This document shows, in pieces, positions 1 through 46,246 of a stretch of DNA of 46,246 bases (within the stretch, counting starts at the first letter, position 1; every line of letters starts with the position of its first letter). A program made the position numbers and the translations under genes. The notes below the pieces were generated by a model that was not told where the DNA came from, ran no database searches, and saw only the letters and a list, made by a program, of their open reading frames with translations. This DNA is from Pseudomonadota bacterium. Lineage in GTDB: Bacteria > Pseudomonadota > Alphaproteobacteria > UBA2136 > UBA6156. Location of the stretch: NCBI GenBank assembly GCA_009927255.1, contig RFNJ01000125.1:1-46246 (forward strand), in the 5' to 3' direction.

Positions 1-4
1 CAAG

Positions 5-1753
5 GTGAAGCCGACCCGCGGGATTGCGGTGAGTGGGGTGGCGAATGGTGGCGAGAATATTCGGGTGATGGTGGTGATGGGGGTTTTGAGCCTGCTGTTT
101 GCGGTGGTGGGCGTGCGGTTGGCCTTTGTGGCGCTGATGCCGCCAGCCGAGCCGCGGGCGAGTATTCGGGAAATGCCGCGTGAGGCGTTGCGGCGGGGGA
201 ATATTTATGACCGTAATGGCGTGCTGGTGGCGGCGACGTTGCGGGTTTATAGCCTTTATGCCGACCCCAAGCGGGTGTTGGACCCCGTGGAAGTGGCCAA
301 CAAACTGCCCACCGTGCTGAAGGGGGTGAGTGCGGTGCATTTGCTGGGGCTGTTGACTGATCCGAACCGACGGTTTGTGTGGATTAAGCGGCGGCTGACG
401 CCGGATGAGGCTGCGGCGGTGCATGCGCTGGGGCTGCCGGGGTTGGAGTTTCGGGAGGAGTTTGTGCGGGTGTATCCGCACCGCGAGATGGCGGGGCATT
501 TGTTGGGGGCGGTGGATGTGGACAACAACGGGTTGGCGGGGGTGGAGCGTGGGCAGGATGCGACGTTGCGGCAGGGTGAGGATGTTCACCTTGCGTTGGA
601 TGTGCGGTTGCAGGAATTGCTGCGCAAGCGGGTGCGCGATGCGATGGAGAAGGCGGGCGCCAAGGCGGCGTGGGGCTTGGTGATGAAGGCGCCAACGCGG
701 GAGATTGTGGCGATGGTGAGCTTGCCGGACTTTGACCCGAACCATTTGGGTGAGGCGAGTGCGGAGGCGCGGTTTAATCGGGCGGTGTTGGCGAGTTATG
801 AGATGGGGAGCACGTTTAAGCTTTTTACGCTGGCGCAGGGGTTGGCCGAGGGGCGGATTACGCCGGAGACCAAGATTGATTGCCGTGAGCCGATTGTGAT
901 TGGGCGGTTTACGATTAAGGATTATCACGCCAAGAAGAGCATTTTGACCGCCACCGAAGTGATGCGTTACAGCAGTAATATTGGCGCGGCGAAGATTGCC
1001 GACATGAGTGGGCCAGCGTTGCAAAAGGAATTTATGCGCAAGCTGGGGTTTTTGGAGCCGGTGCGGATTGGGGTGAGTGAAGTGGGGCCGGTGCGCTACC
1101 CGAGCAACTGGGGGCGGGTGCAGACGTTTACCATTGCTTTTGGCCACGGGATGATGGTGACGCCGGTGCATTTGGTGGCGGCGGTGGCGGCGCTGGCGGA
1201 TGGGCAATATAAGGTGCCGAGTGTGTTGCTGGGCGGGGTGGCGAGTGACACGGTGGCGCTGGGCAAGCAGCGGCAGGTGGTGGATGAGCAGACGCTGGGG
1301 CAGGTACATGAGCTGATGCGCGATGTGGTGCTGAATGGCAGCGGGCGGAGTTCGCAGTTGGCGGGGTTTGATATTGGTGGCAAGACCGGGACGGCGGAGA
1401 AAATTAGTGGACGGGGCTATGACAAGGGCAAAAATATTGTGAGCTTTGTGGGGGTGTTGCCGGTGAAAAACCCTGAGTATGTGACGCTGGTGATGCTGGA
1501 TGAGCCGCAGAAAGGCTTTGAGACCGGTGGCAAGAGTGCGGCGCCCGCGGTGGGGGCTTTCTATCGTGACTTGACCCAATTGGCGGGGCTGAAGCCAGAC
1601 ATGGAGGAGGTGGCGGCTTATCGCGAACTTTTGGCGCGGAGCAAGCGGCGGGAGGATGATCCGTGGTCGGTTTATTTATTGAGTGACTTTAGGGCGAAGC
1701 GGGCGATGGCTTTGGGGAAGAAAATGGAGTTGGAGGATGGGGTGCATGATTAA
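5..1753 (+). CDS. ftsI: Peptidoglycan D,D-transpeptidase FtsI (class B PBP)
   Basis: 582-aa ORF with an N-terminal TM helix (VMVVMGVLSLLFAVVGVRLAFVAL). Transpeptidase motifs STFK, SSN and KTGT are present. It heads a dcw-type gene run. The GTG start is 4 nt from the window edge, so the true start could lie upstream. Confidence 0.85.
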   Translation: MKPTRGIAVSGVANGGENIRVMVVMGVLSLLFAVVGVRLAFVALMPPAEPRASIREMPREALRRGNIYDRNGVLVAATLRVYSLYADPKRVLDPVEVANKLPTVLKGVSAVHLLGLLTDPNRRFVWIKRRLTPDEAAAVHALGLPGLEFREEFVRVYPHREMAGHLLGAVDVDNNGLAGVERGQDATLRQGEDVHLALDVRLQELLRKRVRDAMEKAGAKAAWGLVMKAPTREIVAMVSLPDFDPNHLGEASAEARFNRAVLASYEMGSTFKLFTLAQGLAEGRITPETKIDCREPIVIGRFTIKDYHAKKSILTATEVMRYSSNIGAAKIADMSGPALQKEFMRKLGFLEPVRIGVSEVGPVRYPSNWGRVQTFTIAFGHGMMVTPVHLVAAVAALADGQYKVPSVLLGGVASDTVALGKQRQVVDEQTLGQVHELMRDVVLNGSGRSSQLAGFDIGGKTGTAEKISGRGYDKGKNIVSFVGVLPVKNPEYVTLVMLDEPQKGFETGGKSAAPAVGAFYRDLTQLAGLKPDMEEVAAYRELLARSKRREDDPWSVYLLSDFRAKRAMALGKKMELEDGVHD

Positions 1754-1754
1754 G

Positions 1755-1854
1755 TTAACACATTTGCCCGCCTACGCCCGCGCTGCGCTTCGGGCTTCGG
1801 CGCGCGGCTATTTTGCTAAATTCGCTACGCTCATTAAGCAAAATATGCCGGAGG
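1755..1854. repeat. 100-bp palindromic intergenic repeat inserted between ftsI and murE, flanked by a 19-bp direct duplication
   Basis: Positions 1766-1850 match 18614-18698 at about 77 of 85 positions. The insert is flanked by the perfect direct repeat gatggggtgcatgattaag at 1736-1754 and 1855-1873. It contains GC hairpins plus the arms tattttgct / agcaaaata. Confidence 0.8.
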
Positions 1855-1864
1855 GATGGGGTGC

Positions 1865-3310
1865 ATGATTAAGATTGAGCAGGCGTTGGAGTTGCTGCGG
1901 GGGAAGCGGGTGGTGGAGGATAGTCGGGAGGTGGTGGGTATTGCTGATGCTTTGGTGTGGGATAGTCGGATTATGAAGGGGGGCGGGGTGGAGTTTGTGC
2001 GGGCGGCTTTGGATAAGGGGGCGACGGTGGTGACGGATTTAGAGGTTCAAGGAGCTGTGCGGGTGGCGGATGCGGGGGAGGTTTTGGCGCGGTATGCGGC
2101 GGGGCATTGGCCCAAGCAGCCTGCCAAGATTGTGGGGGTGACGGGGACGGCGGGGAAGAGCAGTGTGGCGTGGTTTTGCCAGCAGATTGGCCGCCAGATG
2201 AACAGTGCGGCGGTGGGGACGTTGGGGGTGATTCGGGAAGATAAGGTGGTGGAATATACGGGATATACCAGCCCGAGTGCGTTGAAGGTTCATCCCATTT
2301 TGCAAAGTTTGGCGGAGGATGGGGTGGGCTTGGCGGCGCTGGAAGTGAGCAGCCATGCGCTGGCGCTGCGGCGGATGGACGGCGTGCGGTTTTGTGCGGC
2401 GGGATATACCAACTTTACGCAGGACCATTTGGATTTTCATGGCAGCATGGAGGAGTATTTTTTGGCCAAGCTGCGGCTTTTTAGTGAGGTTTTGCCGGAA
2501 AATGGCTTGGCGGTGGTGAATGTGCGGCGGCAGGAATTGTGGCCGATTTTGGGCGTGGTGAAGCAGCGCGGTGGCAAGCTTTTGAGTGTGGGCACCAGCA
2601 ATGCCGAGCTGGTGGTGGAAGTGGTGCGGGCGGATGCGCGGGGGCTGCAGGTGAATTTGAAACTTGACCGTGTGCCAGTGGCGCTGGAGTTGCCGTTGGT
2701 GGGGAGTTTTCAGGCGGATAACTTGGCGGTGGCGCTGGGGCTGATGGTGGGGGCGGGGATGGCGTGGGGGGAGATTGCCACGGCGGCGGCGCATGTGACG
2801 AGTGTGGCGGGGCGGATGGAGATTGTGGGCGGTGGAAAGGCGAAAGGGCAGGGGGCTTTGGCCAAGGGTGGTAGGCCGACGGTGGTGGTGGATTATGCGC
2901 ATAAGCCGGATGCTTTGCGGCGGGCTTTGGAGGCTTTACGGCCGATGGTGGTGGGCAGTGGGAAGCTGCGGGTGGTGTTTGGCTGTGGGGGGAATCGGGA
3001 TGCGGGGAAACGCCCGATTATGGGTAAGATTGCGGCGGAGTTGGCGGATGCGGTTTATGTGACCGATGATAATCCGCGGCGGGAGGAGGCGGGGGGTATT
3101 CGCGACGCCGTGGTGGCGGGGGTGGTGGCGGGGGGCAAGAAGCCGCGCAATATTGGCGACCGCAGGAAGGCCATTTTGGCGGCGCTGAATGACAGCGGGC
3201 CGGATGATGTGGTGCTGGTGGCGGGTAAGGGGCATGAGGATGGGCAGATAGTGGGGGAGACGGTTTTGCCTTTTGATGACCGGGTGGTGGTGAGAGAATT
3301 GTTGGGGTAG
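1865..3310 (+). CDS. murE: UDP-N-acetylmuramoyl-L-alanyl-D-glutamate--2,6-diaminopimelate ligase
   Basis: Mur ligase P-loop GVTGTAGKSS and a DNPR motif (VTDDNPRRE). Position after ftsI fits murE. The ATG at 1865 has GGAGGG 9 nt upstream; the ORF track start at 1856 abuts the SD and is less likely. Confidence 0.85.
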   Translation: MIKIEQALELLRGKRVVEDSREVVGIADALVWDSRIMKGGGVEFVRAALDKGATVVTDLEVQGAVRVADAGEVLARYAAGHWPKQPAKIVGVTGTAGKSSVAWFCQQIGRQMNSAAVGTLGVIREDKVVEYTGYTSPSALKVHPILQSLAEDGVGLAALEVSSHALALRRMDGVRFCAAGYTNFTQDHLDFHGSMEEYFLAKLRLFSEVLPENGLAVVNVRRQELWPILGVVKQRGGKLLSVGTSNAELVVEVVRADARGLQVNLKLDRVPVALELPLVGSFQADNLAVALGLMVGAGMAWGEIATAAAHVTSVAGRMEIVGGGKAKGQGALAKGGRPTVVVDYAHKPDALRRALEALRPMVVGSGKLRVVFGCGGNRDAGKRPIMGKIAAELADAVYVTDDNPRREEAGGIRDAVVAGVVAGGKKPRNIGDRRKAILAALNDSGPDDVVLVAGKGHEDGQIVGETVLPFDDRVVVRELLG

Positions 3311-3375
3311 GGTAGGTAACCGGTTGACCGGATGACAGGGTGACCGGATAAGAGGATTTAGGGAAGGGTAAGTTG

Positions 3376-4266
3376 ATGAAGAAGATGCGGATGGGGTGGT
3401 TGGGGGTGGTTTTGGTTTCGGCTTTGGTGGCTTTTATGGTGGTGAAGTTATTGAGTCCGGCGCCGATTGTGGGGGGGAGTGGCGCGGCGGTTGCTGAGGG
3501 GGCTTTTGAGCGGGTGCTGCGGACGGGGGTTTTGCGGTGTAGCTATATTGTGTATCCGCCCGAAACCATAAAAGACCCGACCACCGGTGAGTTGAGTGGT
3601 GTGGTGGTGGATGTGACTGAGGAGGCGGCCAAGCGCTTGGGGCTGAAGGTAGAGTGGGTGGAGGAGGTGAATTTTTCCAATATGTTTGAGGGCTTAAAGG
3701 CCGGTAGCCATGATGCGGTGTGTGCGGGGATTTGGGAGAATCCACGGCGGGCGCGGGTGGCGCTGTTTACCACGCCGATTGATTATGGTTTGACGTTTGC
3801 GTTTGTGCGTGGGGGGGATAAGCGGTTTGATGCGGATATTATGAAAATTAACAGCCCCGAGGTGACGATTGCAGTGCTGGATGGGGAGTTTGGGGAGTAT
3901 TTGGCGAAGGAGCGCTTCCCCAAGGCCAAGCTTTACCACCTGCCGAGCACCAGCGATGTGGCGCAGGTGCCGGAAACCGTGGCGAGTGGCAAGGCGGATG
4001 TGGCGTTTGCGCAAAAGGGGCCGATGAAGCTTTATATGCAGCATAATCCCGGGAAATTGCGGGTGGCGGGGGTTGGGGACAATCCCGCGCCGATTTCGGC
4101 GATGCCGGGCAACCCGATTGCGGTGCGCTATGAGGACTGGAAGCTGAAGCTGATGCTGGATGCGGCGCTTAAGAATTTGATTAATAATGGATTTGTGGAG
4201 GAGGTGATACGCAAGTATGACCCGAAATTGGATAGTTATGCGCTGGTGGCGGTGCCGTTTCGGTAG
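3376..4266 (+). CDS. Periplasmic solute-binding protein, family 3 (amino-acid ABC type), orphan
   Basis: N-terminal signal/anchor (WLGVVLVSALVAFMVV). The pattern is SBP_bac_3-like: GVLRCSY..P......GELSGVVVDV..EAAKRLGLKVEWV...FSNMFEGLKAGSHDAVCAG. No permease or ATPase gene is adjacent. Confidence 0.65.
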   Translation: MKKMRMGWLGVVLVSALVAFMVVKLLSPAPIVGGSGAAVAEGAFERVLRTGVLRCSYIVYPPETIKDPTTGELSGVVVDVTEEAAKRLGLKVEWVEEVNFSNMFEGLKAGSHDAVCAGIWENPRRARVALFTTPIDYGLTFAFVRGGDKRFDADIMKINSPEVTIAVLDGEFGEYLAKERFPKAKLYHLPSTSDVAQVPETVASGKADVAFAQKGPMKLYMQHNPGKLRVAGVGDNPAPISAMPGNPIAVRYEDWKLKLMLDAALKNLINNGFVEEVIRKYDPKLDSYALVAVPFR

Positions 4267-4400
4267 GATGATAGGATTTTAGGGTGTTAGGATGTTAAGG
4301 GTATGAGGGGGCCGCGTTAGCTGTTTTTTTGGTGTGAATTGGTGGGGGAATTTTGGGCGGGGGGCTGGTTTTTGGTTGGGTTTGGGTGGATAGTGGGGGC

Positions 4401-5482
4401 ATGATTTATCATCTTTTGGTGCCGCTGGCGGAGTATGTGAGTTGGTTGAATGTGTTTCAATACCTGACCGTGCGGGCGGGGGGGGCGATGTTGACCGCGT
4501 TTGCTTTGTGGCTGCTGTTTGGCACGGCGTTGATTGCGAAGTTTCGGTTTTGGCAAAAGGGTGGTGATACGGTGAAGGCGATTTTGCCGCATGCGGGCAA
4601 GGCAGGGACGCCGACCATGGGCGGCGTGGGTGTGGTTGCAGCGCTGGTGGTGAGTGTGCTGCTGTGGACCAATTTGCTGAACCCTTATGTGTGGTTGATT
4701 TTGTTTGTGGTGGTGGGGTTTTTTACCGTGGGGTTTGTGGATGATTGGTTGAACTTGACGCGGCGCTGGCGGCGAGGGTTGCCGGGGCGGTTGCGGCTGC
4801 TGCTGGGAGCGGCGCTGGCGGTGGCGTTTTTGCTGGTGTATCAGCGGGTGAATGGGATGCCGGTGGCGACTGAGGTTTATTTTCCGTTTTTGAAAGACTG
4901 GGTGGTGGGACTTGGGGTGGTGGGGTTTGTGATTTTTGGGGTGTGCGTGATTGTGGGCTGTGCCAATGCAGTGAATATTACCGATGGGTTGGATGGGTTG
5001 GTGAGTATTCCGGCGGTGATTGTGGCGACGACTTTGGCGATTTTGGCGTATGTGATGGGGCGGGTGGATTATACGGCTTATTTGCATTTGCCCTACATTC
5101 CGGGAGCAGGCGAGGTGGCGGTGATGTGTGCGGCGTTGGCGGGGGCGATGCTGGGGTTTTTGTGGTTTAATGCGCCGCCGGCGCGGATTTTTTTGGGTGA
5201 TACCGGTAGCTTGCCGGTGGGGGCGATGCTGGGGGCGGTGGCGGTGTTGATTAAGCAGGAGTTTGCGTTGTTGATTATTGGGGGGTTGTTTGTGCTGGAG
5301 ACGCTGAGTGTTTTACTGCAGGTGGCGAGTTTTAAGTTGACGGGAAAAGGATATTTAGGATGGCGCCGTTGCACCACCACTTTGAGCAATTGGGCTGGCC
5401 GGAGAGTACGATTGTGGTGCGATTTTGGATTATCAGCATGATTTTGGCGCTGATTGGTTTGGCAACATTGAAGTTGAGATAG
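4401..5482 (+). CDS. mraY: Phospho-N-acetylmuramoyl-pentapeptide transferase MraY, reading frame broken by a -1 frameshift at 5342-5348
   Basis: [29 protein letters not shown] is a canonical MraY N-terminus. The zero frame runs to TGA at 5441 with a non-homologous tail. The -1 frame from 5348 encodes [44 protein letters not shown], the conserved MraY C-terminus, ending with TAG at 5480-5482. The joined product is 360 aa. Confidence 0.85.
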
Positions 5483-5489
5483 GTGCAGG

Positions 5490-6872
5490 ATGGCTTACGG
5501 GTTACGCAAAGATAAGGCGGTGCTGGTTTATGGCCTGGCGGGCAGCGGGCGGGCGGTGGTGGAGAAGCTGGCGGAGGCGGGCATGCGGCTGCTGGTGTGG
5601 GATGATAAGTTGGCGGAGATGCCAGAGGCTTTGCGCGGGCTTGAGCGGGTGTTTTGGGTGCCGCCGGCGGAGATTGAGTGGCGTGATGTGCAGGTGTTGA
5701 TTAAGACGCCGGGGGTGCCGATGGAGAGTGATTTGGTGCGGGCGGCGCAGGCGGCCAAAGTGCCGGTGATGGGCGAGATTGATTTGTTTTGGCGGCGGGA
5801 GAAGGCGAGTGGGGCGACGTTTATTGGGGTGACCGGCACCAATGGCAAGAGCACGACTACTGCGTTGATTGCGCATATTTTGAAGAGTGCGGGGAAGCAG
5901 GTTTTGGCGGGGGGGAACCTGGGGGTGCCCGCGATGTATTTGGGCGAGCTGGAGAGTGGTGGATTTTATGTGCTGGAGCTTTCGAGCTACCAACTGGAAA
6001 TCATGCAGGAGATGGCGCTGGATGGGGCGGTGTTTTTGAACCTGACGCCGGACCACTTGGCGCGGCACAAGACGATGGAGAGTTATCGGGCGGCCAAACA
6101 GCGGATTTTTGATTTGGCCAAACCTGACGCGACCAAAGTGCTGGGGGTTGACCAGTTATTGCTGCGCGAGATTGCGGCTGGCACCGGCGCGATAACGGTG
6201 AGTGTGGGTGGTGAGGCCGAGGTGATGGTGCGTGATGGGGCGGTGTGGCGCGAGGGCAAGCAGGTGTTGAAGCTGGGGGATTTTGTGGATTTGCCAGGGC
6301 CGCATAATGCGCAGAACTTGGCGTGTGCGTTTGCGCTGCTGGTGCCGCGGTGGTGTTCGGTGGCGGAATTTGTGGCGGGGGCGAAGAGTTATCGGGCGTT
6401 GCCGCACCGTTTGGAGCAAGTGGGGGCGGTGGAGGGCATTCGGTTTATTAACGACAGCAAGGCGACCAATGGCGACAGTGCGGTTTATGCTTTGCAGAGT
6501 TATCCGGCGATTTATTGGATTTGCGGGGGGCAGCCGAAGACCGATGGTTTGGGGGCGTGTGTGGAGCACTTGGGGGCGGTGCGGGCGGCGTTTACGATTG
6601 GGGAAGCGGGCGAAGATTTTGCCGCGACTTTGCAGAAACGTGGCGTGGCGGCGTTTGTGAGTGGCACGATGGAGCGGGCGGTGGTGGAGGCTTTTGCGGC
6701 GGCCAAAAGTGATGTGGGTAAGGGGCCGGTGGTGTTGCTTTCGCCCGCGTGTGCGAGCTTTGACCAGTTTCGGAATTTTGAGCATCGGGGCGATGTGTTC
6801 GCGAATTGTGTGCGGGGGTTGATTCAGGACGGTGAGCCTGCGCCGCGGCGGAAGAAGGATAGCGAGGCATGA
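5490..6872 (+). CDS. murD: UDP-N-acetylmuramoylalanine--D-glutamate ligase
   Basis: 460 aa with an N-terminal Rossmann motif (VLVYGLAGSGRA) and Mur ligase P-loop GVTGTNGKSTT. dcw position between mraY and ftsW. Confidence 0.85.
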   Translation: MAYGLRKDKAVLVYGLAGSGRAVVEKLAEAGMRLLVWDDKLAEMPEALRGLERVFWVPPAEIEWRDVQVLIKTPGVPMESDLVRAAQAAKVPVMGEIDLFWRREKASGATFIGVTGTNGKSTTTALIAHILKSAGKQVLAGGNLGVPAMYLGELESGGFYVLELSSYQLEIMQEMALDGAVFLNLTPDHLARHKTMESYRAAKQRIFDLAKPDATKVLGVDQLLLREIAAGTGAITVSVGGEAEVMVRDGAVWREGKQVLKLGDFVDLPGPHNAQNLACAFALLVPRWCSVAEFVAGAKSYRALPHRLEQVGAVEGIRFINDSKATNGDSAVYALQSYPAIYWICGGQPKTDGLGACVEHLGAVRAAFTIGEAGEDFAATLQKRGVAAFVSGTMERAVVEAFAAAKSDVGKGPVVLLSPACASFDQFRNFEHRGDVFANCVRGLIQDGEPAPRRKKDSEA

Positions 6873-7981
6873 GTTTATTCCGGCAAAGCAGGCACCCGAT
6901 TGTGCGGTGGTGGTGGGAAATGGACCGCGTGAGCGTGATTACGTTGTTGGTAATTATGTTGTGTGGTGCGGTGGCGGTGACCACCGCGAGTGTGGCGGTG
7001 GCGAAAACGTATAACGTGGGGGCGTATTATTTTGCGTTGCGGCAGTATGTTTTTTTGGGCGTGGCAGCTGGTTTAATGGTTGTTTTAACAGGTTTAAAAC
7101 CGGTGGGGGTGCAGCGGTTGGGGATGATTTTATTTGGGGTGGCTTTTGTGGGGCTTTTGCTTACTTTTGTGCTGGGTGTGGAAGTGAAAGGGGCGAAACG
7201 GTGGTTGGAGATTGCTGGGCAGAGTGTGCAACCTACTGAATTTTTGAAGCCTGCCTTGATTATTTTGACCGCGATGCTGCTGGCGCATGATGAACCGCAG
7301 CGGCGCTTGCAGGGATTTTTAGTGAGTATTGTTTTGATGGCGATGGTAGCGATTCCGGTATTGTTACAGCCTAACTTTGGGATGGTTTTGGCAATGGGAA
7401 CGGTGTGGTTTGCGCAGGTTTTTATGGCGGGACTACCGCTTTTGTGGTTGGCGCCCTTGGTAGCGGGGGGGCTTTGTGTGGTGGTGGGGAGTTATATGTT
7501 GCTGCCGCACGTGCGTGACCGTTTGGAGCGGTTTGTGAACCCGGGGGCGAGTGATACCTACCAGATTGACCAAGCCAGCGAGGCGATTATGGCGGGGCAC
7601 CTGTGGGGCCGTGGGGCGGGGGAAGGGGTGGTGAAAAACCAACTGCCGGATGCCCACACCGACTTTATTTTTGCGGTGGTGGTGGAGGAATTTGGGATTT
7701 TGGTGGGGCTGATGTTGATGGGATTGTTTTTGTTTTTGGTGTTGCGCGGGTTTAGCCGCGTGGTGGAGCAGGATGACCGCTTTGTGCTGCTGGCGGCGGG
7801 TGGGCTGTTGACGCTGGTGAGCTTGCATGTGTGTGTGAACATTGGGGTGGCGTTGCATCTTGTTCCGACCACGGGGATGACGTTGCCGTTTGTGAGTTAT
7901 GGGGGGTCTTCCACCTTTGCAATGGCGTTGGTGTTTGGGTTGTTGTTGGCTTTGTTACGTAAGCAGGGGCGGCGGTTTTGA
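6869..7981 (+). CDS. ftsW: Peptidoglycan glycosyltransferase / lipid II flippase FtsW (SEDS family)
   Basis: 370-aa polytopic protein with a SEDS C-terminal signature (LPDAHTDFIFAVV, GMTLPFVSYGGSS). ATGA overlap with the murD stop. Confidence 0.85.
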   Translation: MSLFRQSRHPIVRWWWEMDRVSVITLLVIMLCGAVAVTTASVAVAKTYNVGAYYFALRQYVFLGVAAGLMVVLTGLKPVGVQRLGMILFGVAFVGLLLTFVLGVEVKGAKRWLEIAGQSVQPTEFLKPALIILTAMLLAHDEPQRRLQGFLVSIVLMAMVAIPVLLQPNFGMVLAMGTVWFAQVFMAGLPLLWLAPLVAGGLCVVVGSYMLLPHVRDRLERFVNPGASDTYQIDQASEAIMAGHLWGRGAGEGVVKNQLPDAHTDFIFAVVVEEFGILVGLMLMGLFLFLVLRGFSRVVEQDDRFVLLAAGGLLTLVSLHVCVNIGVALHLVPTTGMTLPFVSYGGSSTFAMALVFGLLLALLRKQGRRF

Positions 7982-9105
7982 TGGGCAGCAACTTGACCGT
8001 TTTGGTGGCGAGTGGGGCGAGTGGGGGGCATTTGTTCCCCGCCATTGCGGTGGCCAAGGAATTGCAGCGGGAAGGGGTGGCGGTGCAGTTGGTGTTGGGT
8101 GGGGGCCGTTTTGCCGAGGTGGTGGAGCGGGCGGAGTTGCCTTATGTGCGGCTACCTGCGGCGGCGTTTAATGATCGGGGGGTGGTGGGGCTTTTGTGGG
8201 CGAGCATCCGGCTGCTGATGGGGATGCTGGTGGCGTTGCAGTTGGTATGGCGGGTGCGGCCCGCGGCGGTGTTTGGCACGGGGGGGTATGCCACGGTGGC
8301 GTTGCTGGTGGCGGGGAAGTTGCTGGGGGTGCCGGTGGTGATTCATGAGCAAAATGTGCTGCCGGGGCGGGCGAATCGGCTGTTGGCGCGGTGGGCGGAT
8401 GTGGTGATTGTGACGTTTGCGGAGAGTGTGACGTATCTGCCGAAAAGATGTGGCAAGGTGCTGGTGCTGGGGACACCGTTGCGCGATGAGATTTTGGCGC
8501 TGGCTAAGGTCAAGCGGAGGGCGGCGGCGGACTTTAGGTTGTTGATTTTGGGGGGGAGCCAAGGGGCGCGAATCTTGGGTGACGTGGTGCCGGAAATGGT
8601 GGCGCTGATGAGCCGTGAAGAGCGCCAAAGCTTGGTGGTGGTGCAGCAGGTGCGGCCTGAGGATATGGCGCGGGTGAAGGCGATTTATGCCGACTTGGAG
8701 CTGGCGGGGTTTGAGGTGGCGGCGTTTTTTAATGACTTGCCGCAGCGCTACTTGCAGGCCGATGTGGTGATTGGGCGGAGTGGGGTGGGGACGGTGTTGG
8801 AGGCGGCGACGTTGGGGTTGCCGGCGATTTATGTGCCGCTGGAACTGGCGGATGGGCACCAAAAGCTGAATGCGGCGGTGGCCGAGCGGGCGGGGGCGGC
8901 GGTGGTGGTGGAGCAAGCGTATTTTACCCCTGCCAGCCTGCTGGTGCATGTGCGGGCTTTACGAAATGCGCCGCAAAAGCTAGAAGCGATGGCAATGGCG
9001 GCTCGCCAGCTGGCTAATCCCACCGCGACGCGGGATGTGGCGGCGGCGGTGCGGGGAGTGATGCCTAAGAATATTGGGCTTAAAAAAATGGGCCTCAAGA
9101 GTTGA
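7981..9105 (+). CDS. murG: UDP-N-acetylglucosamine--N-acetylmuramyl-(pentapeptide) pyrophosphoryl-undecaprenol GlcNAc transferase
   Basis: N-terminus ASGASGGHLFPAIAVAKEL matches the GGTGGH-type motif. dcw position fits. TGATG overlap with the ftsW stop. Confidence 0.85.
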   Translation: MGSNLTVLVASGASGGHLFPAIAVAKELQREGVAVQLVLGGGRFAEVVERAELPYVRLPAAAFNDRGVVGLLWASIRLLMGMLVALQLVWRVRPAAVFGTGGYATVALLVAGKLLGVPVVIHEQNVLPGRANRLLARWADVVIVTFAESVTYLPKRCGKVLVLGTPLRDEILALAKVKRRAAADFRLLILGGSQGARILGDVVPEMVALMSREERQSLVVVQQVRPEDMARVKAIYADLELAGFEVAAFFNDLPQRYLQADVVIGRSGVGTVLEAATLGLPAIYVPLELADGHQKLNAAVAERAGAAVVVEQAYFTPASLLVHVRALRNAPQKLEAMAMAARQLANPTATRDVAAAVRGVMPKNIGLKKMGLKS

Positions 9106-9134
9106 GGCCGCAGAGATAGGAAAGGATTGAGCAG

Positions 9135-10523
9135 ATGAAGATTTTTGGTGCGGAGGTGCGGGGGCAGGTGTTCCATTTTATTGGTGTGGGCGGGATTGGG
9201 ATGAGTGGTTTGGCCCAAGCCTTGGCCAGCCAAGGGGCGGTGGTGAGCGGCAGCGATGCGGGCAGCAAGGGTGACTTTGCGATGCTGGAGCGGGCGAAGG
9301 TGCAGGTATTTAGGGGGCATGCGGCGGCGCAGGTGCCAGCGGGGGCGTGCGTGGTGGTGAGCACCGCGGTGCCGCAGGATAATGTGGAGCTGGTGGCGGC
9401 GAAGCGGTTGGGGCTGCGGGTGGTGCATCGGGCCGAGATTTTGGCGGAGATTATGCAGAATTACAGCACCATTGCGGTGAGTGGGACGCATGGCAAGACC
9501 AGCACCACCGCGCTGATTTATGGGGCTTTGTGCGCGGCGGGAGTGGAGGTGGGGATTGTGAATGGGGGGATTTTGAATGAACTTGGTAGTAATGTGGCTT
9601 TGCCGAGGAAAAAGAGCGGTTGGTTGGTGGTGGAGGCGGACGAGAGCGATGCGAGCTTTTTGAAGCTGAAGCCGGATGTGGCGGTGATTACCAACATTGA
9701 GCCAGAGCATATGGACACCTTTGGCACCGAGGAGAAACTGGTGGAGGCGTTTGTGGCTTTTGCCGACAGTGCGGCGGAAGCGGTGCTGTGTGCGGATGAC
9801 CCGAACACGATGATTGTGGCGGCGCGCACCGAGGCGGATGTGGTGAGCTATGGCTTGGATGACAGCGCGGATGTTTATGCGGGGAGTTATGTTCCGCAAG
9901 GCGCGGGGATGGCCTTTGATGCCCATGTGCGCGGTGGCGTGCTGGAAGATGTGGTGGTGGCGTTGCCGGGGGTGCATTATGTGCAAAACAGCCTTGCCGC
10001 GCTGGCGGTGGCGAGTGTGGTGAAGGCTGATGTGGTGAAGGCGGCGGAAGGGTTGGCGGCGTTTAAGGGCGTGGGGCGGCGGTTTACCAAGGTGGGGACT
10101 TTTCATGGGGCGGATGTGATTGATGACTATGGGCATCACCCGACTGAAATTGCCACCACGCTGGAAGCGGCAAAGGGGATTTATAAGCAGGTGATTGCTG
10201 TTATTCAGCCGCACCGTTACAGCCGTTTGCGTGACCTGATGGATGAGTTTGCGGGGTGTGCGAAGGTGGCGGATGCGTGCGTTATTCTGCCAGTTTACAG
10301 CGCGGGCGAGGCGGCGATTGCGGGGGTGAGCCATGAGGTGTTGGGGGAGAAGATGAAGGCTTTGGGGTATCCGGAAGAGGTGCGGGTGGTGGCGGATGAG
10401 AATGGCTTAATGAAGGCGTTGCACCACTTGGAGATTGGGCCTGGGGGTGCGATTGTGTGCCTTGGCGCGGGGACGATTACGGACTTTGCGCGGGGGTTGG
10501 TGGCGCATCATTGTCATCATTAG
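9135..10523 (+). CDS. murC: UDP-N-acetylmuramate--L-alanine ligase
   Basis: HFIGVGGIGMSGLAQAL N-terminal motif and GTHGKTSTT P-loop. 462 aa, so there is no Ddl fusion. Confidence 0.85.
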   Translation: MKIFGAEVRGQVFHFIGVGGIGMSGLAQALASQGAVVSGSDAGSKGDFAMLERAKVQVFRGHAAAQVPAGACVVVSTAVPQDNVELVAAKRLGLRVVHRAEILAEIMQNYSTIAVSGTHGKTSTTALIYGALCAAGVEVGIVNGGILNELGSNVALPRKKSGWLVVEADESDASFLKLKPDVAVITNIEPEHMDTFGTEEKLVEAFVAFADSAAEAVLCADDPNTMIVAARTEADVVSYGLDDSADVYAGSYVPQGAGMAFDAHVRGGVLEDVVVALPGVHYVQNSLAALAVASVVKADVVKAAEGLAAFKGVGRRFTKVGTFHGADVIDDYGHHPTEIATTLEAAKGIYKQVIAVIQPHRYSRLRDLMDEFAGCAKVADACVILPVYSAGEAAIAGVSHEVLGEKMKALGYPEEVRVVADENGLMKALHHLEIGPGGAIVCLGAGTITDFARGLVAHHCHH

Positions 10524-10532
10524 GAATTTATC

Positions 10533-11525
10533 ATGAAAACATGGCCGGTGCCGGAGTGGTTGGGGGAGTTGCCCTCGCGAGTAAATGCTGGCGCATTTGC
10601 TCACGAGGCAGGCTTTGGGCCACAGTATGTGGTGAATGGGGCGTTGGCGGAGCTGACGACGATTAAGGTGGGGGGGCCGGCGGAGGTTTTGGCCACGGTG
10701 CACGACTGGGGGCAGATGGCGGCGCTGCGGCGGTTTTGCACCGAGCGCAAGGTTGCGCTGACGTTGGTGGGCAAGGGCAGCAATATGGTGGTGCGGGATG
10801 GGGGGATTGGGGGGGTGGTGGTGTTGATGGGGAAGGGGGTGGATAGGGTTGAGGTGCGGGGTGAGGAGATTTACGCTGAGGCAGGGGTGGCTTGTGGGAC
10901 GGTGGCGCGGGCGGCGCGGGAGGCGGGGCTAGCTGGGTTGGCGTTTTTTGGGGGTATCCCGGGGAGCATTGGCGGAGCTTTGCGGATGAATGCGGGGGCT
11001 TATGGCAGTGAGACGTTTGATGCGCTGGTGCAGGTGTGGTGCCTTGATGCGCTGGGTGAAGAGCGAGTGCTTAAGCCTTTGGAATTGAAGCCGAGATATC
11101 GGGGGACAGAGTTGCCGGAGGGGTGGATTTATAAGGCGGGGTTGTGGCGCTTGGCGGTGGGGGACAAGGAGCAGATACGGGAACAGATGCGGGAGATTAA
11201 CCGGGCGCGGAGTAGCAGCCAGCCGTTGCATATGCCCAGCAGCGGCAGTTGGTTTAAGAATGTGGTGCTGCCCCGTGACATTGAGGGCTTGGGCAAGGCG
11301 GGGGAAAAGGTGAATGCGTGGAAGGTGGTGGATGCGGCGGGGTGCCGTGGGTGGGTGGAAGGTGGGGCGCAGGTGAGTGAGCAGCATTGCAATTTTTTTG
11401 TGAACACTGGCAATGCTTTGGCGCGGGATTTTGATGTTTTGAGTGAGCGGGTGGAGGTGGCGATTTTGGATAAATTGGGGATTGTTATTGGGCGGGAGGT
11501 GCGGTTTGTGGGGGTTGACGGTTAA
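10533..11525 (+). CDS. murB: UDP-N-acetylenolpyruvoylglucosamine reductase
   Basis: FAD-binding pattern TTIKVGGPAE ... VGKGSNMVVRDGG ... GIPGSIGGALRMNAGAYG. dcw position fits. Confidence 0.8.
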   Translation: MKTWPVPEWLGELPSRVNAGAFAHEAGFGPQYVVNGALAELTTIKVGGPAEVLATVHDWGQMAALRRFCTERKVALTLVGKGSNMVVRDGGIGGVVVLMGKGVDRVEVRGEEIYAEAGVACGTVARAAREAGLAGLAFFGGIPGSIGGALRMNAGAYGSETFDALVQVWCLDALGEERVLKPLELKPRYRGTELPEGWIYKAGLWRLAVGDKEQIREQMREINRARSSSQPLHMPSSGSWFKNVVLPRDIEGLGKAGEKVNAWKVVDAAGCRGWVEGGAQVSEQHCNFFVNTGNALARDFDVLSERVEVAILDKLGIVIGREVRFVGVDG

Positions 11526-11612
11526 ACTTATATAGTATACGTTTATGATGCTAAAGCTCACCATTCCCATGGTGGGAATGGGACATCAGGAGGCCCCGCA
11601 AGGGGATTTAAC

Positions 11613-11891
11613 ATGGCGAAGACATTGACGCTGAATGTAGTGATTCCGAATGCGGAGGTAGACCCTGGTTCTGTTGAGGAGGTTTTGAAAGTGCTATTTT
11701 ACAACTTAGGGCAAGAGAATCAAGTAAAAGCTAGCTTGATTGGGGATGCATCTGAGCCGACCATTAAGCTTCCATCATTGGATATCAAGGATATCGACCT
11801 GATACTTACGGCGCTGGATAGGCCGTTTAATGTGGTGGTGGATAATACGCCGCCGCCGGCGGCTGAGGGTGAGACGGCTGAAGGTGAATGA
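11613..11891 (+). CDS. Small acidic hypothetical protein (92 aa) occupying the usual ddl slot
   Basis: ORF with an SD-like sequence upstream, no TM segment and an acidic, Pro-rich C-terminus (PPPAAEGETAEGE). Its codon usage lacks the local G/T bias. I recognise no family. Confidence 0.4.
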   Translation: MAKTLTLNVVIPNAEVDPGSVEEVLKVLFYNLGQENQVKASLIGDASEPTIKLPSLDIKDIDLILTALDRPFNVVVDNTPPPAAEGETAEGE

Positions 11892-12095
11892 GTTATTCCG
11901 ATAGGCGTTTTAGGAGGGGGGCTGTGAGGCCCCTCTCTTTTTGGTTACAGGGGGGACACAGGGGGTGGGGGTTTTGGTTGGTTTTAGTTAGGTTTGGTGG
12001 TTTTGTATGTGGTGTTTGGGGTGGGTTTTGGTTAGAGTGTGGGGAGGCGCAGGTGCGCTTTTGGGTTGCATTTTATGATGAAAGGAGGCCGCTGG

Positions 12096-13007
12096 ATGGT
12101 TGATTTGTTCCGCGCTGCGGCTGACCTTGGGGTGACGCCGGCAGCGGAGAGTGATGAGCAGGAGATTGGCCGTGGGCGGCGCTGGTTGGCGCGCTTTGAA
12201 CAGCGGGTGGCGGCGTGGCCGTGGCGGCGGCTGGGGCAGGGGGCTTTGGTGGTGGTGGTGCTGAGTGGGGTGGGGGTGGCGTGGTGGTGGCGGGCTCCGT
12301 TGGGTGAGGCGCTGACCACCTATGTGGCGGAGGCGACGGGGGCCACTGTGCAGAGTTTGGTGGTGAGTGGGGCAGTTTATAGCGGCAAAGAGGAATTGCA
12401 GCAGGCGCTGGGCTTGGGCAAGGGGGATAGCTTGGTGGGCTTTGATGCGGCGGCGGCGCGGAGGCGGATTGAGGCGTTGCCGTGGGTGCGGTTGGCGAGT
12501 GTTGACCGCCAGTTGCCGGCTACGGTGAAGGTGACGGTTTATGAGCATGTGCCGCTGGCGCGGGTGGTTTTTGAGGGAGCAATTTGGGTGGTGAACCAAA
12601 ATGGTGAGCGGGTGGTGGAAGACCGCGAGAACCGCTTTGCCAACTTGCCGCTGTTGCAGGGGGAAGGGGCGGGGGCGGCGGCGGGGGCGTTGTTTGGTGC
12701 GATGGAAGTGTGGCCGCAGTTGTTGGGGCAATTACGTGAGGCCAAGCTGGTGGGGGGGCGGCGTTGGGATTTGCGGTTTGTGAGCGGGGTGGTGGTGCAG
12801 TTGCCGGAGCAGGTTGCCGACTATGGCCCGAGTGTGGCGCTGCCGATTTTGGCCAAGCTGGAAGAAGCCCGCCATGTGCTGGCGCTGAATGGCGGCGAAG
12901 TGGATTTACGTTTGCCTGACCGCGTGGTGCTGCGGTTGCCGGAAGGGGTGCAAGCAGGGCCGGTTGTGAAGCCTGCTGAGGGCGCGGGCGGGCAGGGGCA
13001 AGTTTAA
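12096..13007 (+). CDS. ftsQ: Cell division protein FtsQ
   Basis: AGGAGG lies 7 nt upstream of the ATG at 12096. One TM (GALVVVVLSGVGVAWWW) is followed by a POTRA-like region (V.V.G....S.EEL..ALGL..G.SL...D.......IEALPWV..A.V.R.LP.TV.V.V.E). It sits directly upstream of ftsA. Confidence 0.75.
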   Translation: MVDLFRAAADLGVTPAAESDEQEIGRGRRWLARFEQRVAAWPWRRLGQGALVVVVLSGVGVAWWWRAPLGEALTTYVAEATGATVQSLVVSGAVYSGKEELQQALGLGKGDSLVGFDAAAARRRIEALPWVRLASVDRQLPATVKVTVYEHVPLARVVFEGAIWVVNQNGERVVEDRENRFANLPLLQGEGAGAAAGALFGAMEVWPQLLGQLREAKLVGGRRWDLRFVSGVVVQLPEQVADYGPSVALPILAKLEEARHVLALNGGEVDLRLPDRVVLRLPEGVQAGPVVKPAEGAGGQGQV

Positions 13008-13023
13008 TGCGAAAGGTGATGAC

Positions 13024-14274
13024 ATGGTGAAGACAAAAAACCGGATTGTGGCGGGGCTGGACATTGGCAGCAGCAAGGTGGCGTGTTTTATTGCCGAGTT
13101 GGATGAGTTTTATAATCCGCACATTTTGGGCTATGGCCAGCATGCGAGCACGGGCTTAAAGCGCGGGATGATTGTGGATATGGACCGCACGGAGACGGCA
13201 ATTCGGGAGGCGGTTCATGCGGCGGAGGATATGGCGGGGGTGGAAATTCAGGGGGTGTTGGTGAGCCTTGGCGGGGTGCATTTGCGCAGCCATATGACTG
13301 ATGGCTTGGTGGTGCTGAACAAGCAGGACATTACCGACGCGGATATTTTTAAGGTGATTGATGTGGCGCGGGCGCGGCAGATTGATAGTGATCGGCAGAT
13401 TATCCATGCGCAGGCGACGAAGTATGTGCTGGATAATCAGAGTGATATTCGAGATCCGCGTGGAATGACGGGGAGCCGCTTGGAGGCGGATGTGCATATT
13501 ATTACCGCGGCGACCAGTGCCATTCGGAATGTGGTGCGTTGTGTGGAGCGGGCGAATTTGGAAGTGATGGATATTGTGGTGCAGCCCTATGCCAGCGCGA
13601 TGGCGACGGTGGTGCCCGATGAGCGTGAGCTGGGGGTGGCGATGGTGGATATTGGCGGTGGCACTTGCGACTTGGCGATTTATGCCGAGGGGGCGCTGGT
13701 TTATACCGCGGTGATTCCGTTGGGTGGACAGCATGTGACGGCGGATATTGCGCGGGGACTTTCGACACCTTTGGCCGCAGCGGAGCGGATTAAGGTGCTG
13801 CATGGCTATGCTTTGGCGAGTGCGATTGTGGGTGATACCGAACTGGAAGTGCCGACCGTGGGTGATGAGACCAAGAATGGCCAGCAAGAGCCGGTGCATA
13901 TGAGCCAGAGTGCGTTGGCGGGGATTATTCAGCCGCGCTGCGAGGAGATGCTGGAGTTGATTCGGGATAAAATTGAACAGAGTGGGTTTGAGGCGGCGAT
14001 TGGTCGGCGTGTGGTGCTGACCGGTGGCGGTAGCCAACTGAATGGCTTGCGCCAGTTGGCGGAAGTGGTGCTGGATAAGAGTGTGCGCCTTGCTCGGCCT
14101 ACCGGGGTGCAGGGGCTTTCCGACCTTTCCGGCACGCCGCAATTTGCCACGGCTGTTGGACTGTTGCTTTATGGGGCGCGCCAAGCGGCGCAGGCCAGCC
14201 GCGTGCGGGTGGCGGACAGCAAAATTGCGGCGTGGGCGGGGCAGATGGCGAAGTGGTTGCGGTTTGCGAGTTAG
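13024..14274 (+). CDS. ftsA: Cell division protein FtsA
   Basis: Actin-like ATPase motifs GLDIGSSKV, VDIGGGTCD and VVLTGGGSQLNGL, with an amphipathic C-terminal tail. Confidence 0.9.
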   Translation: MVKTKNRIVAGLDIGSSKVACFIAELDEFYNPHILGYGQHASTGLKRGMIVDMDRTETAIREAVHAAEDMAGVEIQGVLVSLGGVHLRSHMTDGLVVLNKQDITDADIFKVIDVARARQIDSDRQIIHAQATKYVLDNQSDIRDPRGMTGSRLEADVHIITAATSAIRNVVRCVERANLEVMDIVVQPYASAMATVVPDERELGVAMVDIGGGTCDLAIYAEGALVYTAVIPLGGQHVTADIARGLSTPLAAAERIKVLHGYALASAIVGDTELEVPTVGDETKNGQQEPVHMSQSALAGIIQPRCEEMLELIRDKIEQSGFEAAIGRRVVLTGGGSQLNGLRQLAEVVLDKSVRLARPTGVQGLSDLSGTPQFATAVGLLLYGARQAAQASRVRVADSKIAAWAGQMAKWLRFAS

Positions 14275-14281
14275 GAAAGAC

Positions 14282-15001
14282 TTAAACGTTAAGTGAGCAG
14301 GACTTTTGGCCTTCGGCGAAGCCGGCGAGGTAGTCGGCGTTGTCCTTTAGGGCTTCGTTCTTTTTGCTACCGCATTGGCCGTTGGTTGGTTTGGCGCCAT
14401 CGGCGAGGCCAGTTTTGTAGAAGGTTTCGCGGGCTTTGCAGACGCTGAGGCCGATATCGTAGCCTTTGAGGTACTGGGCGTTATCGCCGATGCCAACGCG
14501 AACGTCTTTTTGCTTGCCGCACTTGTTTTCAATGACCAGTTGGCCGTCGTAGTAGCCGGCGTCGAAGAGTTTTTTCTCGTTTTCGGTAAGATTTTTTTGA
14601 TCTTGGACGGTGATGAGCTGTTGTTCAAGCGTGCTGACCTGCGTGCGGAGGGATTGGGTGTAGGAATCGTTATAACCGCCGCCACTTCCGCTTGAACCAC
14701 CACTACCACCATTTTTTTGCATGAGCTGTTGGAGCATTTGGATGAACATGGCGAGCAGACCAGTGAGGCCACCGTTGAGGGTTGGCCAATCGGGGGTGCC
14801 GCCGCGGCTGCCGTAGGGGTCGCCAAAGCCACCACTCGGACCACCACCACCGAAAATACGAGCGAGGGGATTATTGTTAGGGTTATTGCCGGGATTGGCC
14901 CATGGATTAAAGGCATGAGTACTGCTGATGCTGCTGACGGTGAGCAGGGTGGCCATGGCGGTGCAGGTGAGGATGCGGGGGAGGGAGTATTTGTGCTTCA
15001 T
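14282..15001 (-). CDS. Secreted hypothetical protein: Gly/Asn-rich region, coiled coil and C-terminal Cys-containing repeats
   Basis: Signal peptide (MKHKYSLPRILTCTAMATLLTVSSISSTHA). Low-complexity GGGGPSGG / GGSGGSSGSGGG tracts. Repeated xDNAxYLxG(Y/F)xxG modules (LFDAGYYDG, AQYLKGYDIG, ADYLAGFAEG) carry four Cys. No family recognised. Confidence 0.55.
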   Translation of the reverse strand: MKHKYSLPRILTCTAMATLLTVSSISSTHAFNPWANPGNNPNNNPLARIFGGGGPSGGFGDPYGSRGGTPDWPTLNGGLTGLLAMFIQMLQQLMQKNGGSGGSSGSGGGYNDSYTQSLRTQVSTLEQQLITVQDQKNLTENEKKLFDAGYYDGQLVIENKCGKQKDVRVGIGDNAQYLKGYDIGLSVCKARETFYKTGLADGAKPTNGQCGSKKNEALKDNADYLAGFAEGQKSCSLNV

Positions 15002-15039
15002 ATATTAATTATGGGTTGTTTTTTGGGCTGTTGCAAGGG

Positions 15040-16827
15040 TTAGTGTTCCAGCACGTAGGTGCCGGGGGCGGGGCAGAGGGCGGGGTAGGCTTTGTTGCCT
15101 TGTTGTTTGGGGGCTTCGACCTCTTTACCGCTGTGGGGTTTGAGCCAGAGGGCATAATCCGTCCACCAGCTATCGGGCTGTTGGGGGGCTTTTTCTAGCC
15201 ATTTTTCGGCGGTGGGGGCTTTGCCGCCAGCGGGGACTTCCGCGACCCAATAGCTGCGTTTGACCGGCTTGCCTTCGGGTGTGGGGGGGCTGACGACGCC
15301 TGCCACGTGGCCAGCTTTGGTGAGGGCCAAGCGTTTGTTATTGCTGGCCATTTGGGAGAGGGCGCTGTAGCAGGCTTGCCAGGGGGTGATATGGTCGGTA
15401 ACGCCGGTGAGCATATAGATGGGGATGGAGATGCTTTGCAGGTTGACCGGGGTGCCGAGCAGGGTGAGTTTGTTGGGTTTTATCAGGTTGTTTTCGAGGT
15501 AGAGCTGGCGGAGATACCAGCTGTGCATGGCGCAGGGCATGTTGGTGTTGTCGCCGTTCCAGTAGAGCAAATCGAATGGCATAGGAGTTTTGCCGAGCAG
15601 GTAGTTGTTGACGACGAAGTTCCAGATGAGGTCGTTCGCGCGGAGCATGGAGAAGGTGGTGGCCATGCTGCGGCCGCTGAGGATGCCGTCGCGCTGCATT
15701 TGTTTTTCCAGTGCGGTGAGCTGGGCTTCGTCGGTGAAGAGTTTGAGTTCGCCCGCGTTGGCGAAGTCCATGAGGGTGGTGAGGAAGGTGGCGGTGGCGA
15801 TGCGGGTGTCATTCTTGGCTTGCATGATGGCCAACGCTGCGCCGAGCATGGTGCCGCCGATGCAGTAGCCGACTGCGTTGAGGCTTTTTTCGCCGGTGAT
15901 GGACAGGGTGGCGTCGACCGCAGCATAGAGGCCGTCGGTGATGTAGTTTTCAAAACCGATGTTGCGGTATTCTGGCGTGGGGTTCTTCCAGCTGACCATG
16001 AAGACTTGATAGCCTTGGTTGACCAAGAACTTGACCAAGCTGTTTTCGGGTTTGAGGTCGAGGATATAATACCGGTTTATCCATGGTGGGCAGATGAGCA
16101 GGGGCTTTTGGTGGACTTGCTTGGTGGTTGGGGCATATTGGATGAGTTCGATAAGGTGATTGCGGAAGACCACGTGGCCTGGGGTGACGCCGATGTTGTG
16201 GCCGACTTTAAAGGCGGATTCATCGGTGAGGCTGATGCGGCCAGATTGGACATCGGTAACAAAATTTTTGAAGCCGTTGAGGAGGGATTCGCCTTTGCTT
16301 TCGAGTGCCGCTTGCTGGGCTTCGGGGTTGGTGAGGAGGAAGTTGGCGGGGCTGAGGGCATCGGCGAACTGTTGGGTGTAGAACTCGACTTTGGCTTGGT
16401 CTTCGGGCGATAAGCCTTTGGCAGACTGGGCGGTGCTGAGCAGGTAGCGGCTGGCGAGGAGATAGGATTGTTTGAGGAGGTTGGCGTAGCCTTGGCTCCA
16501 GCTGGGGTGGTTGAAGCGTTTGTCTTCTTTTTCGGGTTCGATGACGTTGGTGGGGGGGCTGCTTGGATTTTGGCCGAGCATGCTTTCGAGTATATTGGCG
16601 CCGAGCAGGAGGTTTTGTTGGTAGTAGTGGAAGCTGCGTTGGGTGCTTTCGTGCGGGTTGGCGGCGAGGCTTTGGGCGGCTTGGGCGAAGGCTTGGAGGA
16701 GGGGTTGGAGGCCCCTGAGTTGGTCGGCGGCTTGTTCGGCGGGTTTGCTGAGTGCGGTTTGCAAGGCTTGTGTGGCTTGCTGGACAAGCTGGGTGGGGTT
16801 GAATGGGGTGGAGGTGCTGTTGGGCAT
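15040..16827 (-). CDS. phaC: Class I poly(3-hydroxyalkanoate) synthase
   Basis: 595 aa counted from MPNSTSTPF. Lipase box GYCIGG is present. Typical PhaC N-domain (FNHPSWSQ, WINRYYILDL). The upstream 106 codons of the tracked ORF are His/Arg-rich compositional read-through. Confidence 0.85.
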   Translation of the reverse strand: MPNSTSTPFNPTQLVQQATQALQTALSKPAEQAADQLRGLQPLLQAFAQAAQSLAANPHESTQRSFHYYQQNLLLGANILESMLGQNPSSPPTNVIEPEKEDKRFNHPSWSQGYANLLKQSYLLASRYLLSTAQSAKGLSPEDQAKVEFYTQQFADALSPANFLLTNPEAQQAALESKGESLLNGFKNFVTDVQSGRISLTDESAFKVGHNIGVTPGHVVFRNHLIELIQYAPTTKQVHQKPLLICPPWINRYYILDLKPENSLVKFLVNQGYQVFMVSWKNPTPEYRNIGFENYITDGLYAAVDATLSITGEKSLNAVGYCIGGTMLGAALAIMQAKNDTRIATATFLTTLMDFANAGELKLFTDEAQLTALEKQMQRDGILSGRSMATTFSMLRANDLIWNFVVNNYLLGKTPMPFDLLYWNGDNTNMPCAMHSWYLRQLYLENNLIKPNKLTLLGTPVNLQSISIPIYMLTGVTDHITPWQACYSALSQMASNNKRLALTKAGHVAGVVSPPTPEGKPVKRSYWVAEVPAGGKAPTAEKWLEKAPQQPDSWWTDYALWLKPHSGKEVEAPKQQGNKAYPALCPAPGTYVLEH

Positions 16828-16890
16828 GGACAGGGCCGATTTTGTTGTTGATTGTTGGGACAACGCTAACAGAAGAAGTAAGCAAGCACA

Positions 16891-18006
16891 ATGATGCGGC
16901 GCGGCAAAACAGTGGCAGTGGTGGGCGAAGGTGCTGTTGCGGGGCAAATGGTGGCGGCGATTGGCGCTTTGGCCGGTGTGGCGCAGGTGCGGCAGGTGGC
17001 GGTGGAAGAGTTTAGCAATCCGCAAAGGTATGATGTGGTGGTGGAAGCGGTGGGTGGGGTGGCGGGGGCTTACAAGGTGGCGATGGGGGCTTTGAGCCAA
17101 GGGGTGGACTGTGTGGTGAGTAGTCCGTTTTTGCTGGCGGCGCATGGCGAGGTTTTGGCAGCGGCGGGGCGCGGGCAGGGGGCACGGTTGGGCGTTTGTG
17201 CCGCAGGATTTGGTGTGCCGGTGGTGCCGCTGGTGCAGGCGGTGGCGGCGTGGCGAGTGGTGTTTGGGTTGGGGGGTGGGAATATTTTATTTAATCGCAT
17301 GCGGGCGCGGCAGGAGAGTATGGCGCAGGCGGAGCGGCAGTTGGAGTTGCAGCAAGCTGACCTGAGTGACCGTGCGGGCAAGGTGACGCTGGCACGGGCG
17401 GTGGCGCTGGCGGGAGCGTGGCAGAGCGTGTGGCATGGCAGTAAGGCGGCGGCGGTGCAGCGCGGCAGTGTGGATGGTGTGGATGTGGGGTTGATGCGGC
17501 AGTTGCGGGGTTTGGGATTGGAATTGGTGATGGCGGCGCAGGTGGATGCGGCGGCGGTTTATGCCGGGCCGTTGGCGGTGCCGGTGGGCAGTGCTTTGGC
17601 GGATGGATTGTTGGCCGGTGAGAATGTGCTGGTGGCCGAGCATGCGACGGGTGAAGCAGTGGTGCGGTTGGTGGCGGATGAGGTGGCGCTGGGTGTGGCG
17701 GGTGTGGTGGCGGATATGCGCGAGATTGTGCGTGGGGTGTGGGCGGAAGTGGTGGGTGGTGCTGTGGCGGCAGGTGAAGATGTGGAGATGCAGCAGGTGG
17801 TCTTTTGTGGTTATTCTAAGCGTGGTGCGGTGTTGGATGCAGTGGAGCAGGTGGTTTACGAAAAAGTGGCAACGGATGGGCAGTGGCAAGCGGTGGTGCG
17901 CGGGGCCGATTTTGCCAGCCTACGGATGCGCTTGCCGGAGGCGGTGATTGTGCCGATGGCGGGTGGGTGGGAGGTGCCGGCTGGTGGGTTGCGGTTGGTG
18001 GGGTGA
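16891..18006 (+). CDS. Homoserine dehydrogenase-like protein, highly divergent and Ala/Val/Gly-rich
   Basis: VAVVGEGAVAG Rossmann start. DVVVEAVGG....A..ALSQGVDCVVSS..LLA.HG.VL..A aligns with Hom DVV.E..GG....AL..G..VVTANK.L.A..G.EL. It lacks the NK of the TANK motif and has no recognisable ACT domain. Confidence 0.4.
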   Translation: MMRRGKTVAVVGEGAVAGQMVAAIGALAGVAQVRQVAVEEFSNPQRYDVVVEAVGGVAGAYKVAMGALSQGVDCVVSSPFLLAAHGEVLAAAGRGQGARLGVCAAGFGVPVVPLVQAVAAWRVVFGLGGGNILFNRMRARQESMAQAERQLELQQADLSDRAGKVTLARAVALAGAWQSVWHGSKAAAVQRGSVDGVDVGLMRQLRGLGLELVMAAQVDAAAVYAGPLAVPVGSALADGLLAGENVLVAEHATGEAVVRLVADEVALGVAGVVADMREIVRGVWAEVVGGAVAAGEDVEMQQVVFCGYSKRGAVLDAVEQVVYEKVATDGQWQAVVRGADFASLRMRLPEAVIVPMAGGWEVPAGGLRLVG

Positions 18007-18043
18007 CCGGATGACAGGATGGCCGGATTACCGGGTGACAGGA

Positions 18044-18067
18044 AGGGGCCTTGCGGCCCCTTTTTTA
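18044..18067 (+). terminator. Rho-independent terminator
   Basis: aggggcc-ttgc-ggcccct stem-loop followed by tttttt, 38 nt after the stop at 18006. Confidence 0.7.
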
Positions 18068-18083
18068 GTGGTTGGTTTGTTGG

Positions 18084-18494
18084 CTATTTGCCTTTTTTCA
18101 GCAGGTCGCGGATTTGGGTGAGGAGTTCTTCTTGGGTTGGGCCTTTGGGCGCGGCAGGGGCTTCCTTGGGCTTGGGCATCATTTTGTTCATGAGTTTAAC
18201 CATCAAGAAGATGGCGAAGGCGATGATGGTGAAGTCGACAATTGTTTGCAGGAAGGCGCCGTAGCCGATGTTGACGGCGGGAGAGTCGGCATACAGCGCG
18301 CCTTTGGCCATGAGGGTTAGGGCGAGGTCTTTGACGTTCACGCCGGCGATGAGGAAGCCGACGATGGGCATGATGATACTATCAACGAGCGCACTGACGA
18401 TTTTGCCGAAGGCGGTACCGATGACCACACCGACGGCGAGGTCGACCACGTTTCCGCGCATGGCGAAGGCTTTAAATTCTTGGAATATACTCAT
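18084..18494 (-). CDS. mscL: Large-conductance mechanosensitive channel
   Basis: [33 protein letters not shown] is the canonical MscL N-terminus. 136 aa with two TM segments. Confidence 0.9.
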
Positions 18495-18613
18495 GGAGGG
18501 AGCTTTCTGTTAGGGGTTTGAATTTTTTTGAAAATAGCTTGGGTTGGGGGGGTTGGCAAGGGGGGCGGGTTAAGGGATGAACGGGTTAACGGATGCAGGG
18601 GGTTTTGCTGAGG

Positions 18614-18846
18614 GCCCGCCTTCGCCCGCGCTGCGCTTTGGGCTTCGGCGCGCAGCTATTTTGCTAAGCTCGCTGCGCTCACTAAGCAAAATATGCTGAA
18701 TTTTGTTAATGGGCCCCAGCCTTCGCTGGGGCAGAAATTCGCTACGCTCATTAAGAAAATTATGCTGATGGTGGGGAGAGGGTCCTCGGCTACGCCAAGG
18801 ACAGCTATTTTGCTAAGTTCACTTCGTTCACTAAGCAAAATATGCT
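18614..18846. repeat. Three tandem units of the palindromic repeat family, abutting the 3' end of tRNA-Thr
   Basis: Units lie at about 18614-18698, 18711-18768 and 18781-18846. Each is a GC hairpin (gctgcgc../..gcgcagc; gccccagc/gctggggc; gtcctcgg/ccaaggac) followed by (ctattttgc)taa...taagcaaaatatgctg. Confidence 0.8.
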
Positions 18847-18920
18847 GGTGCCGGCTGAGAGGATTGAACTCCCGACCTTCGGTTTACAAAACCGCTGCAC
18901 TACCGCTGTGCTAAGCCGGC
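18846..18920 (-). tRNA. tRNA-Thr (anticodon UGU)
   Basis: The reverse complement folds as a cloverleaf: acceptor GCCGGCT/AGCCGGC, anticodon loop TTTGTAA, T-loop GGTTCAATCC-like (GAGTTCAATCC), encoded CCA. 75 nt. Confidence 0.85.
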
Positions 18921-19018
18921 GACCGAGGAGGTTTTGGCATATTTTATTTAGTTTGGCTAGATATCTTGCTTGGAGATGTGCGTTGGGATTAGCATGGAGA
19001 GGTTAAGTCGCTTTTTAC

Positions 19019-19315
19019 ATGGAGACTACCATGACGAACCGGACCACGGTTGACCTTGACTTTCGGCGGCAGGTGGAGGGGTTTTCGCTGACTACGGCGG
19101 AGATTCTTTACCGGATGCCGGATTATCGCCACTTGCTGCAAACCTTTGTGTGGCAGCAGTATGATATGTTCCCGCAGTTCCCCAAGCTGCATGCGTTTTT
19201 GCAGTTTTGGCAGCGCCAGTTGGATGGGCCACTGGTGCAGGTGCGGGTGGCGCATGCGCAGTTGATTCGGCCTGCTGAACTGAAGCTGGTGGGGGCGGAG
19301 TTGCGCTTGCATTAG
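19019..19315 (+). CDS. usg: Usg-family protein (alphaproteobacterial)
   Basis: LTTAEILYRMPDYRHLLQTFVWQQYDMFPQFPKLHAFLQFWQRQLDGPLVQVRVAH matches my memory of the Usg family signature. An alternative start at 19031 has a better SD (GGAGA). Confidence 0.6.
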   Translation: METTMTNRTTVDLDFRRQVEGFSLTTAEILYRMPDYRHLLQTFVWQQYDMFPQFPKLHAFLQFWQRQLDGPLVQVRVAHAQLIRPAELKLVGAELRLH

Positions 19316-19342
19316 CCTTAGCTTAACCATAGGCGATTCACG

Positions 19343-19370
19343 ACAGGCAGCTACGAGGCTGCCTGTTTTT
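19343..19370 (+). terminator. Rho-independent terminator between the convergent usg and clpX genes
   Basis: acaggcagc-tacgag-gctgcctgt stem followed by ttttt. The T-run overlaps the clpX stop codon. Confidence 0.7.
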
Positions 19371-20694
19371 ATGCACTTTTTTTGCCGGCTTTTTTTTCGG
19401 GCTTGCCTTCGGTGTAGATTTTGAGTGGTTCGCCGCCGTCGGTGATGTTTTTTTGGTTGATCACCACCTCTTCCACCCCTTGCTGGCCGGGGAGGTCGAA
19501 CATGGTATCGAGCAGTACGTTTTCCAGGATAGCGCGCAGGCCGCGGGCGCCGGTTTTGCGCTTGATGGCTTGGGTGGCGACTTCTTTGAGGGCTTCCTTA
19601 GCAAAGGTGAGGCGCACGTTTTCCATGGCGAAGAGCTGCTGGTACTGCTTGACCAGCGCGTTTTTCGGTTCGCTGAGGATTTGCATGAGAGCGGCTTCGT
19701 CGAGGTCGTTCAGCATGGCGAGGACGGGGAGGCGGCCGACAAATTCGGGGATGAGGCCGAATTTTACCAAGTCTTCTGGCTCGGCGTGTTGGAAGAGTTC
19801 GCCTACGCCGCGCTTATCTTCCTGCGCGACTTCGGCATTAAAGCCGATGCTGCGCTTGCGCAGGCGCTGGGCGATGACTTTTTCCAGGCCAGCGAAGGCA
19901 CCGCCGCAAATAAACAGGATGTTGCTGGTATCGACTTGCAAGAACTCTTGCTGTGGGTGTTTGCGTCCGCCTTGGGGGGGGACGCTGGCGACGGTGCCTT
20001 CAATCAGCTTAAGGAGCGCTTGCTGCACGCCTTCGCCGCTGACATCGCGGGTGATGCTGGGGTTATCGCCCTTGCGGCTGATTTTGTCGATTTCATCGAT
20101 ATAGACAATTCCGCGTTGTGCGCGTTCGACATTGTAATCACTCGCTTGCAATAGCTTTAGAATAATATTTTCAACGTCTTCACCCACATAGCCTGCTTCG
20201 GTGAGAGTGGTGGCATCGGACATGGTAAATGGTACATCGAGAATTCGTGCCAAGGTTTGTGCCAGCAGTGTTTTGCCGCTGCCGGTGGGGCCGATGAGCA
20301 GGATGTTGCTTTTGGCGATTTCCACTTCGGGCTTTTTGCCGTCTTTGCCGAGGCCGCTGGCGTGTTCGAGGCGTTTGTAGTGGTTATAAACCGCCACGCT
20401 TAAGATGCGCTTGGCGCGCACTTGGCCGATGACGTAATCATCGAGAATTGCCATGATTTCTTGCGGGGTGGGCAGTTTGCCTTCTTTACCCAAGGCCTTG
20501 GCGGCGGGGCCGGTGCCACCGCTGGCGGAGACTTCTTCCTCACGGATGATATCCATGCACAGGCGTACGCATTCATCGCACACAAACACCGTGGGGCCGG
20601 CAATCAGCTTACGGACTTCGTGCTGGCTTTTGCCGCAAAAGCTGCAATACAGCGTGCCGCCGGGGGTTTGCGGTGTTTCGGTTTTTTTGGCCAT
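19369..20694 (-). CDS. clpX: ATP-dependent Clp protease ATP-binding subunit ClpX
   Basis: Zinc-binding N-domain ([13 protein letters not shown]....VCDECV), Walker A GPTGSGKT, Walker B YIDEIDK. Confidence 0.95.
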
Positions 20695-20881
20695 TGGCGG
20701 CGCCTTTCTCTCAAAATCGACCCATCCTCAGCTACGTGGCACTGTTGTGTCAAGCCAAACTATCCCTATGGCCGGTTATCCCGTGGCTTAACAATCACTT
20801 GACATATCTGCCATCTTTTTGCAAAACCATTGCTACGAGGCACCACCTATCCGTTCAACCCCGCCTCGTTGGAGACAGTCG

Positions 20882-21232
20882 ATGTCTAACATTGTTGCCA
20901 TGCCTAAAGCTTTTGGCAAAAAAAAGCCGTTTGTTAGGACCCCCATTGCCGCTGGTTTTAGTAGCATGTTCTATAAAGATCGTCCGCCACGGCCAGTGTT
21001 TATCAATTACAGTCGAGACCCTGATATTCATCAGCGTATTTTCAAGCTCTTGCAAACCCAGGGTGCCATGCCGCTGATGGACATTCAAACCAACCTTGGT
21101 TGCGAGACTGGGAGCGATGAAAACGTGGTTGCCACGGCTCTCTCTGCCCTGCTGTTGAAAGGAACTGTATGTGAAAGCGGCAGGTTCTCAAGAATTGGCG
21201 GCGTCCGCTACCCCCGCTACCGGTTGGCTTAA
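20882..21232 (+). CDS. Small hypothetical protein, possible winged-helix DNA binder, inserted between clpP and clpX on the opposite strand
   Basis: GGAGA SD 8 nt upstream of the ATG at 20882, with its own terminator at 21273. IHQRIFKLLQTQGAMPLMDIQTNLG...VATALSALLLKGTV...RYRL resembles a wHTH layout. That reading is inference only. Confidence 0.45.
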   Translation: MSNIVAMPKAFGKKKPFVRTPIAAGFSSMFYKDRPPRPVFINYSRDPDIHQRIFKLLQTQGAMPLMDIQTNLGCETGSDENVVATALSALLLKGTVCESGRFSRIGGVRYPRYRLA

Positions 21233-21272
21233 CGCTGCTAACTTGGCGAGCAAGGAGCAAAGCTCTACACTT

Positions 21273-21299
21273 CCCCTGCCACTAGGCAGGGGATTTTTT
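21273..21299 (+). terminator. Rho-independent terminator
   Basis: cccctgcc-acta-ggcagggg stem followed by attttttc. Confidence 0.7.
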
Positions 21300-21314
21300 C
21301 ACATTATCTGCCGC

Positions 21315-21941
21315 CTACTTCTTCTTCCCCACTTCACTGCGCTTCACCAACACATGGTCAACCAGCCCATATTTCTGTGCTTCGGCGGCGGTCATGAAGT
21401 TGTCACGTTCGGTGTCTTCGGCAATTTTCGCCATGCTTTGGCCAGTGTGGCCCGCCAAAATACTGTTAATCATATCCCGCGTGCGCTTAATTTCCTCGGC
21501 CTGAATCAAAATATCCGTCGCCTGCCCCTGCGCCCCGCCCAACGGCTGATGAATCATCACCCGCCCATTGCTGAGGGCATAGCGCTTGCCCTTCGCCCCA
21601 CCGGCCAGCAACACCGCACCCATGCTCGCCGCCTGCCCCACCACAATGGTCGAAACATCGCACTTAATATACTGCATCGTGTCATAAATCGCCATCCCTG
21701 CTGTTACCACCCCGCCGGGGCTGTTAATATAAAGGCTGATGTCCGCTTCGGGGTTTTCGCTCTCCAAAAACAGCAACTGCGCCACAATCAAATTCGCCAT
21801 GTGGTCTTCCACTTGGCCGGTACAGAACACTACACGCTCCTTCAGCAAGCGGCTATAAATATCATAGGCGCGCTCGCCGCGTGCGGTTTGTTCCACCACC
21901 ATTGGCACCAGTTGGGCCATTAGTTCATCGCGCGTCATCAT
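21315..21941 (-). CDS. clpP: ATP-dependent Clp protease proteolytic subunit
   Basis: Typical ClpP sequence ([57 protein letters not shown]). Confidence 0.95.
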
Positions 21942-21971
21942 CCGTATTCTCCTGTTGTTTTTATTTTTGTT

Positions 21972-23024
21972 TTACCCTCGCCGCAGCAGGCGCAGCATCA
22001 TACCAGTTGCGTGGTGCGGGGTAAAAAACTTTTCGGCGTTGAGCATTTCGGGCTTAGGTTCGAGTTTTTCCACCATGCTTTGGAGTTCGGGGAAGCTGTG
22101 GTGGTGCTGGTATTGGTGCGAACCAAAGTAGTTAAATGTATGGAGCACTCCGACCCGATAGAGCTGCCGCCAGCGCTCGCGTCCGGCAATGCTGGTAGGC
22201 ACATCGCCACGGCGCATCCAATCGGCCTTTTCGAGAAACCAACCCAAAAATGGTACAAAGCGTAGCGCGCTCATGAGGTGTGCATAGCCGAGGCGGAAGC
22301 TAAAGGGGAGGCTGGAGATAAAAACACGTAGGGTGCTGTAGATGCGGTGGCGCCAGCGGGTGATGTGGGTGCTATCGTTACGGGTGTAGCAGTTAAAGGC
22401 GAGTTCGCTGCCGGCACCGGTGACGCGCCAAAGTTCGGTGAGTGTGCGTTGTACATTGGGGGTGTGTTGAATAGCGTTGTGGCACATGACAAGCCCGCCA
22501 GCGGGGGCGAGTTCGGCACCAATGGCTTCATCGCGCAGGGGGATTTGGTCAATACTGCATTGAATAATATCGACATTTTTGACTTCACGCAGGTTATCTG
22601 CCATGACCCCGTCTACACTCTGCGAAAGTTCGAGGCCAATAACATGCTTGGCGCCGGCTTCGACCATCCACTTGATTTGCATGCCGCTGCCGCTGCCGGT
22701 ATCGAGCACCAACTTATCTTTCATCCAGGCAATTCCGCCAAAGGTCGGGTTCATGCCGAATTCTAGAAAATGCTCTTTAAAGCGGTCATAGTTAAAAAAA
22801 TTCCACTGGTCGCCAAAGGCTTCCACCGCGGCATGGTTTTCCACCTCGGGCGGCGGCACAAAGCGCGGCACACCGCGCACCACGGGGTAGCGCCGCTTCG
22901 GGTCTTTCGTGCTGACCAACATGCCGCTGGTAATAGTGCCATCGGGCGCCATTTCGGCGTCCACCAGCTTTAAGGGTGCACGGGTTACCGGGCACATCAG
23001 CAGGGGCAGTAAAAAAGGAGTCAT
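21972..23024 (-). CDS. Class I SAM-dependent methyltransferase with an N-terminal Trm112-like segment
   Basis: N-terminus LLMCPVTRAPLKLVD ... YPVVRGVPRFV is Trm112/DUF343-like. Motif I is VLDTGSGSG. Confidence 0.6.
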   Translation of the reverse strand: MTPFLLPLLMCPVTRAPLKLVDAEMAPDGTITSGMLVSTKDPKRRYPVVRGVPRFVPPPEVENHAAVEAFGDQWNFFNYDRFKEHFLEFGMNPTFGGIAWMKDKLVLDTGSGSGMQIKWMVEAGAKHVIGLELSQSVDGVMADNLREVKNVDIIQCSIDQIPLRDEAIGAELAPAGGLVMCHNAIQHTPNVQRTLTELWRVTGAGSELAFNCYTRNDSTHITRWRHRIYSTLRVFISSLPFSFRLGYAHLMSALRFVPFLGWFLEKADWMRRGDVPTSIAGRERWRQLYRVGVLHTFNYFGSHQYQHHHSFPELQSMVEKLEPKPEMLNAEKFFTPHHATGMMLRLLRRG

Positions 23025-23177
23025 GAAAGCATATAACTTTTATTCGCCGCTCAATCATAGTCCTATGAACAGTATTCGCTCATTTTTCTAGGGGGGGGTG
23101 TTAAAATAAAGGAGAACACTTATATTAGTAACATGATGAGACTAAACATATAAACCTATCCAACTGGAGCAATCGCC

Positions 23178-23579
23178 ATGAAATTTAATCACCAAGATAC
23201 AGAATTTCAAAAATCACTCATGAAAGAGGTCGAAAAACTTAAAGATTTCCATAATTTAGATCTTTCTACGATACAAGACATCGTGATGGAAGGTATGGCA
23301 CTTTACCTTGAGGACAATACCATCACTGCTGGTGATGCTCTTACTCGTTCAATCAAAAATCTAAACGATGCTGAAGATATCCGAATGTTTGGCAGTGTGT
23401 TTATGGGAGAAGTTGATAGGTTTATAAGACGTCACCCAACAATAGCACAATGGGATTCATCGTTAATTGTTGAATTAAAACAAAAAATTGAAGATGCTCA
23501 TAATTCAAACCCTAAATTAGATGTTAATGGTGCATTTGAGGCAGGCTTAGCAGCACTTCAACAAGTGCATAACAGATAA
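23178..23579 (+). CDS. Hypothetical protein (133 aa) in a visibly A+T-rich islet
   Basis: Clean ORF with GGAG upstream. Its codon usage and base composition are very unlike the neighbours. No recognisable motifs, signal peptide or TM segment. Confidence 0.5.
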   Translation: MKFNHQDTEFQKSLMKEVEKLKDFHNLDLSTIQDIVMEGMALYLEDNTITAGDALTRSIKNLNDAEDIRMFGSVFMGEVDRFIRRHPTIAQWDSSLIVELKQKIEDAHNSNPKLDVNGAFEAGLAALQQVHNR

Positions 23580-23604
23580 TACAACCCTAAAAATTCCTCT
23601 ACTC

Positions 23605-24930
23605 CTACTGCAACTCCGCCAAAAGTGCCTGCGCACTCACCTTCTTTTCGCTCACTTCGGCTTGTGCCAGCAACCATGCGGTTACTTTATCCTCCAGCAC
23701 TGGCCCCACCAGCTGTTGGCGGTTGGCAGGGTTGGCAAAGTAAGCACGCGCTTGGTCAGCTTGTGGCCCCGCAGCTTCTACTTGGTCGGCCACTGCTTTT
23801 TCAAGATCAGCCTGCCCAACCTCAATCTTTTGCGCTTTGGCAACTGCTGCCAAAATCAAGCCCAAACGCACGCGGCGCTCCGCCAATGGCTTTAAGCTGG
23901 CAAATACTTCTTCCACGCTGCCAAGGCTTTCCACTGGTTGGCGGCGGGCTTGCAGCTCTTGCAACTGGGCTTGCCACAAGGCCTTCAGTTCAGCTTCCAC
24001 CAAACCCAGCGGCAGCATAAACTTATTGGCTTCGTCCAGCGCATCCAGCAACTGGCGCTTCAGGCGTTGTTCGGTGGCTTGGGCTAGTTCGCGCACCGCG
24101 CCTTTGCGCATAATGTCTTTTAGTGCGTCCAGGCTCTCAAAGCCCATCTTTTTGGCCGCTGCATCATCCAGCGCATCACCTTGTGGCGTTTCAATCTTCC
24201 CAATCTCCACCTTAAAAACAGCAGGCTTACCGGCCAGCTTCGGCGCATGATATTCCTTCGGGAACGTCACCTTCAACTCCACCTTCTCCCCCGCACTCAC
24301 GCCTACCAAACCATCCTCAAAACCCGGAATCAGCTGCCCCGAACCCAGCACAACAGCAAAATCCTTCAAATTTCCACCTTCAAAAGCTTCATCGCCCACA
24401 TAACCTTGGCCGCTAAAGGTCACACGGTCGCCCTTGGCGGCCTTGCCTTTTTTCTCGCCATAGGTTTGCATTTGGGTTTGCAGGCGGCTCAGCGCGTTAT
24501 CAATCAACGCTTCATCTGGCTCGGCAGTCTCGCGCACCAGCTTCAGTTTCTCAAAGCCCTTCGGCTCCACCACAGGATAAACCTCTAGCTCCGCCTTAAA
24601 GCTAAAATCTTGGCCTTCCACCACCTTAAAACCTTCCACCGGCCCGTCGTTGTGCACGCGCGGTTGACCGGCCACATTCAGCTCTTTTTGCTTAATTGCG
24701 GCAGGAAGTGCCTCACGCACCAGCTCTTGCGCCACATCGCGAGCTACATCTTCGCCCATTTTTTGGCGCACCACGCTAGCGGGCACTTTGCCGGGGCGGA
24801 AACCTTGAATCTTGGCCGTTTTGGCCATTGCCACCACGCGGCTTTCAAATTGCGCGGCCACTTTGGCGGCTGGAACAGTAATTTGTAAGGTTTTTGCCAA
24901 GCCTTGGCCGTCGGTCAGTTGAACATTCAT
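23605..24930 (-). CDS. tig: Trigger factor
   Basis: 441 aa. N-terminal ribosome-binding motif (GFRPGKVP), a central FKBP-like region (GQLIPGFEDGLVG) and a C-terminal helical arm. Confidence 0.9.
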   Translation of the reverse strand: MNVQLTDGQGLAKTLQITVPAAKVAAQFESRVVAMAKTAKIQGFRPGKVPASVVRQKMGEDVARDVAQELVREALPAAIKQKELNVAGQPRVHNDGPVEGFKVVEGQDFSFKAELEVYPVVEPKGFEKLKLVRETAEPDEALIDNALSRLQTQMQTYGEKKGKAAKGDRVTFSGQGYVGDEAFEGGNLKDFAVVLGSGQLIPGFEDGLVGVSAGEKVELKVTFPKEYHAPKLAGKPAVFKVEIGKIETPQGDALDDAAAKKMGFESLDALKDIMRKGAVRELAQATEQRLKRQLLDALDEANKFMLPLGLVEAELKALWQAQLQELQARRQPVESLGSVEEVFASLKPLAERRVRLGLILAAVAKAQKIEVGQADLEKAVADQVEAAGPQADQARAYFANPANRQQLVGPVLEDKVTAWLLAQAEVSEKKVSAQALLAELQ

Positions 24931-25005
24931 GGTCTTTTCCCCTCATTTTTCATCTTCTCAATTCCCCCAACTAACCCTCCTGCCAGCCTTAGAAATTAGG
25001 CTAAA

Positions 25006-25082
25006 GTGGGGCGAACGACGGGTTTCGAACCCGCGACAACAGGATCCACAATCCTGTGCTCTACCAGCTGAGCTACGTCCGC
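25006..25082 (-). tRNA. tRNA-His (anticodon GUG)
   Basis: Reverse-complement cloverleaf with anticodon loop TTGTGGA. An extra 5' G(-1) sits opposite discriminator C, as in bacterial tRNA-His. Encoded CCA. Confidence 0.85.
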
Positions 25083-25146
25083 CACCGGTCAGCCGCCACG
25101 GTTTGCCTCAATTTACCCATTTTGGCAATAGCCGATTTTCGTGAGG

Positions 25147-25890
25147 TTATATCTGTTCAATTAAATCTGCTACGGGTACTGGCTGGCTGTTTGGCTGGGT
25201 GTTGTAGTCGAATACTGCAACTTTGGCGAGCAGGGCTAAGCCTGCCAACAATAGCACGAGCGCGGCAAAACGCACGAGCCATGGCATCCAGCGTTCGGCA
25301 TGGCCACTTTTGCGGACACGGTTGGCGATGAAAAGCGCCACAAGCCACATGATGGCTAGGCCCACTAAATGCCCGATGACGACAAGTAAGCCATCGAGCA
25401 TGCCATCCATGCGACGGGTGATGCCTAAAAAGGCCATCATTGCCACGACTCCAGCTAAATTATTAGGGCTAAAAAGGGCTACTTTAAAAGCTAAAATGCC
25501 CGAAAGTTGTACCCCAAGCTTAGGGATTTGTGGCCAGAGCATTAAATAGGAGCCAAAACCGGCTAAAAATAAGCCCACCAAGAGTTCGAGTGCGGCGGGG
25601 GGGTGGCCCAGCAGAGCTTGGAAATAAAGGCCCATTCCTACGGCTGCGACGATGATGATGAGCTCAGCCAGTAAGCAGCCGAATGCTACGGCTTTGGCGG
25701 CGCGGCGCTGGCCGGCCATCATGTAAAGCATACCAGTGGCGCCCACCGGGCCAAGGGGGATGGCGGTCATCAGGCCCATCAACACTGCTAGCAAAAATAC
25801 AGTTACCATCCCCCAGCCATAAACCAGCCAGCCCAATTCCTCAATCCCCTTAACAAACGCCAAAGCCTGTGCCATAAGCAGCTGGCCCAT
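25147..25890 (-). CDS. Polytopic membrane protein, LysE/RhtB-like
   Basis: About 6-7 hydrophobic helices. The first helix is followed by an IPLGPVG loop resembling the LysE-superfamily (S/I)PGP motif. The family call is tentative. Confidence 0.4.
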   Translation of the reverse strand: MGQLLMAQALAFVKGIEELGWLVYGWGMVTVFLLAVLMGLMTAIPLGPVGATGMLYMMAGQRRAAKAVAFGCLLAELIIIVAAVGMGLYFQALLGHPPAALELLVGLFLAGFGSYLMLWPQIPKLGVQLSGILAFKVALFSPNNLAGVVAMMAFLGITRRMDGMLDGLLVVIGHLVGLAIMWLVALFIANRVRKSGHAERWMPWLVRFAALVLLLAGLALLAKVAVFDYNTQPNSQPVPVADLIEQI

Positions 25891-25899
25891 AAATGGTGT

Positions 25900-25984
25900 G
25901 CGGATGTGGCGAAATTGGCAGACGCATCAGGTTTAGGTCCTGACGCCGCAAGGCGTGGGGGTTCAAGTCCCTCCATCCGCACCA
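25900..25984 (+). tRNA. tRNA-Leu (anticodon UAG)
   Basis: Acceptor GCGGATG/CATCCGC, long variable arm (CGCCGCAAGGCGTG), anticodon loop with TAG, encoded CCA. 85 nt. Confidence 0.85.
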
Positions 25985-26300
25985 GTCGCACCAAAGGTGC
26001 GCTAACCCAAAAACGCGCCACGGCGCAAAGCGCCCAAGGCGCCCCTTCAAAGTGCAAAATGCCGCACAAGCAAAGGCAAGCCAACGCACCCACATACCTG
26101 AATTACCACACCCCTCCGCCAAATCAGCGCCCCACCCCTTGCCCCCCCCACAGCCCACCCCCTACCCTACCCACGCCTGCTTAGAAAACAGGCACACTGA
26201 CCGGAGCATAAAAACAACCGAATAAACCACCGGTGACGAGGTTTCTTTCCGCAAGAGGGGAACCGTAACAAACGTCTAATCCCCCGAAAAAGAGGTAGGT

Positions 26301-26331
26301 CAAAAAAAATCAAACCACCCACGGGGGGTTT
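26301..26331 (-). terminator. Rho-independent terminator of ligA
   Basis: On the - strand, a hairpin aaaccccccgtgggtggttt is followed by gattttttttg, immediately after the ligA stop. Confidence 0.6.
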
Positions 26332-26334
26332 CTT

Positions 26335-28410
<2,076 letters not shown>

Positions 28411-28537
28411 TTACCACACCCACTTGAAACCACCAAAAACATAAGTTAATAAAAGGGCCGTTCGGCAGCGGCCCACCCAACCACCCCGCTGCCGGACTTT
28501 TTTGTTTCTTTCATTCATCAACCAGCCCTCCCTACCC

Positions 28538-28566
28538 TTGACAATCAACTTGCTAGCAAGCATAAG
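28538..28566 (+). promoter_or_regulatory. Sigma70-like promoter candidate for tRNA-Val
   Basis: TTGACA (28538-28543), a 17-nt spacer, then CATAAG (28561-28566), 12 nt before the tRNA 5' end. The spacer contains the perfect palindrome CTTGCTAGCAAG. Confidence 0.4.
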
Positions 28567-28578
28567 CGGCGCTGTTAC

Positions 28579-28653
28579 GGGAAGTTAGCTCAGCGGTAGA
28601 GCACAGCATTCACATTGCTGGGGTCATAGGTTCAAATCCTATACTTCCCACCA
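28579..28653 (+). tRNA. tRNA-Val (anticodon CAC)
   Basis: Acceptor GGGAAGT/ACTTCCC, anticodon loop TTCACAT, T-loop GGTTCAAATCC, encoded CCA. 75 nt. Confidence 0.85.
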
Positions 28654-28718
28654 GCATTTTTTGCTTTGTGAACAAAGTGAACTTAGCAAAAAAGCTGCCC
28701 CAGCTTAGGCTGGGGCCC
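28654..28718. repeat. Copy of the palindromic repeat family, inverted relative to the 18.6-kb array, abutting the tRNA-Val 3' end
   Basis: gcattttttgctttgtgaacaaagtgaacttagcaaaaaagctg + gccccagc-ttag-gctggggc aligns with the reverse complement of unit 3 at 18781-18846. It has the same position and orientation relative to the tRNA CCA end. Confidence 0.75.
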
Positions 28719-28749
28719 ACGTCCCTCCAACTTTTCCAAAAAGGCCCCC

Positions 28750-30672
28750 ATGCTCACCATCTCCAACCTCACCTACCGCATTGCCGGCCGCACGATTCTC
28801 GAAAACACCAGTGCCGTGGTGCAGCAGGGCTGGAAAGTTGGCGTGGTTGGCCCGAATGGTGCGGGGAAATCCACGCTGTTCAAGCTGATTGCCGGCGAAC
28901 TCCATGCCGACAGCGGCGAGATTCAACTTGCTAGCCAGCACACCATCGGCATGGTGCGCCAAGATATCCGCGCCGATGACACGCCCCTGCTAGATATTGT
29001 GCTAGAGGCCGACACCGAGCGCACCGAATTGCTGAAAGCCGCCGAAACCGAAGCCGACCCCTACAAAATTGCCGATATTTACACCCGCCTGGGCGAAATT
29101 GATGCCTATGCCGCCCCCGCCCGCGCCAGCACCATTCTCGCGGGCCTTGGGTTTAAGGAGACCGACCTCTCCCAACCGATCAAAGCCTTCTCGGGCGGCT
29201 GGCGGATGCGCGTCGCACTCGCCGCCGCACTGTTCCAACAGCCCGATTTTTTGTTGCTCGATGAACCGACTAACCACCTCGATTTGGAAGCCATTATGTG
29301 GCTGGAAAACTACCTGCAAACCTACCCCAAAACCATCCTGATTATCTCCCACGACCGCGACCTGCTCAACACCTGCATCACCCACGTGATTCACGTTGAG
29401 AACCAAAAGCTTACCGCCTACACCGGCAACTATAACAGCTTTGAGCGCGAGCGTGCCGAAAAGCTGATGAGCCAGCAAAAACTGCACGAAAAACAGCAAG
29501 CCCAGCGCGCCCACATGCAAGCGTTTGTGGATCGGTTCAAGGCCAAAGCCAGCAAAGCCAAACAAGCACAAAGCCGCCTGAAAGCGCTGGAAAAAATGGA
29601 CGTGGTGGATGCCGTGATGGCCGAACGCACCGTCAAATTCACCTTCCCGCAGCCCGAAGAGCTGGCACCGCCCATTCTTAGCGTGTTCGAAGCCGACATT
29701 GGCTACACCCCCGGCAAACCGGTGCTGCGCGGTGTGGATGAACGAATTGATATGGATGATCGCATTGCGCTGTTGGGCGCCAACGGCAACGGTAAATCCA
29801 CCCTCATCAAGCTCATCGCTGGCAAGCTGGAGCCACTCAAAGGCAGCACCGCCAAGTCCTCCAAACTGCGCATCGGCTACTTCTCGCAGCATCAAGCCGA
29901 AGAGCTGGATGTGAGTGAAACCCCCTACCAAGCGATGGCCCGCGTAGTCGGCAGCAGCGGCGCCAACGCCGTGGCCACCACGCGTGAATCCGCCGTGCGC
30001 GCCATTTTGGGCCGCTTTGGCTTTAGCAAGCCCTTGGCCGATAACCGCATCAGCAGCCTCAGCGGTGGTGAAAAAGCCCGTCTGCTGTTTGCATTAATGA
30101 GCTACAACGCCCCCCATCTGCTGCTGCTGGATGAACCGACCAACCACCTCGATATGGATACCCGCGAAGCCCTGGTGCAAGCACTCAACGCCTATCAAGG
30201 CGCCGTCATCATCGTCAGCCACGACCCCTCCATGGTGGAGCGCGTAGCGGATCGGCTCTGGCTGGTCAGCAACGGCAGCGTCCAACCGTTCGATGGCGAC
30301 CTTGCCGCCTACCGCCAACACATCGTCACCCAACGCCGGCAAGAAAAACGCGACCAGAAATCAGCAAGTCAGGCCGCCAGCAGCAGCGCGGTAAGCACCG
30401 AACCCACCCCCAGCAAAAAAGAGCAGCAAGCCGCCCTCAAAGCCAAACGTCAACGCCACCCCAAACTCCACGAAGCCATCCAACTCGCCGAAAAGAACCT
30501 CAGCAAACTTACCCGCGAACAAAAAGAAACCGAATTGGCGTTGGCCGCACCCAACCTGCCCAAATCCGAACTCAAAGACCTCCAATTCACCTACGCGAAT
30601 TTACAAAAGGAAATTGAGGAGGCGGAGGCCGAACTCCTTCAAGCCATGGAAGCGTTTGATAACGCCAGCTAG
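28750..30672 (+). CDS. ABC-F family ATPase (two ABC domains, no TM; Uup/YheS-like with a C-terminal coiled coil)
   Basis: Two Walker A motifs (GPNGAGKST, GANGNGKST), two signatures (FSGGWRMR, LSGGEKAR), two Walker B motifs (LLLDEPTNHLD twice), an inter-domain linker and a Lys/Glu-rich tail. Confidence 0.9.
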   Translation: MLTISNLTYRIAGRTILENTSAVVQQGWKVGVVGPNGAGKSTLFKLIAGELHADSGEIQLASQHTIGMVRQDIRADDTPLLDIVLEADTERTELLKAAETEADPYKIADIYTRLGEIDAYAAPARASTILAGLGFKETDLSQPIKAFSGGWRMRVALAAALFQQPDFLLLDEPTNHLDLEAIMWLENYLQTYPKTILIISHDRDLLNTCITHVIHVENQKLTAYTGNYNSFERERAEKLMSQQKLHEKQQAQRAHMQAFVDRFKAKASKAKQAQSRLKALEKMDVVDAVMAERTVKFTFPQPEELAPPILSVFEADIGYTPGKPVLRGVDERIDMDDRIALLGANGNGKSTLIKLIAGKLEPLKGSTAKSSKLRIGYFSQHQAEELDVSETPYQAMARVVGSSGANAVATTRESAVRAILGRFGFSKPLADNRISSLSGGEKARLLFALMSYNAPHLLLLDEPTNHLDMDTREALVQALNAYQGAVIIVSHDPSMVERVADRLWLVSNGSVQPFDGDLAAYRQHIVTQRRQEKRDQKSASQAASSSAVSTEPTPSKKEQQAALKAKRQRHPKLHEAIQLAEKNLSKLTREQKETELALAAPNLPKSELKDLQFTYANLQKEIEEAEAELLQAMEAFDNAS

Positions 30673-31412
30673 ACTTGGTTTTTATCGCCTAAAATCCGCA
30701 CCAGGCTAACTTTGCCGCTGCCGCGCTTGGCGGCTGTGGGTTGATTGATGCTGGGCCTTAGGCCGTGGGCGTAGATGACTTCGAGGGTGAGGGGGAGGCG
30801 GCCGTCGGGGCGTTTGAATAATTGCGTGTAGGCTTGTTCCATGGCTTGCAGCTTGCGTGGGGTGAGGAGCCCTTGATGCCTGCCGGTAAATACGTTGCGG
30901 AGGCCTTCGCGGCGCAGGAAGCTATAAAGTGCAGTAAAGGTGGGGAAGGTGAGGGTGATGATGTCGCGGTCCACCACCGGCAGTGCGAGTTTGATTTTTT
31001 GCAATAGTCCGCCGACTTCGCGGACATCGGTGAGGGGGATGATGTGACCGTGGGGTTCGCCGATTTCTGTCCATGCGGCTCTAAATTCGCGAAAGCTTTC
31101 CATCCCCAACACGCTGATGAGGAGCACGCCATCTGCGCGGAGGCTGCGGACCATTTGGTGCAAGGCGAGGGGGACATCGTTGACGACACTGAGCCAGAGT
31201 GGGCAGAGGATGGCGTCGAGCTCTGTTTCTACAGCAAAATTATCGGTGAGTATTTCTTTTTCCACCCAGTGCCGCTTTTCCCCAAGTGCTACCATTTCAT
31301 CTAGCCGCTCGGCGAGGCGGCGTTTGAGTTCTGCCCATACCTCACCTTCGGCATTTTTATGCCCAAGTTTGTGGCGCACCAGCGCGGAGTTGAAGGGGAC
31401 ATCTGGCATCAT
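30669..31412 (-). CDS. Methyltransferase-like protein (BioC/NDUFAF5-like alphaproteobacterial family), apparently lacking the SAM-binding motif I region
   Basis: 247 aa from MMPDVPFNSALVRHK. The C-terminal two thirds (LWLSVVNDVP..L.QM.R.LR.DG.L....G..SF.E.R....) fit my memory of the family found next to comF. The N-terminal GxGxG segment seems absent. The upstream 60 codons of the tracked ORF are rejected. Confidence 0.5.
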   Translation of the reverse strand: MMPDVPFNSALVRHKLGHKNAEGEVWAELKRRLAERLDEMVALGEKRHWVEKEILTDNFAVETELDAILCPLWLSVVNDVPLALHQMVRSLRADGVLLISVLGMESFREFRAAWTEIGEPHGHIIPLTDVREVGGLLQKIKLALPVVDRDIITLTFPTFTALYSFLRREGLRNVFTGRHQGLLTPRKLQAMEQAYTQLFKRPDGRLPLTLEVIYAHGLRPSINQPTAAKRGSGKVSLVRILGDKNQV

Positions 31413-31418
31413 GGGCGC

Positions 31419-32093
31419 ATGGTATCTGCGCTGACGCAAATCTACAATCACTTGATGGCGTTGGCGCTGCCGAATAGCTGCCCGTGTTGTCATGCAGCGC
31501 TTTCGCCCCACCACGGCGGTGGTTTGTGCCCACCGTGCTATGCCAAGCTGCCGTGGTGGAATATGGGGATGATTCTGGCGCCGCAGTTGCATCGTTTGAT
31601 TGATAGTTATGCGGCGCCGTGCCTTTATGAATTACCGCTGCGGCCGCTGTTGTTGCAGTTTAAGTTTTCGGATGCGACGCATCTTTCGGCAATTTTGGCG
31701 CGTTTATTGTTGCCGGTGGTGCCGCGTCATTTACCCAATAGCTTGATTATTCCGGTGCCGAGCCATGCGGCGCGGTTGCGTTGGCGTACATATAGCCACA
31801 CTGTGCTGTTGGCGCGGCAGCTGAGCCAGTTGAGTGGTATTCCCCAGCATTCTGTGGCGTTGCGGCGGGTTCAGGGTGGTTTGCCGCAGGCAGAACTGAC
31901 GCGGGCGCAGCGGCTTAAGCTGAGTGGCAGTAGTTTTGCGGCTAACCCGTTGATTATTCATGGAAATAATATCATTTTGATTGATGATATTTTGACTACG
32001 GGTACGACCGCCAAGGCTTGTACGTTGGCGCTGAAGCGAGCGGGAGCGGCACAGGTGCATGTGCGGACGGTTGCTTATACGCGGCCAGAGTAG
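31419..32093 (+). CDS. comF: ComF family phosphoribosyltransferase-domain protein
   Basis: N-terminal CPCC...CPPC zinc-finger-like pairs and the PRPP motif IILIDDILTTGTT. The start is uncertain: 31419 or the tracked 31359. Confidence 0.7.
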   Translation: MVSALTQIYNHLMALALPNSCPCCHAALSPHHGGGLCPPCYAKLPWWNMGMILAPQLHRLIDSYAAPCLYELPLRPLLLQFKFSDATHLSAILARLLLPVVPRHLPNSLIIPVPSHAARLRWRTYSHTVLLARQLSQLSGIPQHSVALRRVQGGLPQAELTRAQRLKLSGSSFAANPLIIHGNNIILIDDILTTGTTAKACTLALKRAGAAQVHVRTVAYTRPE

Positions 32094-32096
32094 AGG

Positions 32097-32126
32097 CATA
32101 AAAACAGGCGGCCTTGCGGCCGCCTG
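32097..32126 (-). terminator. Terminator hairpin between the convergent comF and micro-ORF genes
   Basis: caggcggcc-ttgc-ggccgcctg stem. On the - strand it is followed by ttttta. Confidence 0.6.
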
Positions 32127-32141
32127 CCTCCTGTTAGAAGT

Positions 32142-32249
32142 TTACTGGAAATACACCCACCCACGCTGGAAAGCGTAGGCCCACCAAGCCAAATACCCAC
32201 CGATGATGAGCGTTGGGAGAATGGGGAGGGAGTATTTGTAGAAGCGCAT
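32142..32249 (-). CDS. 35-aa hydrophobic micro-protein MRFYKYSLPILPTLIIGGYLAWWAYAFQRGWVYFQ
   Basis: AGGAG SD 7 nt upstream of the ATG, a single predicted TM and a terminator directly downstream. It is in a different frame from the tracked 107-aa ORF 32134..32457, which looks compositional. Confidence 0.4.
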   Translation of the reverse strand: MRFYKYSLPILPTLIIGGYLAWWAYAFQRGWVYFQ

Positions 32250-32512
32250 TTTCTGCTCCTTTGAGTTTTTCGGGCATGATTGCCTTACGCAAACGCAACG
32301 ACGCAAGATGGTACGCAACTACATGGTTTATTATGGGGCGCGAGAGGGTGTTTTGCGAGGGGGCGCTTATGGGGTGGGCAGCGATGGTGGGGGAGGGGGC
32401 TTGCTTGTGCGTGCGTTGAGGGGCAGCATGGAGGTAAGAAAAAAAGCCTCTTGTCACTCACGTACTTTGAGTGCTAAGGTGGGCGCATAACAAGACAAGG
32501 TGTTTGTATTTC

Positions 32513-35041
32513 ATGGCGCGTCATCCTGCTCCTGCTAAGGCTTCGGCTAACCAACTGCCGGTTTTGCCGTTGCGCAATATTGTGGTGTTTCCCCACATGA
32601 TTGTGCCGCTGTTTGTGGGCCGCGAGAAGAGTGTGAAGGCGCTGGAAGAGGTGATGAACCTGAATAAGCAAATTATTTTGGTGACCCAGCGTGATGAAGC
32701 CCAAGATGAGCCGGATGTGGAGGGGGTTTATCGGGTGGGGTGTTTGGGGAATGTGCTGCAAATGCTGAAGCTGCCGGATGGTACGGTGAAGGTTTTGGTG
32801 GAGGGGCAAACCCGCGTGCGGCTGACCGATGTGAAAGATATTGGCACGATGTTTATGGCCAATGCCGAGACATTTTTGGAGCGCCAAGGTGAAGAAGAAG
32901 AGCTGGATGCGTTGGTGCGCACGGTGGTGGCGGAATTTGAGGAATATGTGAAATTGAATAAAAAAATTCCGCCAGAGGTTTTGGTGAGCTTGGCGGCGAT
33001 TGAGGAGCCGACCCGTTTGGCTGATACCATTGCCAGCCACTTGAACTTGAAAATTGACCAAAAGCAGGAGCTTTTGGAGCTGGACTTGGTGGATGATCGC
33101 TTGGAGAAGCTTTACCAATTTATGGAGAATGAGATTGGCTTGCTGCAGGTGGAGCGGAAGATTAGGACGCGGGTGAAGAAGCAGATGGAGAAGAGCCAGC
33201 GCGAATATTATTTGAATGAGCAGATGAAGGCGATTCAGAAAGAGCTGGGTGATGGCGAAGAAGGCGATTTTGCTGATTATGACAAGAAACTGAAAGAGCT
33301 GAAGCTGAGCAAGGAAGCCAAGGAGAAGGCGGAGACGGAGCTGAAGAAGCTGCGGATGATGAGCCCCATGAGTGCAGAAGCAACGGTGGTGCGGAATTAT
33401 TTGGATGTGCTGTTTGGTTTGCCGTGGGGCAAAAAGACCAAGCTGAAGAAAGACTTGGCGTTTGCCGAAAAAGTGCTGGATGAAGACCACTTTGGCTTGG
33501 AAAAAGTGAAAGAGCGGATTGTGGAATATTTGGCCGTGCAGCAGCGGGTGGATAAGCTGAAAGGGCCGATTTTGTGTTTGGTGGGGCCTCCTGGTGTGGG
33601 GAAAACCAGTTTGGCTGAGAGCATTGCCAAGGCGACGGGGCGCACCTATGTGCGGATGGCGTTGGGTGGCGTGCGTGATGAGGCTGAGATTCGGGGCCAC
33701 CGCCGTACTTATATTGGAGCTTTGCCGGGCAAGATTATTCAGAACTTAAAAAAGACTGGCAGCATGAACCCGCTGTTTTTGCTGGATGAGATTGATAAGC
33801 TTGGGCAGGATTTTAGGGGTGATCCATCTTCGGCGTTGTTGGAAGTGCTTGATCCGGCGCAGAACCATACGTTCCAAGACCATTATTTGGAGCTGGATTT
33901 TGATCTTTCCGACGTGCTGTTTATTTGTACGAGCAATAGCTTGAATATCCCGCCGGCGTTGCGGGATCGGATGGAGATTATTCGGCTAGCTGGTTATACT
34001 GAAGAGGAAAAAGTTGAGATTGCGATGCGCCACCTGATGCCCAAGGCGATGGAGGAAAATGGCTTGAAGAAAGGCGAAGTGACGATTGGGGCGGAAGTGG
34101 TGCGGGATATTATCCGCTACTATACCCGTGAGGCTGGTGTGCGGAGCCTTAAGCGCAGCATTGATGCGTTGTGCCGTAAGGCGGTGAAGGAGATTTTGAC
34201 CGCGGGGGCGAAGGCGAATCGGGTTGCTAAAGGTGATTCTAAGAAGGTTGCAAAGAGTGTGGCGAAAGGTGCCGTTAAAAGTGAAGGTAGGGCGAGTAAA
34301 GCTGGTGCGATTACGGTGACGGCGAAGAATTTGGACCATTATCTTGGCGTGCGGCAGTTTACTTATGGTGTGAAGGATGCTGAAGACCAGATTGGGGTGG
34401 TGACAGGCTTGGCGTGGACCGAAGTTGGTGGTGATATTCTGCCGATTGAGGCCACGGTGCTGGATGGTAAGGGTAAGCTTTTGACCACGGGTAAGTTGGG
34501 TGAGGTGATGACCGAGAGCATTCAGGCGGCGCAGAGCTATGTGCGGCGGCGTGCTGATGAGATGAAGATTCCGCATAATTTTTATGAGAAGAAGGATATT
34601 CATATTCACGTGCCTGACGGAGCGACACCGAAAGATGGCCCCAGTGCTGGCCTGGCGATGGTGACGGCGTTGGTGAGTGTGCTGACCGGCATTGCGGTGC
34701 GCAATGATATTGCGATGACGGGTGAGGTATCACTTCGTGGCCGTGCGATGCAGATTGGTGGCCTGAAAGAAAAGCTGCTGGCGGCGTTGCGGGCGGGGAT
34801 TACCACGGTGTTTATTCCGCGCGAGAATGTGAAAGACTTGGCGGAAATGCCGAAGGTTATTATGGATGGGCTGAAGATTATTCCGGTGGATAATGTGGAT
34901 GAAGTGCTGGTGCAGGCGCTGGTGCGGAATCCGTTTGGGGGCAAAGGTGGTGCCCAAAAACCAAGGATGAAGCTGAAGCCGAAAGTTGCCAAAGTGAAGC
35001 CAGTAGCACGTGGACGTGAGCGCGTGGGTGTGCGCGTGTAG
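32513..35041 (+). CDS. lon: ATP-dependent protease Lon
   Basis: LPVLPLRNIVVFPHMIVPLFVGREKS N-domain, Walker A GPPGVGKTS, Walker B LLDEIDK, and protease Ser in PKDGPSAG. The ATG at 32513 gives the canonical N-terminus. Confidence 0.95.
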   Translation: MARHPAPAKASANQLPVLPLRNIVVFPHMIVPLFVGREKSVKALEEVMNLNKQIILVTQRDEAQDEPDVEGVYRVGCLGNVLQMLKLPDGTVKVLVEGQTRVRLTDVKDIGTMFMANAETFLERQGEEEELDALVRTVVAEFEEYVKLNKKIPPEVLVSLAAIEEPTRLADTIASHLNLKIDQKQELLELDLVDDRLEKLYQFMENEIGLLQVERKIRTRVKKQMEKSQREYYLNEQMKAIQKELGDGEEGDFADYDKKLKELKLSKEAKEKAETELKKLRMMSPMSAEATVVRNYLDVLFGLPWGKKTKLKKDLAFAEKVLDEDHFGLEKVKERIVEYLAVQQRVDKLKGPILCLVGPPGVGKTSLAESIAKATGRTYVRMALGGVRDEAEIRGHRRTYIGALPGKIIQNLKKTGSMNPLFLLDEIDKLGQDFRGDPSSALLEVLDPAQNHTFQDHYLELDFDLSDVLFICTSNSLNIPPALRDRMEIIRLAGYTEEEKVEIAMRHLMPKAMEENGLKKGEVTIGAEVVRDIIRYYTREAGVRSLKRSIDALCRKAVKEILTAGAKANRVAKGDSKKVAKSVAKGAVKSEGRASKAGAITVTAKNLDHYLGVRQFTYGVKDAEDQIGVVTGLAWTEVGGDILPIEATVLDGKGKLLTTGKLGEVMTESIQAAQSYVRRRADEMKIPHNFYEKKDIHIHVPDGATPKDGPSAGLAMVTALVSVLTGIAVRNDIAMTGEVSLRGRAMQIGGLKEKLLAALRAGITTVFIPRENVKDLAEMPKVIMDGLKIIPVDNVDEVLVQALVRNPFGGKGGAQKPRMKLKPKVAKVKPVARGRERVGVRV

Positions 35042-35060
35042 GTGGCTTTAATGTGGGGAG

Positions 35061-35090
35061 AAAAAATCCGGCCTGAGCCGGATTTTTTTT
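35061..35090 (+). terminator. Rho-independent terminator after lon
   Basis: aaaaaatccggc-ctga-gccggatttttt is a perfect stem with a T-run. Its symmetry means it could act in both directions. Confidence 0.8.
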
Positions 35091-35239
35091 GTGAAGTTGA
35101 GAAGATGGTGGAGGCTTTTGATTCAAGTTAATGAAAAGATAAGATAAGATGTTTGTGTGGTGATTTTGGGTGATGCGTGAGAACGAAAAAATGGCGGTTG
35201 GGCAAGAAAAAAAACGTGACAAATTTTTGGTGCGCGTGC

Positions 35240-35268
35240 TTGACAGTGCGGAAATCCGGCCATCTAAT
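35240..35268 (+). promoter_or_regulatory. Sigma70-like promoter candidate for hupB
   Basis: TTGACA (35240-35245), a 17-nt spacer, then TCTAAT (35263-35268), about 85 nt upstream of the hupB ATG. Confidence 0.4.
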
Positions 35269-35353
35269 TGCGCTAACCCACGACTAGCCAAGCTGGCTGT
35301 GGAGTTCCGGATGCTCATATCCGGCACATGAACCAAGGTAAAAGGAACCACCC

Positions 35354-35626
35354 ATGAACAAACAAGAGCTGATTAGCAAAATTGCTGATTCTGCCAAGTG
35401 CACCAAGACCGAAGCTGGTAACGTTGTTGACAGCTTTATTGACGTGATCACCAAGACCTTGAAGAAGGGCGGCGAAGTGCGTCTGACTGGCTTTGGCACG
35501 TTCTGCACCACCAAGCGCAAGGCCACCACGGGCCGTAACCCCCGCACTGGCGCGCCAATTAAGATTGCCGCTAGCACCCAGCCGAAATTCCGTGCTGGTA
35601 AGAGCCTGCGCGACAGCGTGAACTAA
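35354..35626 (+). CDS. hupB: DNA-binding protein HU
   Basis: 90 aa. MNKQELISKIA...GFGTF....R.A..GRNPRTG..I.I.A...P.F.AGK is the canonical HU signature. Confidence 0.95.
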   Translation: MNKQELISKIADSAKCTKTEAGNVVDSFIDVITKTLKKGGEVRLTGFGTFCTTKRKATTGRNPRTGAPIKIAASTQPKFRAGKSLRDSVN

Positions 35627-35647
35627 GCCGTTTTTTGGTTTAGGAAG

Positions 35648-35670
35648 GCCGCCTTTGGGCGGCTTTTTTG
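35648..35670 (+). terminator. Rho-independent terminator after hupB
   Basis: gccgcc-tttg-ggcggc stem followed by tttttt. Confidence 0.75.
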
Positions 35671-35879
35671 GATTTTTAGGGGTATTTTAAATGTTTTGAG
35701 GTGGTTTATTTATTTTGAGGTGATTTGGGTGGTAAATGGGTGGGTGGAAGCGGGTTTTGGGGTGGGATTTTAGGATTTATTTAAGGTGGATTTGGTATTT
35801 ATTTGGGGGTGATTTGGGATTTTTTAGCATGTGGGGGGAGTGGAGTTGGGGTGGGGACGTGGCTGGTTTGGGGTGGAAA

Positions 35880-35955
35880 TGGTGGGCGACGAGAGACTCG
35901 AACTCCCGACCCTCTCCGTGTAAAGGAGACGCTCTACCAACTGAGCTAGTCGCCC
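35880..35955 (-). tRNA. tRNA-Val (anticodon UAC)
   Basis: Reverse-complement cloverleaf: acceptor GGGCGAC/GTCGCCC, anticodon loop TTTACAC, T-loop GGTTCGAGTC-like, encoded CCA. 76 nt. Confidence 0.85.
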
Positions 35956-35980
35956 GGGGATATTCTACTAGCCGGGTCGC

Positions 35981-36061
35981 TTTTTAAGTTTTTCTGGCCC
36001 TGCGCTGCGCACATACTTAACTTGTATGCTTACGCTGCTCGGTCTGCAAAAAACTTAAAAA
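35981..36061. repeat. Long inverted repeat between tRNA-Val and tRNA-Asp
   Basis: 13-bp arms tttttaagttttt (35981-35993) and aaaaacttaaaaa (36049-36061) enclose a GC-rich core. The core contains gcgctgcgc, shared with the other repeat family, and an inner hairpin catac..gtatg. Confidence 0.6.
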
Positions 36062-36100
36062 TCGCCGCCGTCTAGCGAATTTGTTTACTTTTCAATGTTA

Positions 36101-36177
36101 TGGCGGAAGCGATGGGACTCGAACCCACGACCCTCGCCGTGACAAGGCGATACTCTAACCAACTGAGCTACGCCTCC
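36101..36177 (-). tRNA. tRNA-Asp (anticodon GUC)
   Basis: Reverse-complement cloverleaf: acceptor GGAGGCG/CGCTTCC, anticodon loop TTGTCAC, T-loop GGTTCGAGTCC, encoded CCA. 77 nt. Confidence 0.85.
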
Positions 36178-36281
36178 GCGCGTAACGGTTGGGTTATAGG
36201 GCGGGTTGGGGGGTGGGTCAAGGGGATAAATCAGTATACATATAGATGATAACTGGCAAGGGGCAACAGGCAAGAGGGGGA

Positions 36282-36447
36282 GCTTCGCTGCGCCGGAGTT
36301 GGTGTGGTGCTTTGTGGAGAGGGCAGGGCCGTTGCTGGGGAGAGGGGAAGACCGCTTAGGTTCAGGGTTTAGGGATTCAGGGACGGGCGCTTCGCTGCGC
36401 CGGAGGTGGTGTGGTGTTTGGTGGATGGGGTGGGGCCGTTGCTGGGG
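36282..36447. repeat. Two ~58-bp direct repeats, 107 bp apart
   Basis: 36282-36340 and 36389-36447 share gcttcgctgcgccggag.tggtgtggtg.ttg.tgga..gg..gggccgttgctgggg, with about 7 mismatches. Confidence 0.7.
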
Positions 36448-36544
36448 GGCAGGGTGTTAGGATGATAGGATTTGAGGTGGCTGAGGGGCGTGACAGGGGG
36501 TTGGGGGTGGGGTATCTTTTGGTGGTTTTGGAGGGAGGTTTGGG

Positions 36545-36748
36545 ATGGGGCGGCGGTTTAGTTATGGGTTTTTGGGGTTGAGTTTGCTGTGCTTGTTGTT
36601 GTTTTTGGGGGCGGAGGTTTGGCCTTTGTATCGGCAGCCGTTGGCGGCTTTGGCGGCGGTTGTTGAGGGGATGGTGTTTATAATGTTGGGTTTTGTGTTG
36701 TGGCGGGTGCGGTGGGGTGGGGGGGATGGAGGTTTAGGGGGAAAATGA
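36545..36748 (+). CDS. Small two-TM hypothetical membrane protein (67 aa)
   Basis: GGAGGGAGG SD upstream and two hydrophobic helices. The stop codon lies inside a strong terminator stem. It could still be a compositional ORF in G+T-rich DNA. Confidence 0.35.
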   Translation: MGRRFSYGFLGLSLLCLLLFLGAEVWPLYRQPLAALAAVVEGMVFIMLGFVLWRVRWGGGDGGLGGK

Positions 36749-36783
36749 CCAAGCCGCCTTTTTGGGGCGGCTTGGTCATTTTT
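36745..36783. terminator. Bidirectional terminator hairpin
   Basis: A 13-14-bp stem (a)tgaccaagccgcc / ggcggcttggtca(t) with loop tttttgg, followed by ttttt on the + strand. It lies between convergent genes. Confidence 0.75.
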
Positions 36784-36795
36784 CGTGGGGGTGAT

Positions 36796-37872
36796 TTAGC
36801 CAGCGGCTTCGGTTTGGTGCTTTTGGAGCACTTGGGCGAAGCCGACGGCGGTGAGGGTGAGCACCACCAGCGCGGTGAGGCTGGTGAGGCTGAAGGAGAC
36901 TGCTGGGTTGGCGAGTGTTATCAGCCCGAACATCACCATGATATTGGTGGTGCCAATCACGATGGGGGTGTGGGCTTTGGCCAGCTGAACCATCAGCGGC
37001 ATCAGCAGATTGATGAGCAGGTTGAAGGCCAGAAAATAGACCAGCAGTTGTACGTGGTAGGCGGGACTGGTGAGCAGTTGGGCCACCGGTGCCGGATAGA
37101 CTATCCAGGCGCCACCAGCGAAGCATAGCCAGCCATAGCCAGCAAGTGCCGTAAGGGCGATGGCATAGGCAGGCCAACGGGGTGGGCCTGCTGTGGTATC
37201 GCCGTAGACGATATTTTGCACTTTAGGAAAATGGCCCATGGTGAAAAATACGCCAGCCCATAATACGAGATGGCCGATGAGTGAGATAGCAAAGGCCAGC
37301 GGGAGCAAGGGATTTTGGAGCAATGACCCGATACCGGCGAAGGTGAGGTTGCCGGTTTGCTGGCTGTTGACCAAAATGATGAAGGTGCTGGTACCGCCGA
37401 TGAGTGCCGCAAGCCAGATAAGCTGCTGGCGGATTTGATTTTTGGTGAAGCGGTTGGTCATGGTAAGCAGGGTGAAGAGGTAGACAGTTGCGAGATTGCA
37501 GCATTCGATAATTGCCGGAGCCAATGGCCCCGCCAAGCTGACGGTGAGCGGCATGGCTTGTGAGATAAACAAGCCGGTGGTGCAACCGGTGAGCAGCGCG
37601 CCATACCAAAAGCGTGGTTGGCGAGCGAAGTGCAGCAGGGGGTGGTCTTGCCGTGTGCGGCTAAGGATGTGGAATAGCGCCATGATGAGGGCGAGGTTCC
37701 AGAGCATTAACAGCCAGAGTGGGCCAGTTTTAAGGGTGTGTTCAGGGGTTGTGATGAGCTGGGCGAGGGCAGGGTAGTTGCCTGCGGCAAAGCCGTTACC
37801 CAGCCAGATAAGCAGGTGGGCGATGAGGCTGACCAGCATGGAGAGCCAGAAGGTGGAAGGGAGAGTTTGCAT
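36796..37872 (-). CDS. Polytopic integral membrane protein (about 10 TM), family not recognised
   Basis: 358-aa ORF that is hydrophobic throughout, with a GGAG SD upstream. Confidence 0.6.
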   Translation of the reverse strand: MQTLPSTFWLSMLVSLIAHLLIWLGNGFAAGNYPALAQLITTPEHTLKTGPLWLLMLWNLALIMALFHILSRTRQDHPLLHFARQPRFWYGALLTGCTTGLFISQAMPLTVSLAGPLAPAIIECCNLATVYLFTLLTMTNRFTKNQIRQQLIWLAALIGGTSTFIILVNSQQTGNLTFAGIGSLLQNPLLPLAFAISLIGHLVLWAGVFFTMGHFPKVQNIVYGDTTAGPPRWPAYAIALTALAGYGWLCFAGGAWIVYPAPVAQLLTSPAYHVQLLVYFLAFNLLINLLMPLMVQLAKAHTPIVIGTTNIMVMFGLITLANPAVSFSLTSLTALVVLTLTAVGFAQVLQKHQTEAAG

Positions 37873-37966
37873 GGGTTTTACTCCGTGGTTACTGCGACTT
37901 TAGCAGGGAAAGAGTGGAAGATGGAAGTACGTGGAGTGTTTAGCATGGGGGGTGGACTAAGGCAAT

Positions 37967-38008
37967 AAGCCGCCATCTTTTTGAAGGATGGCGGCTTGGA
38001 CATTTTTC
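37967..38008. terminator. Hairpin downstream of the pyrE-like gene
   Basis: 11-bp stem aagccgccatc / gatggcggctt. The T-run (cattttt) is only on the + strand, so assigning it as the pyrE terminator is uncertain. Confidence 0.4.
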
Positions 38009-38019
38009 GTGGGGGTGGG

Positions 38020-38613
38020 TTAGGCGGCTTTTTTGAGGCCGAGTTGGGTGGCGGTGAAGATGGGCATCAGCTCTACGCCGATGGCGGCGAGGGCTTGTTG
38101 GGCGCCCATTTCTCTATCGAGGATGCAGATGGCGTGGGTGAGATTGCAGCCGGGGACTTCGGCCCTGGCTGCTTGGATTGCCCTGACCATGCTGCCGCCG
38201 CTGGTGGCGACGTCTTCGAAGAGGACGGCGCGGCCGTCGGTTCCGAGCCAGCCTTCGACCTGCTTGCCTTCGCCGTGGCCTTTCTTCTCGGGGCGGATGT
38301 AGAAGAGCTTGAGGGTATCGGCTAAGTCATAGTCGAAGTCAATTACCGTGGAGCCGACAGCGCCGAGAGTGGTCATACCACCCGTAGGCACCGCACCGAG
38401 GTAGCGGGTGTTGGGGGGTAGCATTTCGGTGATGGTTTCGCTGAGTACTTTGAGTGCCTCTGGAAGGGTGGTGAGGAGGCGGAGGTCGGCGTAGTAGTCG
38501 CCTTCGCCAATGACTTTACCGCTGGCGAGGGTTCGCGTTTCACCGGCTTTGAGCACGGTGATGCTGTGTTCAAAGAGAGCGTTACGGAGATATTTCTTTG
38601 CGTAGGGGGTCAT
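38020..38613 (-). CDS. pyrE: Orotate phosphoribosyltransferase-like type I PRTase
   Basis: 197 aa. The N-terminal segment (LASGK....YYADLR) resembles the OPRTase F.L.SG..S.YY.D.R pattern. PRPP loop is AVLFEDVATSGGS. Confidence 0.55.
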   Translation of the reverse strand: MTPYAKKYLRNALFEHSITVLKAGETRTLASGKVIGEGDYYADLRLLTTLPEALKVLSETITEMLPPNTRYLGAVPTGGMTTLGAVGSTVIDFDYDLADTLKLFYIRPEKKGHGEGKQVEGWLGTDGRAVLFEDVATSGGSMVRAIQAARAEVPGCNLTHAICILDREMGAQQALAAIGVELMPIFTATQLGLKKAA

Positions 38614-38812
38614 GGGAGAGGTTCCTTTGTGAAAGAGGGAGGGAGGTGAGGCGTAGGCTTAGGTGGGGGGCTTTTAGCATGGGGGTGGTGGGAAGGCAAC
38701 ACATGTGGGAGGGAAGTTGGGGGGATTTGAGGGGTTTGTGGCGGGAATAATGGTTTTTTGGGGGTGAGTTGGGGTATGCTGGGGCAGGGCTGAAAGGAGC
38801 CGTTTTGCGCGC

Positions 38813-40507
38813 ATGGATATTGTTGACCTGATGATTGCAGACCGCGTGATTGGCGTGGCGGATTTGCATAATCTGCCCGTGACCGTGCAGAAAGACCCCG
38901 ATGTGCTGATTGAGGCGCTGGGCAAGGCGGGCAAGCTGACGCCCAATCAACAGGCGCGGTATAAGGCGGTGGCGTATGATTTCCCCGTGAAGAATGATGA
39001 TGAGATGGCGAAGTTGACGCCGCATCAGGTGGAGGGTGTTGACCGGGCGTTTTTGCAGTTTTATACGGCTTGTCCGATTGAGTTGGGGCGCAACCAAGTG
39101 ATTTGGGCGGCGGCGGATTTGCCCAACAAGCGTTTGCACAGCGAGATTTTGCTGCGCAACCGCAAGAACAGCCATGTGTTTGTGTGGGCCAGCCCCAAGA
39201 GCATTGAGAGCGCGATTGAGCGGATGAACAAGCGCGAGGGGCATAGCCTGAAATTTTTGGTGGAGAATGCTTATGCGCAGCTGAATGCGGGCAATGATGA
39301 CAGTGTGATTAGTTTGGTGGATGAGATTATCCGCACGGCCTACAAAAACGGGGCGAGTGACTTGCACATTGAGATTTTGAACCGCAAGCCCACGGTGATG
39401 GCGCGGATTGACAACGAATTGGAAGAACTGGTGGCGTTGCCGATGGAAGTTTATGACCGCGTGGTGGGGCGGCTGCGGCACATGGCGGGGGTGAGTGCCG
39501 AGAACTTTAAGAAGCCGCTGTATGGGCGCATGACGTTTGAGTTGAGTAACCGGCAGAGTGTGGATATTCGATACACCACCCAGCCGATTACGTTGGAGAA
39601 TACGGCGAAGATTGCGATGCGGTTTTTGCGGCCTTTTGAGGGGCAGATGGAGACGTTTGGGTATACGGATGAAAATATTGATAAGATTGATAATTTGATG
39701 CGCTTTGAGGAAGGCGTGATTATTTTTGCCGGGCCGACCGGGCAGGGTAAGAGCACGGCGTGCCGCTTGATGATTCGGCGGGGGCAGCGGCCCGGGCAGA
39801 ATGTGATTGCCTATGAGAAGCAGATTGAAGAGCGGATGGATAACGTCATCCAAACCGAAGAGGATTTGGCGGCGGGGGTGAACTTGGAGAGTTTTCTTTA
39901 TGCTGCCTTGGGGCTTGACCCGGATATTTTATATATTGGTGAGGTGCGTAGCCCTGAGGATACGCGCAAGGTGATTGACGCCGGTAACTTGGGGCATTTG
40001 GTGATTACCACCATGCACGCCAATGACAGCTTTATGACGCTTGACCGTTTGCTGCAGCGCGGGGTGCCGCCCGAACTGATTTTTACCAACGTGCGCGGGG
40101 TGGTGAGCCAGCGGTTGGTGCGGCGGTTGTGCAATAAGTGCAAAGTGCCTTACGAACTAGACCAAGCGATGGCGGACAGTATGAATGGCATTCGGGATTT
40201 GGGCATGAAGCGCGGGGATGTGATTTATCGGCCTAACCGCAATGGGTGCGAGTTGTGCCATTACCGTGGGTATTCCGGGCGGATTGCGATGGAGGAAGTT
40301 TTGGAAATGTGGCGGCGGGAGATTAGCCGCAACGTGTGGGCGGGCAACCGTTTGCGGCCCGACTGGGTGGATGTGGTGCGTGAGCAGGCACGGCTGGCGG
40401 GGATGAGTGATATGCTGACGCAGGGTTTGCGGCATATGAAAAATGGTGTGACGTCGCTTGACGAATTGGAGCGGTTCTTCAGTGCAGACCTTGAAACCCT
40501 CCGTTAG
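38813..40507 (+). CDS. GspE/PilB-family type II secretion / type IV pilus assembly ATPase
   Basis: ASDLHIE, Walker A GPTGQGKST, Walker B-like DPDILYIGEVR, His box GHLVITTMHAN, tetracysteine CNKC...CELC, and one N-terminal T2SSE_N-like segment. Confidence 0.85.
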   Translation: MDIVDLMIADRVIGVADLHNLPVTVQKDPDVLIEALGKAGKLTPNQQARYKAVAYDFPVKNDDEMAKLTPHQVEGVDRAFLQFYTACPIELGRNQVIWAAADLPNKRLHSEILLRNRKNSHVFVWASPKSIESAIERMNKREGHSLKFLVENAYAQLNAGNDDSVISLVDEIIRTAYKNGASDLHIEILNRKPTVMARIDNELEELVALPMEVYDRVVGRLRHMAGVSAENFKKPLYGRMTFELSNRQSVDIRYTTQPITLENTAKIAMRFLRPFEGQMETFGYTDENIDKIDNLMRFEEGVIIFAGPTGQGKSTACRLMIRRGQRPGQNVIAYEKQIEERMDNVIQTEEDLAAGVNLESFLYAALGLDPDILYIGEVRSPEDTRKVIDAGNLGHLVITTMHANDSFMTLDRLLQRGVPPELIFTNVRGVVSQRLVRRLCNKCKVPYELDQAMADSMNGIRDLGMKRGDVIYRPNRNGCELCHYRGYSGRIAMEEVLEMWRREISRNVWAGNRLRPDWVDVVREQARLAGMSDMLTQGLRHMKNGVTSLDELERFFSADLETLR

Positions 40508-40541
40508 GCCAAGCAATAGATTGGCGAGTTTTGGCGCCAGT

Positions 40542-41609
40542 ATGGCGGGTAGCGTGGCGGGCAGTGGTATGGATGCGCGGGATCGGGAGCGGTTCTTTTT
40601 CTTTATGGCGATGATGATGAAGACCGGGCAGACCACCAGCGATGCTTTGAAGGCGGTGGCCAAGGCATTTCGGGCCGAAAAAAATGACAGTGTGGCCAAT
40701 GCAGTGGTGGGGTTGGCGCAGAAAGTGGCGCAGGGTAAGCCCTTAAGCCAAGCGATGTTGGCAGAGCGGGGGATGTTTAGTGAGTTGCATCGGGCGGCGA
40801 TTTTGGCGGGTGAGGCGAGCAACAATATGCAGAAGAGTTTTGATATTCTGCGCATTTTGGAGGACAAGAAAATTAATGCCGGGCGGGCGGGGATGGCGGA
40901 GCTTTTGACGCCGTTGTTGATGCTGTTGCTTTCGCTGGTAAGCATTTTCAATACCGGCCTGAACACCTTGCCGGTGATGGTGAAGTTGCATGAGGCGCAG
41001 GGCAAGGAGAGCGGGATGATTCCGCTGGGGATTATTGCCACTACCAACTTTTTGGCGGGGTATTGGTTTGTGCTGGTGGCGCTGCTGGCGATGGTGGCGG
41101 TGGTGATGTGGAGCATGAATAGTAACCCTGCTGGGCGCACGGTGCTGCACACGTTGCAGCTACAAATTCCGTTTTATGGGCGGTTTTTGATTTACCGCAC
41201 CTATAACCAGATGCTGCTGTATTTTCCTTACCTTTTGGCGAGTGGGGTGAAGCCGAAGCAGTTGATTCCGATTATGGAAAGTTTGGCGACCAACCTGGTA
41301 CTGAAAAAGCGGATTGACCAGTTTAACCATGTGATTACTACGGGGGGGAGCTTGAGTGAGGCGATGGGGCGGGCGGGATTTCCTGAACTGATTGTGACGC
41401 CGGTGAGTGTGGCGGAGAACTATGCGCCGACCACCGGCAACGTGAACGATGTGTTGATTGAGGGGATGCAGCATTCCCATGCGATTTTGGAGCGGATTTT
41501 GAATGATGCGCATAAGACGTTTATTGGCGTGTTTAGTGCGATGCTATGGATTATGGGAGGGGCAGTGATGATGCTGGATATGCTTTCCATTGTGCTTTCA
41601 CAGGCTTAG
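40542..41609 (+). CDS. GspF/PilC-family inner-membrane platform protein
   Basis: Two internally repeated cytoplasmic helical domains (...G.S.S.A.......F.EL......GE.S...) are separated by TM helices, three in total. The start at 40542 avoids overlap with the ATPase gene. Confidence 0.8.
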   Translation: MAGSVAGSGMDARDRERFFFFMAMMMKTGQTTSDALKAVAKAFRAEKNDSVANAVVGLAQKVAQGKPLSQAMLAERGMFSELHRAAILAGEASNNMQKSFDILRILEDKKINAGRAGMAELLTPLLMLLLSLVSIFNTGLNTLPVMVKLHEAQGKESGMIPLGIIATTNFLAGYWFVLVALLAMVAVVMWSMNSNPAGRTVLHTLQLQIPFYGRFLIYRTYNQMLLYFPYLLASGVKPKQLIPIMESLATNLVLKKRIDQFNHVITTGGSLSEAMGRAGFPELIVTPVSVAENYAPTTGNVNDVLIEGMQHSHAILERILNDAHKTFIGVFSAMLWIMGGAVMMLDMLSIVLSQA

Positions 41610-41617
41610 GATGACGT

Positions 41618-42946
41618 ATGTTTGAAATCCCCCCGCCCCTGCAAGACAAATTGAAGCCGCTGGTGGACAAGCTGGAGCCTGCGCTGAAAGTTTGGCGCGA
41701 GCAGGGGTTGCCGGTGGTGCGGCAAGTGGGTGGGCAGGTGTGGGACCAGCTGCGTGCGCTGAGTGGCGAGATGGCCGAGAAAATGGCCAAGGCGGGGCCG
41801 CAGGGGAGTGTGGGCAATGCATTTAGGCACTTGTGCGTGGTGGGGTTGAATCGCAGCGAACTGCTGCTGCAAGGTGAGAGCCAGAGTGTGTTTGGGGACA
41901 GTTGGCAGGAGCTGGCGGATGAGAGTTTGCGGCGGCATGTGGGGTTGATCTTTTTTGCGCCGCGGGGCTTGGATGGGCGGCCGGTGAACCCGTATCTGTT
42001 TTTGACCGGTGAGCTGGCCAATGCGGTGGCGGATGAGGAGGGGTTGGCGGATACCAATGCGATTCAGTTAGCTGCCAACATGGTGGGGCCGATGCCGCTG
42101 CTGGACTTTTGCCGCATGCCGCCCGCCGAACCGAATACCGTGAATGTGCTGCTGGCGGCGGATGTGTTGTTCCATTGGGACATTAAGGACAACTATGTGC
42201 TGACCACTACGCCGACGACGTGGGTGCGGGATGTGGAGCAGGTGCTGAAGAGTTATCCGCGCACCACCAAAATGGTGATTTACACGCAATGGGACACCGA
42301 TGTGCTGCCGCCGAGTGAGCGGATTAAAATTTTGCGTTTACGCGAGTTGCCTTTGGATACGGCGGTGTGGCTGAACCAGCCGACGTTTCAGGAGAAATAT
42401 GGTTTACATATTTTAGTAGCGGGGATGGTGTTTTTGGGCTTGGTTTTTGCAGGGTTGTGGCTGCAAGGGCGGGGTAACGCGAGTGTGGCGGATGAGTTGC
42501 GGCTGGTGGAGCAGCAGATACCGCGTGGGGGGCAATTTAATGACATTGAGAAGGCGATTGGTGAGCAGGAAAAGATGTTTGCCAAGCGTGAGTTGATGGG
42601 ACTGGTGGTGCGTGATATGGCGCGCGCGGTGGCGAAAAGTGAGATGAAAATTACCAGCTTTGAGGTGAAAGTGGCCGAGCAGAATGAGGTGCCGAAACAA
42701 TACTTGGTGACGATTGATGCCGACGCTGCGGCTTACCAAGGGTGGCTGCAGCAGGAGCCGATTGCAAGGAGTTTGCTGATGAACAGCGCGGTGCTGGATG
42801 CGGTGCGTAAGCCGCCGACACCGAATGGCTTTAAGCTGGAAGGGCTGGTGGATGCGCAGGGGTTGCAGCGGGAATATCGGCGGGTGGCGCCGCGGGTGGC
42901 GGGGAATGAAATTTCACCAACAACTGCTTTGGAGGTGAAGCCATGA
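41618..42946 (+). CDS. Bitopic protein with GspL-like (or fused PilM-PilN-like) architecture
   Basis: A ~260-aa cytoplasmic domain, a single TM (LHILVAGMVFLGLVFAGLWLQ) and a ~150-aa periplasmic domain. It sits immediately after the platform gene. The call rests on architecture only. Confidence 0.45.
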   Translation: MFEIPPPLQDKLKPLVDKLEPALKVWREQGLPVVRQVGGQVWDQLRALSGEMAEKMAKAGPQGSVGNAFRHLCVVGLNRSELLLQGESQSVFGDSWQELADESLRRHVGLIFFAPRGLDGRPVNPYLFLTGELANAVADEEGLADTNAIQLAANMVGPMPLLDFCRMPPAEPNTVNVLLAADVLFHWDIKDNYVLTTTPTTWVRDVEQVLKSYPRTTKMVIYTQWDTDVLPPSERIKILRLRELPLDTAVWLNQPTFQEKYGLHILVAGMVFLGLVFAGLWLQGRGNASVADELRLVEQQIPRGGQFNDIEKAIGEQEKMFAKRELMGLVVRDMARAVAKSEMKITSFEVKVAEQNEVPKQYLVTIDADAAAYQGWLQQEPIARSLLMNSAVLDAVRKPPTPNGFKLEGLVDAQGLQREYRRVAPRVAGNEISPTTALEVKP

Positions 42947-43443
42947 TACGCTTTGCCGTTGGTGCGGGGATGATTATTTTTGCCTTGGTTTTTGGGGTGT
43001 ATCGGTACATGGATTTGAGCAGCCAGCGGGCGGATTTGGAGGCGGCGCTGGAGGAGGCTTATGGCAAGCGTGATGAGGGGAAGGATTTGGTGCAGCGCAT
43101 TCGGGAAATTAAAAAAATTGGCATGGTGGTGGAAGATGCGCAGAAATTTAATATTGAGCGCTTGCTGGATATTGGTGCGCCGGGGATGGAGTGGCGCTTT
43201 GTGGGGCAGCCGCTGGTGCGGGGGAGTAACCGCGCGCTTTATCGTTATACCTACCGGATTTCGGGCCCCACTACTTATGCAGAGAGCCAAGCTTTGCTGG
43301 AGCGGATGGGGCGGTTGCCGGGGTTTGTGGTTTACCGATATTGCTTTAATTGCATTCAGCCTGCGCGGGGTACGCCGGAAGATTTAAAAATGGTGCAGAT
43401 TGAGGGATACCTTTATGGGTACGATGCGGCGACTTTGTATTAG
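42943..43443 (+). CDS. Small bitopic protein with GspM/PilO-like architecture
   Basis: 166 aa with an N-terminal TM (FAVGAGMIIFALVFGVY), a coiled-coil segment and a compact C-terminal domain. ATGA overlap with the upstream gene. Confidence 0.4.
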   Translation: MIRFAVGAGMIIFALVFGVYRYMDLSSQRADLEAALEEAYGKRDEGKDLVQRIREIKKIGMVVEDAQKFNIERLLDIGAPGMEWRFVGQPLVRGSNRALYRYTYRISGPTTYAESQALLERMGRLPGFVVYRYCFNCIQPARGTPEDLKMVQIEGYLYGYDAATLY

Positions 43444-44302
43444 CATTTTGGCGCTGGTTGCCCTTGGTTGGGCGGGCGCGAGCGTGGGGTGGGCCCAAGC
43501 TCCGAGTAATGGGGCAAGTGGCAATGCGCAGCGGTTGCAGTGGCCGCGGACTTTTACCGGGCAGCCGGATTTTGCCTTTACCCGTGAAGAGGCTTTGCAG
43601 GAGGCGAAAAGCCGGGCCAAACGCGAGAATGCTAAGGTTCCAGTTTTGCCAACTTTAGAGGATTTATTGCGTGATGATATTAAATTTGACCCGTTTGGCA
43701 TTAAAAATGAAGAAATAACTGCAACGGTGAGTGGTACCGAAGAGGTGAGTGGGGCGATGGTGCGTGGCAAAAGCTTGATGGATAAGTTGATGGAAAATGT
43801 GGTGGATTTGCCGAAATTTGAGCAGCGGGCGGGCTTGGATTTGGCAGAATTTGAGAACACCTTGCGACAAACATTACAGGCGAGTTTGGAGAGCTGGCAG
43901 CCGCAGATTAAAAATGTTCCGTTGGATGGAGTTTTAGGAGGATTAATTTTGCAGGCGGTGGTGATGTCGCCGAATAAATATGTGATTTTGAACGGAGAAA
44001 GGTATCGGGAAGGGGATGGTTTTAAGGTGCAAATTCCGGTGATGGTGCCGGATAATTGGATTTTGAGTGCTTTGGAAAATAAAATGCCGGATGAAAAATT
44101 AGTTGGGCCGGAATTAATGGAAAATTACCAAACTATTTTTGAGAGTGTGGTGGCGGATTTTGCCCAACAAAGAAATGCAAACCCAATGCTGGGGCAAAAA
44201 ATGATGATTTTGCCGGTGAAACTGGTGCAGATTTTGCCGCGCACGGTGCTGCTTGAGGCGGATGGGAGGCGGTATGAGTTGCAGGTTAAATTTGCGTATT
44301 AA
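43424..44302 (+). CDS. Exported protein with a GspC/PilP HR-domain-like C-terminus
   Basis: Signal peptide MRRLCISILALVALGWAGASVGWAQA. C-terminal VILNGERYREGDGF ... VKLVQILPRTVLLEADGRRYELQV resembles the secretin-binding HR-domain pattern, split by an insert. Start could be 43400, 43415 or 43424. Confidence 0.35.
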   Translation: MRRLCISILALVALGWAGASVGWAQAPSNGASGNAQRLQWPRTFTGQPDFAFTREEALQEAKSRAKRENAKVPVLPTLEDLLRDDIKFDPFGIKNEEITATVSGTEEVSGAMVRGKSLMDKLMENVVDLPKFEQRAGLDLAEFENTLRQTLQASLESWQPQIKNVPLDGVLGGLILQAVVMSPNKYVILNGERYREGDGFKVQIPVMVPDNWILSALENKMPDEKLVGPELMENYQTIFESVVADFAQQRNANPMLGQKMMILPVKLVQILPRTVLLEADGRRYELQVKFAY

Positions 44303-45062
44303 ATTGATTTTGCGGCGCAAACACGGCGCTTGGGGGTTGTGGTGCCAGCGTGGCGCGTTTTCGCCGTTTATGTTTGGGTTGGTGATGGGAGTGACGATTT
44401 TTTCGGCGCTTTCCATGCAGTGGGCGAAGAAGGAATTGGAGCGGTATCAGGCCAAACAGGCGGATGCGGCGCAGCGGCAGGCGCAGGATGTGGCCAAAGC
44501 GATGGAATTTGCAATTTTGACCGAGGGGCAGGATAATTATAGTGAGGAATATACGTTGCAGCGGGCGCGGCAGTTTAGCAGTGCTGCGGCGAAAACGCGT
44601 GGGGAGCAGGATTTTTTATTGGCGACCAAACGTGAGCGCGATAGTGAGCGCTTTGGCCGAAATGATGAGAAAATTGCGATTGCGGCAAGTGATGATACGC
44701 TGTTGCGCAGCCAGGTTTATCGTAGCGGGGATGTGGCCGAGCTGGACAAACTGCGCACCAACAAGGCGAGTGGGGTGGTGGTGTATGATACTTCGGAGGC
44801 GCGGGACCGGCAGATTCGCACCAGTATTCAGCGGCAGGAGGCGTTGGCGGAGCAGATTTATGCTTTTTATGCGGCGGAAATGAAATTCCCGACTTTGGCA
44901 GAATTTACCGAAATGCGGCGGAAATTTGGTTTGCGCGATGTGTGGGGTGACGATTTTGAATATGGCGTTGACCCGGATTTGCAGCAGGGCTTTTTAAGCT
45001 TCACCACACCGTGGGGGTATGTGCATGAGATTAACTTGAGCTTGAAAGAAGGTGCGGAATGA
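44274..45062 (+). CDS. Pseudopilin-like protein A (atypical leader QRG/AFSPF, GspG-like DVWGDDFEY motif)
   Basis: Basic leader ending QRGA, then a ~20-residue hydrophobic helix (FSPFMFGLVMGVTIFSALS). The C-terminal DVWGDDFEY parallels the GspG DPWGNPYQY motif. Start is uncertain: ATG at 44253, 44262 or 44274, or TTG at 44305. Confidence 0.4.
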   Translation: MSCRLNLRIKLILRRKHGAWGLWCQRGAFSPFMFGLVMGVTIFSALSMQWAKKELERYQAKQADAAQRQAQDVAKAMEFAILTEGQDNYSEEYTLQRARQFSSAAAKTRGEQDFLLATKRERDSERFGRNDEKIAIAASDDTLLRSQVYRSGDVAELDKLRTNKASGVVVYDTSEARDRQIRTSIQRQEALAEQIYAFYAAEMKFPTLAEFTEMRRKFGLRDVWGDDFEYGVDPDLQQGFLSFTTPWGYVHEINLSLKEGAE

Positions 45063-45069
45063 TGGCAAG

Positions 45070-45993
45070 ATGGTACTCATGAAAAGCTTGATTGGATTGA
45101 TGTTTGCCCAGCGTGGGGCGATGTTTGGGATGGATGCGCGGGTGGCGTTGGTGATTGCTTCGATTTTGGCGGCGGTGGGCGGCTGGCAGATGATGAGCCG
45201 ATTGGAGAGCACCAAGAGTGAGGCGGCGTTGGCGCATTTGGAAATTATCCGCGATGGCCTTGAAAAACATTATGAAACTGTAGGGATTAGCAAGCTGCCC
45301 GATAGCTTGGATGAGCTGTTTAGAGCCAATTTGATAACTGACCCCAGCGTGCGCAAAGACCCGTGGGGGAATGACTGGGAATATGTGCATGCCAGCGCGC
45401 AGATGAAGCTGGAAGATACGCCGATTAGTGCCCAATATGCGGTGGTTTTTAGCCGTGGCAAAAATGGGGTGAATGACTCGGGTGGGTTTGGCAGCGTTGA
45501 GGAATTTGCCGAGTGGGCGCCGCGCAAAGATGACATTGGCACCAAATATATGAGCCGTGAAGTGGAAAAGCGGCGGTTGGATGAGTATCGGGCGCGGGCG
45601 CAGTTGATTATTGATAAGCTGGAATCGGCGGAATCGGCGGCGTTTTTGGAGGCGCAGAACACCTGCAGCGCGGCCGGGGCGCCGGGGTGGTGCGCCGACC
45701 TTGAGGGCAAGAATTATACGCTGTTTAACTACTACCCGAAGAGTGATGCGGATGACACCACGGGGGCGGTTTATTACAGCGAGAAGGTGCTGAACAAGCG
45801 GGTGTATAGCAGCGGAAATTTGGCGGAAATGCAGCAACTTATGATTGATTTGGGGTTGCCGGCCAGCTATGCGCAGGACCCGTGGGGGCGGGTGTTGATG
45901 ATCAACACCAACATTACCGGGCGGACGGTGCCGCCGTTTTCGGCCAGTTTGTGCTTTAGTGCCGGAGAGAATTGCCTTGCGCGCAAGGAATAA
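45070..45993 (+). CDS. GspG-like pseudopilin B with a ~170-aa C-terminal extension
   Basis: Leader ...FAQRG/AMFGMDARVALVIASILAAVGGW. Then ...AALAHLEIIRDGLEKHY......LPDSLDEL......DPWGNDWEYVH...AVVFSRGKNGVNDSGG parallels the GspG core. A second DPWGR motif lies near the C-terminus. Start could be 45052 (GTG), 45070 or 45079. Confidence 0.6.
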   Translation: MVLMKSLIGLMFAQRGAMFGMDARVALVIASILAAVGGWQMMSRLESTKSEAALAHLEIIRDGLEKHYETVGISKLPDSLDELFRANLITDPSVRKDPWGNDWEYVHASAQMKLEDTPISAQYAVVFSRGKNGVNDSGGFGSVEEFAEWAPRKDDIGTKYMSREVEKRRLDEYRARAQLIIDKLESAESAAFLEAQNTCSAAGAPGWCADLEGKNYTLFNYYPKSDADDTTGAVYYSEKVLNKRVYSSGNLAEMQQLMIDLGLPASYAQDPWGRVLMINTNITGRTVPPFSASLCFSAGENCLARKE

Positions 45994-46246
45994 ATCCTTT
46001 TTAAGACAAAAATTTATGAAGCTGGGTGGGTTGTTGCCGTGGGAAAAAGCCACGGGGGTTAAAAATGATAGTGTTTTGGGGGTGATTCCGCGCCAGAATG
46101 AGGGGTTTTGGTGGGGGATTTTGGGTGTTTTTGGAGTGGTATTTGGTATTTATTTGGATTTTTTTGCGGGTGGATTTGGGGTGGGTTTGGGGCATGGTAT
46201 GGGTGGAGTGACGGTGGTGTTGGGGGTGGTTTTGGCACGCTTGGCG

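Follow-up and report, generated by a model that had tools for sequence, protein, structure and literature searches.

An apparent -1 frameshift in mraY of an uncultured freshwater alphaproteobacterium is very probably a homopolymer undercall in the deposited sequence

MraY (phospho-N-acetylmuramoyl-pentapeptide transferase) is essential for peptidoglycan synthesis. In the dnaX gene of Escherichia coli, a programmed -1 frameshift takes place at the heptamer A_AAA_AAG, with a Shine-Dalgarno-like element upstream and a stem-loop downstream, and the frameshifted and unshifted products are both functional. In insect endosymbionts, frameshifted genes are reportedly rescued by transcriptional slippage at long poly(A) tracts of ~9 or more A's, the frameshifts being said to have been verified in DNA. 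Efficient transcriptional slippage needs runs of ~8-9 or more. Frame changes on paper can also come from sequencing, because flow-based platforms (Roche 454 or Ion Torrent) and long-read platforms characteristically undercall homopolymers. One Lake Lanier community sample was sequenced on two platforms, 454 FLX Titanium and Illumina GA II, and the 454 assemblies contained artificial homopolymer frameshifts, with A and T runs affected preferentially (Luo et al. 2012, PLoS One 7:e30087, PMC3277595).

The locus compared here with these systems lies in a 46,246-nucleotide stretch of DNA (hereafter the window; contig RFNJ01000125.1 of assembly GCA_009927255.1), in which the mraY gene (4401-5482, plus strand) changes frame at GGGAAAA (Table 1). 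From the ATG at 4401, the zero frame reads ...AAG TTG ACG GGA AAA GGA TAT TTA... and continues past the junction for 30 codons without resemblance to MraY, whereas the -1 frame, restarting at A5348, yields 44 residues that end in ...LKLR ahead of the stop codon. Joining the two frames gives a 360-aa MraY. A sequence-only reading of the window had reported this frame change and the 360-aa joined protein, and both its coordinates and its alignment to the E. coli enzyme were confirmed. According to our tblastn search of the window, mraY occupies one locus spread over two frames, carries no further lesions beyond the frame change, and has no second copy within the window. The joined protein scored 374.2 bits against TIGR00445 (cut-off, 192.05), covering profile positions 3-321 of 321, and aligned over residues 5-360 with E. 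coli MraY (PDB 8g01_A, 360 aa; E = 6e-102). In this alignment, the junction stretch pairs gap-free with E. coli FKLRGQRIFRMAPIHHHYE, and the C-terminal P-x-H-H-H loop pairs gap-free with E. coli RIFRMAPIHHHYE. With its equivalog-level score, its C-terminal loop, and its location in the dcw cluster, flanked by ftsI and murE upstream and by murD, ftsW, murG, murC, murB, ftsQ, and ftsA downstream, the joined protein is an MraY (TIGR00445 / PF00953).

Table 1. Features at and around the mraY locus, in window coordinates
Feature	Position	Strand	Evidence or remark
SBP_bac_3 ABC-type substrate-binding protein	3373..4266	+	Upstream of mraY, in the usual place of murF; NCBIfam amino-acid ABC binding matches; PF00497 in L081
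mraY, 5' part	4401..5348	+	Codons 1-316 of 360; window zero frame; translation, TIGR00445, alignment to 8g01_A
G_GGA_AAA heptamer	5342..5348	+	Formally X_XXY_YYZ; also present in the intact A5 gene
A4 run, one base short	5345..5348	+	A5 in other assemblies of the same population; apparent frameshift site
mraY, 3' part	5348..5482	+	-1 frame of the window; stop TAG 5480-5482; alignment and codon changes between alleles
Spurious 30-codon out-of-frame tail	5349..5441	+	Stop TGA 5439-5441; product of the missing base
murD, intact	5490..6872	+	TIGR01087, 363 bits; start 8 bases past the restored-frame mraY stop

The split in mraY is very probably not a real biological feature but a homopolymer undercall, from A5 to A4, in the deposited sequence. 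The DNA of the window occurs in public freshwater metagenome runs, and the matching runs were examined as Logan contigs, which drop rare variants. Over window positions 4300-6300, the contigs of three runs, X1 (depth, 14.1), X2 (7.05), and X3 (8.89), exhibited 0 substitutions and a single gap. This gap was an extra A behind 5344, present at full contig depth, so that the run is A5 in these contigs versus A4 in the window. A contig of a fourth run, X4, carried the same extra A behind 5344, again at full contig depth. The A5 contigs read GGGAAAAAGG, that is, ACG GGA AAA AGG ATA TTT, which encodes T G K R I F without interruption, and GGGAAAAAGG is present in loci L082, L084, L085, and L088. The P-x-H-H-H loop is contiguous with the body of the enzyme in the A5 contigs, whereas the uncorrected window sequence has it in the -1 frame. 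A MurD identical to that of the window is encoded by seven assembled contigs, not all of them independent because some were assembled from the same runs as X1-X3, and mraY is intact in 7/7; four contain GGGAAAAAGG (SRR096386, SRR096387, ERZ28580101, and SRR8075935), and three contain GGGCAAGCGG (ERZ937303, GCA_009924635.1, and ERZ28575597). Two of these, SRR096386 and SRR096387, are Lake Lanier samples from 2009 (PMC5893860). Among ~15 billion proteins looked up, the 360-aa product of the gene with one A added has an exact record, and the truncated 346-aa product has none. The runs X1, X2, and X3 also contain contigs of higher depth (14-41) that match the HHH region of mraY (5349-5386) and part of murD (6089-6110) at ~87% identity; these belong to a co-occurring, more abundant relative and are not a second copy in this genome. 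The full-depth A5 in X1, X2, X3, and X4 supports the first option of the sequence-only reading, a homopolymer one base short. The same reading had held that one additional G or A bringing the gene back into a single frame would mark a plain sequencing error, and such an A is what the data contain at the contig level.

If the undercall is accepted, mraY would be an ordinary, uninterrupted 360-codon gene of an uncultured freshwater alphaproteobacterium present in the metagenomes of Lake Lanier. Its true sequence would be ACG GGA AAA AGG ATA, in place of which the window has ACG GGA AAA GG ATA, with one A of five absent and the gene split on paper. The undercall would have passed into the deposited consensus, the call in the window presumably having been taken from error-prone reads. 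What was found at the site agrees with such an artefact in three respects: the difference is one base in the length of a homopolymer, the other length restores the frame in four runs, and the short form recurs in data prone to homopolymer errors.

These error-prone data are from X6, the only run with a contig that agrees on A4. The contig is 371 b long, has a depth of 2, and starts at 5337; X6 itself is a shallow run, released in 2011, from the same study (P1) as X1 and X2. Compared with the window, X6 contigs displayed 17 listed one-base indels, with substitutions almost absent. All 17 indels fell in homopolymers, 16 were deletions, and 14 were located in runs of 4-8, although such runs make up just 11% of the positions in the window. 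At the end of one X6 contig is a loose stretch, CCTGTGTGCCTTGGCAGTCTCAG, which we take to be Roche 454 Titanium adaptor B plus key. Based on the error pattern and this presumed adaptor remnant, we infer that X6 represents flow-chemistry data in which homopolymers are systematically shortened, and its A4 is predicted by that shortening. The situation resembles the 454 artefacts described for the same lake (PMC3277595), in that a one-base length error in a homopolymer, here an A run, splits an intact gene, contigs of the Illumina type from the same community give the gene intact, and the dataset with the short form is rich in homopolymer indels and carries the adaptor remnant. The difference from that case (PMC3277595) is that a raw 454 assembly is far less clean than the window, which has a single indel over its 46 kb.

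The A4 contig of X6 could also be cited for a real single-base deletion, whether as a rare allele, in a single amplified cell, or in a lineage that has only just lost mraY function. The enzyme would then end before the HHH loop and be inactive, or else a low level of spontaneous frameshifting would keep the cell alive. The few SNPs that separate the window from X1 and X2, marking it as a distinct genotype or a consensus, fit such a deletion, and rare variants, such as a minority A4 allele, could go unseen in Logan contigs. However, MraY is essential; the other cell-wall and division genes of the cluster, namely ftsI, murE, murD, ftsW, murG, murC, murB, ftsQ, and ftsA, are intact and identical to those of the population; mraY has gathered no further lesions; and four other runs together with all contigs of the sister allele described below are in frame, while the A4 of X6 is what its homopolymer shortening leads one to expect. 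We consider a real deletion unlikely, and the inactivating mutation listed as the third option of the sequence-only reading is disfavored, given the intact cell-wall genes of the cluster and the error-prone nature of the sole A4 dataset.

The accuracy of the remaining window sequence bears on both the undercall and the deletion. Over all 46,246 bases, the additional A at 5344 was the only one-base indel relative to X1, X2, and X3, and a systematic error in the window was ruled out because this was the single one-base indel against three runs over 46 kb. Many longer homopolymers (G7, T7, and T8) are correct in the window. The consensus is thus generally good, which makes a lone error in a 5-mer somewhat unexpected. 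The remaining differences from X1-X3 comprise a few SNPs, a difference of ~25-54 bases by a tRNA-Val gene, and a 99-base intergenic skip in one X3 contig. Three SNPs, at 16647, 16675, and 20302, distinguish the window from X1 and X2; the window is therefore a slightly different genotype or consensus from X1/X2 and could in principle carry a private mutation. At the tRNA-Val(cac) gene (28579-28653), the X1/X2 contigs "go back 62 with 54 letters between," with ~25 extra bases, and X3 (2019) agrees with the window, which points to either a second, tandem copy or a variable spacer in the population of 2009. The 99-base skip occurs in an X3 contig of the diverged allele and removes part of the G/T-rich intergenic region upstream of mraY (window 4260-4360); it is a population indel in the putative leader or promoter region of mraY.

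A sister allele with ~96% identity to the window was found in X5, X7, ERZ937303 (locus L081), GCA_009924635.1, and ERZ28575597. Its site reads ACG GGC AAG CGG ATT TTT, encoding the same peptide without the A run and without the slippery heptamer. Comparison of the repaired window gene with the sister allele revealed 38 nucleotide differences, corresponding to 36 synonymous and 2 non-synonymous codon changes. Over the 44 codons past the junction, the MraY frame showed 4 synonymous and 0 non-synonymous changes between the alleles, compared with 1 synonymous and 2 non-synonymous changes when the same stretch was read in the zero frame of the window. The absence of non-synonymous changes in the MraY frame indicates that purifying selection acts on the C-terminal segment as an uninterrupted portion of MraY, and judging from alignment and codon changes alike, the -1 segment is the true continuation of mraY.

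The sister allele also weighs against programmed -1 frameshifting, the second option of the sequence-only reading, according to which tRNA-Gly and tRNA-Lys would re-pair in the -1 frame on G_GGA_AAA and produce full-length MraY. An X_XXY_YYZ-type heptamer exactly at the frame change and a joined product that is a perfect MraY speak for this mechanism, and the locus is similar to E. coli dnaX in having a valid heptamer, with a Lys codon in the A site, at the frame change. However, four runs from the same population have the in-frame A5 form in their DNA, and the closest allele, with GGC AAG CGG, dispenses with the heptamer while keeping the peptide. The G_GGA_AAA motif is the coding of a conserved Thr(ACG)-Gly(GGA)-Lys(AAA), and two Bradyrhizobium-like loci, L014 and L045, have the same heptamer in an unbroken mraY (ACG GGA AAA CGC). 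Across 11 genes of the dcw cluster, in-frame X_XXY_YYZ heptamers numbered 34 in 4,402 codon positions, approximately 1 per 130 codons, and 5 of the 34 lie in mraY itself. Moreover, any one-base loss in GGGAAAAA will necessarily appear to sit on a slippery site. The heptamer does fit the X_XXY_YYZ rule, as had been pointed out from the sequence, but it is not beyond chance, and its presence at the frame change is uninformative on its own.

Neither stimulatory elements nor relatives lend support to programmed frameshifting. The downstream structure that the sequence-only reading had proposed to look for was not found: in stem-loop folding without pseudoknots, the MFE of the 92 nt following the heptamer (5349-5440) was -24.5 kcal/mol, compared with an average of -23.5 for shuffled sequences (z = -0.33). 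By eye, no Shine-Dalgarno-like (AGGAGG-like) element was present in the 20 nt upstream of the heptamer. With respect to RNA, no RNA run contained the locus, and coverage was zero in three metatranscriptomes of a related study. The homologous site, also put forward for comparison, encodes TGKR[IV]FRMAP or a near variant in one frame in 41/41 alphaproteobacterial loci with a locatable motif, and none of these relatives shares the split. Among species-representative genomes, the closest was a pond MAG with 76% MraY identity, which has ACG CGT AAG CGC ATA at the site, and the best 120 database MraY proteins listed are nearly all 359-363 aa long. Of the hallmarks of a programmed -1 site, the locus thus has the heptamer and lacks a stimulator, a real split in the DNA, and conservation in relatives. 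In contrast to dnaX, mraY has no stimulators and no conserved split, its own DNA is in frame, and its zero-frame product would be a dead enzyme. As a conserved mechanism, programmed frameshifting is refuted by the in-frame relatives, and we assign it only a very slight probability at this locus.

A variant of the recoding explanation would have transcriptional slippage on the A run restore the frame in the mRNA. As in the endosymbiont genes, the frameshift here falls within an A run of an essential gene; unlike in those genes, the run is only 4-5 A's long and the population carries the gene in frame at the DNA level, and an A4 run is far too short for slippage of this kind. Equally hard to credit is a combination in which A4 is a real minority genotype of the lake, kept alive by unprogrammed, stimulator-less -1 slippage on G_GGA_AAA.

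Beyond mraY, the window has several features of its own. The dcw genes (1-15000) follow the order ftsI, murE, SBP_bac_3, mraY, murD, ftsW, murG, murC, murB, a gap of ~500 b, ftsQ, and ftsA. The ~500 b, at the usual place of ddl, hold one 92-aa ORF without a family match, and the SBP insertion is common to the sister allele (L081). The genes murF, ddl, and ftsZ are missing from their canonical dcw places, and none was found among the larger ORFs of the window scanned with NCBIfam or Pfam. The strands are also strongly asymmetric: over 1-19000 and 32000-46246, GC skew ranges from +0.3 to +0.47, with T > A and ~56-60% G+C, and it falls to about 0 to -0.17 over 20-32 kb. The high values are far above the GC skew typical of bacterial leading strands, which is under about 0.2. 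The skew persists across the minus-strand phaC (15040-17145), indicating that the asymmetry is not simply a coding-strand effect. In the 76%-related pond MAG (locus L001, 1-7000), GC skew is +0.2 to +0.35, and the asymmetry looks lineage-wide on this comparison. An alternative genetic code (UGA = Trp) was considered in view of the extreme base skew and rejected, as the fault in mraY is a frame change rather than a stop and the neighboring genes translate normally with table 11. Long ORFs run antisense to the dcw genes at 8829-10334, 2039-2902, 4317-5087, and 13156-14184, all on the minus strand, with ATG/TTG starts and lengths of up to 501 aa. Because a G+T-rich sense strand depletes stop codons on its complement, these ORFs are most likely spurious, and gene callers can be misled by them in this genome. 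Window positions 38813-44302 hold a set of genes resembling a type II/IV secretion system or pilus, with a T2SSE ATPase (38813-40507) and a T2SSF platform protein (40458-41609), followed by several ORFs without a family match. The strand asymmetry and the absence of murF, ddl, and ftsZ from the dcw cluster are more unusual than the split in mraY.

Within the 46 kb of the window, 1,089 homopolymer runs reach a length of 4 or more, and a general caution applies: where a genome is as G+T-rich and homopolymer-rich as this one, X_XXY_YYZ heptamers are frequent enough that homopolymer indels will often seem to lie "exactly on a slippery site." Recoding of an essential enzyme of cell-wall synthesis, as a real frameshift rescued by slippage would imply, would be unusual, and the evidence speaks strongly against it. 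Were A4 nonetheless a minority genotype, slippage would yield the small amount of MraY needed by a slow-growing planktonic cell and thereby buffer a lethal mutation. With the undercall as the favored explanation, mraY of this organism should be treated in annotation as an intact gene of 360 aa, with one A restored at 5345-5348, and not as a pseudogene or a recoding site.

Follow-up and report, generated by a model that had tools for sequence, protein, structure and literature searches.

The 46,246-bp window analysed here, which is one entire MAG contig, carries at its end a type II secretion / type IV pilus-like locus that is real, strongly diverged and shared by a clade of uncultured genomes labelled as Alphaproteobacteria. 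The locus almost certainly encodes a functional type IV filament machine. Its best explanation, to which we assign a probability of roughly 60%, is a lineage-specific machine of this type with a T2SS-like architecture that is connected to a secretin encoded elsewhere.

A conserved block of seven genes

Translation of the window gave seven co-directional and tightly spaced ORFs on the forward strand (38813-45993). The packing described in the first-pass annotation was reproduced with its coordinates, including the ATGA overlap of ORF3 and ORF4 at 42943. Families were searched for in Pfam, NCBIfam and PDB sequences, and for ORF3 and ORF4 we used AF2 models with Foldseek. ORF3 to ORF6 had no Pfam or NCBIfam match above cut-off, the source names shown for members of these four families are all "hypothetical protein", and ORF7 stays below its cut-offs. 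The expectation that pipelines would call five of the seven components hypothetical is borne out.

The first-pass annotation had also raised the question of whether the block is conserved in related genomes. The order ORF1 to ORF7 was found unchanged at 24 separate genome loci whose flanking genes differ, all from uncultured genomes that carry the Alphaproteobacteria label. This recurrence marks the seven as real genes and not chance ORFs, and the maintenance of their order between unrelated flanks indicates a selected functional unit. Within the clade the ATPase is 66-90% identical, ORF3 to ORF6 are 22-66% identical, and every family has kept its catalytic motifs and invariant residues. We also considered whether the cluster might be what is left of a gsp operon that is decaying or no longer functional in a reduced genome. 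The divergence of five components past sequence recognition and the lack of minor pseudopilins or a secretin nearby would fit such a remnant. However, every ORF is intact, the spacing is tight, the gene order survives deep divergence (ORF3 falls to 32% identity among loci with conserved order), the ATPase and the residues named above are preserved, and the AF2 models of ORF3 and ORF4 are confident, making decay exceedingly unlikely.

ATPase and platform protein

From its sequence, ORF1 (38813..40507, 564 aa) is a GspE/PilB-class assembly ATPase of the hexameric type. All hallmarks quoted for it earlier are present in the translation (ASDLHIE, GPTGQGKST, DPDILYIGEVR, GHLVITTMHAN and CNKC...CELC), the motif classes being Walker A, Walker B, Asp-box, His-box and the tetracysteine CxxC...CxxC. 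It matches Pfam T2SSE with E 1.3e-66 and has a weakly MshEN-like N-terminal domain. The protein is equidistant from GspE and PilB: in NCBIfam it reaches 243 bits for PilB (cut-off 675) and 238 bits for GspE (cut-off 630), both far below the cut-offs, and against PDB sequences it scores 178 bits for GspE, 176.5 for PilB, 85 for BfpD and 64 for PilT. ORF2 (40542..41609; alternative starts TTG 40458, 40482 or ATG 40542) had been described as a two-repeat GspF/PilC platform with three TMs, in agreement with the two stretches matching Pfam T2SSF (E 8.5e-13) and three hydrophobic segments. It matches NCBIfam GspF with E 4e-29 and 102 bits, under the cut-off of 424, and among PDB sequences PilC (E 4.9e-11) and GspF (E 3e-3).

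These similarities bear on a second reading, in which the locus builds a T4aP-like surface pilus that serves adhesion, attachment to a host or prey, or the uptake of DNA, its external fibre passing through a secretin encoded elsewhere. PilC being the best solved relative of ORF2 would suit such a pilus, as would the full-length alignment of the ATPase to the PilB model TIGR02538 (residues 4-555), marginally above the GspE score. The cluster-bearing contigs extend up to about 1.0-1.4 Mb, implying small genomes if they represent most of each genome, and in other small-genome bacteria such pili serve host contact. Against this, no second T2SSE-family (PilT-like) ATPase gene was present in the Pfam-annotated or ORF-scanned flanks of L005, L007, L028, L033, L042 and L043. 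Together with the evidence on ORF3, ORF4 and the pilins given below, we rate a surface pilus as possible but rather unlikely.

Inner-membrane proteins ORF3 and ORF4

ORF3 (41618..42946) is a bitopic protein. It opens with a helix, which is followed by an alpha/beta domain in the cytoplasm; a TM at 262-280 and a coiled coil then lead to a ferredoxin-like domain in the periplasm. At the sequence level nothing matched in Pfam, NCBIfam or PDB, and HMMER, run exhaustively against 1.84 billion representatives, returned 27 matches only. For the AF2 model (pLDDT 87.9) the top five Foldseek matches in the PDB were all cyto-GspL (5tkw, 1w97, 1yf5, 4pht; E 1e-3 to 1e-2, probability 0.82-0.99). PilO followed next, matching the C-terminal part, and PilM was absent from the top 50 matches. 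The modelled fold and the single TM agree with the GspL-like role proposed earlier. A fused GspL-like fold in place of separate PilM and PilN differs from T4aP and argues against a surface pilus.

In ORF4 (42943..43443) the N-terminal TM is followed by a long helix and then by an alpha-beta domain, in which a CxxC (C134, C137) is invariant. No family was matched by sequence. The best Foldseek matches of its model (pLDDT 89.5) are PilO structures (3jc8_Oa with E 1.8e-3, then 2rjz and 5uvr; probability 0.99-1.00), and no GspM structure appeared among the top 50. ORF4 may hence be regarded as the GspM/PilO-like protein that had been suspected, with a PilO preference that speaks for the surface pilus.

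For both proteins the E-values of the fold matches are weak (about 1e-3), and the TM-scores are low (0.28-0.54).

The HR-domain protein and the secretin

ORF5 (43424..44302, or from 43400) starts with a signal-like segment at 4-22 and an AxA-Q site (...VGWA/QAP), followed by the conserved N-terminal motif WPxTFxGQPDFxFTR, a variable linker and a C-terminal HR domain. Pfam T2SSB is matched in two stretches (E 8e-6; 25.9 bits against a cut-off of 28.4). The same family was hit individually by 12 of 29 ORF5 family members, among which no second family turned up repeatedly. A clade-specific helical insert of about 55 aa interrupts the HR domain. Once this insert was spliced out, ORF5 gave a single T2SSB stretch with 28.9 bits; of 10 family members treated likewise, 9 matched as well. 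The sequence thus supports the view of ORF5 as an exported, GspC/PilP-like protein with an interrupted T2SSB-type domain.

A tblastn search with E. coli GspD and HofQ (E < 1) detected no secretin, either in the 46-kb window or in related loci totalling about 560 kb, and none lies within 10 kb on either side of the cluster in 24 of 24 genomes. This would be expected if the clade had no secretin at all and the filament remained periplasmic or used another outer-membrane conduit. The clade-specific insert and the conserved N-terminal motif of ORF5 could likewise be accommodated by such a machine. Missing linkage is weak evidence, however: the peptidase gene described below is itself unlinked to the operon in one subclade, so the genes of this system need not all lie together. 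In well-studied T2SSs genes can also be scattered, for example in Legionella. Furthermore, the HR domain of the GspB/GspC type binds the secretin N0 domain wherever it has been studied (PMC9239104). We therefore consider a secretin-independent machine improbable; a secretin encoded elsewhere in the genome is probable.

Pilins and prepilin peptidase

ORF6 (44274..45062, or from 44253; 262 aa) and ORF7 (45070..45993, or from 45052; 307 aa) both show a hydrophobic helix behind a short leader. The pseudopilin-like nature assigned to them before is supported for ORF7 by homology to GspG and for ORF6 by the leader and helix that it has in common with ORF7. Residues 13-150 of ORF7 align with residues 6-139 of E. 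coli GspG (hhalign probability 90.6%, E 1.3e-6), and TIGR01710 (E 1.2e-3) and Pfam T2SSG (E 0.024) are matched under their cut-offs. The leader ends in ...QRG, followed by A-M-F-G-M-D, in which Asp aligns with Glu5 of GspG after a one-residue insertion. A GspG-type globular domain with a DPWGN motif, a further point against the surface pilus, is joined by an extra C-terminal domain with a second DPWG motif, and a weak internal repeat was found (probability 54%, E 1.3e-4). ORF6 had no Pfam or PDB match. Its leader (...QRGA) precedes FSPFMFG and a long N-terminal helix with no acidic residue near +5, and its C-terminal motif is D-x-WG-x-x-F-x-Y. Residues 22-86 align with residues 11-73 of the ORF7 family (hhalign probability 87.6%, E 3.5e-6), and the C-terminal part with the globular part of ORF7 (probability 51%, E 1.6e-4). 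Both are predicted to be large pilins that are related to GspG and have an atypical leader, Q-x-G-A-M/F..., ORF7 being a GspG homolog by sequence.

In distant relatives the ATPase gene is directly preceded by one or two genes for short pilins (181-221 aa). Their products look like major T4P-type subunits, and this layout, typical of major-pilin genes, would favour a surface pilus, but the window's own subclade has no such gene.

The first-pass annotation saw no secretin, prepilin peptidase or minor pilins. Secretin and GspH-K-like genes are indeed absent from the window, but a peptidase gene does begin in it: the ATG of ORF8 (46016..46246, forward strand) lies 23 nt past the end of ORF7, and the frame is open to the contig end, which cuts it after 77 codons, just ahead of the first catalytic-Asp motif (ARLxAxDL). 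The fragment encodes the N-terminal part of a small prepilin peptidase of the A24 family. It matches the L013 ortholog (BLASTP E 4e-6) and ranked first among 595 six-frame window fragments with the peptidase family HMM (E 0.0037; next 0.87). Orthologs directly follow ORF7 in 20 related loci, with Pfam Peptidase_A24 matched above cut-off in L028 (E 3e-12), L036 (E 1e-11) and L030 (E 6e-10) and by precomputed matches in L042 and L043 (E <= 1e-5). A J-domain gene is usually next in the relatives. With eight genes in the window, the last partial, and nine or more in relatives, the earlier proposal of a minimal machine is not supported.

Comparison with known systems

The locus resembles the T2SS (Gsp/Eps/Pul/Xcp) of Proteobacteria in its tetracysteine GspE-class ATPase, the two-repeat GspF platform with its three TMs, the cyto-GspL-fold protein followed by a small bitopic partner, the HR-domain protein, the GspG-homologous pilin with DPWGN, the A24 peptidase and the single ATPase gene in the cluster. 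It differs in the absence of a secretin, GspH-K, GspS and GspA/B from the locus, in the order E-F-L-M-C-pilin-pilin-O instead of C-D-E-F-G-H-I-J-K-L-M-O, and in L, M and C analogues that are not detectable by sequence. Moreover, the HR domain is split, ORF5 has neither a PDZ nor a coiled-coil domain, the pilins span 262-307 aa and have the leader Q-x-G-A-M-F-G-M-D in place of G-F-T-L-x-E, Peptidase_A24 is the sole domain detected in a peptidase of about 200 aa, and every NCBIfam equivalog cut-off is missed by a wide margin. With T4aP (PilBCMNOPQ / PilD) it shares the PilB-like alignment, the PilC-like platform, the PilO fold, a PilP-like HR domain and, in distant relatives, pilin genes before the ATPase. 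Unlike in T4aP, PilQ and PilT/U were not seen, ORF5 carries a Sec-type AxA signal instead of being a lipoprotein, and the pilins have no canonical G/F(M)-x-x-x-E5 signature. The mitochondrial T2SS-derived system (miT2SS) keeps a truncated GspD and is without the GspE N1E domain and GspO (Horvathova et al. 2021, PMC8134430). It is likewise a pared-down T2SS derivative, linked to the alphaproteobacterial lineage, in which GspC, GspL and GspM are undetectable by sequence. In our locus, by contrast, the ATPase has its full length, an A24 peptidase gene occurs and a secretin was not seen; the likeness is one of description.

Proposed function

The T2SS-like traits are the GspL-type fusion fold, the GspG-type pilin domain, the GspB/GspC-type HR domain and the lack of a second ATPase gene in the examined flanks. 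Counting against a T2SS-like reading are the missing secretin and GspH-K, the PilO fold of ORF4, the preference of ORF2 for PilC over GspF, the equidistant ATPase, the unusually large pilins and the weak fold scores. In the T2SS-like machine that we favour, the A24 peptidase would cut the short basic leader off ORF6, ORF7 and the relatives' short upstream pilins. The ATPase would dock onto ORF2 and the cytoplasmic domain of ORF3 and power the insertion of pilins into a periplasmic (pseudo)pilus, and the periplasmic domains of ORF3 and ORF4 together with the HR domain of ORF5 would link the platform to a secretin in the outer membrane whose gene lies elsewhere. The filament may then push folded proteins out in the T2SS mode, which is slightly favoured, or emerge as a short surface fibre; whether the machine serves protein secretion rather than adhesion or uptake we regard as evenly balanced. 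The component roles of ORF1 to ORF7 are upheld by sequence or fold, consistent with the strongly diverged type IV filament machine that had been proposed, and the A24 peptidase gene in the cluster indicates a strongly diverged form of a familiar machine, not a new kind of system.

Gene order and conservation of the block

The window is one whole contig (46,246 bp) from an NCBI MAG that bears the label "Proteobacteria bacterium" and the locus tag EBQ80, and the same sequence is found in independent assemblies on contigs that are shorter than the window. Translation of the window recovered the seven co-directional ORFs with the gaps and overlaps quoted in the first-pass annotation. All are located on the plus strand: ORF1 at 38813–40507, ORF2 at 40458/40542–41609 (alternative starts), ORF3 at 41618–42946, ORF4 at 42943–43443 with an ATGA common to its start and the end of ORF3, ORF5 at 43400/43424–44302, ORF6 at 44253/44274–45062 and ORF7 at 45052/45070–45993 (alternative starts for the last three). 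A hydropathy scan of ORF2 to ORF7 confirmed the proposed topologies. A scan of the region 38400–46246 for promoters and terminators gave no excess of sites over shuffled sequence.

By scanning one genome per GTDB species we found 31 loci. Using the window proteins as tblastn queries, the order ORF1 to ORF7 was identical in all sufficiently long loci (24 of 24), so that the seven-gene block is conserved. Its neighbors vary between genomes: downstream a citrate synthase gene is located in one and a DnaJ-domain gene in another, and the upstream genes vary as well. Since the flanks vary around a constant order, the block is a discrete cassette. In the same comparison, sequence identity across the clade was 66–90% for the ATPase and went down to 22–66% for ORF3 to ORF6.

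ATPase and platform protein

All ATPase motifs that had been quoted from sequence inspection are present in the ORF1 translation, and ORF1 matches Pfam T2SSE with an E-value of 1.3e-66. It fails the more specific tests for GspE (TIGR02533, 238 bits vs a cut-off of 630), PilB (TIGR02538, 243 bits vs 675), the Tad/type IVc ATPase (TIGR03819, 22.7 bits vs 373) and ComGA of the monoderm Com system (155.7 bits vs 300). On solved structures the scores for GspE (178 bits) and PilB (176.5 bits) are about equal, and BfpD (85) and PilT (64) follow. ORF1 is therefore classed, as far as its sequence goes, with the assembly-type ATPases of the GspE/PilB class and is assignable to neither of the two. A tblastn comparison of ORF1 with plasmids gave only generic matches of less than 32% identity and no placement. 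A c-di-GMP-binding MshEN motif was also considered for ORF1 and dropped, the Pfam match being weak (E = 2.5e-4, below cut-off) and RLGxx not visible.

ORF2 contains three hydrophobic segments in the hydropathy scan and passes Pfam T2SSF in two stretches (48.8 bits vs a cut-off of 25.2). By NCBIfam it is GspF-like (E = 4e-29) but stays below the cut-off of the GspF equivalog TIGR02120 (102 bits vs 424), and among solved structures it is PilC-like (E = 4.9e-11).

ORF3, ORF4 and ORF5

For ORF3 we found no match in Pfam, NCBIfam or a PDB-profile search. Alignment of the ORF3 family by hhalign with single E. coli K-12 sequences gave no GspL signal, such single-sequence templates being weak. A collection of 5.8 billion proteins contains 86 homologs, for which "hypothetical protein" is the only source name shown; those that are named derive from MAGs labelled Alphaproteobacteria or Proteobacteria, with contigs reaching 1.0–1.36 Mb. 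When 1.84 billion representatives were searched exhaustively with HMMER, only 27 proteins were returned, all of them strong or fragment-type matches. As there was no weak remote tail, ORF3 is an isolated sequence family.

The AlphaFold2 model of ORF3 is confident (pLDDT 87.9). From the N-terminus it comprises a helix, an alpha/beta domain, a TM helix that continues as a coiled coil and, at the C-terminal end, a ferredoxin-like domain; the hydropathy scan places the single TM at residues 262–280. In a Foldseek search of the PDB the best five matches were cytoplasmic GspL structures, among them PulL (5tkw), EpsL (1w97 and 1yf5) and GspL in 4pht, with probabilities of 0.82–0.99, and PilO came next in the ranking for the C-terminal part. 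Because the E-values (1e-3 to 1e-2) and TM-scores (0.28–0.36) are modest, we take the predicted likeness to GspL as a modest, fold-level resemblance. In the subclade of the window, ORF3 has an additional helix of about 55 residues at its N-terminus (residues 1–58, window 41618–41790); ORF3 of distant relatives starts at approximately residue 55–65 of the window protein.

ORF4 gave no sequence signal in Pfam, in the PDB-profile search or in hhalign against single E. coli sequences, the latter being weak templates. The hydropathy scan identifies an N-terminal TM. In the AF2 model (pLDDT 89.5) the TM and a 58-residue helix are followed by an alpha-beta domain. The periplasmic domain contains an invariant CxxC. 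The best Foldseek matches of the model are all PilO (3jc8_Oa, 2rjz and 5uvr, probability 0.99–1.00), and GspM structures are absent from the top 50. The architecture is of the GspM/PilO type. A kinship of ORF4 with the periplasmic part of ORF3 or with ORF5 was also tried by family-family hhalign, and none was detected.

ORF5 begins with a signal-like segment ending in VGWA/QAP (hydropathy scan). It matches Pfam T2SSB, the HR domain of GspB, in two separate stretches slightly under the cut-off. T2SSB is matched natively by 12 of the 29 ORF5 family members and no other family recurs. After removal of an insert of about 55 residues, ORF5 matched T2SSB as one contiguous stretch (28.9 bits vs a cut-off of 28.4), and 9 of 10 family members treated in the same way also matched T2SSB. 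The pattern interrupted by an insert, which had been read from the sequence in the first-pass annotation, was thereby confirmed. No PDZ domain was found in ORF5, and hhalign of its family against single E. coli GspC, GspB and HofP sequences was negative, again with weak single-sequence templates.

Pilin-like proteins ORF6 and ORF7

Alignment of the ORF7 family with E. coli GspG gave an hhalign probability of 90.6% (E = 1.3e-6) over 120 columns, including the DPWGN...SxGxDG region. ORF7 scored 18.9 against TIGR01710 (cut-off 88.85) and 15.1 against Pfam T2SSG (cut-off 21). These values identify ORF7 as a homolog of GspG, not an equivalog. Among the families aligned by hhalign with single E. coli K-12 GspB, GspC, GspG to GspM and HofM to HofP, only this pair was significant; the templates are weak and the negatives count little. 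Comparison of the ORF3 to ORF7 family profiles with all PDB sequences returned nothing meaningful.

In both ORF6 and ORF7 a short leader precedes a hydrophobic helix (hydropathy scan), and both proteins fail the class III signal peptide test G/(F,M)xxxE5 with an atypical pattern that is conserved across the clade. In ORF7 the leader ends in QRG and is followed by A-M-F-G-M-D, the Asp lying opposite Glu5 of GspG once an insertion of one residue is allowed for. The N-terminus of ORF6 reads QRGA-FSPFMFG, without an acidic residue near +5. The two proteins have in common a Q-x-G-A leader and the helix at the N-terminus (hhalign probability 87.6%, E = 3.5e-6), and the C-terminal part of ORF6 shows a weak match to a GspG-type motif.

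In the C-terminal half of ORF7 (window 45550–45993) there is another DPWG-x-L-x-Y motif, and pairs of Cys residues are conserved. Its alignment with the N-terminal GspG-like globular part (hhalign probability 54%, E = 1.3e-4) suggests that this half is a diverged repeat and that ORF7 may be a two-domain pilin. In some distant relatives the large ORF7-type pilin is duplicated in tandem. We observed this in three orthologous loci of related uncultured genomes: L033 (13660–14697 and 14716–15756, the second copy being 43% identical to the first), L032 (13319–14278 and ~14326–15312) and L043 (12249–13208 and 13235–14260).

Only in more distant relatives, one or two short pilin paralogs (181–221 aa) are located directly upstream of the ATPase gene; in the subclade of the window this position lacks a short pilin. 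Single copies are present in L007 (6478–7065), L028 (6481–7077) and L033 (6389–7018), two copies each in L032 (5630–6190 and 6433–6996) and L043 (4564–5124 and 5360–5923). Their N-terminus reads Q-x-G-A-[ML]-F-G-[LM]-D-A-R-x-x-L-A-I-F. They are homologous to ORF7 (probability 98.9%) and have the leader in common with it. The window itself revealed no further pilin N-termini, and in hhalign against the E. coli sequences neither ORF6, ORF7 nor the short pilins matched GspH, I, J or K beyond the TM helix.

A prepilin peptidase gene at the contig end

Searching with E. coli GspO (tblastn) we found an ORF of about 200 aa adjoining the 3' end of ORF7 in many loci; when query sequences from the clade itself were used, a peptidase ortholog was located directly after ORF7 in 20 loci. 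The orthologs carry the motifs ARLxAxDL...LPxIYT and GGGDxK. Pfam Peptidase_A24 is matched above cut-off by those of L028, L036 and L030, and confident precomputed matches exist for L042 and L043. In the window a partial eighth gene, ORF8 (77 codons, plus strand), opens with an ATG at 46016, 23 nt after ORF7, and is cut off at 46246, where the contig ends. With its 77 residues it matches the L013 ortholog at the N-terminus (E = 4e-6), and a peptidase-family HMM run on 595 six-frame fragments of the window ranked ORF8 first (E = 0.0037 vs 0.87 for the next). Judged by sequence, the system possesses a prepilin peptidase of the Peptidase_A24 type, a component of both T2SS and T4P. The first-pass annotation had seen no prepilin peptidase; ORF8 is the N-terminal piece of this very gene, inside the window but truncated, and the description of the operon as minimal and lacking a peptidase results in part from the place where the contig stops.

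One subclade (L005, L012 and L023) has no peptidase gene downstream of ORF7. Parts of the system can therefore be encoded elsewhere.

Across deeply diverged members of the clade, the next gene, 3–4 nt after that of the A24 peptidase, encodes a protein of 181–204 aa whose C-terminal part is a J (DnaJ) domain (L042 13612–14169, L028 15097–15642, L043 14879–15430 and L007 15001–15615). It may be a ninth member of the operon.

Strand asymmetry and further features of the window

The base counts of the window (G 16322, C 9686, A 9175, T 11063) show an extreme strand asymmetry. Plus-strand GC skew is +0.28 to +0.41 across genes of both orientations, especially at 1–19000 and 32000–46246, and is still +0.37 in the minus-strand PhaC gene. 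The exception is the region from 19 to 32 kb, which reaches from ClpX to a 307-aa ORF (30669–31592), with values of -0.20 to +0.13. As the orthologous loci of relatives have a GC skew near 0, the strong skew is peculiar to the genome of the window. The window sequence recurs in independent assemblies at 99.3–100% protein identity, so that the skew is not an assembly artefact.

Three antisense ORFs of 331–423 aa on the minus strand (38582–39853, 40157–41152 and 45031–46053) overlap real plus-strand genes. Their translations are of low complexity and rich in proline, histidine and arginine. They evidently arise because the coding strand is G-rich and C-poor, and they represent a trap for gene callers.

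In another part of the window, a solute-binding-domain ORF (3373–4266, plus strand; Pfam SBP_bac_3, E = 7e-21) is located inside the cell-division/cell-wall (dcw) cluster, between the neighboring ORFs 1856–3310 and 4353–5441, with the FtsI gene on one side and the FtsW, FtsQ and FtsA genes on the other.

Secretin and other machine parts

In tblastn searches that used GspD and HofQ of E. coli as queries (E < 1), no secretin was detected in the window or in the relatives' loci, which amount to about 560 kb (608 kb in total), nor within 10 kb on either side of the cluster in the relatives' loci examined. The Secretin Pfam is absent from the gene tables of L005, L007, L042 and L043, whose annotated flanks also contain no second T2SSE-family ATPase gene. 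PilQ was not found by tblastn in the window and the same approximately 560 kb of loci.

[quoted passage not shown] The predicted HR domain of ORF5 argues for a secretin partner of the system. Its gene may be unlinked, since dispersal occurs in this clade, as the unlinked peptidase of one subclade illustrates.

We consider it improbable that the clade has no secretin at all and that the cassette of E, F, L, M, C, two pilins, peptidase and J-domain protein is a secretin-independent envelope machine. In such a machine ORF5, with its split HR domain and conserved N-terminal motif, and the large two-domain pilins would form or engage a different outer-membrane conduit. It might be the organelle with which an alphaproteobacterial lineage, whose contigs carrying the cluster reach about 1 Mb, contacts its host or prey. 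This would represent an offshoot of T2SS/T4P with a new route across the outer membrane, and if complete genomes of the clade lack a secretin, the system would allow filament function without a secretin to be studied in a diderm.

Relation to known systems

The locus encodes a type IV filament machine that is specific to its lineage and strongly diverged, with an architecture closest to T2SS. T2SS-like traits are the GspL-type fusion, the GspG-type pilin, the HR-domain protein and the lack of a second ATPase gene in the annotated flanks. Other traits resemble T4aP: the PilO fold of ORF4, the PilC similarity of ORF2 and the short pilins upstream in relatives. In contrast to a canonical T2SS, no GspH–K minor pseudopilins were found and the canonical pilin signature is missing; in contrast to T4aP, ORF3 is a fused GspL-like protein instead of separate PilM and PilN. 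Because the equivalog tests failed for every named family (NCBIfam) and both the canonical pilin signature and GspH–K are missing, we did not file the system as canonical T2SS or T4aP. Regarding function, we lean slightly towards protein secretion rather than a surface fibre.

T2SSs are common in Alphaproteobacteria (PMC10128026). A connection with the mitochondrial T2SS was also considered and would be speculative. Literature searches on the clade (UBA6156 and its other names), on MarineProteo1 and on small-genome alphaproteobacterial episymbionts with type IV pili turned up no account of the system. The surprise is the extent of divergence together with the odd pilin leader, not the occurrence of such a system. 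The analysis defines this unusual leader, Q-x-G-A-M-F-G-M-D-A-R, which is paired with a minimal A24 peptidase. Automated annotation of the whole clade sees only an ATPase, a platform protein and hypothetical proteins; the profiles built here offer a means of finding the system in metagenomes. The system illustrates how far accessory parts of such machines, namely the pilins and the analogues of L, M and C, can diverge past sequence recognition while fold, topology and gene order are kept.
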